From Eledone cirrhosa (Eukaryota): a stretch of 64,000 nt of DNA. Under the pieces are notes generated by a model. It did no database searches and was not told where the DNA came from. It worked only from the letters and a program-made list of their open reading frames with translations. The stretch's first letter is position 1, and every line of letters starts with the position of its first letter. The DNA is taken from NCBI GenBank assembly GCA_964016885.1, contig OZ024742.1, positions 282,162,001 through 282,226,000 of the forward strand, read 5' to 3'. This document shows, piece by piece, positions 1 through 64,000 of this stretch. Both the position numbers and the translations under genes were made by a program.

Positions 1-1261
1 TGGCAAGACTCTTTGTGTATATATCTAAGATTTTTGTTAGGTTTATGATAAGCTTTAAAAGAGGCAGTAAGTACATCAAGATTAATGTCAAAAAAGTTAG
101 CATTGGTAAGGTTCGTATCTATAGTAATTTTAAGGTTAAGATTAGCAAAAGTATTGATTAAATCTTTACGGAATTTATCAAGGTTATGGCCGTTGGTGGT
201 ATGAGAAACTGCCAATCCGTCGTCACGGTATAAACCGATATTATGGGAAGGAAATTTCTCTTTGAGGGTGTGGAGAAGGAATCATCCTACTAAGTCACAC
301 ACATCCGCACTGTCATATGAACCCATTGCAACATCAAAAGAGTTTTCAGGGTTTGACTTTTTAACCCAAATACTTTCATTAGTAAAGAGTAAAGATTTTC
401 TAGCATGAAAGATAATGTCTTCTTCTAATTTAGAAATATTAATGAAGGGTCTTGCAAAGTCTAAGGCATTAGTTAATAAGGAAACAGTAATAGAGGTGTA
501 AAAATCAACAATATCAAATTGGGTAAATCTACACTTATTTTTACCTTGTATATTATTAAACCAAGAAATAACAGAGGATGTATTTAACCAAGGTGATAGG
601 TCTTAGTTCTAATTTGGAGAATTATTTTTCTTAAGATTTTTTTACTTGCAAGGCCAACTTCGGATTTAGCCGGGTTCATCAGTCTACAACTAGGTCGATT
701 AGTAAAGTCTAATTTATGGTCTTTAAGGGTAATATATTCTTTACGTTTAGCTAGGCTTTCAATCCGGTTGTCTATTTTTAAAGAACTAGGTAGTTCTTTA
801 GCTTCTTTATTAATAGTATTGTAGGTATTATTATTAGTTAATTGATATTTGTTGGTGATACTATTAGTTAAAAGTTGGTTATACAAAATACTATTAACTT
901 CAAAGAGATTTTTAGTTTTATCGGAAAGAATAAAAGTGTTTGTAGAATTTTTAAAATTAGAAATATCGTTAGACAGTTTAGTTTGAAAATTATTATTGTA
1001 CTTACGAAATTTGATATCACTAATTAAATTAACAAGGTCTAATTCGAAGTTGGCCATGTCTTTAATTCTAGGTGGGTATTTACGGGATTTTATGTCAAAA
1101 CAATCATTAGTATCAGCACTGAATAGTCCATCGTAAACCATTGCCTTCCATCTCATTCTTTTAACGACTTGTTCGATTTTATCTATAAGCATTTTGGTAT
1201 AAGTTGTGTTGGAAGGAGTAGGTATATTTTTGATTGAATAATCCAATTCATAAAGGTCCAT
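1..1261 (-). pseudogene. Penelope-like retroelement ORF (N-terminus + reverse transcriptase), disrupted; runs off the window start
   Basis: ORF 584-1261 (RMRWKA...ITLKDHK..F...P.CRL.NPAKSE.G..SK.IL) continues after a frameshift near 600 as NTSSVISWF...QFDIVDFYTSI...FDVAMGSYDSADVCDLVG*FLL...GLYRDDGLAV. These are PLE RT motifs. In-frame TGA at 282-284. Confidence 0.85.
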
Positions 1262-1329
1262 GGTGTATGTTGGTTAAATTCCTGAAAACTGTAGAGTGCT
1301 CAACTAATCGGGCTGGAAAGTGCCAATGA

Positions 1330-1990
<661 letters not shown>

Positions 1991-2620
1991 TTTTTAGTCC
2001 AGCAGGATGTCCAAAGTCACCCTTCTCACCAAGAAACCTTGGTGGAGTTGCCAGTTTAGTCGCGAACGACCCGACCATGAGACAGGTTGTACTGGGATAC
2101 ATGTTACCAGTAGTACCAACTGGTGACCTGACATACAAACAAAACCTTTCAAAGGGCAAAGGAGCTCTTAAGAGTCAATGGCCATCCAGAATCACCGGGA
2201 CAGGTGACCCCTTAGCCTTTGTCAAGGCAGAATTCTAGAAGGAAAACTCTGATATAACACCTGCAACCGTGATGGTATCCAATGATGTTGACTTGTTCTT
2301 CTTTTTGGTAAATATCATCTTGGTTAAGAGAGTGGGACTGGCTTTGTGCAGTGCCTTTGCTCACTATAAAAGCTTCACGGCAGAGGCATTGCTTTATATC
2401 TGGAGATCTATCTGCATTTGTCGTCACATGGTACCATGGGCCCAGCACTATGTGTCAATAATTGTCACAAGTGTAGTGTTTGTACCAGAGTTTTCAAGTC
2501 TCTGGCTGGACTAAAAAGTCACACACGCGCATCGGTAGGGGTTCTCCTACATGGATATAAAGTAGTGGCCGTACTAGAAAACGAGTTGGCAGCCACCATG
2601 TATGTATGTATGTTTGTATG
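1991..2620 (+). mobile_element. Degenerate, internally deleted RTE-type LINE
   Basis: 2460-2530 encodes CHKCSVCTRVFKSLAGLKSHTR, a C-terminal zinc-finger-like motif typical of RTE-clade ORFs. A short 3' UTR ends in (ATGT)n. Upstream endonuclease similarity is weak. Confidence 0.5.
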
Positions 2621-3033
2621 TATATAAATATATATATATTCTGTTAAAAATTCCGATCATTCTTCTCAGCAAGATGTAAATTACACCTGCCATCTAAACC
2701 TTTGAACTTCCTTCCCTTTGTTTTTCTCGACTTCCACCCAGTAGGTTATGATTTGGTTAAATTCTACTGTGAAATATGCAGAACGCATTTGTGTAGCATG
2801 TGAAATCAAAGAGAAATGTTGAAACCGCTACAATACGGTTTTAAAATAAATTTAATTCTATAGTTTAGATTTGATTTGATTTTTCACTGTCATAATATTT
2901 CGAATATAAGAGATTCTAATGACATAACATAGTGAATTTCTTTTAATTAACCGTGTCTGTCGAGACATGCTGAATTATGTACGAACGCAATATATGTATA
3001 TTGTAAAAAGGTGATATTTAACACACACACACA

Positions 3034-3069
<36 letters not shown>

Positions 3070-3135
3070 TATATACATATATTCATATGTATACATATAT
3101 ACATATTATATACATATATACATATTATATACACA

Positions 3136-3175
<40 letters not shown>

Positions 3176-3300
3176 TATATATATATGTGTGTGTATGTAT
3201 GTATATATATATATATATTATTTATATATATATTATACATATATCATATATATAGATACAAATATAATATATATATACATATAATATATAGGGAGAGATA

Positions 3301-3343
3301 AGTTGACAGCGCTGTTTCGTACTGTTTGGTACTTATCAAAACT
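3301..3343 (-). ncRNA. Type I hammerhead ribozyme motif, U3:A8 core variant
   Basis: Minus strand AGUU-UUGAUAA-GUAC caaaca GUAC-GAAA-CAGCGCUG-UC^-AACU. Confidence 0.75.
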
Positions 3344-3872
3344 CACTACTCTCCCCGTCTGCCGAAAATGATGTGTGTTGGATTCTTATAGAATTCCAGT
3401 AACAATCAGGAACTGATTTTACAGAGCGGTTGCCGGCCCAGCAGAAATTGAAAATTAGAATTGGTGCTCTGAAATAGCGATATATATATGAATGTATATA
3501 TAGTGTATTTTGTAATACACTGTATGCTTAATTAAAAGCATTTTGAAGACCATACGTTATCGTTTAAAAGTAGCGACATTGTCGCCTACTTAAATTTTCG
3601 GCAGACAGAGGAAGATAAGTTGACAGCGCTGTCTCGTACTGTTTGGTACTGATCAAAAGCATTTTGAAGACCATACGCTTTTAATTAAGCATACAGTGTA
3701 TTGCAAAATACACTATATATACATTTATATATATATTGCTATTTCAGAGCACCAATTCTAATTTTCAATTTCTGCTGGGCCGCCGACCACTCTGTAAAAT
3801 CAGTTCCTGGTTGTTACTGGAATTCTATAAGAATTCAACACACATAATTTTCGGCAGACGGGGAAAGTAGTG

Positions 3873-3915
3873 AGTTTTGATAAGTACCAAACAGTACGAA
3901 ACAGCGCTGTCAACT
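3873..3915 (+). ncRNA. Type I hammerhead ribozyme motif, U3:A8 core variant
   Basis: AGTT TTGATAA GTAC caaaca GTAC GAAA CAGCGCTG TC AACT. Stems I and II pair; stem III is palindromic as in minimal PLE HHRs. Confidence 0.75.
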
Positions 3916-4077
3916 TATCTCCCCCTCTCTGCCGAAAATGTAAGTAGACGACAATGTCGCTACTTTAAAACAATAGCGTATGGTCTTCAAAATGCTTTTA
4001 ATTAAGCATACAGTGTATTGCAAAATATACTATATATACATTCATATATATATATCGCTATTTCAGAGCTCCTGTTC

Positions 4078-4152
<75 letters not shown>

Positions 4153-4161
4153 GTTTATATG

Positions 4162-4212
<51 letters not shown>

Positions 4213-4218
<6 letters not shown>

Positions 4219-5156
4219 AGGATAAAAAGGACGATTGATTATTCCTTCATTGCATTTATTGATAGGTGACGCGCGTTTCGCCACTGATCAGCTCAAGATT
4301 CGATCTATATCGATCCTAGCCGACTCAATAATCGGCAGCTCGACGGACCCTCTTAAAATGCTATAAGAAAATGAAATACATGCTATGTGGTAAAGTCAGA
4401 GTTTCAAGAGTTTGACAAAATGAGATGTTTTGATTGGTGAGAAGGATCAAGGCGATGTACTGGCCTGTAGTGTATATGGGGGTGGGGGTGATGGTGAGAT
4501 GTTGGTGACGGTCTGTGGATGAGGTGGGCTGTGGTGTGTTGGTGGTGGGTTGGCCTTGGCGTGTAGAGTATGTGGGGGTGGATGTGAAGATATGGTGGTG
4601 GTTAAGGTTATTTAGTGGGATGGGCTGTGGTGTGAGGTTAGTGGATTGTCAGTAGACGGGTTGGCGTGTCGGTGGGGGTGTGGTAGTGGTGCCTTTGTCT
4701 ATGGTAGCGGCGTTTTTGGTGGTGTGGTGGATGAATTGGTGGCGTCATGTCCTTACATAGATACATAGTTAGACGCTCTTCGTCTGACAGATACCTTGTA
4801 TATACGTATACGTACACACATATATGTATATATGTGCACATATATTGTTGTATAAACACACACAACATAAGACACATACGCACATCCTTGCCCACACATA
4901 TCGGCATACGCTCACACACAGCCATATGTATATGTACACACATGTATGTGCATGAGCGCATGCGGACACGAATATGGAGAGTTGGGGAGTATCGGTGGGG
5001 GTGGCGAACGACAGAGATGGGAGGAAGGTGAGAGGCGATGTAGAAGGTGTTTTACATATATACATACACATACATACACATGGGTATGGGCACATGGACT
5101 CACACTCATGTATGCAAGATATACACATACACACTCGCACACACGTATACTCACAC

Positions 5157-5187
<31 letters not shown>

Positions 5188-6554
5188 TGTACCGACAACA
5201 CACACATACACGCACATATACACATACATGCACATATATGAGCTCACCTACACATACAGTCAGATTTACCCATATACATATATGTAGACGTACACATACA
5301 CACACATACACATACATATATACACACACATATGCATACACATACACATATATATATATACAGATATATATATACACACACAGAGACATATGTATATACA
5401 TGTGTTCACATACACACACATACAGATAATTTGCGTACACGCACGCACACTTAAAACGCCCGTATGAGTAAAATACTTACACACAGACACACACACTATT
5501 GTTGGTTGGGGAGTGGAGGTATGTTTTGTCGGTGTTGATGAAGTATGGAGTTGTGTTTTGTGGTGGTGGTGGTGGAGTTGTGAGGAACAAAAATATATAT
5601 ACCGGATCGAATACCGGTTAAAAGGTAACATAGGGAACGCGGGGGAAAAGCGTTTATGAACGTACGGCGATGTGTGATGTGGACATGGTGATGGTGGTGG
5701 TGCTGGGGTGATATGTTCGGCAAGATGATTACATTATTAGAGGTTACGGTGTGTTATATGGTAGGCAGACAGGGGGTGGGGGGTATATAATACAGTCGAT
5801 TTGGGAGCGAGGGATGATATGTGTTGATGATGTAATGATAATGATTGTTGAAGTATGTGGATGTATTTAGTGGTGGCGGTGGTTGTGTGTGCATGCGACA
5901 GTACAGTTACAGGGTCGAATTTAGCGTGGGGTTGCAAGTTAGGGTAGATGGAGGGAACATGGGGGGATGAGGATGTAGGCGTGTATGGTATGCACATGAC
6001 GATGTGTGGTGTGGTGGTGGTGGCGATGGTGTGATATGATCGACATTGTATTTACAAGGTCTCTTGTCATTGTGGATTGCAAGGTAGAACGTATCATATG
6101 GTACCGATTTAATACGATGCTGCACCACCACACCACAGCCCACCTCATCCACAGACCGTCACCAACATCTCACCATCACACCAACCCCCATATACACTAC
6201 AGGCCAGTACATCGCCTTGATCCTTCTCACCAATCAAAACATCTCATTTTGTCAAACTCTTGAAACTCTGACTTTACCACATAGCATGTATTTCATTTTC
6301 TTATAGCATTTTAAGAGGGTCCGTCGAGCTGCCGATTATTGAGTCGGGTAGGATCGATATAGATCGAACCTTGAGCTGATCAGTGGCGAAACGCGCGTCA
6401 CCTATCAATAAATGCAATGAAGGAATAATCAATCGTCCTTTTTATCCTTTCTATATTTTACACTATGTATAGCTCTACACATCATCACAGAAGTGAACCT
6501 AAACATCGAGTGCTCACCCGGGTGAACCTGCAGTAACTCCTAGTTACACCCACT

Positions 6555-6558
<4 letters not shown>
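4213..6558. mobile_element. Non-coding fold-back element: ~325-bp inverted arms (4213-4538 / 6129-6456), low-complexity interior, ~100-bp tail, in (TA)n
   Basis: Arms are near-perfect reverse complements (gaaaggataaaaaggacg... / ...cgtcctttttatcctttc). They contain the HHR-like 3' half GAAACGCGCGTC but no canonical CUGANGA. Same architecture as PLE inverted pseudo-LTR plus tail. Confidence 0.75.
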
Positions 6559-6600
<42 letters not shown>

Positions 6601-6901
6601 TTATGTATATATGTATGTATATATATATGTGTGTATATATACATATACTGACGTAAGGGAAATATAAATAAGAAAATATATACACAAGTACAATAACAAC
6701 AAACACATATAAACACACACTAGTAAACAAAGATAGAATACTAAAAACCAAAACACATACACTCAAACGCGAACACCCACAACGAACATTATACACACAC
6801 GCAAACACCTGCTCAAAGACGGAGACAAAAATAAAAAAATAAATAAATGAAATAAAAATGGCGTAAATATTACAATACAATAAGAGGGAACATGATAATA
6901 G

Positions 6902-6945
6902 TACCACTGATGATGTTGCAGACGTGCAACGAAAGAACTTTGTTA
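6902..6945 (+). ncRNA. Type I hammerhead ribozyme motif
   Basis: TACCA CTGATGA T GTTGCA gacg TGCAAC GAAA GAAC TT TGTTA. One mismatch in stem I. Downstream atgaccctcccaagtataa is shared with the repeats at 29440, 30100, 36570 and 54370. Confidence 0.7.
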
Positions 6946-7138
6946 GACTATATATACTGGTATATATTTATATCTGTATTTTTAACCGTTGGTCAGTCAA
7001 TGATAAACATTGATTGCCAAATAAATTGACTATGGTGATATATAGATACAGAAACAGTGAGTCTGTTCTGTTATTATTTCTGGCAATATTATTACAACAA
7101 TATGACCCTCCCCAAGTATAAATATATATATATACATA

Positions 7139-7425
7139 TTAAAATAACAGATTAAAGTTTAAGCAAAGAATCGCTGCTTTCACCCTTACCGGGATCTTCT
7201 GAAACAAAAAAATAAATAAATCTGTGAACGCAGAAGCAAATATTTCGAAAAGCGTTGCAGCCGAAGGAAAACAAGAAGACGATACTTTGGTTCGTGAAGA
7301 CGTTCCCTGGCAATGAACGAAAAAAAAGCGAAGATAATACGTCGTTATGTGGATCGGTGAGAACAATTACACGCAAAGACAAAGCCACGTTTATGGTATA
7401 AATGGAGTCATTAGACTAATATTCT
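7139..7425 (-). mobile_element. Small TA-associated repeat (family B) with HHR-like motif at 7157-7205
   Basis: Reverse complement of 26705-26990. Minus strand GUUU-CAGAAGA-U CCC gguaa GGG U-GAAA-GCA...UGC-UU-AAAC. Confidence 0.6.
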
Positions 7426-7464
7426 ATTTAGGAAACCGAATGATTCTCGGGTTCAGAGTTAAGA

Positions 7465-7646
7465 ATAATTGTTTCTACTTTTGGCACAAGGCCAGCAATT
7501 ACCTAGTGTATTACTGGTACTTTATTTTATCGACCTCGTAAGGAAGAAAGGCAAAGTTAACCTTGGCGGGATTTGAACTGAGAATGGCAAGGGCCATAAC
7601 TCTATGCGTCAAAGCATGGCGTCCGACCCTCTACCGATACTGCCAG
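7465..7646 (-). mobile_element. tRNA-derived SINE, family 1 (conserved central domain gcctttcatcctttcggggtcgataaaataaagtaccag)
   Basis: B-box-like gttcaaatcccgcc on the minus strand and aaacaattatt tail. Further partial copies near 7885-7990 (+), 11950-12110 (-), 17700-17910 (-), 34505-34650 (-), 38200-38370 (-), 49890-50045 (+). Confidence 0.8.
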
Positions 7647-8129
7647 AATAATGTAAATAAATTAGTTGAACGAAAATGACAGATGTTATTAAAATCATAA
7701 AAGTAATAATAATTAAATATATACATACACACATTATATACGTACATACACGTGCATACGCGAAAACACACGCCATGTGTTTGATAAATATTTGCTCTAG
7801 GGTTCCTATATACTTGATATATATTTCTCCTTATCGAGCGCTCTTTGGATTTTAGTCTTCACATTTATTATTATTACTATATCCAGCCGAGGTTACCTTT
7901 GCCTTTTATCCTTTCGGGGTCGATAAAATAAAGTACCAGTAATGCACTGGTGTATTTGCTGGCCTTGTTTCATAAGTAGAAACAATTATTACTCTCTCTC
8001 TCTATATATATATATTATATTATATATATATATGTCTGTTATATGTATAAAAGAGATCTACAAGTCTACAAGTGCGGCTTAAGTTAGAAAAAAGAAAATA
8101 ACCTATATCACCAAGGATTTATACCGATT

Positions 8130-8670
8130 ATCTTCTTCTTCTTCACCGACACTAACACCATTCTCATCATGTACATCACGATATTATCCATCAACCGCAT
8201 AATCATCACCATCATCATCATCATCACCATTGGCCTCATTTTCATTATGTTCATCATCATCATTATCTTCATAATTACAATCCTCCACATCGTCATCACC
8301 ATCAACACCACTGTCCATTTCATAGTCATCCTCAACCTCAACATCATCATCATTAACACAAACATTATCATCATAATCATCATCAACATCACCATCAACC
8401 TCGTGAACATCATAATGATCAGGAGCAGCAGCATTAGACTCATAACTATCAACATCAGCATCATAAATATTAACTTCATAATCACTATCATCACCACCAC
8501 AGTCACAATCATCACCACCATCACCACCACCACCACCACCAACACAACAACAACAACAACAGCACCTATCAGAATATGTGTATAGCTACCGTTACTAACC
8601 TCTGTAAGATGACAATCAGCACCACCAACAATATACAGCCCTACTTCCCCCAGCCTCACCACCACCATTG
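8130..8670. repeat. Degenerate (ATC)n/(ACC)n/(AAC)n trinucleotide tract
   Basis: Directly visible. It produces the spurious Ile-rich and Met-rich ORFs. Confidence 0.85.
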
Positions 8671-8770
8671 GTGTCACTACGTCGTCTGAGACATTGTCAC
8701 CAGATTAAGACTTTATTACAAGTCAGATTGCTGGTGATTAGAACTGTCAGTTTTATAAGTCTCGGTAACA

Positions 8771-8870
<100 letters not shown>

Positions 8871-9100
8871 TTTATACAAACACACACGAATAGACAGACA
8901 TATATACACGTATGGACACATACATAGGCATAATTGCCCACACACAGACACTCCTAGATATATGTATGTGTCTCAGCGTCTCTGTGCACGCGTATATACG
9001 TAGACACACATTCTCTCTCTCTCTCCCTCTCACTCTTTCTTTCCCTCTCTCACTTGCTCTCTCTCTCTTTCTCTCACTCTCTCGCTCGCCCTCCCTCTCG

Positions 9101-9135
<35 letters not shown>

Positions 9136-9281
9136 TTATGTGTATGTATGTGTGTGTATGTGTGTTTGTGCGTGTGTGCATGTGTGTGTGTGTATGCCAA
9201 ATCTAAACAGAAATAACAAAGCAAACGAGACAGTACCACGAACAAATATATTAGTTTAACGCTTGATATAGTAGGAAAACG

Positions 9282-9317
9282 CCTTAAAGTTTCGACCACT
9301 TGTCCTTCATCAGAAGA
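9282..9317 (-). ncRNA. Minimal hammerhead ribozyme motif (PLE pseudo-LTR type)
   Basis: Minus strand UCUU-CUGAUGA-AG GAC aagug GUC-GAAA-CU-UU-AAGG. Confidence 0.55.
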
Positions 9318-10131
9318 TAGAATGCAAAATAAATGAGGAAATAGAAAAATATAGTGAGAAGAGGAAGGTATATTTTAAGTGGGCATGTATATATATAGAG
9401 AGAGCTTTTATTCATTAGACTACAGCCATGCTGAGGTACCGCCTTAAAATCGATTAAATCAAATCCAGCATTTATGTTATCAAGTGTGCTACTTGTTTAT
9501 CGATCTCTTTTGTCGAACCGCCAAGTTACGGGACACAAACGCAAATACAAACGTGAAGAAGTACACACAAATTCACACATGCTGACTCACATCCACACAC
9601 ACACACACACACATAAATTCACACGTACATATAGACATACATATAGACACACATAGACACATTCACAATAGTAAATATGAACGGCGGTAGGTAAAGAAGA
9701 ACACACACATACACATAGCAAAATGAAAAAAAAACAAAGAAAGATGGCAGCGATGAAGAAATTAAGTTGGATTTTGTGTGAAAAATCTGTTCAGTAAGAA
9801 ACATCTGGTTCCCTTTAACAGCAACATTAATTAGATTCTTGCATATTACCCAAATGTTAACCAGAATTCATCCTTTTAAACTTTAAACATCTCCATAGCG
9901 TTTCGCAATGACATTTTTTCCCAAAGGTTCAGTTTATTTTTTAGAGCGGCATTTCTTCTTTTAATACTGTTTACTTGACGTGGTAGATTTTTTTTGTTCT
10001 CTTCATTGTTTCTACTTTATTGCTCTCTCTCTCTCTCTCTCCCTTTCTCCCCTCCCCTCTCTCTCTCTCCCATATATATATATATATATATAGAAAGGAT
10101 AACCTGCAGTAACTCCTAGTTACACCCACTG

Positions 10132-10177
<46 letters not shown>

Positions 10178-10241
10178 TGATGAGGGACTTATATTATTAC
10201 ATGTTATCCATGTGCTACCAGCAGTATTTTTCTCCCCATTT

Positions 10242-10324
<83 letters not shown>

Positions 10325-10778
10325 AAGTAAACAGAAAAACAAAGCATATGACACAGTACATTGAAGATCTTTATTATAAATAGAAATAACTAAGTTTAAC
10401 CTCAGACACAACTCGAGAACCTACATATTATATACATCTATATATATGTGTATGTGTGGGTGTGCATGTGTGCGTGTATGTGTGTGTTCGCTAGTGATGA
10501 TGCGTTCTCAAAACTGACGACGATTCACATATATATTTAAAGTTTGTTCATATGCATAACATATCGAAGTATAGGGAAAACGTCTACCGATTTAAAGCTC
10601 ACAATCTAGTCACTTCTGCTCATATGGGAATGGAATACTTCTAGTTAACTCAATACTTTCATATACTTGATTTAGTGTTAAAAATTACAGACATAGAATA
10701 AATATATTAGATACAGATACACGATGCGTATTATTGTTTGTATATACATATATGTGTGTGTATATATATATGTGTGTG

Positions 10779-10841
<63 letters not shown>

Positions 10842-13226
10842 GATGACGTTTCGTTTACATGTATTTAGATATTTATTATTGTGTACCGCCCTGTTACGCG
10901 CGTTTCGCAGAGGACTGGCTCAGGGTCACCCATATTTGTACGAATGCCAATGAGTTCCAGCAGCTCATAAACATATGCAGATTTCTTTAAGAATCGAACT
11001 ACTTTAGCGTCGGTAAAGGCAAGGAGATGTGTAATGTTCACAAACACTAACAAGTGAGAAACGATTGCATTGTCGATTACTTCCCCCTGTTTTTGCCGAG
11101 TTAGGTAAGTGACGATGGTCACAACCATAAAATTCATAGCAAAAGGCCTTCAAATATCTTTCATAAACTTCCTGTATATTATTCAATACATATATAATAT
11201 TTGTATTGGTGCTCCTATATAGCGATATACATATAAATGTACCTATTGTACACTGAATAATATACGGGATGCTTATGAAAGACATGTGAAGGCCTTTCGC
11301 TATGAATTTTGTATGGGCCTATATAGAAGTCATTTCATAACCTTTCGAACAGCAAGGGTTATCCACCTATAAACATTTTTTTTCGAAATTTTTAATTTTT
11401 TAAATTACTTTCTCCATTCTTTTATTCTCCATTTTGTTCACTACCCTATCTTCCACCTTAATATAAGTTATTTCCGGTTACTTTCCCCGGCACATGTTGG
11501 AAAGTTGGTCCAACCCTAAGAAACATGTGTTCTTCTAATAGCTTCGTTGTAGTACTTTTCTTAATAATAATATATTAAAACTCGTCCCAAGGACTTGAGT
11601 TGTTTTATGCCCTGAATATCTCTACTAAGGTATTACTATGTATATATTTTTTTACTACTCTTCCTGTCTTAAAGTTGTCAAATGTTTGTTAAAGGTAACA
11701 CCTTATTTACAAGCTCCCTGAAAAGTTTGGGCACACAAGGATGGTGGGGATCCCACTAATAAAACAAGGAAAGAACGATCTGTTTCGATTCCCTCTCGAT
11801 ACTCAAAATTTTGTTAAAGGAAGGTATTGTGAATAGAAGGGAGAAAATAAATTCAAGTTATTAACAATGGTTCAAATATAATCGAATCGATAATCCAAAA
11901 GCCATGTATTTTCTTTGTGATGGTTCTAATAATTCTTTCTTACATAGGGACAATACCAGTAATTTTGTGGAATAGGACCCGAGTAAATTACTGGTATTTT
12001 ATTTTATCGACCCCAAAAAGATGAACGGCAAAGCTGTTCTTGTATGAACTCAGAACATAAATGCTACAAAGCATTTTGTACGACATTCTAATGATTCTGC
12101 CAATACACCGCCCTGATAGTACTAATAAACTAAATTATTCCTATTTTAAGGCTTTAGGCCATGAATTGCTGACTGATGAGTCCATCATCATAAAATATCA
12201 GCCTCTACCACGCAAACATGCTTTTTTGGGGTTCAAATCTCGCAGACGCTAACTTTATCTTTCCTCCTTTCTGCGTCGATATTGGGTGGATTGGCGTAAT
12301 TAAAGCGTGGGACAAGATGCCTCACAGTATTTTTACCGGTGCTTTGTGTGCTAAGTTCTTGGGTGGTAGACAAAATCCATTGCTCGGTTTAACACTGTCC
12401 CATGACCCTCCGGCTATTTTAGCAGATTCCACTTTTGCATGCATTTTAACCAGGTCTTCGATTTTCTCCATAATTTCCATAGATTTTAGAAGCCAGATCG
12501 CTTCTACGAACAGCGACGCCTGCTTTATATTCAGACCAAATGTTCACCAATCAGAACTGTTTTCGAATAAGCCATTTAATCGGTCAGAGGTGTCTCATCT
12601 CATCGCTGCTGCATATTTTGGTTCTTGAGCATACACAGAGGAATCTAGAAGTGTTTGGGGTCATACCGCTCGAAGAAGGTCAGGGAAGATCCATGTCAAT
12701 TTATGTAGAGTGTGTGAGGTTCATGATGCTGGACTCATTGGAAATTAAGGTGTTCAGAGCCATAATGGAGGAATGTCTTTGCGCCTCAACTAACACACGA
12801 TCAGGCCACCACAAACCAGAAGTAAACGAACTATCTACCTAAAGAGCTCCAGCAGAAAACGTGATCAATGTACCCCCCCCCCCGCTCTCTCTCTCTCTCT
12901 ATGTATATATATCCATCTGTTCTGTGTGTGTGCCCGTGTGTATCTATGCGCACGCAGATACACACATGCTAGAGGAGGGAGAAAAAAGAGAGAAAGAGAA
13001 GGGAGGCTGTGTTAGGAAGAGTCAGTCAGTCAGTAATACACACCTTAATAAGCCAGTAAAAGATTCGATGCCTGCATGGTGCTGAATAAATTATCTTGCT
13101 TAAAAACTGACATTATATCGATAAACGAACATAGACATATAACAACATCAACAGTAATAAGGGGAGAGGGATAAAAAGAAACAACAAATATAAGGAGCAA
13201 CAATAATACCAATAATAACTAGAGAT

Positions 13227-13258
<32 letters not shown>

Positions 13259-13369
13259 ATATATATATATATATATACATATACGACTATCTCTCAACGC
13301 CGCCGAGCAATACCTCCCTACAAAAACAATCCAGCGCCTCACACTCTTCCTTTCTGCACTATATACATT

Positions 13370-13436
<67 letters not shown>

Positions 13437-13448
13437 TTATATATACAG

Positions 13449-13510
<62 letters not shown>

Positions 13511-13584
13511 TTATATATATACATTTATATATACAGTTATATATACATTTATCATATATATATATATACATTTATATATACATG

Positions 13585-13669
<85 letters not shown>

Positions 13670-13671
<2 letters not shown>

Positions 13672-14450
13672 GAAGATACGACTTCCATTTCATATTCTCA
13701 TTGAATAATAAACAGAGCCGACTGGTTTTAAAGCTTAAAGTTGTGGAGTTGTGGATCCGCCATATCTATTAGACTTATTAAGTTTGACAGGCCATGAACT
13801 TTGTTGAATATTAAACATCTTAGCCCCCCTCTCTACTCGTAAAAGCATTCTAAGATGTGTAGGTGGACGTATCTCTTCTAGTGACTGATCTTACACATGG
13901 CCGTGTCAATAAAATGTCGTATTCTTGGTTGAAGTGTCAATGGTTCGAATAAAATTGTCGCCGACGCCGAGACAGTTACGTTTGTGTTCATATAATTAAT
14001 GCGGAGAGCAAACCCAAACCAGAAGACCCGTAGCCTAATGGTTAGGCTGTACTTGTTTTGTTGCTTGCTCATTCTGCTCAAACTAGAGTGTACATAGATA
14101 CATTTAGCCTCGAATTGAACTGTATCGCCACATAACACCTAACCAACATTTCTATCGATTTATGCCACTTTGGTATGCAAATATGGAGCTTTAAATCTAA
14201 ATTGTTTTGTGATCTGAAGTTCAAGTGTCTTTTTTAATTAATTAAAGGCTCTCATACGATGTTCATATGCTAGGCTAACTGAAGATGTTAATAGAGCCAA
14301 GTATATGGATTGATTCTATTAATCGTATTATCTTCCAGCGGTTTACCTTATCTATCTATTACATTGGCTTTGGTAAGAATGGGAGATAATTCCGTACAAG
14401 TTCCGTAGCTACAGAAATAGTGAAAGAAGAATGACTAAGTCAAGGAATAA
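13670..14450 (-). pseudogene. Possible highly decayed PLE (RT C-terminus / GIY-YIG remnant)
   Basis: Scattered short peptide similarities only (NYLPF, LQPRIRH, HILEC) with many frameshifts; abuts a (TA)n tract. Confidence 0.25.
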
Positions 14451-15155
14451 TATACAGTTTGGCAAAGAAACATAACAGTGTTGAGAATAAATAAGATAGT
14501 TCAGTATGGCTTCAACTCTAGCTATGAATGAAATAGAAATAGTGTCTAGCTGATGTGATTTAAAAAGGTGGTTAAAATGCAGAGTGGTTTGGAGGTCTGA
14601 AAGAGGTCGATAGAAAAAGTACAAGTACAGTTCTGGAGTAGATTTTTTCTACACATATTTCTCACGCACACATTCTCGCTTTATCTCTGGAAGAAATCGA
14701 CTGTTCCGACTTGAAGTGAGAATGGACTTCGCCGTGTGTGAAATGTCCGAGGCACACCATATCACTACAACACCCCTACGACTCCAACAGGAGTTATGGG
14801 TCCGTACATACATAGATTGTGAATCATCAACATGAACACTTCAATTGATGCGTTCTGACGGCGTGTTGAGCGATGTCAAGTCATATGGCGATTATAGATT
14901 TTGTGGTGGGATAGCTTTCGACGGGGCTCAGGGAGAAAAAACCGAACTAATAGCTAAATGAAATCTCGGAAAATAAAGCGAAACCAGCCAGGGACTGGCT
15001 ACTCTAATTAGATTCAAGAAAAGACCACCCCTTTAGATGTTATGCACAGTGACTGTCATCAAGCGAGAATTGTTTAGATTTAAAGTGGAGACAAAACATA
15101 TTAAAACACTTAAGCTGTCCAATACGTATTGTATACATGTGTGTAATATGTGTAC

Positions 15156-15187
<32 letters not shown>

Positions 15188-15298
15188 ATGAATACATCAA
15201 GCTTGTGAGTGTTGTGAGCATCGGAATGTTCATGAGTGTGTGTGCGTGTGTGTGTGCATGTGTGTATGTACGTGTATGTACACATGTGCACTTGCGGG

Positions 15299-15338
<40 letters not shown>

Positions 15339-15554
15339 TTTCCGTACGTATGTGCGCTTTCGTACCTATGAGTACGTATATGCACCTGTATGCGTAGGCG
15401 TATGTGAGCGTGCATGTATGTGTGTACGTGTGCGCGTGTGAATGCTGTGCTTTAGATTAGGCACTGGCATGACCATCGGGTGAACAAGTTTGCTTTCCTA
15501 ACTTGTGTTTACATTAGGTCCGCAAATACTCAACATCCGCTCCACAGCAGCTTC

Positions 15555-16090
15555 CTCTGCCGAAAATTATAGAGGCTCGATTCTTATAGAATTCCAGTAA
15601 TAACCAGGAACTGATTATACAGAGCGATTGCCGGTCCAGCAAAAGTTTAAAATTAGGATTGGTGCTCTGAGATAGCGATGTATATATGAATGTATGTATA
15701 GTATATATGGCAATATACCGTATGTTTAATTAAAAACATTTTGAAGACCTTGCGCTATTATTGCCAGATATAGTATACATACATTCATGTATACATCACT
15801 ATTTCAGAGCACCAATCCTAATTTTTAATTTTTGCTGGACCGGCAATCGCTCTGTATAATCAGTTGTTGATTATTACTGGAATTTTATAAGAATCCAGCC
15901 TCTATAATTTTCGGCTCTGAGGAACACCAACAGCGGGAAACAGATTCTGTCAGCTTCTCACCCTTCCTTTGCCGAAAAAAGAAGTAAGTGGCATAGACAC
16001 TACTTTAAAAATAATAGCGCAAGGTTTTCAAAATGTTTTTAATTAAACATACGGTATATTACCAAATATACTATACATACATTCATATAT
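15555..16090. mobile_element. Diverged family A retrozyme-like repeat, partial copy plus inverted ~300-bp unit; HHR motif at 15913-15955 (+)
   Basis: Homologous to 3355-3560 and its reverse complement. GGCT CTGAGGA acaccaacagcgg GAAA CAGATTCTG TC AGCT: canonical core, stem II degenerate. Confidence 0.7.
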
Positions 16091-18148
16091 ATATATATAT
16101 CCAAAATTAAAATTAAGAGTTGTCATGTCTGAGAGACATGCGCCATATCCACTGTAGAATAAGCTCAAAGATTCCAATGAATAGATCCGAGCATTACATA
16201 TCAACTAGAAATAGATTGACATACATATATATAAAATAAACATATGAAACAATCACAGGGAATAATTTGTAAAGAATGTAAGCACACATAGCTAGGTATG
16301 TAACTAATTAAAGTTTAACTAGAACTTCAAATATAGATACCTTTAAAAATGATTAATCTCCTAAATATTTCTTTAAGTAAGAAATATATTTCACCAATTA
16401 ATCCGTAAATCAAAGTGCGAGGAGGTTCTCGGAAAAGCTCTGGGCGACGACGACGAAATTGAACTGGCCAGTCTATTCCTGAGAACATTCGATCCGGAGA
16501 CAATGAACAACTTCCTGAAACCCCTAGCACGGCATTCCTACAGGGATGGGGGGGCACAGCCGTTTCAAGATAAATTCTTCTATTATTAGTTTGTCATTTA
16601 TCTGTTATCTTTTTACTCGATTTTCTTTCCGTAAACGCTCAATTTCTTTGGTTTTTTATATCGTCCCTTACATGTCGGCACTTGTAGGCAATAAAGAAAT
16701 CATGGTTATTACTGTGGTTTTTGTTATTGTTGTTGTTATAATTAAAAACAAAGGCAAGGCTCGACAAACGCAAATCCATTTAGTTTTTCAATGGGTATAA
16801 CGATAATAAATATCATATTTTAGATAGAATATCTTGTGGTAATGTTTGCCAAAACATGTGAATGAGTCTTTGAATGGCATATGTCAGACGTGGATCACTA
16901 CCCACTATAATCAGGCGATAATGAACTGTTTATAATGAGGTTCTGTTAAATGGATTAAGAAGGGAATTTTCTAATTTACTGTTGAAATTGAAACTCCACT
17001 ATTTTCTGGTGTAAAGTCTGTGTAAAGTTGGGTTTATGTGGATCTTTCTTCTGTTGCACTTGGCTGAGCAATCAAAAATGTTTATGTTTACCGGATGAGT
17101 AGTGTAAAACATACATACATACATACATACATACATACATACATACATACATACATACATACATACATACATACATACATTTACACTATATGTGCGTGTG
17201 TGTATGTTTGCACATATACAACACCTTTCGCGGTGAATATATACATACGCACTAACAGTAAATACCGACCATATATGCTGCCGTCTAAGTGTTCAAGACC
17301 TTAAGAACTGATACCCTACTAGGTTTACAGTTTCATTTGTGCCACTTTTTTAACAAGGAATGCTAAGAATGACATTTCGTGTGAAAGGAACCAACCTTCG
17401 TCTCAACCAAAAAGAAAAATATTACACAGGACATGCTATGTGAAATGTTTTAACTGTGGAATGGAAACTACATCACAAACACGGCTTTTCCAGCAGCTCA
17501 CTAATCTGTTCATAGTGTTCGAATCAACCGCTAACACAATCTCCAAAATATAAGAAGAACATTTTAGATATTGTATTGCTAAATACACTGTGTCTGAAAA
17601 TACGTTGCGATGCTCACGGCTGGAGCCTCTCAGGTCACTGATCTGGTTAATCAAAATAGATTTGGGGCTGAACAACTACATAAACTTCTGCTACTATTAG
17701 TAATTATTTCTGAATTTGGCACAAGGCCAGCATTTTATGGCAAGGGGAACTTGATTATGTCGACAACAGTACTTAACTGCGGTACTTTTATTTTATCGAC
17801 TCCAGACGGATGAATGGCGGGATTTCACCTGAGAAAGTAAAAAGGCCGGAAGAAATACCAAAGGTAATTTTGCCCAACATCCTCATGACTGCCAATTTAC
17901 AACCTTAATATACTATAGTTGTTCGATCAATGGAACAGGCTGTTCATAAAATTAACATGCAAGTGACTGAGCATGCATAGACATATGTACTGTTAATGCA
18001 ACCTTGTCACATATAGTGTGTTACGGACAATGCTTGATAATTACGTAAAAGGTATATACATTTTGGAATATTCAGCCACTTACATTATAAGATGGAGTAT
18101 ACCTGTAATTCAAAGTTTCATCACACAGATTCTGTCATGTTAAGGGTG

Positions 18149-18470
18149 AAAATTATGTGGAATACTCAGCTATTTCACACCAATTTAACGATTCAGACTT
18201 TCGGTTGATTGAACAACTGAATGCTCAGCATCGAAACTAACAGAAGTTCTGATCTTTCAGATTCATATTTTTATCTCGGGTTTAGTTGTCAGTAAAATTG
18301 GAGTAGAAATTATTGTGGAATACTCACCCATTTTACACTAAATTAATGATTTAGACTTTCATTTGATTGAACAAATGAATGCTCACATTCGAAACCAACA
18401 GAAGATCTGATCTTTAAGATTCATATTTTCATCTCGGTGTTATTTGTCAATAAAATTGGAGCAAAAATTA
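18149..18470. repeat. Tandem duplication of a ~160-bp unit
   Basis: aaatta(t)tgtggaatactca...taaaattggag occurs at ~18149-18307 and ~18308-18470. Confidence 0.8.
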
Positions 18471-18724
18471 CCATTAATAATTCATTTCAGATATTTAAAT
18501 ATTTTAGCAACTCTCTCTACACAGCCGAAGCTTTATGTTAGACACCTGGTAACAATATGAAATGGAACCTAATGTAAGACCATAGATGACAAACATTGAT
18601 ATATTGTTTTTATTTGTTTTAATATCTAAACATGTGGTTAAACCTTTCGTTACTAAATTTCTAAACAAAACGCTGTTTGTTATTTACAAATCATTTTGAA
18701 AATAATTCAGAATTCGGAAAATTC

Positions 18725-18915
18725 TAATAATTGTTTCTACTTGTGGCACAAGGCAAGCAATTACCCCAGTGCATTACTGGTGGTTTATTTTATCGACCCC
18801 GTAAGGATGCAAGGCAAAGTTAACCTCAGCGGGATTTGAACCCAGAACATAAAGGTCCATAACTCGGTGCCGCCAAGCATAGTGTCTGACGCTCTACCGA
18901 TAGTGTCAATGAACC
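18725..18915 (-). mobile_element. tRNA-derived SINE, family 1
   Basis: Near full-length match to 7465-7646 and 63185-63372. Confidence 0.8.
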
Positions 18916-19511
18916 GACTTATAATATCACTAATTTTATCATCATTAAATAGGTGTATAGAACATTTTTAGATAAATATAACCAGTTTAAAATAGATTTG
19001 ACCCAAGAACCAAAGACTGATTCAGACAGTTTGCTGTAAAAAGGGTTAATAGTCTTGTAAATTATAAAAATTATTAATAATTCATTTCAGATATTATTTA
19101 TACATTCACTCAACTTGAAAGAATCGAAGCTTAAACTAAGACACCCGATGACAATCTAATATCAAACACATCGTAACATTGTACAGATGTCAAATATTGA
19201 AATTCTTTATATCTTTAAAGACGAGGTCAAAATTCTAAAATTATATATAAACATATTATTAATAATTCACCTCAAAAATTTTAACATTTTCTCTAAAAAC
19301 ATGAGGTTAATAGTCTGAAGAATTATAATCTTTCAATTGCTTGTATTTCTGAAACAGCTTTCAAAAATTCCAAAATGATAAAAATCTATATCGTGAAGAA
19401 AATAATTGAATTTGAACAACGACAACAGCAAAGGCGAAGACAAATTCTGTGAAAGAATATTTCAATCCCTAACTTGTTATTTTGTTGGGTTTTTTTTATT
19501 ATTTTATTTCA

Positions 19512-20897
<1,386 letters not shown>

Positions 20898-21013
20898 ACG
20901 TTTGTATATGTATAATAAAGCCAAAACAATGCAGGTATGGACATAGAATAAAGAATGCAAATGCAAAAGATATTGTTGACAAATAGTTTTTTACCTTAGA
21001 TTTATTTAAATGT

Positions 21014-21048
21014 CCTTAATTTTCGAGATAATATCTCTTCTTCAGAGG
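21014..21048 (-). ncRNA. Minimal hammerhead ribozyme motif in PLE 3' pseudo-LTR
   Basis: Minus strand CCU-CUGAAGA-A GAGAU auu AUCUC-GAAA-AU-UA^-AGG, sense to the PLE ORF. Confidence 0.65.
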
Positions 21049-21357
21049 GAAGTAAAGCGGTTAAACCAGTGTTCTAAATAGCTTACCAAGTCATGCTGAC
21101 AGGAAATGGTATGGAGTATCTGTTCTATTTCTAATGTCAAAGAGTTACGGTTAGGTGGATAAAGAGTAGTCTCCCTTTAAAAGGTTTTTTTTTTGTACAT
21201 GCCTGTTTAAGTGTGTGGGAGAATGCATGAAGGTGTAAGTATGTCAGTGTGTGTGTGTGAGTGTGAGAAGATATGTCTATACGTAAATGTGGGGAATAGA
21301 TGTTATCTCGTGTTAGAACTGGTCGTTGTGTGAGAGAGAATAAATGGAGGTGTAAGC

Positions 21358-21388
<31 letters not shown>

Positions 21389-21458
21389 CGTGTGTGTGTG
21401 CGTGTGTGTGTGCGTGTGTGTGTGGGGAGTGTGTGTAAATATAGGGCTAGAAGCTCTA

Positions 21459-22140
21459 TCAAGTTATAAATTGGGTGTTGAGTTCTAGTCTATTATTGAT
21501 TGGTGGTTGTGTTTTGTCTATAATTAGTGCTTCCTTAATTCTAAGATTGCCGAGGTTTCTTTCCTTAGTTTCTATCTTAACTGTTATGGTTTTGTCGGTG
21601 TTTTTGCATTTAACTAGGTGTTTCTTAAATGAAAAAGCGTTAGTATTGAGGTGTTTATTTATTCTTATGTGGAGTGGTCTGGTGGTGCTACCTACGTAGA
21701 AGTTGCTGCATTTGTCACACTCTAGTCTGTATACGACGTAAGCCTGGTGGCATAGGTCTGTGTTGTTGATGGGGCAGTTGGCTAGCCTGCAGCAGTTGTC
21801 ATGTCTGGTGGAGTGTCTTTTGGTTAGCTGTCCGCGTAGAGAAGGACCTGAGTGGGCCAGTTGGATATCTAGTCCCTCTCGTCTGATAGCTCTGCGGATG
21901 GCTGTTGTTGTTTCGTCACTGAAGTGTGGGAGCTTCAGGAAGCAAGTGTTAGTGCCTTGGGTGTGGTGTCCTCTTTTCTTTCTGGCACGGTTTGTGGTGG
22001 ATGTCGTGTATCCGTTGAGTTTGAGTACTTCCAGGAAATGTGTGGTGTGTGTGTCTCGGTCTCTAGCGTCGGTGCATTTGTTCCGATACGTGTAGTTCGT
22101 TCCTTATGTATCCGAACTTAGCGCCAGCTGGGAGGGCCGA
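21459..22140 (-). pseudogene. PLE RT C-terminus + GIY-YIG endonuclease (not in the ORF track)
   Basis: Manual translation: LKLNGY...FLKLPHFS..TTTAIRRAIRREGLDIQLAHSGPSLR...CPI....CHQAYVVYRLECDKCSNFYVGSTTRPLHIRINKH...LRIKEALII...QPPIN. Homologous to ORF 51597-52070. Confidence 0.85.
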
Positions 22141-22478
22141 TCTGAAATGTTCGTACATTTAAATAAATCTAAGGTAAAAGACTAATTTTCAACAATATAT
22201 TTTGCATTTGCATTCTTTATTATATGGCCATGCCTGCATTGTTTTGGCTTTATTATACATATACAAACGTTTATACCTCATTGCACAATGCTTCAAGTGA
22301 ACTATAACCTCCTCCATATATATATATATAGATTTTGAGTTTATGTTCGTTGTATACCAACACCTCAGTATGCAGGCTGCAGCACTCGACGAAGTGCGCA
22401 GGTTGGTTTGGTTACTCCGGAGTAGTGTAAAATAAAGTTAAATAAAAGTCAAATGATTAAAATTTAGCTTCGTTTATT

Positions 22479-22533
22479 ACTGCTATATATATTTCAGTGA
22501 CAGTAATCTTTGGCTGTGACCTCTTCAGGCAGT
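22479..22533 (-). ncRNA. Type I hammerhead ribozyme motif (same family as 32402/32673)
   Basis: Minus strand ACUGC-CUGAAGA-GGUCACAG...CUGUCACU-GAAA-UAUAUA-UA^-GCAGU. 22330-22650 is homologous to the 32345-32880 element. Confidence 0.75.
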
Positions 22534-23732
22534 TTGAATTAGTATGGTATAGACAAGTACATATGTTGTTTAGGTGTATAATATTGTCAATACTCTGATA
22601 TGCCCAGTTCCCTGTTGGGTTGTTATTTCAATGAGGAACTGGAGTCATATGAATTCAAACAAACGAATTTCAGTGTCAAAGGTCGTCTTCTCCTCTCATT
22701 GGTCAGTTATTAGAACATTCCTCATTCTAAGTGTTGTTATTGTTGGAGTTAGCTTAAAAATTGATAAAATGGTAGAAGGGACAAGGTGTTAAAGGAACAA
22801 AATAACAAAAAAAGTGTCAAACTTCCCATTGGTCAGTTCTGAGAGCATTCCTCAGTCAGAAGTCTATAGAATTCTTTCTGGGGTGAGGCTCCCTGTAGTG
22901 TTTTTGCCTGCTATTGTTCAGTACATTTGACCTCTACCATTATTTTGGTAGTGTTGTTGGTGTTGTGGTCAGCTTATATCTTGCTGCTGCTAACAATTTA
23001 GAAGTATCCAGTGTGTGTTTTTTCTTCATCCCTCTTGCCACCATCATAGTGGTTGTGGTGGGGGTGGGGGGTTCTTCTATGTATATGAAGAAATATAAGG
23101 CAATAAATGAAGAAAACAGAAAATAAATAAATAATATAATAAAATAATTAATATAATTTGTATAATTTGAAAATAAATAAATAAATAGAGAATAAAGAAT
23201 AAAGAATAAATGAAAAATTGGTGAAAAAGTAATGAAAATGAATATGGAGAAGTGAGAAATAATGTAGGATAAAGTGTGTGTGTGCTATAACCAATCTCAA
23301 GGTCAGAATATGTTGGATAGATTGGTATGAGACAAGATGTTAAGATGAGATAATCAAACTAAATGTGTTTGTGTCATAATCAATCTCAACTTTAAAATAA
23401 ATATAAGGTGATACAGTGAAGAGGGCAGAAAACAAATTACAAATTAATAAAGAGAAATCAAGATTTAAGATTGGAACTTGAAAATCAGAAATCTAGTAAA
23501 TTAAAAGTGTTTGTGTTATATAGATGTTGGCCAAATTATAATGGCTGTGTCCGATTCAATCTCTAGGCTATCATGGTGTCTGCTCAGCCTGGGTTGTTCC
23601 CTGTGGCTTGAGGGGAGTTCACAACCTAGGGTGTTGTTACTGCCCATATAGCTTGAGGGAGGTCTAGCCGAGAGGTGTTTTCATGTTCTTTAGAAGTTCC
23701 TATATCTTGAGGGGAGTTCACATCTTGTGTTG

Positions 23733-24497
23733 CTACTGTCCATATATCTTGAGAAAGGTCCCGGCTCTAAGGTGTCTGCATGTCCCGAAGAAGTCGGTTC
23801 TGAGGTTTATCAGGCCGCTTCCACCTCTTAGTATCTCGAGGGTCTCGTTCAGGCATAGTTTGCATATGCAAGATCCCCCTTTATCGGGTGGTACTTTCCT
23901 GATTATGTACCAGGCCAGAGAGTATGAGGTCCTGTCCAGCTTAAGCTTCCATATGAGGTCGGAGAGAGCTGTGCTTTTCCTTTTGGCCTCCTTCTTGAAT
24001 GAATGGCGATGGTTGTACCAGCGGTCTTTAAAGCTCGTTGATGTGGCTCCTATGTAGAGGTGTTCGGAGTTGGAGGTTTTAACCCTACAACCGTACACTA
24101 GGTTCTTCTTGAAGCATTCATTACCAAGGGGGCATGATTCGGAGTTTCTGCAGTTGCAGAGGGTGGTCGGCCTCTGCGTGCCTAGATTAGGGTTCCCGTT
24201 ATGTGTTACATGTTGGTCTTCCCCCAGGCTCGGTGGGGGATCCTCGGGTCTGTTTGGGTTTCTTAGATGGGCTCTGGGTCCCCCTTCCCTCCTTTCACAT
24301 GGTTCTGCTGAGTGTTTGTATTGCCATCTTCTGGTTGTGTGGTTTTTAAGCCTACTTCTGTTGATGCTAGCTATGTGTTGGGCCAAATTTCTCGTGGTGG
24401 AATACGAAAGCTTCACAGTGTGTCTGTTGAAGATCCTGTGGTATCTGTGGTCCCTCGGGAAGCATTTGTCAAGTGCTCCAAAGAATAATCGGGCCAA
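23733..24497 (-). pseudogene. PLE C-terminal region with GIY-YIG endonuclease (5'-truncated)
   Basis: FPRDHRYHRIFNRHTVKLSYS...CNCR....CPL...C....VY......YIGATSTSFKDRWYNHRHSF......TALS..IWKLK...CKLCLNE. This EN type is usually paired with YRDDG-type PLE RT. Confidence 0.85.
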
Positions 24498-24844
24498 GCT
24501 TTTCTTTAGGGCTGCTGAGTAGGGTGGGTTGTACCACGTGATTTTTCGGTGTCTCCTCCTATATGTGTGGGTCGGGGGCTTCGTGATTTGTTGGAGATTT
24601 GTTGGGTTGCTGGTGGTTTCCGCACTGTTGCTTCCCCTTTGGGCTCTATGCTTTTTGTTATCTTCGCGGCCCGAATTTGTGGTGTGGTCGTTGTCCGCCC
24701 CGGGAGATCCATCGGGGGTGGTCGCCCGTTACCCCCCCCCCCCCACGTGTCCTGCTGTTGGGGTCGTCCGTCCTGGCGTGGTTAGCGTCACGCCTGAGAC
24801 TGCTACTCATATTGTATTTTTTAAGCTTCTTATCATGTTTCCCT

Positions 24845-24913
24845 ATTTTATCTGATGAGAACGCAAATATCATCCCATGATGATATTTGTTTTTGAAATG
24901 CGCATAATATAAT
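24845..24913 (+). ncRNA. Type I hammerhead ribozyme with long stem II, canonical core
   Basis: ATTTTAT CTGATGA GAACGCAAATATCATC ccat GATGATATTTGTTTTT GAAA TGCGCA TA ATATAAT. Antisense to and upstream of the PLE ORF, just before (TA)n. Confidence 0.8.
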
Positions 24914-24942
24914 GCTTGGAACTCTTTTAACTATCTTTTGAT

Positions 24943-25022
<80 letters not shown>

Positions 25023-25034
25023 TAGATAGATAAC

Positions 25035-26515
25035 TTTCTTTTTATTTGCCACCAGGTCATCAAAAAGTGGGACAAGTACAATGAGGGGAGTTTACATAAA
25101 AAGGCGTCCTCAATAAGGAGGAGGCAATAACAAGATATAAAAATAAAATAAAATATAACAAAAATAAATTTAATAACAAAATCCTCAATAGGGAAGAGGC
25201 GCCTTTGGGGATGACACCCCCCCCCCCCCACAAAAAAAAGTGTGAACCCTTCTCCTCAGGAGCACAGAGAGGGGGTGCTCCCTTGATCTTTCATCTTCCT
25301 CACCTGTAGTCTGATGTACAGTGAAGGCCCATTCACACGGGCCATTCTCGCGACTTTCACCCATCTTTCATAAAAACGGCTGGGGTGCAGTACCTCTCTC
25401 TCCATCCTGATGCTTCTTCCGAAATGATATCGGAAGAAACGGACCAGTTGTTGGCCAGAGAGAAAGGTGTGTGACCTCAGTCCTTTTAGACGCGTCCACC
25501 ATACAACCTCTTTCGCCATGGATATTACGCACAGAAACACCGCCTCTCCTTCGTTTTTGAAGAGGGGAGGCGGCTTGATCGTTACAATAGACTCGGTGGT
25601 CAACCGGATCGGTCCACCCTTGACAGCAGTTGTTCGACATAGCCCCACAGAAGCGCAATGCCCGAGCAGTGTACCAATGCGTGTGCAACGGTTTCCTCGT
25701 CGCACACGCATCTGGGACAGATCTTTTTCGAGGGGTCCCTACCCGGGCTCCCGTGTCTGTAGAGCCTTTCTCGAACGGGCAGAGCCCCTCGGTAGCACTG
25801 CCAGGCCAGGGACCTCTGGAAGTTATCCATGGGTCCCGGGCTGAATGTCCTACCGAACAGGTTGGCCAGTTCGTCTTCCTCCATGCCTAGGGCTTCTCCG
25901 AGGGCGTCGTCGCACCTGCTACTACCAGCCCTCTATAGAATGACAAGGTGGAGTCTCCACTGACAGCCGGGTCCGCCTGCCAGAGAGCCGTGAGCGCCTG
26001 GGCACACTCGGTGTGCCAGGAGCCCAGTTTTCTCGGTCTTTGCTTGACCCATAATTGCAGTTCGGTGAGCGAGACGAGTCTGGGAAAGGCTCGCCTCACA
26101 AACGGGACCCACACCGGTTGACCGGTGAGGAATACCTGGAGGTGCCGTAGCCTTAGTGCGTGTTTACGTATCATTAGCCACGGCATCTCCAGCCCTCCTT
26201 TCGAAGGGTGTTGACAGCAGATGGATCTCCTCACCATAGGAGCCCGCTTCTTCCAAAGGCATTGGAAGAGTGCGCGCTCCATTTTGGCGAGCGTTTCCCT
26301 TGGTAGTAGATGACGGACGCTATATAAGTGTTCGCCACCTCCGCCCGACCTTTCAGGGACAGTTTGCACTCGTCCCACTTCTGGGTCAGTGCAAACACCC
26401 TGTTCGTTACCTCACCCCAGTTCTTCTCCACCTGGAGATCTGGTCCGAACCAGACCCCGAGCAACTTCACCGGGCCCTCCGTCCAGCGCCCGACGACGCC
26501 ATCGGAGGGCATCGA
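25035..26515 (-). mobile_element. 5'-truncated Tx1/L1-clade LINE (RT C-terminus, zinc finger, 3' UTR), frameshifted
   Basis: VKLLGVWFG, LSLKGRA, PSKGGLEMP, CPRC...ETVAHALVHC. Homologous to 42390-43777. 3' end aaataaaaaagaaag followed by (TATC)n/(TC)n. Confidence 0.9.
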
Positions 26516-26920
26516 TCTATGCGTGTATGTATTTATTTAATTTCATTTACCTCTGTATTTTATTTACTTTATTCTTAACTCTGAAGCCAAGAATCATTCG
26601 GTTTCCTAGTTAGAATTTTAGTCTACGACTTCTTCCCACTAATATGACGTATTATCTTCGTTTTTTCTGTTCATTGCCAGAGAACGTCTCTATGAACCAC
26701 CTAAGAGAATATTAGTCTACGACTTCTTTTATACCATAAACGTGGTTTTGTCTTTCCGTGGAATTGTTTTTCACCGCTCCAAATGATGACGTATTATATT
26801 CGTTTTTTCCCTTTCTTTGCCAGGGAACGTTTCCACGAACCAAAGTATCGTCTTCCTGTCTTCCTCCGGTTGCAACGTTTTTTGAAATATTCACTTCTGC
26901 GTTCACACATTGACTTTATT

Positions 26921-26971
26921 AGTTTCAGAAGATCCCGATAAGGGTGAAAGCAGCGATTCTTTGCTTAAACT
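26921..26971 (+). ncRNA. Hammerhead-like motif with A at core position 4 (CAGAAGA), family B
   Basis: AGTTT CAGAAGA T CCC gataa GGG T GAAA GCA gcgattctt TGC TT AAACT. Confidence 0.55.
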
Positions 26972-26987
26972 TTAATCTGTTATTTTA

Positions 26988-28602
<1,615 letters not shown>

Positions 28603-28616
28603 TATATATATATATA

Positions 28617-28656
<40 letters not shown>

Positions 28657-28720
28657 CATACATACATACAATCACATATATAAGTGTGTATATATATGTG
28701 TGTATATATATATATATATA

Positions 28721-28926
28721 GTGGTAGAACACTGGAAGGTATTATCCGTAGAACACTCAGTCCATGGAACGAGTTAGGTAGAAGTGGTTACACAACAGTT
28801 AGTTCACCATACCGAGAACAATTGTTTCACCTTAGCGGATCCTCAGCTCGTATTCGGATTACGAGCTGAGCATCCGCTAAGGTGAAACGCTTGTTCTCGG
28901 TATGGTGAAGTAACTGTTATGTAACC

Positions 28927-28930
<4 letters not shown>
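28721..28930. mobile_element. 210-bp fold-back element: tail + 70-bp inverted arms with two opposed hammerheads (28813-28850 minus, 28862-28899 plus)
   Basis: Minus: CGAG-CUGAGGA-UCC gcuaa GGU-GAAA-CAAUUG-UU-CUCG. The plus copy has CUGAGCA and CGCUUG. (TA)n on both sides. Confidence 0.8.
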
Positions 28931-28988
<58 letters not shown>

Positions 28989-29016
28989 CATATATATATA
29001 CATATATATATATACT

Positions 29017-29050
<34 letters not shown>

Positions 29051-29078
29051 TATATACATATATACATATATATATATA

Positions 29079-29120
<42 letters not shown>

Positions 29121-29130
29121 TATATACACT

Positions 29131-29164
<34 letters not shown>

Positions 29165-29184
29165 TATATACATATAAAATATAT

Positions 29185-29257
<73 letters not shown>

Positions 29258-29258
29258 C

Positions 29259-29313
<55 letters not shown>

Positions 29314-29637
29314 CATATATATATACACATATATATATATACATATATATATATACATATATATATATACATATATATACATATATACATATATATTAGC
29401 AAGACTCTTTATCTGAAAACGTGTATTGAAACCGATATTGTTATACTTTGGGAGGGTCATGTTGCCAATAAGAAACACACGCACCATTTGCTTTTACTCC
29501 AATTTACTATAAATTAAATTTATAAATTTCCGGTTGGTTGGTTCCATAACCGAACGGTCGTTCATATATTATCAAAGTTGTCTCTGATATAAACACCAAA
29601 GATTTTTATCGGATATATTCCTTCCTTATATTTTGAA

Positions 29638-29682
29638 TTACCTGATGTTGTCACCGGATTCATACTGAAATGATTATAGTAA
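29638..29682 (+). ncRNA. Degenerate hammerhead-like motif
   Basis: TTAC CTGATGT ... GAAA TGATTA TA GTAA. Stem I pairs, A9->U, stem II weak. Confidence 0.35.
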
Positions 29683-29730
29683 AATAAACCTTTCAAAGAT
29701 TTACACCAGAACATGCCTCCTGTTGTTTTG

Positions 29731-29830
<100 letters not shown>

Positions 29831-30039
29831 TAATATATATAGAGGAAAAACACAGGAGAGTGTGTTTTCATTTAAAGGATTTCGAACCACCAGGATGAAG
29901 AGAATATAAGCTAAGAGAGGTGTAGGAAAAAAACAATATAATTAAAAGTATAAATTAAAATGAGAAACCAACCTCATAACTATGTCACACATGTACAAAC
30001 TCACCAGGAGAATGATATATATGTATGTATATATATATA

Positions 30040-30480
30040 TTTCGCTTCTGAATTTGTTTAGCAAGATTCTTTATCTGAAAACGTGTGTCGAAACCGATAT
30101 TGTTATGCTTTGGGAGGGTCATGTTGCCAATAAGAAATACACGCACCAGGTGCTTTCACTCCAATTTATTATAAATTAAATTTATGAATTTAAGAATTTA
30201 TAAATTTCCGGTTGGTTGGTTGGTTCCACAACCGGACGATTGTTCATATATTGTCAAAGTTCTTTCGTCACACATTCTGTGACCTCTTCAGTGACAGGTG
30301 ATTATTTTCTTTGTTTTGTGCCTCTCCTTTGTTCTGTCCTACGCCATCTAGGACAGAACAAAGGAGAGGCACAAAACAAAGAAAATAATCACCTGTCACT
30401 GAAGAGGTCACAGAATGTGTGACGAAAGAACTTTGACAATATATGAACAACCATCCGATTGTGGAACCAACCAATCAACA
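30040..30480. mobile_element. Family C fold-back element: tail + ~130-bp inverted arms centred at 30345 with two opposed hammerheads (30252-30296 minus, 30394-30438 plus)
   Basis: TGTCA CTGAAGA G GTCACA gaatg TGTGAC GAAA GAAC TT TGACA, identical on both strands. Related copies at 29396-29580, 36570-36745 and 54370-54730. Confidence 0.85.
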
Positions 30481-31033
30481 AAAAAAATTCATAAAAATAC
30501 CATCACTGTTGAACTAAACCCAACAACCAGAATCAATACAGTCACAGACACTAGCCAAATGCAGGCCAAACTATAACACTATCTCCACAATACGATAGAC
30601 TCATCAAATATAATTTCGATTAGTGACCAACAAAAAAAAAAAATGTTACACTCCGCTTCAGCTTTCATAAAATTAATTTTCAACTAAACCAAATATAAGA
30701 CATCTTATACAGTTTATTAACACATTTATTGTTGCAATTCCATGTTCTTGTTCCGACTTTCCTTTTTTACATTGGCTTCGTTGTCATATTCCCCTTACAT
30801 TTTCCAGTGTACCACATAATAAATTTAACTCTTTTCCCATGAAAAGATGTAAATGGCCAAAGTTAACACGACTTAACTTTCCATGAAATAAACAAAGAAT
30901 GTATTGTGTCTAACATCTGTTTACTGCATAACTGACGTTTTAGTTACAATTCTGCTCGAAGCTTTTGTATTAATTTTACATATACATAGGTAAACATACA
31001 TATAGATATATATATACATATACACATACACAC

Positions 31034-31080
<47 letters not shown>

Positions 31081-31844
31081 AACGTATGCAGATATAGATA
31101 CACATACACAAACATATATATATATATACACACACATCTACAATATATACATACAAACACACACACACACGTGTGTGTCTGTGTATGTGTGTATGTATAC
31201 ATACTTACATACATACATCTTTCAGAGATGCCCAGCTGTCTAGCCTGTTCAAGGCAGTGACTCCCAGGTAATTATGAAAATATTAATATCAATCAGGCAA
31301 TGACATTTACAACGAGAATGAGGCTCTAAAGTCACTTTGGCACGCGAACCGTTTAGATATGTAATGGAGTAATTGAACTAAAGCAGCGTAATAACGTTGA
31401 CCTTGCAAGTTCCTTGGTGTTCATTTGAGAAGTTTTGGTGGAGTTGTTGATGGGTCTGGTGGCAGGCAGTGTAACTTAGTAGCTTGCTAGTAAACGAGGG
31501 GCTGTAGTTTAGTAATGATAGAGTAGTTTTGTAGTGATGGCGGTCACGCAGGTTGTGATAATGGTAGTAATTGTGATAGTAATAGTGTGGATAATGGGGA
31601 TATTGGGAGATTATAGCGTTAAGGGTGTTGGTAGAGTTGTTGGCATTAGTGATGGTGGTAATGATGATGTCTTTAGTGGTGCTGGAGGGAATGATGTTGT
31701 ATGTTGATGGCTGCATTGTGAGTCCTGAGAGTGATAACTGTAGTAGTGATTCTCTAGTATAGCAAATATGTTGGCTCTAGTGGTGTTTGTATTAACGATG
31801 GTAGTAGTATTGACAGTGCAATCACCCGGTGTTAGAAGGAGATG

Positions 31845-31856
31845 AAGATGACGACT

Positions 31857-31890
<34 letters not shown>

Positions 31891-31985
31891 AGAAGAAGAA
31901 GAAGAAGAAGAAGAAGAAGAAGAAGAAGAAGAAGAAGAAGAAGAAGAAGAAGAAGAAGAAGAAGAAGAAGAAGAAGAAGAAGAAA
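31845..31985. repeat. (GAC)n-(GAA)n trinucleotide microsatellite
   Basis: Directly visible. Confidence 0.95.
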
Positions 31986-32102
31986 TGCTTTTCTGACTTC
32001 TTAATTGAGATAAATATCACTGATGTCCTTTTGCCATTCTCTCACTGCGGGCTCCAGCATTCTAGTAATTGTTGTCACTCTATTTTGGTATTTAATGATC
32101 TG

Positions 32103-32343
<241 letters not shown>

Positions 32344-32344
32344 C

Positions 32345-33004
<660 letters not shown>

Positions 33005-33485
33005 TAATGCGAACTTCAATGGTTATTATTAATCAGTGGTAACACTAACAAGATGTGGTGCATAATAGAGGTATGTATTCGAAGGCTCATATGATTTATT
33101 TATTTACAATAAACATATAAGAGTCTCGCTGTCGTGATCAAGTCACATTGTGAACCACACTTTTTAGTGTTTCTCCTAATTAATCCTAGACACCAAATTC
33201 ATACAATATGCATCTCCAACCGATGTTTCATACGGCAAAAGCCTATAAACTGTTTGCTTGTTCTTCTCTCAGTATTGAGTGTGTAAATGTCATTGACGAG
33301 GGATAATACTGTAGAAAAATGTATCTGGCATTCTCACCGGCTTCTGAGAAAGCTGTGATAGAAGACTCTTCTTTGTATACTACACATAAACAAACCGTTT
33401 ATTTCTTCATATATATCCCTAATAGAATGTATGTATGTTTCTACATAAATTTATGTACATGTGTGTAGATATATGCATGAAGATG

Positions 33486-33517
<32 letters not shown>

Positions 33518-34319
33518 TGTGGGAACTGTCTATTTCTTAAGTGTCTATGTATGTGGGATTATATCTATACGTATGTATGCTTTTGCGATTGCTAGCGATA
33601 AATAGCTTAAAATTGGTGTTAAATGGTACACGGTTATTTTATTGGTTCGAATCGATCAACAAATTCAAACCCTTGGAAGTTATAATCAATAGAATTACTT
33701 TGTTGTTTAGTAACTTAAAATTACATGTCCAGATAAGGTGAATATTGATTCTCGACATTTTTTAATAACATCTAAATAGCTAATACTTATACTTTAATAT
33801 TTACATTGTTATAATGCGAAAAATATGTTATGCTAAGTATTATGCCGTAATTGAATGCGAATATGTTTTAAAACCTTAGAAAGTTATTGATTTCACTATT
33901 AATGGATAGTATTATGAATGGTTGGTTAAGCCGTATTAACCTTTAGTTGGCCCTCTAGACATTAAAGTATTTCAAGCTCCAATCTTTCACTTAACTACAA
34001 AGAACATTATTCACGTGCTGCTAATCCTTGCGGGGAGACCTTGCTTTCAGTCAAGTCAGTTTTGGCCCTGGTAATAGATTTAATACGTCGCTCAGTTTAA
34101 CAGCGCTATCTGACTCTTGTTTGACTTTAGTCATATCCACTCTATTACAAGCATGTGTAGTTTGAGGATAGTTTATTCTCAGCCCTTCACTAGTTACGGA
34201 GAATGATGTATTTGGGAATAGTCTTCTTCGAGTTGTTTCCTACGCATAAATACTTCTGGTGTAGTTTTATATCTAAAATACAGGCTGATTTCAAATGCTA
34301 GTTTTACGAGGATTGTATA

Positions 34320-34420
34320 TGTATGTATGGACTCGTAACTTCTGCTAGAGTCGTAGGGGCACCATATTGACATATAGCGTTTCTTGAGCATTTTCAACTC
34401 TGGCGGGACCCCTCTCCTCT
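34320..34420 (-). repeat. Short retroposon 3'-end family ending in (TACA)n; other copies at 14745-14812 (+) and 50085-50183 (+)
   Basis: Shared cccctacgactc...gagtta(c/t)g(g/a)g...catacat. Confidence 0.6.
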
Positions 34421-35655
34421 CCAAGTCTGAACACAGCAGATTCTTTCCAGAAAAGAATAGAAAGTGAGAAAAATGAAATGAGAGAGAGATATAGAAACAC
34501 AAATCGACCGCAGTACTAGAATGCTACTTTTTAATCGACTTTAAAAGGATGAAAGACAAAGTAGACCGTGGTGGGAATTGAACTCAGAGAGCAGAGAGAC
34601 GGAACGAATGATTGCAAAGCCTTCCATCCGACATTCCAACAGCTCTGCCAATTAGTTTCTAGGATTCCATGTATATGTGTTTATAAATGTTATTTCAGTA
34701 CGTCATATTGGTAATTGGTATTACAAGATCAATATAATGATATTAACTATGAAGTAAATACAGTATTCCCCCGGAATTCGCGGTCCTCATTATTCGCCGA
34801 ATTTTCCTTAGAATCTAACTGATAATTATTCATGGAAACCACCCCATATTCGTGGAATCGTAAATATCTTCCGCAATCTTTTATGGCTTTTTTCGTGGCA
34901 ATATATATATATTTTAACGCTAAATTATTAATAACAATATACCGTATTTGCCGGTCTATTGGACACTCCTTCGCTTAATTACGTTTAGAAACATTATGTA
35001 GCAGCGTTGAAGGTAACCAATTTTCGAGCAAATACGAGAAAATCGCTAGTTTCTCGTAAACCATTAAAGATTAGATATATATAGCTTCTAAATTAGTCAC
35101 CCTGTATAACTGTCAATGTGGGAAACAACAACACTAAGATTAAAACATTTCCAAAAACCACTAAGTGCATGTTTCTCATTGATAATATTACTTTCTTTGT
35201 TGACTAAAGAAAGAAATACAAATTATTTTTTCTGTATTTTTAATTAATTATATAGTTTATAATCATTCTAATATGTATAAATACTACGTCTGAATGATTT
35301 TTTAAAACTTAGATACAAAGTGCACCAAAATATGTTTACTTGTTCTATCTAAATTGCGAGTAAATTTTTGGGAAGCAGTGATATTTGTATTCAATATATA
35401 TTATTAACTACAACACTATATCAATACTGTCGGAAAGGTAACTTACCGTAACTGACAAATTATTGTTCAACCAGTGACGGCGGAGAAGTTTTTTCTCTCA
35501 AAGAAACTGACGATCTATAGTAATTTTATCTAATAAATAGACGAATTATGGAAATTATGAGAACATTAGCATTTTGTTCAAGTTAGCAATGAATGCGAAT
35601 TAGTTTAACATGAATTTATATTCAATTTACCGTATTCTAGTATTTATATATATAT

Positions 35656-35753
<98 letters not shown>

Positions 35754-36525
35754 GTGTGCGTGTGCGTGCGTGTGCGCGCGTGTGCGAGTGCATGTGAGTG
35801 TGTGTGCGTGTGTGTGTATGCGAGTGTATGTGAGTGTACGTGTGTGTGTGTACATGTATGTGCAAAGAAATTTTTCGGTGCCCTTTATTTTCCATGATTA
35901 AACATGTTATGTTACACCGTAAAAGATTGCGAACTAGTTTTAAAATATTAATGCCTATTGATTAGTCTTTAAACTGATATCAATTTGTCATATATTCATT
36001 GATACTGATAAGTTCTGAAATTCCGCTTATGTTACATATCATATATATTAATTTTTTGTACTCTGGAATAGCCGAGTAGTTAAAAAATTCGCTTCACGCT
36101 CCTGAGTACTTGGGCAAGAACCGTTTGCGTGGCATCTTGAGCAATTGTGTTGTTTACCACAGATTCAGATCTACCCAAGCAATTCGAGTGAAATTTGGAA
36201 TATAGAAACTCTTTAGAAGATCATAGGATGGAATATACCTTTATTTCACAGGGCCAATATGCCTCACTGAATCACCTCGAGAAAGACATTAATTTTCCGC
36301 GTGTTCTCGAATGATCAGCCACTTACACGGTAATTTCAAGAGTTGGCGATGTCGTTGATTAAACAAGTGGGGTGTGTATGTTAAATCGTAATACTGGGGT
36401 TGTTGACTTATAGCATTATATGCAATCAATGTTTACTAATGGTGGAGAGGGACTCCGCACACACACACACACACATGTACATATATATATATGTGTATGT
36501 GCGTGCGAACGGTCGTTTGCATATG

Positions 36526-36567
<42 letters not shown>

Positions 36568-36749
36568 TTGTTATACTTGGGGAGGGTCATATTTGTGTAA
36601 TATTGCCAGAATTAATAACAGAACACACTCACTGTTTGGTTGGTTTTCGCTTTTCGCTTCTGTGTCTTTTATATAAACAAGTATAACAATATTTGTTTCG
36701 ATACACGATTTCATATCAAAAACCTCGCAAAACTAATTCATCGCCGTTA

Positions 36750-37034
36750 TATATATATGAATGTATGTATAGTATATTTGGCAATATACCGTATGTTTGA
36801 TTAAAAACATTTAGAAGACCATTCGCTATCAGTTTTAAAGTAGTGACTATGTCACTTATTTACTTATTTTCGGCAAAGGCTGGAAGAGAGGCTAACAGCT
36901 GGTTCTCGCTGGTTGGCGTTTATCAAAGCCCCGCACTCACCTACCTTTGCCGAAAATTATACAGTAAAAGCTGGATTCTTATAAAATTCCACTAATAATC
37001 AGGAGCTGATTACACACAGCGATTGCCGGTCCGG

Positions 37035-37035
<1 letters not shown>
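36750..37035 (-). mobile_element. Family A copy, circularly permuted; HHR-like motif at 36890-36930
   Basis: Segment order is rotated relative to 3293-3617. Minus strand GGCU-UUGAUAA-A CGC caacca GCG A-GAAC-CAGCUG-UU-AGCC (A15.1 altered). Confidence 0.65.
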
Positions 37036-37089
<54 letters not shown>

Positions 37090-37461
37090 TGAGTCAAGTG
37101 GCGTCTTCTCTTCTTGTTGGCCTATCTCTTACTATTTTCGTTTACTGACTTAGGATGTTGTGTTTTTCTCCTTTCAGCATGTATCTAAGTGGCAACTGGA
37201 CAATTATTTTTCCTATTTCTGGATCGTAAGGACCTTTCTTTCTTCCATTGTTCCCACAGTATTATCGTATATTTCTCGTCTGTATGTGTCATTTGTCTAA
37301 CGCCAGGGAAGTTAACAGCAATATCAGTGCCCGACTTTGAATATATTTTTTCTTTTGCCTAACTGTCCTTGTTGTAAACTTAGGTATTTAAACAAATTGT
37401 TTTCGAATATTAATTCTGTCTGTTTTATTCTGTATTCTTCGGAATTTACACACAGGTAATT

Positions 37462-37920
37462 ATGCACACAAAGTCCACCAAAAGGAAAGTAATCAAAACA
37501 CTAGTGTGGCCGGTAGATCTATATGGTTGTGAGTCAAGGACTTTAAAGGCATTTGACTTCAAACGATTGAGTAGTGCCTTTGAAATGTCATGCTATAGGC
37601 ATGCGCTCAGAATTAGCTGGACAGCTCACAGGACAAATGAATCTGCCCTGGAAGAGTTTAGTGTCAATCGACAGTTGGTTGAAACAGTAAAGAAGAGGAA
37701 ACTTCAGTATTTTGGTCATGTCATCATGACCCGAAATTTGACTACCCGAATCCTAGAGGAACGAATACAAGGGAAACGGACCAAGGGACGGCAGAAGAGG
37801 ATATGGACAGATGATATTAAGGAATGGACAAGAAGGAGTTTGGCGGAAGTACGGCAATGGTAAGAGACAGGAAAATGGAGAGTGCTGGTCCATAAGATAT
37901 GAGGATGAGATGAGAGAGAG
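37462..37920 (+). pseudogene. RTE/BovB-type LINE 3' fragment
   Basis: TLVWPV.LYGCES.TL....KRL..AFEM.CYR..LRISW...RTN...VKKRKLQYFGH...GKR.KGR....W.DDIKEW. Confidence 0.85.
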
Positions 37921-38900
37921 TAATTGTTTCTCGGTCTTTATCAACTATCTGTTTACCTGTTCCCTGTATTGTTTCACAATTTTCGTACAGACTATTGGTT
38001 TGGCAAATTTCCGAAAAACCAAGGTCGATCCTAAATGAATAACTGATGAATGGAAACGTTGTTTGTTTTATCATGCCTTCTCATTGAATTATACACATAT
38101 TGCTGATGGAAATTCAAACATGTTTTCGTGATCAAGGGGTTGGCTTCACAATCACACAATCTCGGGTTCAATCCTGCCACGTTTTATCTTGAACATGAAA
38201 ATAAAGATTTCTACTTTAGGCTCAAGTCAAGCAATTTAAGTGAATGGAAAGACCGATTAAATTGACCCTGTACTAGACCAGTACTTTATTTTATCGACAC
38301 CGAAAGTTGACCTCGGTGGATTTGAACACAAAATGTAAAGAGCCGTAAAAATACCGCTACGCGTATAACGACACTTCCTCCCCGCTATCGCCATCATAAT
38401 GCCCATCTGATGGTGGTGGTGGTTTTCTGGTGGTAGTTGCAACGGTATAAATACAAAAAACAAGCTAAGAGCAACAGATAGAAAAAGACACCCCTGGGTC
38501 TCATAAAGCAATCAAGGAGGGATTTAGAGGGCATTAAAAAATGGCTGCCAATGCTCACTTCTTGATTTCATTTCCGTTGGTCATAAGTAGATATTTAACA
38601 CGTGTCCACCAGATCACGTGATCTCGGCATGCCAAGCGGAAAGAATAACACTGAACGTTTATGGCAGCAGTTTAATTATAATGTATTTATTTGTATGTAG
38701 TGCCGTGACTTTGTGTGTGTGCGTGATGTGTGTGAGAGTGTGTAGTTTGTCTGTGTGTGTATGAATATAAGTGCGTGATATCTGTTTTATGTTTTGCTTC
38801 ATTCGTTAGTGTTGATGTTGTTGATGTTTTTACTGGCGTTGCTGTAGTATTTATTATTGGTGATAGCTATATGTCCTGGATATTTGCATATATGTGTATG

Positions 38901-39041
<141 letters not shown>

Positions 39042-39149
39042 GTGTGTGTTTATTGAGAGAGAGACGGAAAGATGTTTAAATAAATATTTTGAAAGGCCCA
39101 CATATACACATATATACGTACATATTTACAAACATACATACATACACAC

Positions 39150-39195
<46 letters not shown>

Positions 39196-39247
39196 ATGTA
39201 TGTGTGTGTGTGTGTGTGTGCGTGTGTGTGTGTGTGTGTGTGTGCGC

Positions 39248-39307
<60 letters not shown>

Positions 39308-39582
39308 GTGTGTATTGGAGAGAGCTGAAGAAATAGATATCTAGGCAGATAGATAGATAGATAGATAGCAGATAGATAGATAGATATTTTGCCGTTGTTT
39401 CCCCCTCTAGGTCTTCATGTCCCTTTACTTATGGTACATTGGATAAAGCCAGAATTCTGCAATGTTTAACGTTGGAAGCTGAACAAGACATAAATGCAGA
39501 GTCAAAAAAGGCAATTTAGCAATATTTTATTTCTATTCCTTTACTGATGTTTAAGCAGTTGTCACCTGAAGGCTTACTGTCC

Positions 39583-39642
39583 TCACTTAACTAAAACAAA
39601 AAAAGAGGCACTACTGCCAACACCCAAAACAACAACACCACC

Positions 39643-39675
<33 letters not shown>

Positions 39676-42600
39676 CGCAAACACAACCAAAACAAGAACA
39701 ACAAAGCAACCTGCAAGCACAGTCCCACCCAACCCTACTCCACCTAAAACCACTGCAAAAACACCCACAAACACAACAGCTCCCCAAAACATACCCCTTC
39801 CAAATAACACAGACACTACAACGGACGAGGCCCCCACATCATCACCAAGTGATGATGAGGGAGAGCCTCTCCGTTCGAAAAGAAAGAAGAAAAGACACCA
39901 CAAGAACAAAAAAACAACAAACATCACTACAAACATACAACCACCAACACAAACAACACAAACATTACAAATAAAAACCCCGTCCCGAAAACAAAACCAC
40001 GACATCACTCCAAACACAAACACCTACTACAAAACGAAAGCTCCCACAAGAACAACAGACAAAAACCATCGCAACACAACAAGAACATTACACATACATA
40101 AACAGTAAAAATAAAACTTTAAAGGAGGTCATCTCCAACGACCCTTCGGTGAAAACCGAAGGGAAAACTTTTTCGAACTGTGCAGACAAACCTAATTTAA
40201 AAATGATTAGGGTCCCTACGGACACCTATAAGTTTTTAAAGGTAAACTTTCCTAAGGACGTGGGTAATCCTTGTGTTAAATCCATTAACCGCGTCCTTTA
40301 AAAAAAGTTTCCACACCCTCACCTCAGACACCCCCACCCCACCAAACATCTCCGCCCCCACCCCGCCGGAAACCACCACCCACCAGACAACTCCTCTAAC
40401 ATCCCCATGGAAACCGTGCGGCCTGATCCCCGGGAGACGAAGAGGTGAGTGTTTTCTTCTCCTCTTTTAACTTTTCAGAACCAACATGGCCAATATAAGA
40501 GTTGGGTGTGTGAATGTACGCGGCCTGGGGATGCCCTCGAAACAGGGCAAACTCTTAAACGACCTCAGGTCGCACAGTATGGATGTAGTAGCCATTTGCG
40601 AATCCAGGATCCACAGCGAGCGACAGCTGGCCCCCATCTTCGATGACTTTGAGATCTACGCATCTCTCTGTCAGCCGGGGGTGGGGGCAGGGTTGCCGTT
40701 TTGCTGCGGAAACACCTGGGCCTCGTAACACAGACGGTACATCTGGACCCGGAGGGTCAACTGGTGGTCCTAGACGTTGACAGTAGTGAAGGTGGAGGCT
40801 TCAGGCTGGTGGCCGCATATGCCCCATCCGGGACACCGCGGCCAGACTTCTTCAAACGTCTAGAGACTTTTCTGGGAACGTCCGCTCCTTGCTTTTAGTG
40901 GGGGACTGGAATGGATTCCTAGATGCACGTTGGGACTATGTGGGAGCATGTCCCGATAAAGGGGGGTGTAACATCCTCAAACAGTTAATCGGCCGATTTG
41001 ACCTGGCCGATAGATATCGACTATATTTTCCGACTGTGCCACTGTGGACGTGGACTAATCGTAGCGGAACATCTAGATCGTACCTAGATAGGGTTCTAGT
41101 TAGAAATAAGGATAGGGACATGTTAAGCTGTCCACAAATGTTCATGGTTGCCTATTCAGATCACAAACTAGTGACCTGCATGGTCAACCTTGATAGAACC
41201 CATAGACAAGGACCCGGCTACTGGAAGCTGAACTTGTCGTTACCGAAATGCAAAGCCTACAGTAGACGGATTAGCAATTTAGTTAAACAGCACTTGACAG
41301 GGGCCATTGTCGACAACAGATGGTGGTACTCTCTCAAGAGGGCAGTTAGATTAGACTCGTTAGTTTTTAGTAAAGAATTACCGTTAGATAGAAATAGAAC
41401 TGAGAAAGAACTGGTAGATTAAGTAGAAGAGGCAATTAGAAGCGGCAACTTAGCCAGCGTGCTAGCAACCAGAACGGCCTTGGACCAGTTCTTCGAGGCA
41501 AAGCATGAAGTCTGCGTTGTCAGAAGAAAAATACGTGCTCTGGGAAACGAGGGAGCCAAAGTTGTTAGCTGGGCCCGGGTGACGGAGGCAAAAAGTGGCA
41601 ACAAGTCCACGATTCGGTCTTTGAAGTACCAAAACGGACGCGTGATACGTGAGCCGAAGCAGATGTGTGCGGCCCTTTCAGCAGCACATTGCTCAGCTGT
41701 TCGGGCAGGGCGGCGCGCCGGGAGGGGCTATGGATTTCGGTCAATACCTCGACGGCCTACTGCGACTCTCGGATAGCAAGGCAAAGTTCTGCGAAAAGTC
41801 GATTTCAGCCGCTGAGATAGGGGTCGCGTTGAGCCAATACGGCAAACACAAATCTCCAGGTCTCGACGGTCTACCCTACGAATTTTACGTAGCAATGCCG
41901 GACTTATTCTCCGGTCTCCTGGAAGCGGTCTACTGCAAGTGGCAACCGAACGGGAGAATTCCTAGTTCTGTGACCGGGGGAGTAGTCACACCAGTCAGGA
42001 AGGACGAGAATAAGGGGGATGACATAGGCATCTTCCGGCCCATAACTCTGCTAAACACAGAGTTACAGATTTTGGCCAAGGTGTTGGAAAAGAGGCTGGC
42101 GCTTGTCGTCGGGAACCTCCATTCGACAAGGATGCCTCCTCTCCTCCCTTCTGTACGTATTGACTCTCGAGCCACTACTGCGGAAGTTGGAGCTATTGCA
42201 GGGCATCCCTCTGGAACCGGGACTGCGGAAAGCGGCGTCGGCCTACGCAGACGACGTGACAGTAATGGTGTCGAGCGCCTCGCAAATCGAGTAAGTCGGC
42301 ACCTTACTGAAGGAATACGAAAGGTTCACAGGAGCGAAGCTGAACCGGGACAAGTCCATCGGTTTGCAACTCGGATCGTGGAGAGGCAGACCGATGCCTT
42401 CCGATGGCGTCGTCGGACGCTGGACGGAAGGACCAGTAAAGCTGCTCGGGGTCTGGTTTGGTCCGGACCTCCAGGTGGAGAAGAACTGAAACGAGGTGTC
42501 GGCCAAGGTGTTTGCACTCTCCCAGAAGTGGGCCGAGTGCAAACTATCCTTGAAAGGTCGAGCGGAGGTGGCGAACACTTTTATAGTGTCCGCCATCTAC

Positions 42601-43777
42601 TACCGCTTGACCGTCGTGCCTTGTCCATCCAAAACGCTCGCCAAAATGGAGCGCGCGCTCTTCCAATTCCTTTGGAAGAGGCGGGCTTCTATGTTGAGAA
42701 GATCCATCTCTACGTATTCCTCACCGGACAACCGGTGTGAGCCCCGTTCGTGAGGCGAGCCAGCCCACGACTCGTCTCGCTGACCGAGCTGCAGTCTTGG
42801 GTCAAGCAAAGACCGAGGAAAATGGGCGACTGGCACATCGAATGTGCTCAGGCGCTCACAGCCCTCTGGCAGGGGAACCCGGCGATCAGTGGAGACTCCA
42901 CTTCGTCATTCTATAGAGGGTTGATCCGCAGCAGGTGAGACGACGTGCTCGGTGAAACTCTGGGCGTAGAGGAAGACGAACTGGCCAGTCTGTTCGGTAG
43001 GACCTTCCGCCCAGGACCGATGGACAACTTCCAAAAGTCCCTGGCCTGGCAGTGCTACTGAGAGCCTTTACCAGTTCGAGACAAGCTCTATAGACATAGG
43101 CGCCCGGGCAGGGACCCTGCAAAAAAGATCTGTCCGAGGTGCGTGCGTGACGAAGAAACCGTCGCGCACGTATTCATACACTGCCCGGGCGTTACCGACC
43201 TGTAGGGCTATGTAGAAAGACTATTGTCGTGGGTGGGACCAATCCGGTTGACCATCGAGTCCATTGTCATGATCAAACCGCCACCTCCTTCAAAAACGAA
43301 GGAGAGGCGGTTTTCCTTTGTGTGATAGCTATGGCAAAAGAGGTTGTATGGTGGACAAGGTTGAAGGGGCTGAGGTCAGACACCTTTCTCTCCGGCCAAC
43401 AACTGATTCTTTTTTTCAAATACCATTTTGGAAGAAGAATCAGGATGGAGAGAGAGGTGCTGTACCCTAGCAAGTTTTATGAAAGGTGGGTGAAAGTGGC
43501 GAGAATGGCCCGAATGAATGGGCCTTCTCTCTATATCAGCCTGTAGGTTGAGGAAAAGGAGGAGGAGAGGAAAGGAGTACAAAATCTTCGAACTCCTGGA
43601 GATGAGGGTTGCACATTTTTGGGAGGTATGTGTTACCCATATGAACTGTCTCCCCTATTGGGGAAAACGACTAATTTTTAAATTGCATTTCTGATATTTT
43701 ACACGTTTTTATTGTATGTAAACCTCCCCCTTTGTATTTGTCCCCTTCTTTTGTGCCCCTGTGGCTAATAAAGAAAC
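39583..43777 (+). mobile_element. Tx1/L1-clade LINE, long decayed copy (possible ORF1 remnant + ORF2 + 3' UTR)
   Basis: ORF2 pieces described below. T/P/K-rich region upstream. 3' end ...ctgtggctaataaagaaa matches the copy at 25035. The 5' boundary is approximate. Confidence 0.85.
40486..43546 (+). pseudogene. Tx1-type ORF2: APE endonuclease + RT + C-terminal zinc finger, with frameshifts, stops and an internal RT deletion
   Basis: NVRGL, AICE, YAP, GDWN, YLDR, SDH, GPGYWKLN, KSPGLDGLPYEFY, FRPITLLN, RQGC.LS.LLY, YADD, CPRC...ET..H...HC. Confidence 0.9.
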
Positions 43778-44094
43778 ATATCATTAAACTGCAGCCCCTA
43801 TAAGGAACTGCCTTGTAGGGATTTGGCTCGATCATATCGACCTCCAGTACTTATTGTCTTATGAAGTCGGCTACGTATTTTATCGATCTGTTCTTTTTTA
43901 ATCTTTTTTTTAAATGCGGGACTGTTAAATTACATTACATATTCACTGACACTGAGACAAACGTAAACATACACACTTATACACATACAGAAACACACAC
44001 ATATGTATATGTATATATATATATACATATTTATTAAAATAACAGATTAAAGTTTAAGCAAAGAATGGATTTTAGTCTTCAAATTTATTATTAT

Positions 44095-44143
<49 letters not shown>

Positions 44144-44859
44144 TAAATTAGCCAGAATCGTATTTCGGCTTAGGAATTAACGAAAAACAACTTCCGAGAT
44201 GTGTGGCAAGCGCTCGATGATTCAGATGAATCAGAGCTACGACCTACGTTAAAGGCCAAACACACTGAGACGATGGTTAAACAAACATCCGCACAGCCAA
44301 AGAAACGACCATGTAATTCGGGTCAAACAATAAAAATATATGTGATTGAAAATTTACCCGGACCCCTGGAAGGTTGGTAAAATCCAGTATTTGCAGACCA
44401 TATATCTCCGGCTAGGGCAATGCAATAACTAAATTAAGATATTGGGATAAAAAGAGTTGGGTGGAGAAAGAGAAAGACATGTAAACAAACAGGAATGGTG
44501 AGGCAACATAAAGAGAGGAAAAAATGAGAAAATCAAGTCAATAATTCATTTTGAACATAAGAACGTGCGAATATTGACGAGAAGGCAAAAGACACATCTT
44601 GGCCGTGCGAATGTGAGCGAGGAAAGAATTTCGTACGGTGTGGGATGATGAAGGAAGTGAGAGAGAGGGTGAGTAGCAGAGAGTGAGTGAGTGCAAGTGT
44701 GAGGAAGAGGCTAGCCGAGAGAGGGTGACTAGTAGAGGGGGTGAGTGAAAGTAAGAGGGAGAAGGAGAGAGAAGGGGGAGAGAGAAAGAGGATAGCAGTA
44801 AGGAAAGAGAAAAAGACAGGTCACAGCGAAGGGGAAAGCATATATGAATGAAAAATGGC

Positions 44860-44985
<126 letters not shown>

Positions 44986-45134
44986 AATGTATGTATGTAC
45001 GTATGTATGTATGTATGTACGTATATATATGTTTAGAAAACGTAAGAGAGAAACACAAACATCAGGACAACTGCCGCTCTTCGGCTGTCTGTTGTGGATC
45101 GTTGATGTTTCGACGCATATATACGGTAGTATAA

Positions 45135-45326
45135 GTTTGGTAGAAATATCCAAGGGTAAGAGCACTCAGTCCATGGAACGAGTTTAATATAACTATTTAC
45201 AACAATGACATCTACAGGAACTTAAGTTTCGTTGGGTTATACCCCCCGACTCATTCAATAGCCATCTTCCTTTTTTATAACAGGCTGAATGGGTTGGGCG
45301 TTTAATCCAATGAAACTTATGTACCT
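45135..45326. mobile_element. Diverged fold-back element with two opposed HHR-like motifs having an 8-nt core (45216-45257 minus, 45282-45326 plus)
   Basis: Plus: AGG CTGAATGG GTTGGG cgtttaa TCCAAT GAAA CTTATG TA CCT. Minus: UGAAUGA GUCGGG...CCCAAC GAAA CUUAAG UU CCU. Tail cactcagtccatggaacgagtt is shared with 28755-28776. Confidence 0.55.
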
Positions 45327-45373
45327 ATATATATATGTCACTGTTGTTACTTATTATATATATATATAGATAG

Positions 45374-45431
<58 letters not shown>

Positions 45432-45744
45432 AAGAGAAGGAGAGAGAGAGACACAGAGAGATGGAAGAGGAAAAGAGAATTTGAGAGAAAAATTGAGGGA
45501 GTGAGAGAACAGTATTTTGTAGTTCTCGTCTTCTAAACTTCACTGACAAGGCATCTTTTAACCCAAGGTGCCACCAGAACTGAACCCCGAATAACCTGGT
45601 TGCAAAGCGATATCCTTAACCACATAACCGTGGCTGCTCCTACGCTCACCCACTGCTATATTATTGTATAGAATTCATTATAGAGTAAGCCGTAACTAAT
45701 AGCTGACCAACTAACACTACCAATAAAAATGTAACGGTTTCTAA

Positions 45745-46050
45745 TTCAGGGACAAAGCCAGCAAACCAGGTGCAGTCTGCGATTAACTCAGGCTCTGCTG
45801 CACTTCTGGCTGAAGAGTGTAAACTCTGCAAATATCGGTCGCTCTCCGACAGGTTTGGGGTCGAGCGCGTAGCAGTGGAGACTTCTGGTGTTCTTGACAC
45901 TAGGGCGACCTACCTACACACTACCATCGGCACAGACTTGGCTACCTGCAGGTGTGAGCTTCGCGAGCTGCAATGGTTCTTCCAGCGCATCTTCTTCACA
46001 ATCCTTTGGGAAAATGCCTTCTTAATTCTGTCTCTCGGGGCCGTGGGGCG
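45745..46050 (+). pseudogene. CRE-like non-LTR retrotransposon C-terminal restriction-like endonuclease fragment
   Basis: GSAA..AE..K..KY..L......VAVETSG....A......IG......RE..WFFQRI......NA..IL. Confidence 0.65.
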
Positions 46051-47807
46051 GCTAGCGCGTGGATCCCCATTTGCACATAATAGTGACAGTTGTGGAGAGC
46101 GGGAGATACCGAGGCAGCGACAGTGGGAGTTTGGTTCCTTTGTGTTCGGACCTAGTGTTTATGTATATATTTTTTAACGCACCACACATACATTAATAGT
46201 TAATACAGTATTGTTTTAATTTATTATACATTTTCTGACTCTTACTAACTCGCCTTTATGATCTAGTGGTTAGAATATTGGGCGCGTGATTGTTATGCCG
46301 TGGATTCGATTCCGATACATGGTGGCATGTGTTGTTCTTGAACAAAACACTTCATTACATTCCACCTCAGTCAACTGAGCTGAAAATATGTACCAGCATA
46401 GTATGGGAGTATCAACTTTGCGAAGAACTGACGTCCTGTCCAGGGTGTTGTTGTCTTCTCAATAGCTTAACCTAATAAAACTGGGATAATGTCCTTGCTA
46501 AATGAATCTCATGTTTTAGGACAGATTTTATCTTGTTTAATTACTAGTAATTAATAATTTTGTTTATGGAATATATCATGTAAATGCAGTTTAATAGAAA
46601 AAGAAAAAAAAAGAAAATTTAGATTGAGAAGGATGGAATGTAAAATAGGAAAATATAAAGGAAAAAGAGAAAAAGAAAGAAAAAAACGGGAAGGGAGGAA
46701 ATGGCAAGAACTCTAGTGTCACAGAAGAATGGGAAGGGGGAAAGGGAAAGGACGATTGGGCTCTGGGCGTAGGGCGCGGCGTAGATGCTGTGCCCTGCAG
46801 CCTGTTCAACACTATTCCTTGTAACGTGGAAATGGTGGTATTTGGTAAACGTTGCCGTTATATTTTTACGTGACAAACCTTCGGTATAAATATACCCGGT
46901 ATCTAGTTACTTTACTTTTTTGTAAACCTATACGTGTTATGATTTCTTCTGTTCTCTTTTCCAATCTCAGTGAAAGATTTACCAGAAGTGTTAAGGCGTC
47001 AAAATGCTGTGTGCTATATATTTCGGTTTCTTGCTTTCTGATTTCAAATACACCCGACGTTAACTTTACCTTCGAGCGCCTTTAGCATAGTCCTCCTAGT
47101 TGAAATTATTTGAGCCAAGTCTTCATTTATTTACGACAAACCTGAGACGAAGGGAGGCACTCGCAGTCAGGCGGTTTATCATAATCAGGTGTAATCACTT
47201 CCTATTTCCTTAAGATTCTCTGAGAATCTCAAATTACCAAAGACCTCTGCATGTCGATTGACTGGTTGGTAAAGTTTCGAGTGACTTGGGAAATATTACG
47301 TTCTAAGTTGCCGGGTCCCAAAACAATCTTTATGGACGTTGATTGACACATCGCTATCAATTTTCGTTTACTGTGAAAGTTACTTCCGCTTCACAAAATT
47401 TCGGATGACCTCCCACCTGTAAAGGAGTATAGAAATACTATCTACATAGGTATTTATTTCACCGTCGACCTCAACAGACTGTGAAGTTTTCTAAAAGGTC
47501 ATGGGCACTCACTTCACGATTTCTCCTTTTCCGATTAATACACAAGTGTATATATATGTGTCCGCGGATATAGGAAAATATTTGAGCGTAAGGCTATTAA
47601 ATATCCAACGTGTAAAGTATATTTTGACAGGAAAATTTGTGGCTTCATTTCATATGGAAGTTGCCTTGTACGACGACATTCCGAGTAAATGTTTTAAATG
47701 CCAGTACAGAACAGTTCTTTTAAATTAAACCAAACAATTGATACTGTTTTTTCTCCAGGTACTTCGGAAATCCATCCAAATTTATATCACGTTAAGATAT
47801 GTACAAT

Positions 47808-48015
47808 GATTTCTAGTATAGGCACAAGGCCAGTAATTTGGGGAGAGGGGGAAAGTCGATTAAATCGACCCCAGTACGTGCTTTATTTTATCGACCTCGT
47901 AAGGATGAAAGGCAAAGTTAACCTCGGCAGGATTTGAACTCAGACTGTAAAGGACCATAACTCTATACTGCAAAGCATGGTGTCCGATTCTACCGATACT
48001 GCCAATCCACCGCCC
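47808..48015 (-). mobile_element. tRNA-derived SINE, family 1
   Basis: Full-length match to the family consensus seen elsewhere in the window. Confidence 0.8.
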
Positions 48016-49187
48016 TTGAAGGTTAAATGTGGTTTTATGAAGATATGTATAATGAAATATATTCATAAACACACATTTAACCTAGCTTCAAAATCTCCCC
48101 ACTGAATATGGCAATAAGCCTGACCGAAAATGAAGTTAATTTTCCATCTTCACTTCGCATAGAAATAGAAACTGCCATACAATATATTGGGTAACAGATT
48201 TTTCAATTGTTTGTCCAATAACAAAAAAAATTATTCACGGAATATAAAAATGTACACATTTACATATATACACACAAATAAACAAAATTACATAATGCGG
48301 GTATATCTCTTTGTATATTCTGTATAAATTATTATCAATCTTATTGTATTTCACAAACAGATTTACACATGGAGATTACTAGGAATGCATGCGCGCACAC
48401 ACACACACACACATATATATATGTGGTTGTGTGTGTGTATATACTTATAAATATATGTGTGCGCGTATCTACGTTTATAAATGCATATGCAATGAATCAT
48501 GTATTACTAATTAAAATAATGAGAATTCAACATCGATACCAATATACATATATGCATATTTACATACATGTTTGCACACAAACAAGCATACATACATACA
48601 AACATATATACATACATACAAACATACATACATACAAACGTACATACAAACATACATACATACAAACAAACATACATGCATACATACATACACACATACT
48701 TACATACATACATCTAGACATACATTCATACATACAAGCATACATACATACATACATACACACATACATACATAGTAAACGTTACTGTATGTTCAATATC
48801 AGTTAGAGAGTATACATGGCAGGATGTTGGGAGAGGCGAGAATGAGGTAATGACGTCGTGGAGATTCAGTATGAATGACGATTCCATGTTTCACATTTTT
48901 TCCTTTATTTTTAGGGTCGATAGGAGGTATGTTATTTATTCTATATTACTTTTATTCCTTTTTTTTTTTTTTTTTGCTGATATTTTCCTATGTTCTTCTT
49001 GGAAAGCCAAATACCAGAAAGTTCTTATCTCACAGTCCCAGATCGAAGTTTTCAATCCCATAGATCCATTAGTAATCGAAAAAAAAAGCTGTGTGAAATC
49101 CCAATACAGAGGCCACAGAGCAGAACGCTGCTATCCAGCATAAGGCTTTCATTCTTTATTTTCTCCCACTTCCTATGCTCCGTCCTA

Positions 49188-49250
<63 letters not shown>

Positions 49251-49782
49251 TCTCTCTCTCTCTCTCACTCTCTTCCCCCTCTCTATCCATCTATCCATAT
49301 ATCACTATTAATCTTTCCTTTTCTATGCACATAGCGCCATCTTGCCGCGTCACTTTGTTATTTTCAATATATTTTCATACAATGGTGCTCGCGCACAAAC
49401 ACAAACATACACACAATCACATATAGTGAAGCATACACACAAACACATATAGTCAAGCATACACACGAACACATATAGTCAAGCTTACACACGAACACAT
49501 ATAGTCAAGCTTACACACGAACACACATACTCAAGCTTACAACACTCAAGCAGAGGCATAAATACACACATATAGACAGACACATAAGCACAGATATACA
49601 CATATGTAGACAAATGACACACACAAAGTAAAGCTATGTCTGAATGTGTGTGAAGGTGTGTGTGTGTGTGTGTGTGGGTGGGTGTGTGTGTGTGCACGCA
49701 TATGTGTGTGTGTGTGCACGCATATGTGTGTGTGTGTGCACGCATATGTGTGTGTGTGTGCACGCATATGTGTGTACACAGC

Positions 49783-50480
49783 ATGGCTGAATGGTTAAAA
49801 AATTAATTTCGCAATCATGAGATCCGGCATTCGAACCCACTGCGTGGCATTTGGGGTATGTGCACTTTACAATAGTCTACAACAATCCGGCGGCGGCGAA
49901 TCGGCAGAGTGGTTAAATTGTCGGATATGGTAATCGTTCAGGCTTTCTGATCTCTCAGTTCAAATCCTGCCGAGGTCATCTTTGCCTTTCATCCTTTCGA
50001 GGTCGATAAAAAAAAAGTACCAGTCTAGTATTAAGTCGATTCTTCCTCTCTCTGAAAGAAATCTGCTGTACTCAGACCTGTATAGTGATGTGGTCCGCCA
50101 GGCTTAAAATGCCGAAGAAACGCCGTACGTCAATACGGCGCCCCTACGACTCTATCAGGAGTTACGGGACCCTACATACATACAATCAACCCAAATCTTG
50201 TGAGTGAAATTAGACAGATGAAAACTGTGCATATAGCCTTGTAATGTATTGCCTCACGCTCGGCTTAAACATTACGTTAAAGGTTCAGGTATCGCTGGAA
50301 TATTAAAATATTTAAGCCTTCAGTATTTAAACCGGCCGTATCCGGCCAGAATCCTCTTGTCTCTTTCTGTTCAAACCGGTGATAACTGGTCACTCATACT
50401 GATGTTAAGGATTTGTTCTCAAAATAAATATTATCAAAATCTCATCGATTCGATACTGTAAGATAAAGCCTTTACTGTGA
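49783..50480 (+). mobile_element. tRNA-derived SINE, family 2, interrupted by nested SINE family 1 and a (TACA)-tailed repeat
   Basis: A/B-box-like tggctgaatggttaa...ttcgaacccactgcgtggca. Continuation (aaatcttgtgagtgaaat...gaaaactgtg) resumes at ~50185. Related copies near 36070-36400 and 45545-45640 (-). Confidence 0.5.
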
Positions 50481-51596
50481 ACATACAATAGTAAATATAG
50501 AATAATGCAAATGCACGTGAGAAGACAACTACATTCAAGGATTAGAATTAGTAGAAGCTGAATCAGTCGATTAACAACCCTAAGAGGGAGAGTAAGTGAA
50601 GGAAGTTCGGCAGAACAACTCCTACCCATGGAAGTATTTATGAAAAGAAATAGAGAACTAATGGTCTAGCAATAAAGGAGGGGTTGACGTTTAGCTATAA
50701 AAACAGGGTCAACCGTGTTAGAAACTCAATTTCGGTTTTGATCAAGGAGAGAAAAAACACCAGCATCGTCCTAGATGTTACGTTAGCATGCCATGTAAGT
50801 GGGAAGAATGAATGTCTTGGAACCTATCCCACATTGCTTTGAATACCACAGGATCCTCACAGATTTCAAGATATAATATATCAGTGGCATGTATATTCTA
50901 TGCAACAAGTATATATATACAGTATATATATAATATATATATATATATATGTAAATATCTTTAAGTCGTTTGGAAGCCTCGACAATGCAAATGGGTAAAT
51001 CTCCGGGTAACAAGGTTCGGTCGTGGAGAGAGAGATGTAAGTGGGTGTACGTTGAGATGCGTGGTGTGTATAAGATGTGTGAGATGTGTAGAATGAAGGG
51101 AAGAGTATCCAGGATAAAAATAAAAATAACAACACAAGAGAGAGTTACCTTGGGAGAGATTTAATAGTCCCTATATATTTCGGATTCACATCCATCAACT
51201 GGGGTTTTTTTCCGGGGTGGGGGAAAAGGTTGTCTGTCGGACAAGTCCGGAACGCGTCTTTCGCTGTTTGTTGTTTTGAATATCTGAGGTATTCGGCAGA
51301 GCGCGCGTGCGCGTGAAATGGGGTCGGTCGTACAGAGGTCAGCGGCCGAATGAGGGAGTGGGATGGCGCTAGCTGTCAGTCCATTCTCTGCCTGTTTGTT
51401 AAATGTTACTGTGTGTGTGCGTGTGTTGTTGTCTCGCTTGAGTGTGTGTGTGTATGTGTTGTTGCCTTGTTCATCTGTATTGGCAGTGTAGTATGTTCGT
51501 ATGGTGGAATGCTACTGTGTGTGTTTGCATGTGTGTGTGTAGTTGTCTCGTTTGCGTGTGTGTGTGTGTGCGTGTGTTGTTGCATCGCTTGTTAAA

Positions 51597-52165
51597 TTAA
51601 ACCAGCCATTTCATTTCGCTTCTCTCTGATCGGTTGTTTATTTGCGGTTGCAGTCGTTTGATAAAAAGCGCTTCCTTGATACGTAACGTGCCGACGTTTC
51701 TTTCAGTCGCTAGAATTGTGACAATGGGCCTTCCGTCTTTGTTTCCGCATTTGTCTATGTGTTTCCGGAAAGACGAGGCCCTGGTTTTAGTGTGTTCCTT
51801 GATCCGGATGTGCAAAGGTCGAATTGTGCTACCTATGTAGTATTGGTTGCACCTGTCACATTCTATGTTATACACGACGTATGTGCGTAGGCAACAGTTA
51901 GCATGGCGTATCGGGCATTCTCTGATGGAGCATGCGTCAGTAGATTTTTCGGGTTTCCTGGAGAGGCATCTTCGCAGGGAGGGGGCCGAGTGGGCCAGGT
52001 GGATGTCGAGGCCCTCCCTCCGTATAGCCTTGCGGATAGCGTTGGTGGTTTTCTCGCCCAGGTGTGGCATTTTAAGGAAGCACTTGCCTTGGGTGCTTCT
52101 CTGTCTCTTGCGTCTGGTGTCTCCTATTCTGTCTGTGATCGAGGTAGTGTACCCGTTCGTCTCTC
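51597..52165 (-). pseudogene. PLE GIY-YIG endonuclease, open but 5'-truncated frame
   Basis: CPI....C....VVYNIECDRCNQYYIGSTIRPLHIRIKEH...LRIKEALFIKRLQPQIN. Confidence 0.9.
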
Positions 52166-52259
52166 TACCGAATACCTCAGATATTCAAAACAACAAACAG
52201 CGAAAGACGCGTTCCGGACTTGTCCGACAGACAACCTTTTCCCCCACCCCGGAAAAAAA

Positions 52260-52295
52260 CCCCAGTTGATGGATGTGAATCCGAAATATATAGGG
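52260..52295 (+). ncRNA. Hammerhead-like motif with non-canonical core CAGUUGA (mirror copy at 51169-51204 minus)
   Basis: CCC CAGTTGA T GGAT gtga ATCC GAAA TATA TA GGG. Confidence 0.5.
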
Positions 52296-52548
52296 ACTAT
52301 TAAATCTCTCCCAAGGTAACTCTCTCTTGTGTTGTTATTTTTATTTTTATCCTTTATACTCTTCCCTTCATTCTACACATCTCACACATCTTATACACAC
52401 CACGCATCTCAACGTACACCCACTTACATCTCTCTCTCCACCACCGGACCTTGTTACCCGGAGATTTACCCATTTGCATTGTCGAGGCTTCCAAACGACT
52501 TAAAGATATTTACTTATTGTTCCACAATGCTTCAAGCAAACTTCAATA

Positions 52549-52603
<55 letters not shown>

Positions 52604-53686
52604 AAAGGAAAAGAAAATGCTGACAAATTTTTCCCAGTGAAAAATAGTTTAATTAGGAATAAGTATAAATTAGTAATAAGTATTGGTTAGTATCCAGTTT
52701 TAGTTTTAAGTTTTTACCGGTTGCGCATTTCTAATACTTTTCAAAAATAATTTTAAGATAGAGCGCTCGTGATGTTTGCTAGAATATATATATAGGAGAA
52801 GAGAAGAGAGAAGGGAGGGTCGATGCAAAAGTGTGGAGGGAACACAGATCGATCAAATCAGGTAGGGTCACAGCGGTAAATACAAAAAGTTATGAAATGA
52901 AAGGAGCTGTGTGGTTACTAAAAACAAGGTTTTGGATGGTGGTTAGGACGGAACAGCAGGAGAAAGGAAGAAAGGAGTTTCCATCGTCAGCTGTAAATGT
53001 TTCCCGAACCGATGTTTCGGCGCTGAATTACAGGACATCGGTGTGGTTCGGGTGCGCCGGAGGCCTTTTATTAATAAAAAAACCAGGTGGAAAAGTAGAG
53101 AGAAAGAGAGAAAAAAAGGAGGGAGAAAAAGAAAGAGAGAGAAAGGAGGAAGAACAGGGGGGGAGGAAAGAGGAAGAAGGGGAAAAAATAAGAAAGGAAT
53201 AGAAGAAAAAAAGTGTACAGGTCCCATCGTGGGAAGACACAGGTGAAAGAAACATGGAAAAAAGTAACCGTGAAAAAATAGGGAAAGTAAGTTGTGGCCA
53301 ATCTGGGAGACTTTAGCCTGGTGGTCAGATACGACTCATATATATATATAGGGGTCCTTTCTCACTCACACCTCACCCACGTCAGACGGTCTGTATTTCT
53401 CTCTCGCCCATGAAATTCATCCAGCTTAAGCTGAATAGATATCATGTGCTTGTTTCTTCCTATCTTTCCGTTGCTATACCATTTTTGTTTGTTTACTTGT
53501 CTCGCTCGCTTTACGTGATATTACTTGTCCAAATAGCTTTATTTAGCTATTGCTCGCACCAACTGGAGGTATATGATTTTCAGAGCGATGAAATACCGAT
53601 GAGAGTTGGAAAATCACTGATGAAGGACTAATTTTTTTCATATGTAACCCATGTGCAACCACGCAGCACTCAATTCTTCTCATATT

Positions 53687-53730
<44 letters not shown>

Positions 53731-53734
<4 letters not shown>

Positions 53735-53925
53735 TAAAGAGTCAAGACCTCGCCGACTGAGCTCCGGCCGTTTTGACAGCTAGATCAGTTCGGATCTAAC
53801 TGTCGAAACGGCCGGAGCTCAGCCGTCGGGGTCCTGACTATTTTCCTATTACCCACTCTACTACCTAGGTATCGAGTACTCTGGTGTGTTATGGTACACC
53901 TGGTATTTTGCCGCATCTTCTTTGT
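53731..53925. mobile_element. Small fold-back element: ~55-bp inverted arms + ~75-bp tail in (TA)n
   Basis: ctgagctccggccgttttgacagctagatc agttcg gatctaactgtcgaaacggccggagctcag. Confidence 0.7.
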
Positions 53926-54032
<107 letters not shown>

Positions 54033-54069
54033 ATAAATATATATATTTATTTATGTATATGCATATATA

Positions 54070-54150
<81 letters not shown>

Positions 54151-54215
54151 AACGGAACCTGAACCGTTAAGGTCTGATTCCTGGGTATGTCACTATTTAT
54201 AAAACACATTTTGTA

Positions 54216-54272
54216 TTTTATCTGATGTGAGTGTACCAAAGTTTTCGTACCCTTGAAATATATATAATAGAA
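54216..54272 (+). ncRNA. Hammerhead-like motif (A9->U)
   Basis: TTTTAT CTGATGT GAGTGTAC caaagttttc GTACCCTT GAAA TATATA TA ATAGAA. A partial inverted copy of its 3' side lies at 54757-54825. Confidence 0.5.
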
Positions 54273-54369
54273 TAAATAGGGTTTTATAAATACTGTTTCC
54301 ATTTATTAATATCATTAATATATATATATATATATATATATGTTCATATATATAAATATATATATATAT

Positions 54370-54732
54370 ATTGTTATGCTTTGGGAGGGTCATGTTGCCA
54401 ATAAGAAACACACGCACCAGTTGCTTTCACTCCAATTTATTATAAATTAAATTTATAGGTTTAAGAATTTAGAAATTTCGGGTTGGTTGGTTCCACAACC
54501 GGACGGTTGTTCATATATTGTCAAAGTTCTTTCGTCACACATTCTGTGACCTCTTGAGTGACTGGGGATTCTTTTCTTTGTTTTTATGCCTCTCCTTTGT
54601 TCTGTCCTACGCCATCTGGTTTTTGTGTGTGTTGTATGCTTAGTTTGCGCATGTGTTACATCCGGTTTCAATATCGGTTTCAACACACGTTTTCAGATAA
54701 AGAATCTTGCTAAACAAATTCAGAAACGAAAT
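54370..54732 (-). mobile_element. Family C element with mutated HHR (54519-54562, core CUCAAGA) and inverted tail
   Basis: 54370-54615 matches 30100-30350; 54668-54732 is the reverse complement of 30040-30102. Confidence 0.8.
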
Positions 54733-54850
54733 ATATATATATATATATATATATATACGATATTAAATAAATGGAAACTATATTTATAAAACCATATTTA
54801 CTTCATTATATATATTTCAGGGATATCATAATAACAATATGTTATGCCTT

Positions 54851-54925
<75 letters not shown>

Positions 54926-55267
54926 CACAGCTAACACTTTCACTATGGTGGTAACAAAAGTGTTAATCCTGAGGCAAGACACACCATGCTACTTCATATA
55001 ATTAGCACAACATGTTTTAACACCATCAATAATGTGAATGTAATAGTGTTAATCCTTAGACAAGTTACCACTCTACCTTAAATGAATACATCATTGTATT
55101 GAAACACCGCTAATAGTATGTTACGTAAAGTGTAAAAGTTAACACACGGGCTGAGAATATATATCATATATTTAACACCATTAGCATTATGGTAACTAAA
55201 TTGTTAAAACATAGACACGAGAACATTTGTCTAGATATAAATACACTAACATATCTAACACTTATTA

Positions 55268-55885
55268 CTTGTCGGTGTATTGGTAGTATCGGTAGAGAGT
55301 AGGACGCCATGCTTTGCAGCAAAGACTTACGGCCCTTTATGGTCTCAGTTCAAATTCCGCCGAGGTTAACTTTGCCTTTCATCCTTTCGGGGTCGATAAC
55401 ATAAAGTACCAGTAATGCACTGGTTTAATTTCTGGCCTTGTGCCAAAAGTAGAAACAATTATTACTTGTCGGTCGATCGGCAGAATCAGTAGAGCGTTGG
55501 GCAACATGCTTAGTGGCATAGAATTATGGCCCTTTACGTTCCATGTTCAAATCCCGCCGAGGATAGCTTTACTTTACGGGGTCGATAAAATAAAGTACCA
55601 GTAATGCACTGGGGTCTATTTAATTGACTTTCCCTCTTCCCCTAAAGTTGTTGTCCTTGTGCTTAAAACAGAAACCATTATTACATTTCATGGCAGTGGA
55701 TTGGCAGTAGCGTTAAGGGTCGGACACCATGCTTTGACGCATAGAGTTACGGCTCTTGCCATTCTGAGTTCAAATCCCGCCGAGGTTAACGTTGCCTTTC
55801 ATCCTTACGGGGTGGATAAAATAAAGTACCAGTAATGCACTGGGGTAATTGCTGGCCTTGTGCCAAAAGTAGAAACAATTATTAC
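55268..55885 (+). mobile_element. Three head-to-tail tRNA-SINE family 1 copies (~55268-55465, 55468-55685, 55692-55885)
   Basis: Each has gttcaaat(t/c)ccgccgagg...aaagtaccagtaatgcactgg...gaaac(a/c)attatt. Confidence 0.85.
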
Positions 55886-56059
55886 ATTTCATGGGCAAGT
55901 ACGTGCTGTTATAGTTGACAAGTGTATACCCGTATACACACGCACACGCACACATTCATACATACATACACACATACACATGAACATACATACAGGCAGT
56001 CAGACATAGAGGCAGACAGACAAACAAACAGAGGCAGACATGAACATACATACATACAT

Positions 56060-56272
56060 GCCCGCTTGGACCAAAGTATAACTGAACTTGTATTCGTGGA
56101 CAAAGAGCGCTGCTCCCTAATTAATAGACTACAAATGACTGTGATAGCTGGTACCTTCAAAATTTGCAAAATATTCTTGCGATTCAAGGGATGACAATTT
56201 CTCTTGTTTTACAACCTTGCCACCAGGAAGGTGGCCGGTCAAAACTTTACTCGAAATTAAGAGAAAGAGAAA
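56060..56272 (+). mobile_element. R4/Dong-like LINE 3' fragment (second subfamily) flanked by (CATA)n
   Basis: ELVFVDKERCSLINRLQMTVIAGTFKICKIFL* aligns with KLVFTGTERTELVRKLHVQSINGTVKICKTFQ at the end of ORF 57632-58426. Confidence 0.7.
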
Positions 56273-56302
56273 CATACATACATACATACATAATACATAC
56301 AT

Positions 56303-58426
56303 TGGCAAAAAACTACCGACCCATTGCATGCCAGAACCTGATGTATAAGATGTATACAGCCTGCCTGAACCTATTCCTCCAAGATCACTGTGAAAATAAT
56401 AACATCATCACAGATGAACAAGCAGCTGGAAAGAACGGGGTTTGGGGATGTGCTGAACAACTCCTAATCAACAAAACTGCGATGTCGGAGGTGCGACAAC
56501 TTAGGAGGAATATGAATACAGTCTGGCTGGACTACAGGAAAGCTTTCGATTCTGTTCCCCACTCTTGGATAATAGAGGCCCTCCAACTTACTAAAGTCCC
56601 AGACATTATTGTCAGAGGCATAGAGAGGCTGTCTTCTTCTTGGGCTACTATCCTAAGGTTAAAGACAGAGTGGGAGGACTCTATTTTCACTGATAAAATA
56701 AAATATTGCAGGGGTATATTTCAGGGGGACAGTCTCTCTGTGATATTATTCATCTTGTCATTAAACCTCTTGTCCTTTCTCCTCAAGAAATGTGAGAGAT
56801 ACATCATTGGCTCACAGGAGGACAGAAATACGAACCTAACCCATAATTTCTTTGTGGACGATCTGAAACCCTATGCCAAGGACATTGATGGGATGAAGAA
56901 AAATCTTGACCTGGTTACAACGTTCTCAAAGGATATAGGAATGGAGTTTGGCCAAGATAAATGCTCATACATGACTGTAAAGCGGGGAAAAACAACAACC
57001 CAATCTAGCAACATTGTCATCAATGGTCTAACTGTTTCACCGATATCTGATGAGGACTGCTACAGATACCTGGGGATAGATGAGAACATATCCTATAATG
57101 GTATCTGTAAAGAACGCGATAAAGAACGCGTATCCAGGGAATACTACACCCGATTAAGAAAGATCTAGTCATCGGAACTCTCTGCGCAAAACAAAACAGT
57201 GTCTCATAATGTGTTTGCTGTGCCTGTCCTAACACCAACGTTTGGAATACTCAATTGGACGATAGACGAAATCCGAGCAGTTGATGTTGGAACTCGAAAA
57301 ATACTGAACAACACCGGAAACTTCCACATCAACAGTGACATAGACCGCCTTTACTTAAAACGTAAGCAGGGAGGCAGGGGCCTAAGATCAGTCCAGGCAA
57401 CATTTGAATGTCGCATTGTATCTCTCCGACAGCATCTACGAACCTCGAAGCGTAGGAGCCCGTTTCTCGAGCAAGTATATCTGCATGAAACAGAAAAGAT
57501 CATGAGAGTTGGGAAGGAACTCCTTGAGAGATATTCCGTGTGATAATCAAAAACTCACACCCAGGGATGTCGCTCAGCAGAAACGCAGTGAATCCATGGA
57601 TTAAAAACTGCATGCCTATCAGCAAAAAATCATGCATGGATATGTTGCCAGGAAGCTCCAGAGTAAGAGTAATATAGATAAAGAAAGTAGTCTATCTTGG
57701 ACCAACAACCGCTATATTGGCTCCCACTTTGAAGGATACGCTTTTGCAATCCAGGAACAGGAGATTAGCACGAAATACCTGATTCACAAAAGAGATAGGG
57801 ATGCAGACAAAACACCTAGATGTGATAAAAAGTGCAGACTCTACAGAACTAACAGCGAGGATATCACCCATGTCATCAGCAGCTGTCCAAAGATGTCATC
57901 GCTGTACTATCTACCTGTGAGGCATGATGTAGTGGCCAAAATACTGTACAATGCAGTTCGTCAAAAAGATAGCCCCGATAATAAACACATTAGAAGCTAC
58001 AACAATGTGGAAGACATCCATGTACATAATATGAAAGAGTACTGGTGGAATGTTCCAGTAAAAACCCCAATAAAATGCAGGCATAACAGACCAGATATTA
58101 TGATATGGGATAGGGAGAAGAAAACATGCACAGTAGTGGAAATTAGCTGCCCAGCAGATGCCAATATAATATCAAAGATTAGTGAAAAGGAGAATATTTA
58201 TGCAGAACTGATGAGAAATCTGCAGATACTCCACCCTGATTACACCTTCAGATTTATGCCTGTGATTATTAGGGCACTGGGATATGTTAGTAACTGCCTC
58301 AATACAAATCTTGAGAAGCTAGTCTTCACAGGAACAGAAAGAACAGAACTAGTTAGGAAATTACATGTACAATCCATTAATGGAACAGTAAAAATATGTA
58401 AAACATTCCAAATATTGTGCATCTAA
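56303..58426 (+). pseudogene. R4/Dong-clade non-LTR retrotransposon: RT + CCHC-type zinc knuckle + restriction-like endonuclease, 5'-truncated
   Basis: NYRPIAC, WLDYRKAFDSVPH, GIFQGDSLS, FFVDDLK, YRYLG, RKQGGRGL, CRL....EDITHVISSC, RHD, NRPDI, VEISCP. Stops at 57166-57168 and 57541-57543, then a frameshift. 3' UTR runs to ~58657, then (CATA)n. Confidence 0.9.
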
Positions 58427-58675
58427 TAACTGCATATACACATGTACAGATACAAAGCATATACATATGCACACATACAACTCAAAACATACACATCCAC
58501 ACATGCAATAACATCCATATCTACACATGCATGCATACATACATATCTACCTAGTTGATGTTGTGTAAATTCCAATGAGAGAGTCTTGTGTCTATGTTAC
58601 AAACCGACTCTCTCTCTCTATTGGTAAAACTTTGTGAAATTATAAAACCAGAAGAACATACATACATTTAAACAC

Positions 58676-58995
58676 AACTAGTTAGGAAATGACAAGTACA
58701 ATCCATTAATGGATCAGTAAAAATATGTAAAACATTGCAAAAATGTTGCATCTAATAAATGCATATACACATGTACAGATATAAAGCATATACACATGCA
58801 CACATACAATTCAAAACATACACATCCACACATACAATAACATCCATATCTACACATGCAGACCTGCATACATAATCTACCTAGTTGATGTTGTGTAAAT
58901 TCCAATGAGAAAGTCTTGTGTCTATGTTAGAAACCGACTCTCTCTCTCTATTGGGAACAAATTTGTGAAATTATAAAACCAGAAGAACATACATA
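58676..58995 (+). mobile_element. Second 3'-end copy of the R4-like LINE (repeat of 58347-58665)
   Basis: aactagttaggaaat...ataaaaccagaagaacatacata repeated with scattered substitutions. Confidence 0.85.
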
Positions 58996-59620
58996 ATAAC
59001 CAAACCTGGATTCTCGGAGAAAGAACATAGCTTCTTAATATATAAGCTACAATTAGGCACAATATTTGGAACCTTGAAAATCTGTAAAACATTGGTGCGA
59101 AAAGCAATCCACATCTTTATAGTTGAATTAGCTAACCAATATGTATGAAAATCGAACAATGCTAGAAATAAAGAATAGCAGCAAAACGGTCTATTTGAGA
59201 AGTGTAGAGCAGTGTTTTAAAATTGGGCAAGATTCTGAAAACACTAATATATATATGGGAGAAATTCGTGGCAGTAATCTTGATCATGATCGTGATAACA
59301 TTCCCACAGGACAAGGCCACTTCAAGTGGATTTTTAGAATCCAATTATCAGTCGCTGCCATGCGAAAGCCGATATACCACTGATCACGTCAAAAGGCGAA
59401 TGAACTACTATGACGCGATATTAAATATATATTAAAAATATGTCAAATATATATCAAATATACCAAATATATTGGAAACCAAATTTTCTTCATTAGTTAT
59501 TAAAAAAATCTGGTAGGATGAATAATATTAAAGTTTCTAAAATTATATTGCCCGCTGATCTCTGAAGTACATGTATTATTTCTAGGACATATTTTATTAC
59601 TCACATATACACATATATAC

Positions 59621-59734
<114 letters not shown>

Positions 59735-59846
59735 GGGGGGTGGGTGGAGAATTGATCGACCGATCGATTGATCGAAAGATAGATACATAGTTACATATAA
59801 GTATATATAAATATATAAATATGTATGTACATATATATATATTTAC

Positions 59847-59878
<32 letters not shown>

Positions 59879-59928
59879 TTATGTATATGTGTGGGTGTCT
59901 CTATATACACACACACAAATATATATTT

Positions 59929-59961
<33 letters not shown>

Positions 59962-60327
59962 AATGTCCAAAGATTGCTTGGTTCAAGGAAAAAGACATTA
60001 AAAGTGAAATTTCAAACGTACTGCAGTTAGCTGTTATATCTGTTATAGGAATAAGCATTTCAGAATTATAATAAACATATTTCTTTTATGCTAAGACATT
60101 TGCAGAGAGCTTAAAATATCAAGATTCCATCTTCTACATCACAGAGTATATGAATTGAGAAATATGCTTATTGAACTCTTTTCGCCATAGTTGGATGAAT
60201 GTCAACCTACGAGTTTCCCCGCAGAAAATATGAGATATAATACGCATTTATTTCAATGTGTCTCCAAGATTTTCTTCGTTTAAGTAAGCTATATATATTG
60301 TTTATATATATATACACCCGCACCCAT

Positions 60328-60428
<101 letters not shown>

Positions 60429-60446
60429 CACACACACACACACACA

Positions 60447-60509
<63 letters not shown>

Positions 60510-60585
60510 ATACATCTGTGCATCTATCTCTCGATCAATACATATGTGTGTGTGTGTATTATATATAACATATAAGTATATATGC

Positions 60586-60669
<84 letters not shown>

Positions 60670-61261
60670 GTGTGAGCGTGTGTACATGTCTGCTTATATG
60701 TGTGTACGTGTGTGTATATCTGTGTATATATGGATGTGTATATGTAGTTATATACATATAATAAGACAGTAAGCAGTGCAATTGTATCGGATGCCTACAG
60801 TAACAAATATACGTATGCTCAAGCTTACTGAATTCAGTTTGATTGACTGTGAAACCTAATTCCGCAATTCTGTTATTCTGTTATTCCAAGTCAAATACGA
60901 ATAAAAGCTAGAGAGTCGACTGAGTCAGGGTGGTGTGTGGTAAACATGGGTAGTAGAGAATTAGAGATTCTGTTGGTTTTGATTAGGAATTAGGAAAAGG
61001 AATGGGAAATGGAGAAGGGGATGGGGAAGACGAAGAAATGTCTCGGAATTCAAGTCTTGGAGGAATTCAGAATTTACTGAAGGGGATTTACGGATGTAAC
61101 AAGAACCTAAAGTAATTTAACCAATTAATGTACTGTTTCTTCTTGTACTGAGCAAAAGGAGTTTGCTGGAGATCTATATGTATGCATATATGGGTGAATA
61201 TGTGTATGTGTGTCTATGTGTATGTGTGCGCGTGTATTTATGTATGTAGGTATGTACGCAT

Positions 61262-61404
<143 letters not shown>

Positions 61405-61406
61405 CA

Positions 61407-61458
<52 letters not shown>

Positions 61459-62014
61459 GGTAAGTATGTAAGTATGTACTTATGTATGAATGTATGCAAG
61501 TATTTATGAATTTATGGTTGTATGAATATGTATATATATATGTATATATATATGTATATATGTTATATATATATATGTGTGTGTGTGTGTGATTTCATAT
61601 ATGGATGTATGCATATATGGATGTATGCATGTATTTATGTATGTATGCATGTATGTATAAATGTATGTATGATTGTAAGTGTTCTTCCGGATTGTAAACG
61701 TATGCGGTCATACATACGTAGATATTATATATATGTGTGTGTGGCAATGTGTGCTTGAAAGCATGTGTTTGAGTTTGCGTACGAGTGTAGATATGAGGAC
61801 GTGTTTCGCTGTATATATATATGCATAAGTATATGTCATTGCTTCTCAATGGTTAGGTTGAATTTATATATATATATATATATGTATGCATACATATGAG
61901 TATTTTATACGTGTTTACATACATACACACATACATTCATACATACATACATGCATACATGCATACATACATATATACATACATACATAAACACTGACAC
62001 GCACACACACACAG

Positions 62015-62062
<48 letters not shown>

Positions 62063-62609
62063 TTATATATTGAGATATATATATATGCATATATATACAT
62101 ATATACATATATATACATATATATACATATGCATATATATTATATATATATACACCGACACGGACATACATATATATACTATACATATATACATACATAT
62201 GTACATATATATATACATAAGTAAATATTTACAACTAAGCAAATGTAAATTCAGTTAAAGGTAACCATATATGTGCGTACGCACACACCCTCTACAGTAA
62301 TGAATATAAACTCACACACACATACATATATCTGTATATATATACACACACACACAAACACACACACACATATATATATATATACATATATGTGTGTGTG
62401 TGTGTGTGTGTGTATTTAACCTGTTACTTTTTCATTGTCTTGGTATTGTTTGTTAGGTTTTGCCTACCTTTTCAACTTTTCAAGCTATTTAAACGTATGT
62501 TGTTACTCTTAGGACCTACCCTTATTGAGTGCTTTGCTAACTCATTCCTATTGTAGGTCGACTTTGCTTGCCCACAGCCAAAGCTTCGATTTTACTAAGC
62601 TTCCACGTG

Positions 62610-62669
<60 letters not shown>

Positions 62670-62735
62670 AATATATATGTTCATATTATCTTTATGTATA
62701 TATACCCAAGATGCACACACACAAAACACATACAT

Positions 62736-62769
<34 letters not shown>

Positions 62770-63184
62770 TGTATGTGTTTGTCTGTTTGACTGTGTGTCT
62801 GTTTATGTATTAAGTGTATATACATATTTACTGAATCTCATTTGCCCCTGCTATCTAAACCATAGAAAATATTTACATAAATTTAAATTGTATTTTAATC
62901 CTATAATACTACTACACGCCAAAAGTAGATGATAACGCTTGTGCCGCAATACCCAGAAAAACACACATACTCACCCCATCCCTCCACACACATAGTTGGA
63001 GACATATACCGTGGCACAAATATATATACGTACCTAAATCATATATAATTAAATGTAATACAATACATATATATTTTATTTTATGATTGCATGTGTGTAA
63101 GTGTATGCGTTCGTGAGTGCGTATATATATATGTTAGTATATATACGTATATTATACATACATAACTATATATATATATCATAA

Positions 63185-63372
63185 TATAATTGTTTCTACT
63201 TTTGGCACAAGGCTAGCAATTACCCAGTGTATTACTGGTACTTTATTTTATCGACCCCGTAAGAATGAAAGGCAAAGTTAACCTTGGCGGGATTTGACCT
63301 CAGACCATAAAGGGACGTAACTATGCTCGAAAGCATGGCGTCCGACCCTCTACCGATACTGCCAATCCACCA
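63185..63372 (-). mobile_element. tRNA-derived SINE, family 1
   Basis: Full-length match to 7465-7646. Confidence 0.8.
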
Positions 63373-63869
63373 TCATAATATAATAAAGAGGGGACTGCGG
63401 GCCTGCGCCCTGAATATATTTTTTTATCCCGTTTCTAAAGTAAGTTGGATTACTTTGAATATAGAATGAATGAATATTACATAATCTATGTACTAACTTT
63501 TGTAAAAACTTGATTAAATATAAAAAAATGTATTGCTTATTTCAAGATTCACTTCTTTTAAAATGTTAAAATGTTAATACTTTCAGTTATGATATAATGG
63601 ACTCTGTATTATGTATTTCATGTATATTATGTATTTCATGTTTATGTAGTTGCATCGTTATATAACGTTTATATTTCCGGCGCCAATTTTCTGCTTTGTC
63701 GTTTTCATAATATTTTGCCGTAATGCAGTTTATATATAATATCGTCTATTTTTTAATGTATCATGAATTATTTTATTGATTACAGAAGAGAGTGTGTATG
63801 TTCTCAATTACGATTTTATTTGACGTATCATATCTACATGCATATATATTTGTGTATAATATCAATACG

Positions 63870-63920
63870 TACATGCTAGCAGAAAAACCACCTGAAGGGT
63901 GGTTTTTCTGCTAGTATGTA
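63870..63920. repeat. Short near-perfect palindrome (~23-bp arms)
   Basis: tacatgctagcagaaaaaccacc tgaag ggtggtttttctgctagtatgta. Confidence 0.8.
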
Positions 63921-64000
63921 TAATATAAACACATTATCATAAGTATATATCTATAAAAATGTCTCAGCAAAGTAAAAGGAATATGGATCCATATATCCCC

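Follow-up and report, generated by a model that had tools for sequence, protein, structure and literature searches.

A 317-nt hammerhead ribozyme repeat in Eledone cirrhosa with the features of non-LTR retrozymes and non-autonomous PLEs

Introduction

Hammerhead ribozymes lie in satellite units of about 330 bp in Schistosoma (Sm-alpha) and in a cricket (pDo500). They are also found in retrozymes, whose circular RNAs have been shown in coral, mussel and axolotl (PMC7229834). That proteins of Penelope-like elements (PLEs) mobilise retrozymes has been argued because the two occur together and are related through pLTRs. How this happens was left open in a preprint (Li, Clavereau & Pollet 2026, bioRxiv 10.64898/2026.07.22.740005) that files such elements in vertebrates as PLE derivatives, and whose accessible text mentions neither tails nor inverted pairs. 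The PLE anatomy described by Craig 2021 comprises partial tandems, an inverted copy, a tail at one end and a TA bias (PMC8557442). Frangieh 2024 reported that a PLE enzyme cuts and extends both strands of AT-rich DNA, and that the genomic tail is the distance between two internal RNA start sites of the reverse transcriptase (RT). In vitro, PLE ribozyme mutants still inserted, unprocessed RNA was the main substrate and cleavage was dispensable (PMC11167929). A palindromic helix III is known from PLE hammerheads, and the U3-A8 variant has been reported in Cercyon PLEs of Schistosoma (Cervera & de la Pena 2014, PMC4209133). A Penelope expansion has been noted in coleoids, in a paper whose accessible text does not include the 317-nt family reported here (PMC8967140). 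The family was not found in the literature on octopus and cephalopod ribozymes, PLEs and retrozyme satellites, a search that left Repbase, Dfam and paper supplements outside its scope.

Results and Discussion

Structure of the locus and its hammerhead motif

The window is the whole 64,000-nt stretch of DNA that was analysed; its features are collected in Table 1. The host genome is 3.0 Gb in size and rich in TA microsatellites, and a PLE protein encoded nearby has mollusc neighbours, which fits an octopus-like cephalopod. The repeat unit was defined as the reverse complement of window positions 3296-3612 (317 nt, ribozyme sense), so that u1 is position 3612 and u317 is position 3296. A 46-nt segment (3296-3341) recurs at 3613-3658 with 95.7% identity at a period of 317. 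The original prediction had described a hammerhead repeated with a 317-bp period, its second copy mutated and truncated, and the second copy indeed carries two core changes and has lost part of stem I. The inverted segment said to read through the unit junction for about 1.25 units does so for 1.27 units, and the GUC at the predicted cleavage position (3911/3912) was confirmed in the sequence; the coordinates of that prediction all hold. The left arm has an atypical 3' end, in which the usual final ~130 nt are absent. A contig of unassembled reads covers 3533-3676, including the filler region, with zero differences; the read contigs used for this junction came from three runs of one sample and are possibly the assembly's own source. 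As a rough sign, the read contigs of that one sample contain much more of u100-160 than of the A-type ribozyme part.

Table 1. Sequence features of the 64-kb window
Feature	Positions	Strand	Details
(TA)n flank, left	3036..3290	.	from sequence
Left arm	3290..3658	-	1.15 units, from u272 to roughly u3
Intact type I hammerhead motif	3305..3339	-	U3-A8 core; descriptor scan
Second hammerhead copy	3618..3658	-	two core changes; 5' strand of stem I absent
Filler at head-to-head junction	3652..3677	-	26 nt, u57-82
Right (inverted) arm	3677..4082	+	u74 across junction to u160; 406 nt = 1.27 units; ends at tail site
Long stem enclosing hammerhead	3848..3938	+	predicted fold, z -5.4
Intact hammerhead motif	3877..3911	+	predicted cut 3911/3912; GUC = 3909-3911; descriptor scan
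Tail delimited by the fixed 3' end sites u133 and u160	4056..4082	+	~27 nt
(TA)n flank, right	4082..4215	.	from sequence
Another inverted-pair element	4196-4544 and 6123-6560		hammerhead-like palindromic helix III; two 3' ends ~105 nt apart
Older subfamily E copy	10950..11320		plus arm to ~11190, inverted arm from ~11196; absent from the original prediction
Subfamily B head-to-head pair	15556..16096		minus arm 15556-15758, plus arm 15759-16096; C3-G8 core; plus arm ends u133
Penelope/Poseidon-type GIY-YIG fragment	21459-22103	-	family with minimal hammerhead, 44-nt tail
Neptune-type PLE 3' part with GIY-YIG frame	22330-24728	-	minimal hammerhead 22528-22484; two 3' ends 99 nt apart
Second inverted pair with Neptune-type PLE motif type	32345-32784
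Subfamily C copy	36745..37036	-	0.9 unit, ends u133; decayed hammerhead
GIY-YIG-bearing PLE fragment, head-to-head	50947-52555		frame 51597-52184, minus; 40-nt tail on one arm only; both ends (TA)n

The unit has a GC content of 37%. Read round and round, its longest stop-free frame is 63 codons and its longest ATG frame 32 codons, which agrees with the claim that it has no ORF; a tRNA gene was sought in the unit and none was found. Folded as a circle, the unit is predicted to reach -81.9 kcal/mol (z -5.9, 64% paired), and the antisense strand folds nearly as strongly (z -5.1). Each arm, and thus each orientation, holds one intact hammerhead motif; the left arm has a second one that is broken. 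Two consecutive complete ribozymes are absent from the window locus. It cannot release a monomer, and the window copy is a dead-end insertion.

The motif has the type I build, with a U3-A8 core, a 4-bp stem II, a palindromic stem III and a 7-bp stem I; the core begins at u274 and the predicted cut falls after u308. A descriptor scan of the 64-kb window gave four hammerhead-like matches, two of which are the intact motifs of the locus. The exact 35-position motif pattern occurs 38 times in the genome, compared to none for the reversed control. No hammerhead was matched in Rfam (one search returned 8 hits with no ribozyme, and another had none among the 150 listed of 215). The catalytic fold differs from the minimum-energy fold of the isolated 52-mer motif. 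Since there is no Rfam match and the catalytic fold is not the one of minimum energy, we only infer ribozyme activity, which would likely involve a dimer or a protein.

The core is of the U3-A8 type in four related subfamilies (A, C, D and E) and of the C3-G8 type in a fifth (B). Both sides have changed in 7 of 13 pairs across subfamilies, and the hammerhead stems and the 3-8 pair covary between them. Paired cells in the motif stems amount to 92.6%, against at most 42% in slid controls. The covariation set consisted of 24 hand-picked motifs from subfamilies A-D chosen by a pattern that requires the core, and its shuffle control was inflated by the relatedness of the motifs. The comparison suggests that the ribozyme is under selection. 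At least five further, unrelated hammerhead families with C3-G8 and U3-A8 cores recur in the flanks of loci L001-L366; the genome holds a large unsurveyed collection of ribozyme repeats.

Subfamilies and copy sets

The five subfamilies, A to E, are spread genome-wide, and the unit length is 295-335 nt in all of them. First-look candidates numbered 2326, 3234, 2816, 1837 and 1190, figures that overlap between subfamilies and are all lower bounds. Random sampling, which covered 200 kb in stretches spaced evenly over the genome and 205 kb in PLE loci, gave 0 matches to the unit. For this reason the copy sets consist only of top-scored search matches, which are biased to young and long copies. Two further segments of the window (15763-16090 and 36750-37035) had been read as copies of the same circle. 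Both are related copies, and the plus arm at 15759-16096 repeats after about 299 nt as claimed, but they belong to other subfamilies (B and C), are only 74-75% identical to the 317-nt unit, and the second has no internal repeat within 36745-37036. The window also contains a perfect palindrome of ~100 nt (30293-30397), one arm of which adjoins a unit copy at another locus (L013) too. Decayed LINE fragments at 56128-58426, 40790-42740, 25256-26411 and 37414-37863 are, we take it from their motifs, RTE/Dong-like and L1/Tx1-like.

Two fixed 3' ends, paired arms and TA targets

The 3' ends of subfamily A were mapped in 104 distinct arms of at least 80 nt from 90 loci. Fifty-one of the 104 end at u124-137 (site S), which is the end of an internal TA run, and 38 end at u153-167 (site T); the other 15 end elsewhere, and the left arm of the window locus is among them. 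Hence 89/104 arms have fixed 3' ends, at sites ~27 nt apart. Both sites also serve as ends in subfamilies B, C, D and E, and the window copies end at u133, u133 and u160. The 5' ends of subfamily A arms are spread over the entire unit. An apparent pile-up of 5' ends at u5-15 in the first copy set is in part due to query bias and was retested with the second-round stops below. The original prediction held that copies start at different points of the same circle and proposed a genome-wide check of their start points. The 5' ends do vary in this way, but the 3' ends are fixed in 89 of the 104 arms; with fixed starts and variable stops, the permutation is therefore not free.

Head-to-head pairs make up 82 of 167 distinct insertions (from 240 loci). 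Both ends could be classified in 57 pairs: 56 have one S and one T end, one is T/T and none is S/S, where independent ends would give about half mixed pairs. The remaining 25/82 have at least one unclassifiable end. Two fixed 3' ends with one-of-each pairing are, by analogy with described PLEs, the PLE 'tail' signature of two internal reverse-transcription starts. A TA-type flank was found in 113/167 insertions. Target-site duplications of non-LTR retrozymes, when present, are longer than 4 bp. Among the 54 insertions with non-TA flanks, only 3 have a duplication of at least 8 nt (control, 1.2%). At one head-to-head pair outside a microsatellite (L162:1162-1720) the target is duplicated over 13 bp, including an overlap of 4 nt with the element at either end. 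The sequence that recurs after u160 was considered as partner sequence and rejected, as it is the target repeat at this locus.

Two-site 3' ends, 5' truncation, partial tandems and inverted copies, which are features of non-autonomous PLEs, are thus all present. With its partial tandems and its head-to-head pairs, whose ends fall at two fixed points within TA microsatellites, the repeat is therefore a likely PLE parasite. We consider it very probable that the 317-nt hammerhead repeat is a non-autonomous PLE (a non-LTR retrozyme) that would be copied by a borrowed PLE enzyme into (TA)n. The circular RNA of the original prediction would be a putative product of the unit. The predicted ORF-less hammerhead unit of the retrozyme type, mobilised by PLEs, thus gains support from the motif, the two 3' ends, the pairing and the TA targets.

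In the mechanism that we propose, a PLE reverse transcriptase-endonuclease borrowed from a helper would copy the 317-nt repeat into (TA)n. The helper would nick both strands of TA-rich DNA, and each nicked 3' end would prime cDNA at one of two internal RNA sites, u133 or u160. Both cDNAs would extend back across the ribozyme and the unit junction and end at variable points before being joined head to head. The template pool, of which we are less sure, may be mixed: linear RNA with a 5' end made by the upstream ribozyme, plus circles or multimers that are longer and uncut. The chance that the copies passing the second cut site came from circles is about even.

RNA template and long arrays

A cut-to-cut linear monomer was excluded as the template: 91 of the 104 subfamily A arms cross the cut site once or more and 22 cross it twice, so that the prediction of a template longer than one such monomer is upheld. 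Two complete motifs (the 'active' criterion of Li 2026) are held by 13/104 arms. Minor alleles are common to both rounds of one arm in 26/32 cases (control, 719/2789) and to both arms of one pair in 100/118 (control, 2740/10896); therefore each insertion has one source type. In subfamily D (42 arms, 30 loci), where arms reach 1160 nt or 3.6 units and cross the cut site up to three times, divergence is 4.3% between within-arm repeats, 3.7% between arms and 4.5% between loci. With equal divergence at the three levels, the short tandems are therefore as old as the insertion. At one locus (L303) a neighbour pair is identical (0/224 sites differ), which stems either from duplication at a later time or from the assembly. 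Read-through of the cut site with repeats of insertion age means that the template was a circle or an uncut multimer.

Second-round stops were located in 30 subfamily A arms chosen for covering 1.2 units, many of whose loci overlap the first A set. Ten end before they reach u20 on the second round. Of the 20 arms that reach it, 12 stop at u5-20 and 3 at u299-307, and only 5 extend >10 nt past the cut site. This strong stop lies just 3' of the cut site, at a distance of 14-29 nt, where it coincides with the long stem's 3' strand. It would be expected if many templates began at an upstream cut; a stall at the stem would also produce it. The second-round stop and one DNA-expanded array argue against a pure circle.

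The D-like subfamilies contain arrays of about 35, 41, 28, 14.5, 6 and 5 units, and of these only the 41-unit array does not finish at S or T. Two of them, with 35 and 14.5 units, are star-like: pairwise divergence is 12-13% at every separation, adjacent units are not significantly closer (p 0.09 and 0.06), and the two majority sequences are 2 sites apart. In the 35-unit array, the distance between the inverted arm and the units is similar to that among the units themselves. Such arrays are consistent with one-step deposition and also with fast early expansion. The 28-unit array (L333-L334, G000:C14:23499109-23508239) has 3- and 12-unit higher-order repeats and 28 nearly identical ribozyme motifs, which make it the best candidate for a currently processable locus. 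Its interior units are 1.7% apart, and its end pieces and inverted arm are 4-8% away; this indicates local DNA-level expansion after insertion. The 41-unit array is a mosaic of linked variants and appears to have grown at the DNA level after insertion as well. Shaping by local duplication, a satellite trait, is thus seen in the 28- and 41-unit arrays and is not seen in the two others or at most loci. Long arrays were considered as proof of rolling-circle copying, and this argument is weakened by the DNA-level growth of the 28-unit array. The arrays are thus no proof of rolling copying, and the main conclusion does not depend on them.

Two readings keep the same element and differ in the template. 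In one of them there is no circle: head-to-tail arrays grown as DNA would be transcribed into uncut or 5'-cut linear multimers, and the ribozyme would only trim 5' ends. We put this somewhat below an even chance. The D-like arrays of about 14, 28, 35 and 41 units could supply such transcripts, and the local expansion of one and the mosaic structure of another, the identical neighbour pair at L303 and the second-round stop near the cut site all point the same way, as does the in vitro insertion of PLE ribozyme mutants with unprocessed RNA as the main substrate (PMC11167929). Against it, a 715-nt query gave no subfamily A array of more than ~2.2 units (a lower bound) in its 40 best-scored candidates, two arrays (35 and 14.5 units) are star-like with no unit-to-unit match between them, and the array units nearest to dispersed D copies are still 4-6% away.

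In the other reading, which is the model of the original prediction with fixed start sites added, the main route is rolling reverse transcription round a ribozyme-made monomer circle; it is plausible with the balance tilted slightly against it. The double crossings and double motifs of the A arms and the insertion-aged repeats of D arms with up to three crossings are what it would produce; long star-like arrays that have the right PLE ends and an inverted arm as partner, the unit length kept in five subfamilies, and the retrozyme circles of other animals (PMC7229834) also favour it. The second-round stop at u5-20 speaks against this route, and DNA-level growth accounts for at least two of the four long arrays.

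A more specific proposal is that a PLE dimer, with a subunit at each start site, uses one ribozyme-made RNA circle to prime the two strands of a cut and can roll round it for 1 to ~35 units per event, seeding new hammerhead satellites. We regard it as less likely than not. If asymmetric double priming is true, the near-absolute rule of one short and one tailed end in pairs would be its genomic footprint.

Coding PLEs and the search for a helper

The PLE-parasite reading calls for a helper, and candidates for the PLE endonuclease number tens of thousands in the genome. Coding PLEs of this genome likewise end at two sites within TA, and their tails measure about 40, 44 and 99 nt. The ~27-nt tail of the unit differs from all four families measured (40, 44, 99 and 105 nt). 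No similarity of the unit ends to coding PLEs was found (0 matches in 60 loci of two coding families). No coding partner is attached to the subfamily E copies at the loci examined, and none was found at L060, L028 and L298. Our nearer guess for the helper, by tail length and ribozyme-to-start distance, would be a Penelope/Poseidon-type PLE. The Neptune-type PLE family, for its part, is young and abundant, with open frames near 900 aa elsewhere in the genome.

The copies could in principle be merely the terminal repeats (pLTRs) of 5'-truncated coding PLEs, the case named in the original prediction as the one that would overturn it. Their ends, targets and inversions are those of coding PLEs, which have many endonuclease candidates in this genome, and their 3' ends are indeed fixed. 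Followed upstream from the 3' end, however, the copies re-enter the unit, up to 41 times over, and never an ORF. An ORF for RT and GIY-YIG between the repeats was sought, and no ORF-bearing version was seen among the copies examined. An all-versus-all comparison found no upstream flank common to copies among 60 loci, and neighbouring Neptune-type pieces have their own ends or the opposite orientation. This explanation is largely refuted and we consider it very improbable. A DNA-level foldback or MITE-like repeat with an accidental hammerhead likeness, to which the inverted arms and the missing Rfam hammerhead match might point, is hardly credible given arms that are unequal in length and 5'-variable, unlike terminal inverted repeats, and a core and three stems that covary.

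Comparison with known systems

The family carries the insertion signature itself, in the form of two start sites, strict one-of-each pairing and cut-site read-through. It would offer a minimal substrate of 317 nt, with exact predicted start sites, for a circle-versus-linear test in the PLE assay that already exists in vitro.

The long arrays are partly satellite-like, and newt satellite 2, by its description, likewise has a hammerhead satellite unit of ~330 bp (PMC7229834). Non-autonomous PLEs of Chlamys such as MRC1 are also non-coding PLE parasites with multicopy head-to-tail insertions (PMC8557442). In the accessible account they mostly lack hammerheads and have 3' ends that resemble those of their helpers, whereas no helper similarity was found here. 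PLEs with pLTR hammerheads, as far as their published descriptions were available, share with the 317-nt family two sites for the 3' end, at about 140 and 170 nt downstream of the ribozyme, as well as 5' truncation, the partial tandem, the inverted copy, the AT-rich target, U3-A8 and the palindromic helix III; the 317-nt family differs from them in having no RT-endonuclease ORF.

Animal non-LTR retrozymes resemble the family in their type I hammerhead, in a low-GC (under 45-50%), ORF-less and strongly self-paired unit of 150-450 nt, in the occurrence of monomers, dimers and multimers, and in coexistence with PLEs (PMC7229834; bioRxiv 10.64898/2026.07.22.740005). Compared with the retrozymes of these accessible accounts, the 317-nt family has a U3-A8 core in four of five subfamilies and a long stem extension with no recognisable loop I, and it occurs mostly as head-to-head (TA)n pairs of 1-2 units with two fixed ends, an arrangement those accounts do not describe. 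Judged by sequence, the 317-nt family shows the hammerhead, tandem unit, composition and self-pairing of non-LTR retrozymes and the ends, truncation, inverted copies and targets of non-autonomous PLEs, and our verdict is that it would be classed as a new family of the known animal non-LTR retrozymes/non-autonomous PLEs.

Follow-up and report, generated by a model that had tools for sequence, protein, structure and literature searches.

At positions 3873-3915 of the window, the 64,000-nt stretch of the Eledone cirrhosa genome analysed here, lies a hammerhead motif with U3:A8 in its core. The Watson-Crick pair C3-G8 is established for hammerheads (PMC3884650), as the first-pass annotation stated. 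The question raised by the locus is whether U3:A8 is a compensatory state, kept by selection for cleavage. Judged from sequence, the motif is probably one copy of a non-coding repeat of about 315 nt, which carries U3:A8 or C3:G8 according to subfamily and in which the pair would have switched at least twice, since only self-cleaving master copies would keep spreading.

Hammerhead copies and insertions in the window

The genome is 3.0 Gb in size and rich in microsatellites. Features of the window are listed in Table 1. The hammerhead copies belong to one repeat family (71-100% identity), as the first-pass annotation had proposed for those at 3301, 3873, 15917 and 36890; it had also read the four cores correctly. 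Its list omitted a fifth copy, at 3618. The copies at 3301 and 3873, which it counted separately, are the two inverted arms of a single insertion, identical at 235 of 246 aligned bases. The left arm stops about 12 nt past the predicted cut site of the 3301 hammerhead. No ORF of at least 100 aa is found in 3302-4082.

Table 1. Coordinates of repeat-family features in the window.
Feature	Position	Strand	Remarks
Intact type I hammerhead, subfamily A, U3:A8	3873..3915	+	pattern match
Stem I of 3873 hammerhead, AGUU/AACU	3871-3876/3912-3917	+	6 bp including extension
Core of 3873 hammerhead, U3-U4-G5-A6-U7-A8-A9 (UUGAUAA)	3877-3883	+	
Stem II of 3873 hammerhead, GUAC/GUAC, 6-nt loop	3884-3897	+	G10.1-C11.1
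GAAA of 3873 hammerhead	3898-3901	+	
Palindromic stem III of 3873 hammerhead, then UC	3901-3910	+	
Predicted cut site of 3873 hammerhead	after C17 (3911)	+	
Extended stem I of 3873 hammerhead (outer helix and internal loop 1)	3847..3939	+	closes the ribozyme; fold z=-5.9
Full 315-nt repeat unit, right arm	3680..3994	+	
Partial second unit after the right-arm full unit	3997-4082	+	
Inverted left arm of 3873 insertion, two partial units	3291..3658	-	
Second intact U3:A8 hammerhead, identical to 3873-3915	3301..3343	-	core UUGAUAA 3333-3339
5'-truncated, decayed hammerhead at arm junction, U3:C8, GAGA	3618..3659	-	core 3650-3656
(TA)n tract, left end of 3873 insertion	3036..3290		
(TA)n tract, right end of 3873 insertion	4082..4215		
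Old family fragment without hammerhead	11196..11310	-	
Two-armed subfamily B insertion, C3:G8	15556..16094		
Subfamily B hammerhead, core CUGAGGA 15917-15923	15913-15955	+	stem II broken, loop 1 deleted
Subfamily C copy	36745..37036	-	
Subfamily C hammerhead, U3:A8, core UUGAUAA 36920-36926	36890-36930	-	A10.1·A11.1; GAAC

Among family copies, the strict hammerhead descriptor is passed across the 64-kb window by 3301 and 3873 alone. The third strict match in the window, at 41989, is weak and unrelated to the family. The type I core with a Watson-Crick 3:8 pair is likewise present at 3873 and 3301; the copies at 36890 (GAAC) and 3618 depart from it. The 15917 copy has stem I GGCU/AGCU and stem II ACAC/GCGG with two of four pairs broken; its loop 1 is lost by deletion. 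Stems GGCU/AGCC and CGC/GCG, attributed in the first-pass annotation to 15917, belong to 36890, itself a U3:A8 copy with A15.1 lost (GAAC for GAAA) and A10.1·A11.1, so that stems I and II do not covary with the 3:8 state within the window. As the strongest internal evidence for function, the copies of the window are weak: 3301 and 3873 are one insertion, the stems were misassigned, and two of the four copies (15917 and 36890) are damaged, leaving at most one switch.

The repeat unit and its fold

The unit is 315-322 nt long, non-coding, and occurs in tandem and inverted arrangement. DNA searches were run with three window types, and the best 40 of 2000-2800 candidates were scored for each. One series (locus L157, G000:C1:82389500-82397500) holds 16 full head-to-tail units of about 318 nt with nothing else between them, about 76-82% identical to the window unit. 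In the tree these units are not an identical set, and the array is therefore read as old or heterogeneous. Among 55 pairs of hammerheads less than 700 nt apart, 41 lie on opposite strands, 39 of them divergent and inverted. Family blocks measure 189-1345 bp (median 494) in 154 loci, some overlapping. A simple repeat lies near at least one end in 132 of the 154, a figure without control in a genome itself rich in microsatellites. An internal (TA) tract is recognised in 94 of 200 copies: 60 end there, 29 end 20-60 nt beyond, as with the 30-40-bp tail of Penelope, and 5 continue into the next unit. With the 15917 query, many subfamily B copies were retrieved in which the outer stem I has lost differing parts of its 5' strand; these deletions are partly an effect of the query's own deletion and possibly of reverse transcriptase skipping across the hairpin. 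GTAAGT stands just past the extended stem I in most subfamilies, with TTTCAG about 125 nt on (window 3940-4068, +), which may mark a spliceosomal intron within the unit, like that of Penelope pseudo-LTRs. Three contig sets from a single sample show no spliced form and are uninformative on splicing, expression or cut site.

With a tandem unit within the 150-450-nt range, one type I hammerhead per unit and at least 2875 motifs, the family is a non-coding, non-autonomous repeat with the features of a non-LTR retrozyme. Its partial tandems, inverted 5'-truncated arm and microsatellite targets follow the layout of Penelope pseudo-LTRs. Divergent inverted arms are the layout of Penelope-like insertions (PMC8557442). 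Fragments of Penelope-type RT and GIY-YIG occur commonly both in the window and in sampled loci; no RT or GIY-YIG ORF is joined to the unit or stands at a fixed place beside copies (154 loci, a sample of copies). In a shared-flank test across loci, any signal was drowned by other repeats. Decayed Neptune-like Penelope elements with RT, Zn-finger linker and GIY-YIG lie at L155:3937-5960 and L156:4496-5770, with retrozyme copies in (TA)n downstream.

Three helices surround the core, open at stem I, in hammerhead layout. In an alignment of 31 hand-picked and related rows, 92.9% of cells are paired, against 35-47% in slid controls. Both-sided changes occur in 13 of its 26 named pairs, including stems I and II and the outer stem I helix (5 of 11 pairs); stem III is invariant. 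An internal loop GU(A/G)(C/G) facing UCUC and a loop 2 CAANNA, candidates for a loop 1/loop 2 tertiary contact, are kept in all six subfamilies. These loops presumably resemble the Schistosoma motif. Position 10.1-11.1 is G-C in A and D, A-U or U·U in B, E and F, and A·A in C; it is unpaired in 11 of the 31 rows. Several subfamilies have a short, self-complementary stem III (duplex -11 to -20 kcal/mol; window copy -16.9, D -20.1, E -6.9). For a single copy, the hammerhead fold is 4.9 kcal/mol less stable than the MFE structure. Compared with 40 crude shuffles, the circular unit has a fold z of about -5.5, in part owing to its AT palindromes.

Rfam gives no hammerhead match in 3280-4080, and microsatellite-driven miRNA matches only in the whole window, among 150 of 310 matches listed. 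None of 10 family loci reaches a gathering score; only two C3:G8 copies among them match RF02275 at 25.1 and 18.1 bits (gathering 52).

Metazoan type I hammerheads are described as cleaving as dimers (PMC4209133; PMC6765202). In the proposed cycle, tandem units would be read through into one transcript that cleaves itself after C17. Cleavage would likely proceed as a dimer through the palindromic stem III, given that this stem is short and self-complementary and that the single-copy fold is not the most stable one. The products would be unit-length, possibly circular RNA. A Penelope-type RT/GIY-YIG protein would reverse transcribe this RNA in trans into (TA)n sites and leave two-armed insertions; we infer Penelope-type reverse transcription of the family RNA from the insertion layout alone. 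A single change at position 3 or 8 would cripple a master, and new subfamilies would be founded only by the compensated double change.

Probable switching and maintenance of the 3:8 pair

The exact family pattern, with positions 3 and 8 left free, was run genome-wide beside a reversed control. It gives 2875 matches against 0 for the control, and chance is thereby excluded. These exact-match counts are lower bounds, and the copies are not independent events: C3:G8 1314, U3:A8 1407, U3:G8 34, C3:A8 45, other 75. U3:A8 thus stands in about half of the copies. Positions 3 and 8 do not vary independently: 2721 of 2800 pyrimidine/purine combinations are paired, about half being expected, and the 79 single transitions compare with about 1390 mismatches under independence. 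Among the first 100 of 400 rows listed, U3:G8 and C3:A8 are similarly rare. All 154 off-pair changes amount to 2.7% per site, equal to background decay, so that mismatched cores look like on-site mutations of dead copies. The C3:A8 copies of subfamily E were considered as an amplified intermediate lineage; this found no support, since they are scattered in the tree. By these counts, together with the flank-only tree, the pair is kept and the switch is compensatory.

Of 218 extracted copies, 111 intact ones enter the main maximum-likelihood tree, whose alignment leaves out every ribozyme column. This flank-only tree requires two changes of 3:8 state. Its ladder, with bootstrap not fully settled, runs from A+D (U3:A8, 100/96) through the C3:G8 subfamilies F, B and E; C (U3:A8, 96/94) is nested in E. 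Flanks of C differ from E by 4.2% and from A/D by 17-18%. A single U3:A8 clade, a grouping chosen after the tree was seen, is rejected by the AU test (p=0.00125; 79 of the 111 tree rows). A second tree (90 rows of 110 intact copies, with more E and C) gives the same placements with a poorly resolved E/C region and three changes, the third owing to two early C-type copies that are not resolved; no clade in it is formed by a mismatched 3:8 subfamily. A first tree (139 rows, 9 changes) was discarded because flanks had been joined before alignment, and this unanchored alignment misaligned truncated units.

When the majority sequences of the six subfamilies are compared, 60 of 264 flank columns differ, but in the 12-position core just 3 and 8 change, and jointly; this invariance is inflated, because a core-fixing pattern had served to find three of the six. 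For a matched second transition to fall on both of two short branches, each 0.022 long, the chance is roughly 2e-4. U3:A8 likely arose at least twice within one repeat family. On the tree, G10.1-C11.1 arises shortly ahead of the A/D switch; in C, by contrast, U3:A8 goes together with A·A. The chances are evenly balanced that separate C3:G8/U3:A8 double substitutions occurred at least twice in this one retrozyme family, once with G10.1-C11.1 and once with A10.1·A11.1; C would then be an active hammerhead with a core combination not found in the literature compared. Subfamily C has 169 exact matches with A10.1·A11.1, a mismatch that fits poorly with strong selection for rapid cleavage, and may be a weak or partner-rescued ribozyme.

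Decay was compared in copies extracted by BLAST: of 117 distinct ones, the 110 that belong to A, B and C were used, and 7 of other subfamilies were set aside. Departure from the subfamily majority is 36/1270 (2.8%) in the core and 382/14938 (2.6%) in the flanks (p=0.52). All 12 core positions are intact in 27/37, 23/40 and 24/33 copies of A, B and C. An earlier test (core 17/688, flank 607/14832, p=0.036) was dropped, as its copies had been pre-filtered on the core. Core and flank decay alike, which places selection on replicating masters and not on inserted copies: by their substitution pattern, the inserted copies are neutral fossils, and the signal of selection lies on branches between masters. 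This points to selection having preserved cleavage in those copies that went on to spread. The first-pass view that selection maintains catalysis thus fits past replicating lineages, in which the 3:8 change appears compensatory, and fails for the motifs of the window, which decay neutrally.

Alternative origins and known systems

U3:A8 could have a single origin in A/D and have been moved into E by a short template switch or gene conversion over positions 3-8, giving C. The stretch from stem I through A9 is common to C and D, only 6 nt separate positions 3 and 8, and different subfamilies occur within single loci (e.g. L007, L055 and L057). Yet the rest of C (loop 1, stem I, stem II, loop 2 length, short stem III, and flanks at the distance given above) matches E, which confines the transferred tract to 6 to ~11 nt without other trace; such a transfer is unlikely, and fixation of a paired state would still imply that the pair matters. 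The unit might instead be the pseudo-LTR of an autonomous Penelope-like element and its copies 5'-truncated stubs, with no separate retrozyme RNA. Partial tandems, inverted arms and (TA)n ends are Penelope features, GTAAGT...TTTCAG after the ribozyme resembles a pseudo-LTR intron, and GIY-YIG and RT fragments are frequent in window and loci. This is nonetheless improbable in view of the 16-unit array without ORF and the short family blocks; moreover, the two Neptune-like ORFs found upstream of copies (L096 and L139), tried as partners, are cut off from them by unrelated 3' sequence and (TA)n.

Covariation at 3:8 might also be a founder artefact, two mutations having hitch-hiked on masters whose ribozyme, above all in C, need not cut. 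Such hitch-hiking would agree with copy counts that are not independent events, with neutral decay of inserted copies and with the amplification of C despite A10.1·A11.1. In vitro cleavage by Penelope hammerheads is reported to be poor (PMC4209133), and Naiad elements spread although they lack canonical hammerheads (PMC8557442). It is made very improbable by the low chance of a matched second transition on two such short branches, by the constancy of the ten other core positions between subfamilies, and by the double changes in stems I and II. Repeated compensatory switching in self-cleaving masters is the reading preferred here.

Natural U3-A8 hammerheads active in vitro, and the U10.1-U11.1 mismatch, were described in 2011 (Perreault et al., PMC3088659); about 1,300 U3-A8 motifs were reported from Schistosoma Penelope-like elements in 2014 (PMC4209133). 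U3:A8 itself is thus already published; the repeated switch and the amplified U3:A8/A10.1·A11.1 lineage appear to be new. A10.1·A11.1 combined with U3:A8 was not found in the consulted portion of PMC3088659 or in the other literature compared; repeated 3:8 switching within one hammerhead family was not found in the main texts of the literature searched.

Metazoan non-LTR retrozymes (Cervera and de la Pena 2020, PMC7229834; Li, Clavereau and Pollet, preprint 10.64898/2026.07.22.740005) are, as far as the consulted portions describe them, alike in their non-coding tandem unit of 150-450 bp with one type I hammerhead each, their thousands of dispersed mono- to multimers, and the presence of Penelope-like elements in the same genome. 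The present family differs in that about half of its copies carry U3:A8 and two-armed inverted insertions in (TA)n are frequent; it is known here from DNA alone. Cercyon elements of Schistosoma mansoni (Cervera and de la Pena 2014, PMC4209133) share the U3-A8 swap with both core states in one genome, and their minimal hammerheads share the palindromic stem III and opposite-strand pairs 100-700 bp apart. In contrast to Cercyon as described there, the present motif is full-length (6-bp stem I, 4-bp stem II, loop 1/loop 2, no bulge after A9), the unit is ORF-less, and the switch can be placed twice on one tree. The U10.1-U11.1 mismatch of Perreault et al. 2011 (PMC3088659) occurs also in the present family; the examples given there are scattered.

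Within a single genome the family offers a series of subfamilies arranged as a ladder, with the two core states in roughly equal copy number and probably two switches or more. It would lend independent evolutionary support to a dependence of retrozyme spread on cleavage, a link proposed, not shown in vivo, in the consulted portions of the literature compared. Tests of compensatory evolution could draw on its subfamilies as ready-made natural constructs. About half of a family like this would escape descriptors fixed on CUGANGA. If at least two separate double substitutions did occur, the family would be a dated natural series of base-pair evolution in a catalytic core, across the C3:G8/U3:A8 fitness valley.

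Other hammerhead-like motifs were observed. A Hammerhead_1 (RF00163) match of 29.1 bits (gathering 34) lies outside the family copy at L197:43-87 (+). A second, unrelated hammerhead-like family has two similar copies in the window, at 22528 (-) and 32451 (-), with CUGAAGA core, long stem II, GAAA and AU-palindromic stem III. A minimal hammerhead-like motif at 21045 (-), downstream of the GIY-YIG ORF 21459-22103 (-), has a bulge after A9, a 5-bp stem II and almost no stem III; a Penelope-like fragment probably contains it, within its 3' pseudo-LTR. Some 90 nt of the region are repeated near 22150-22270.
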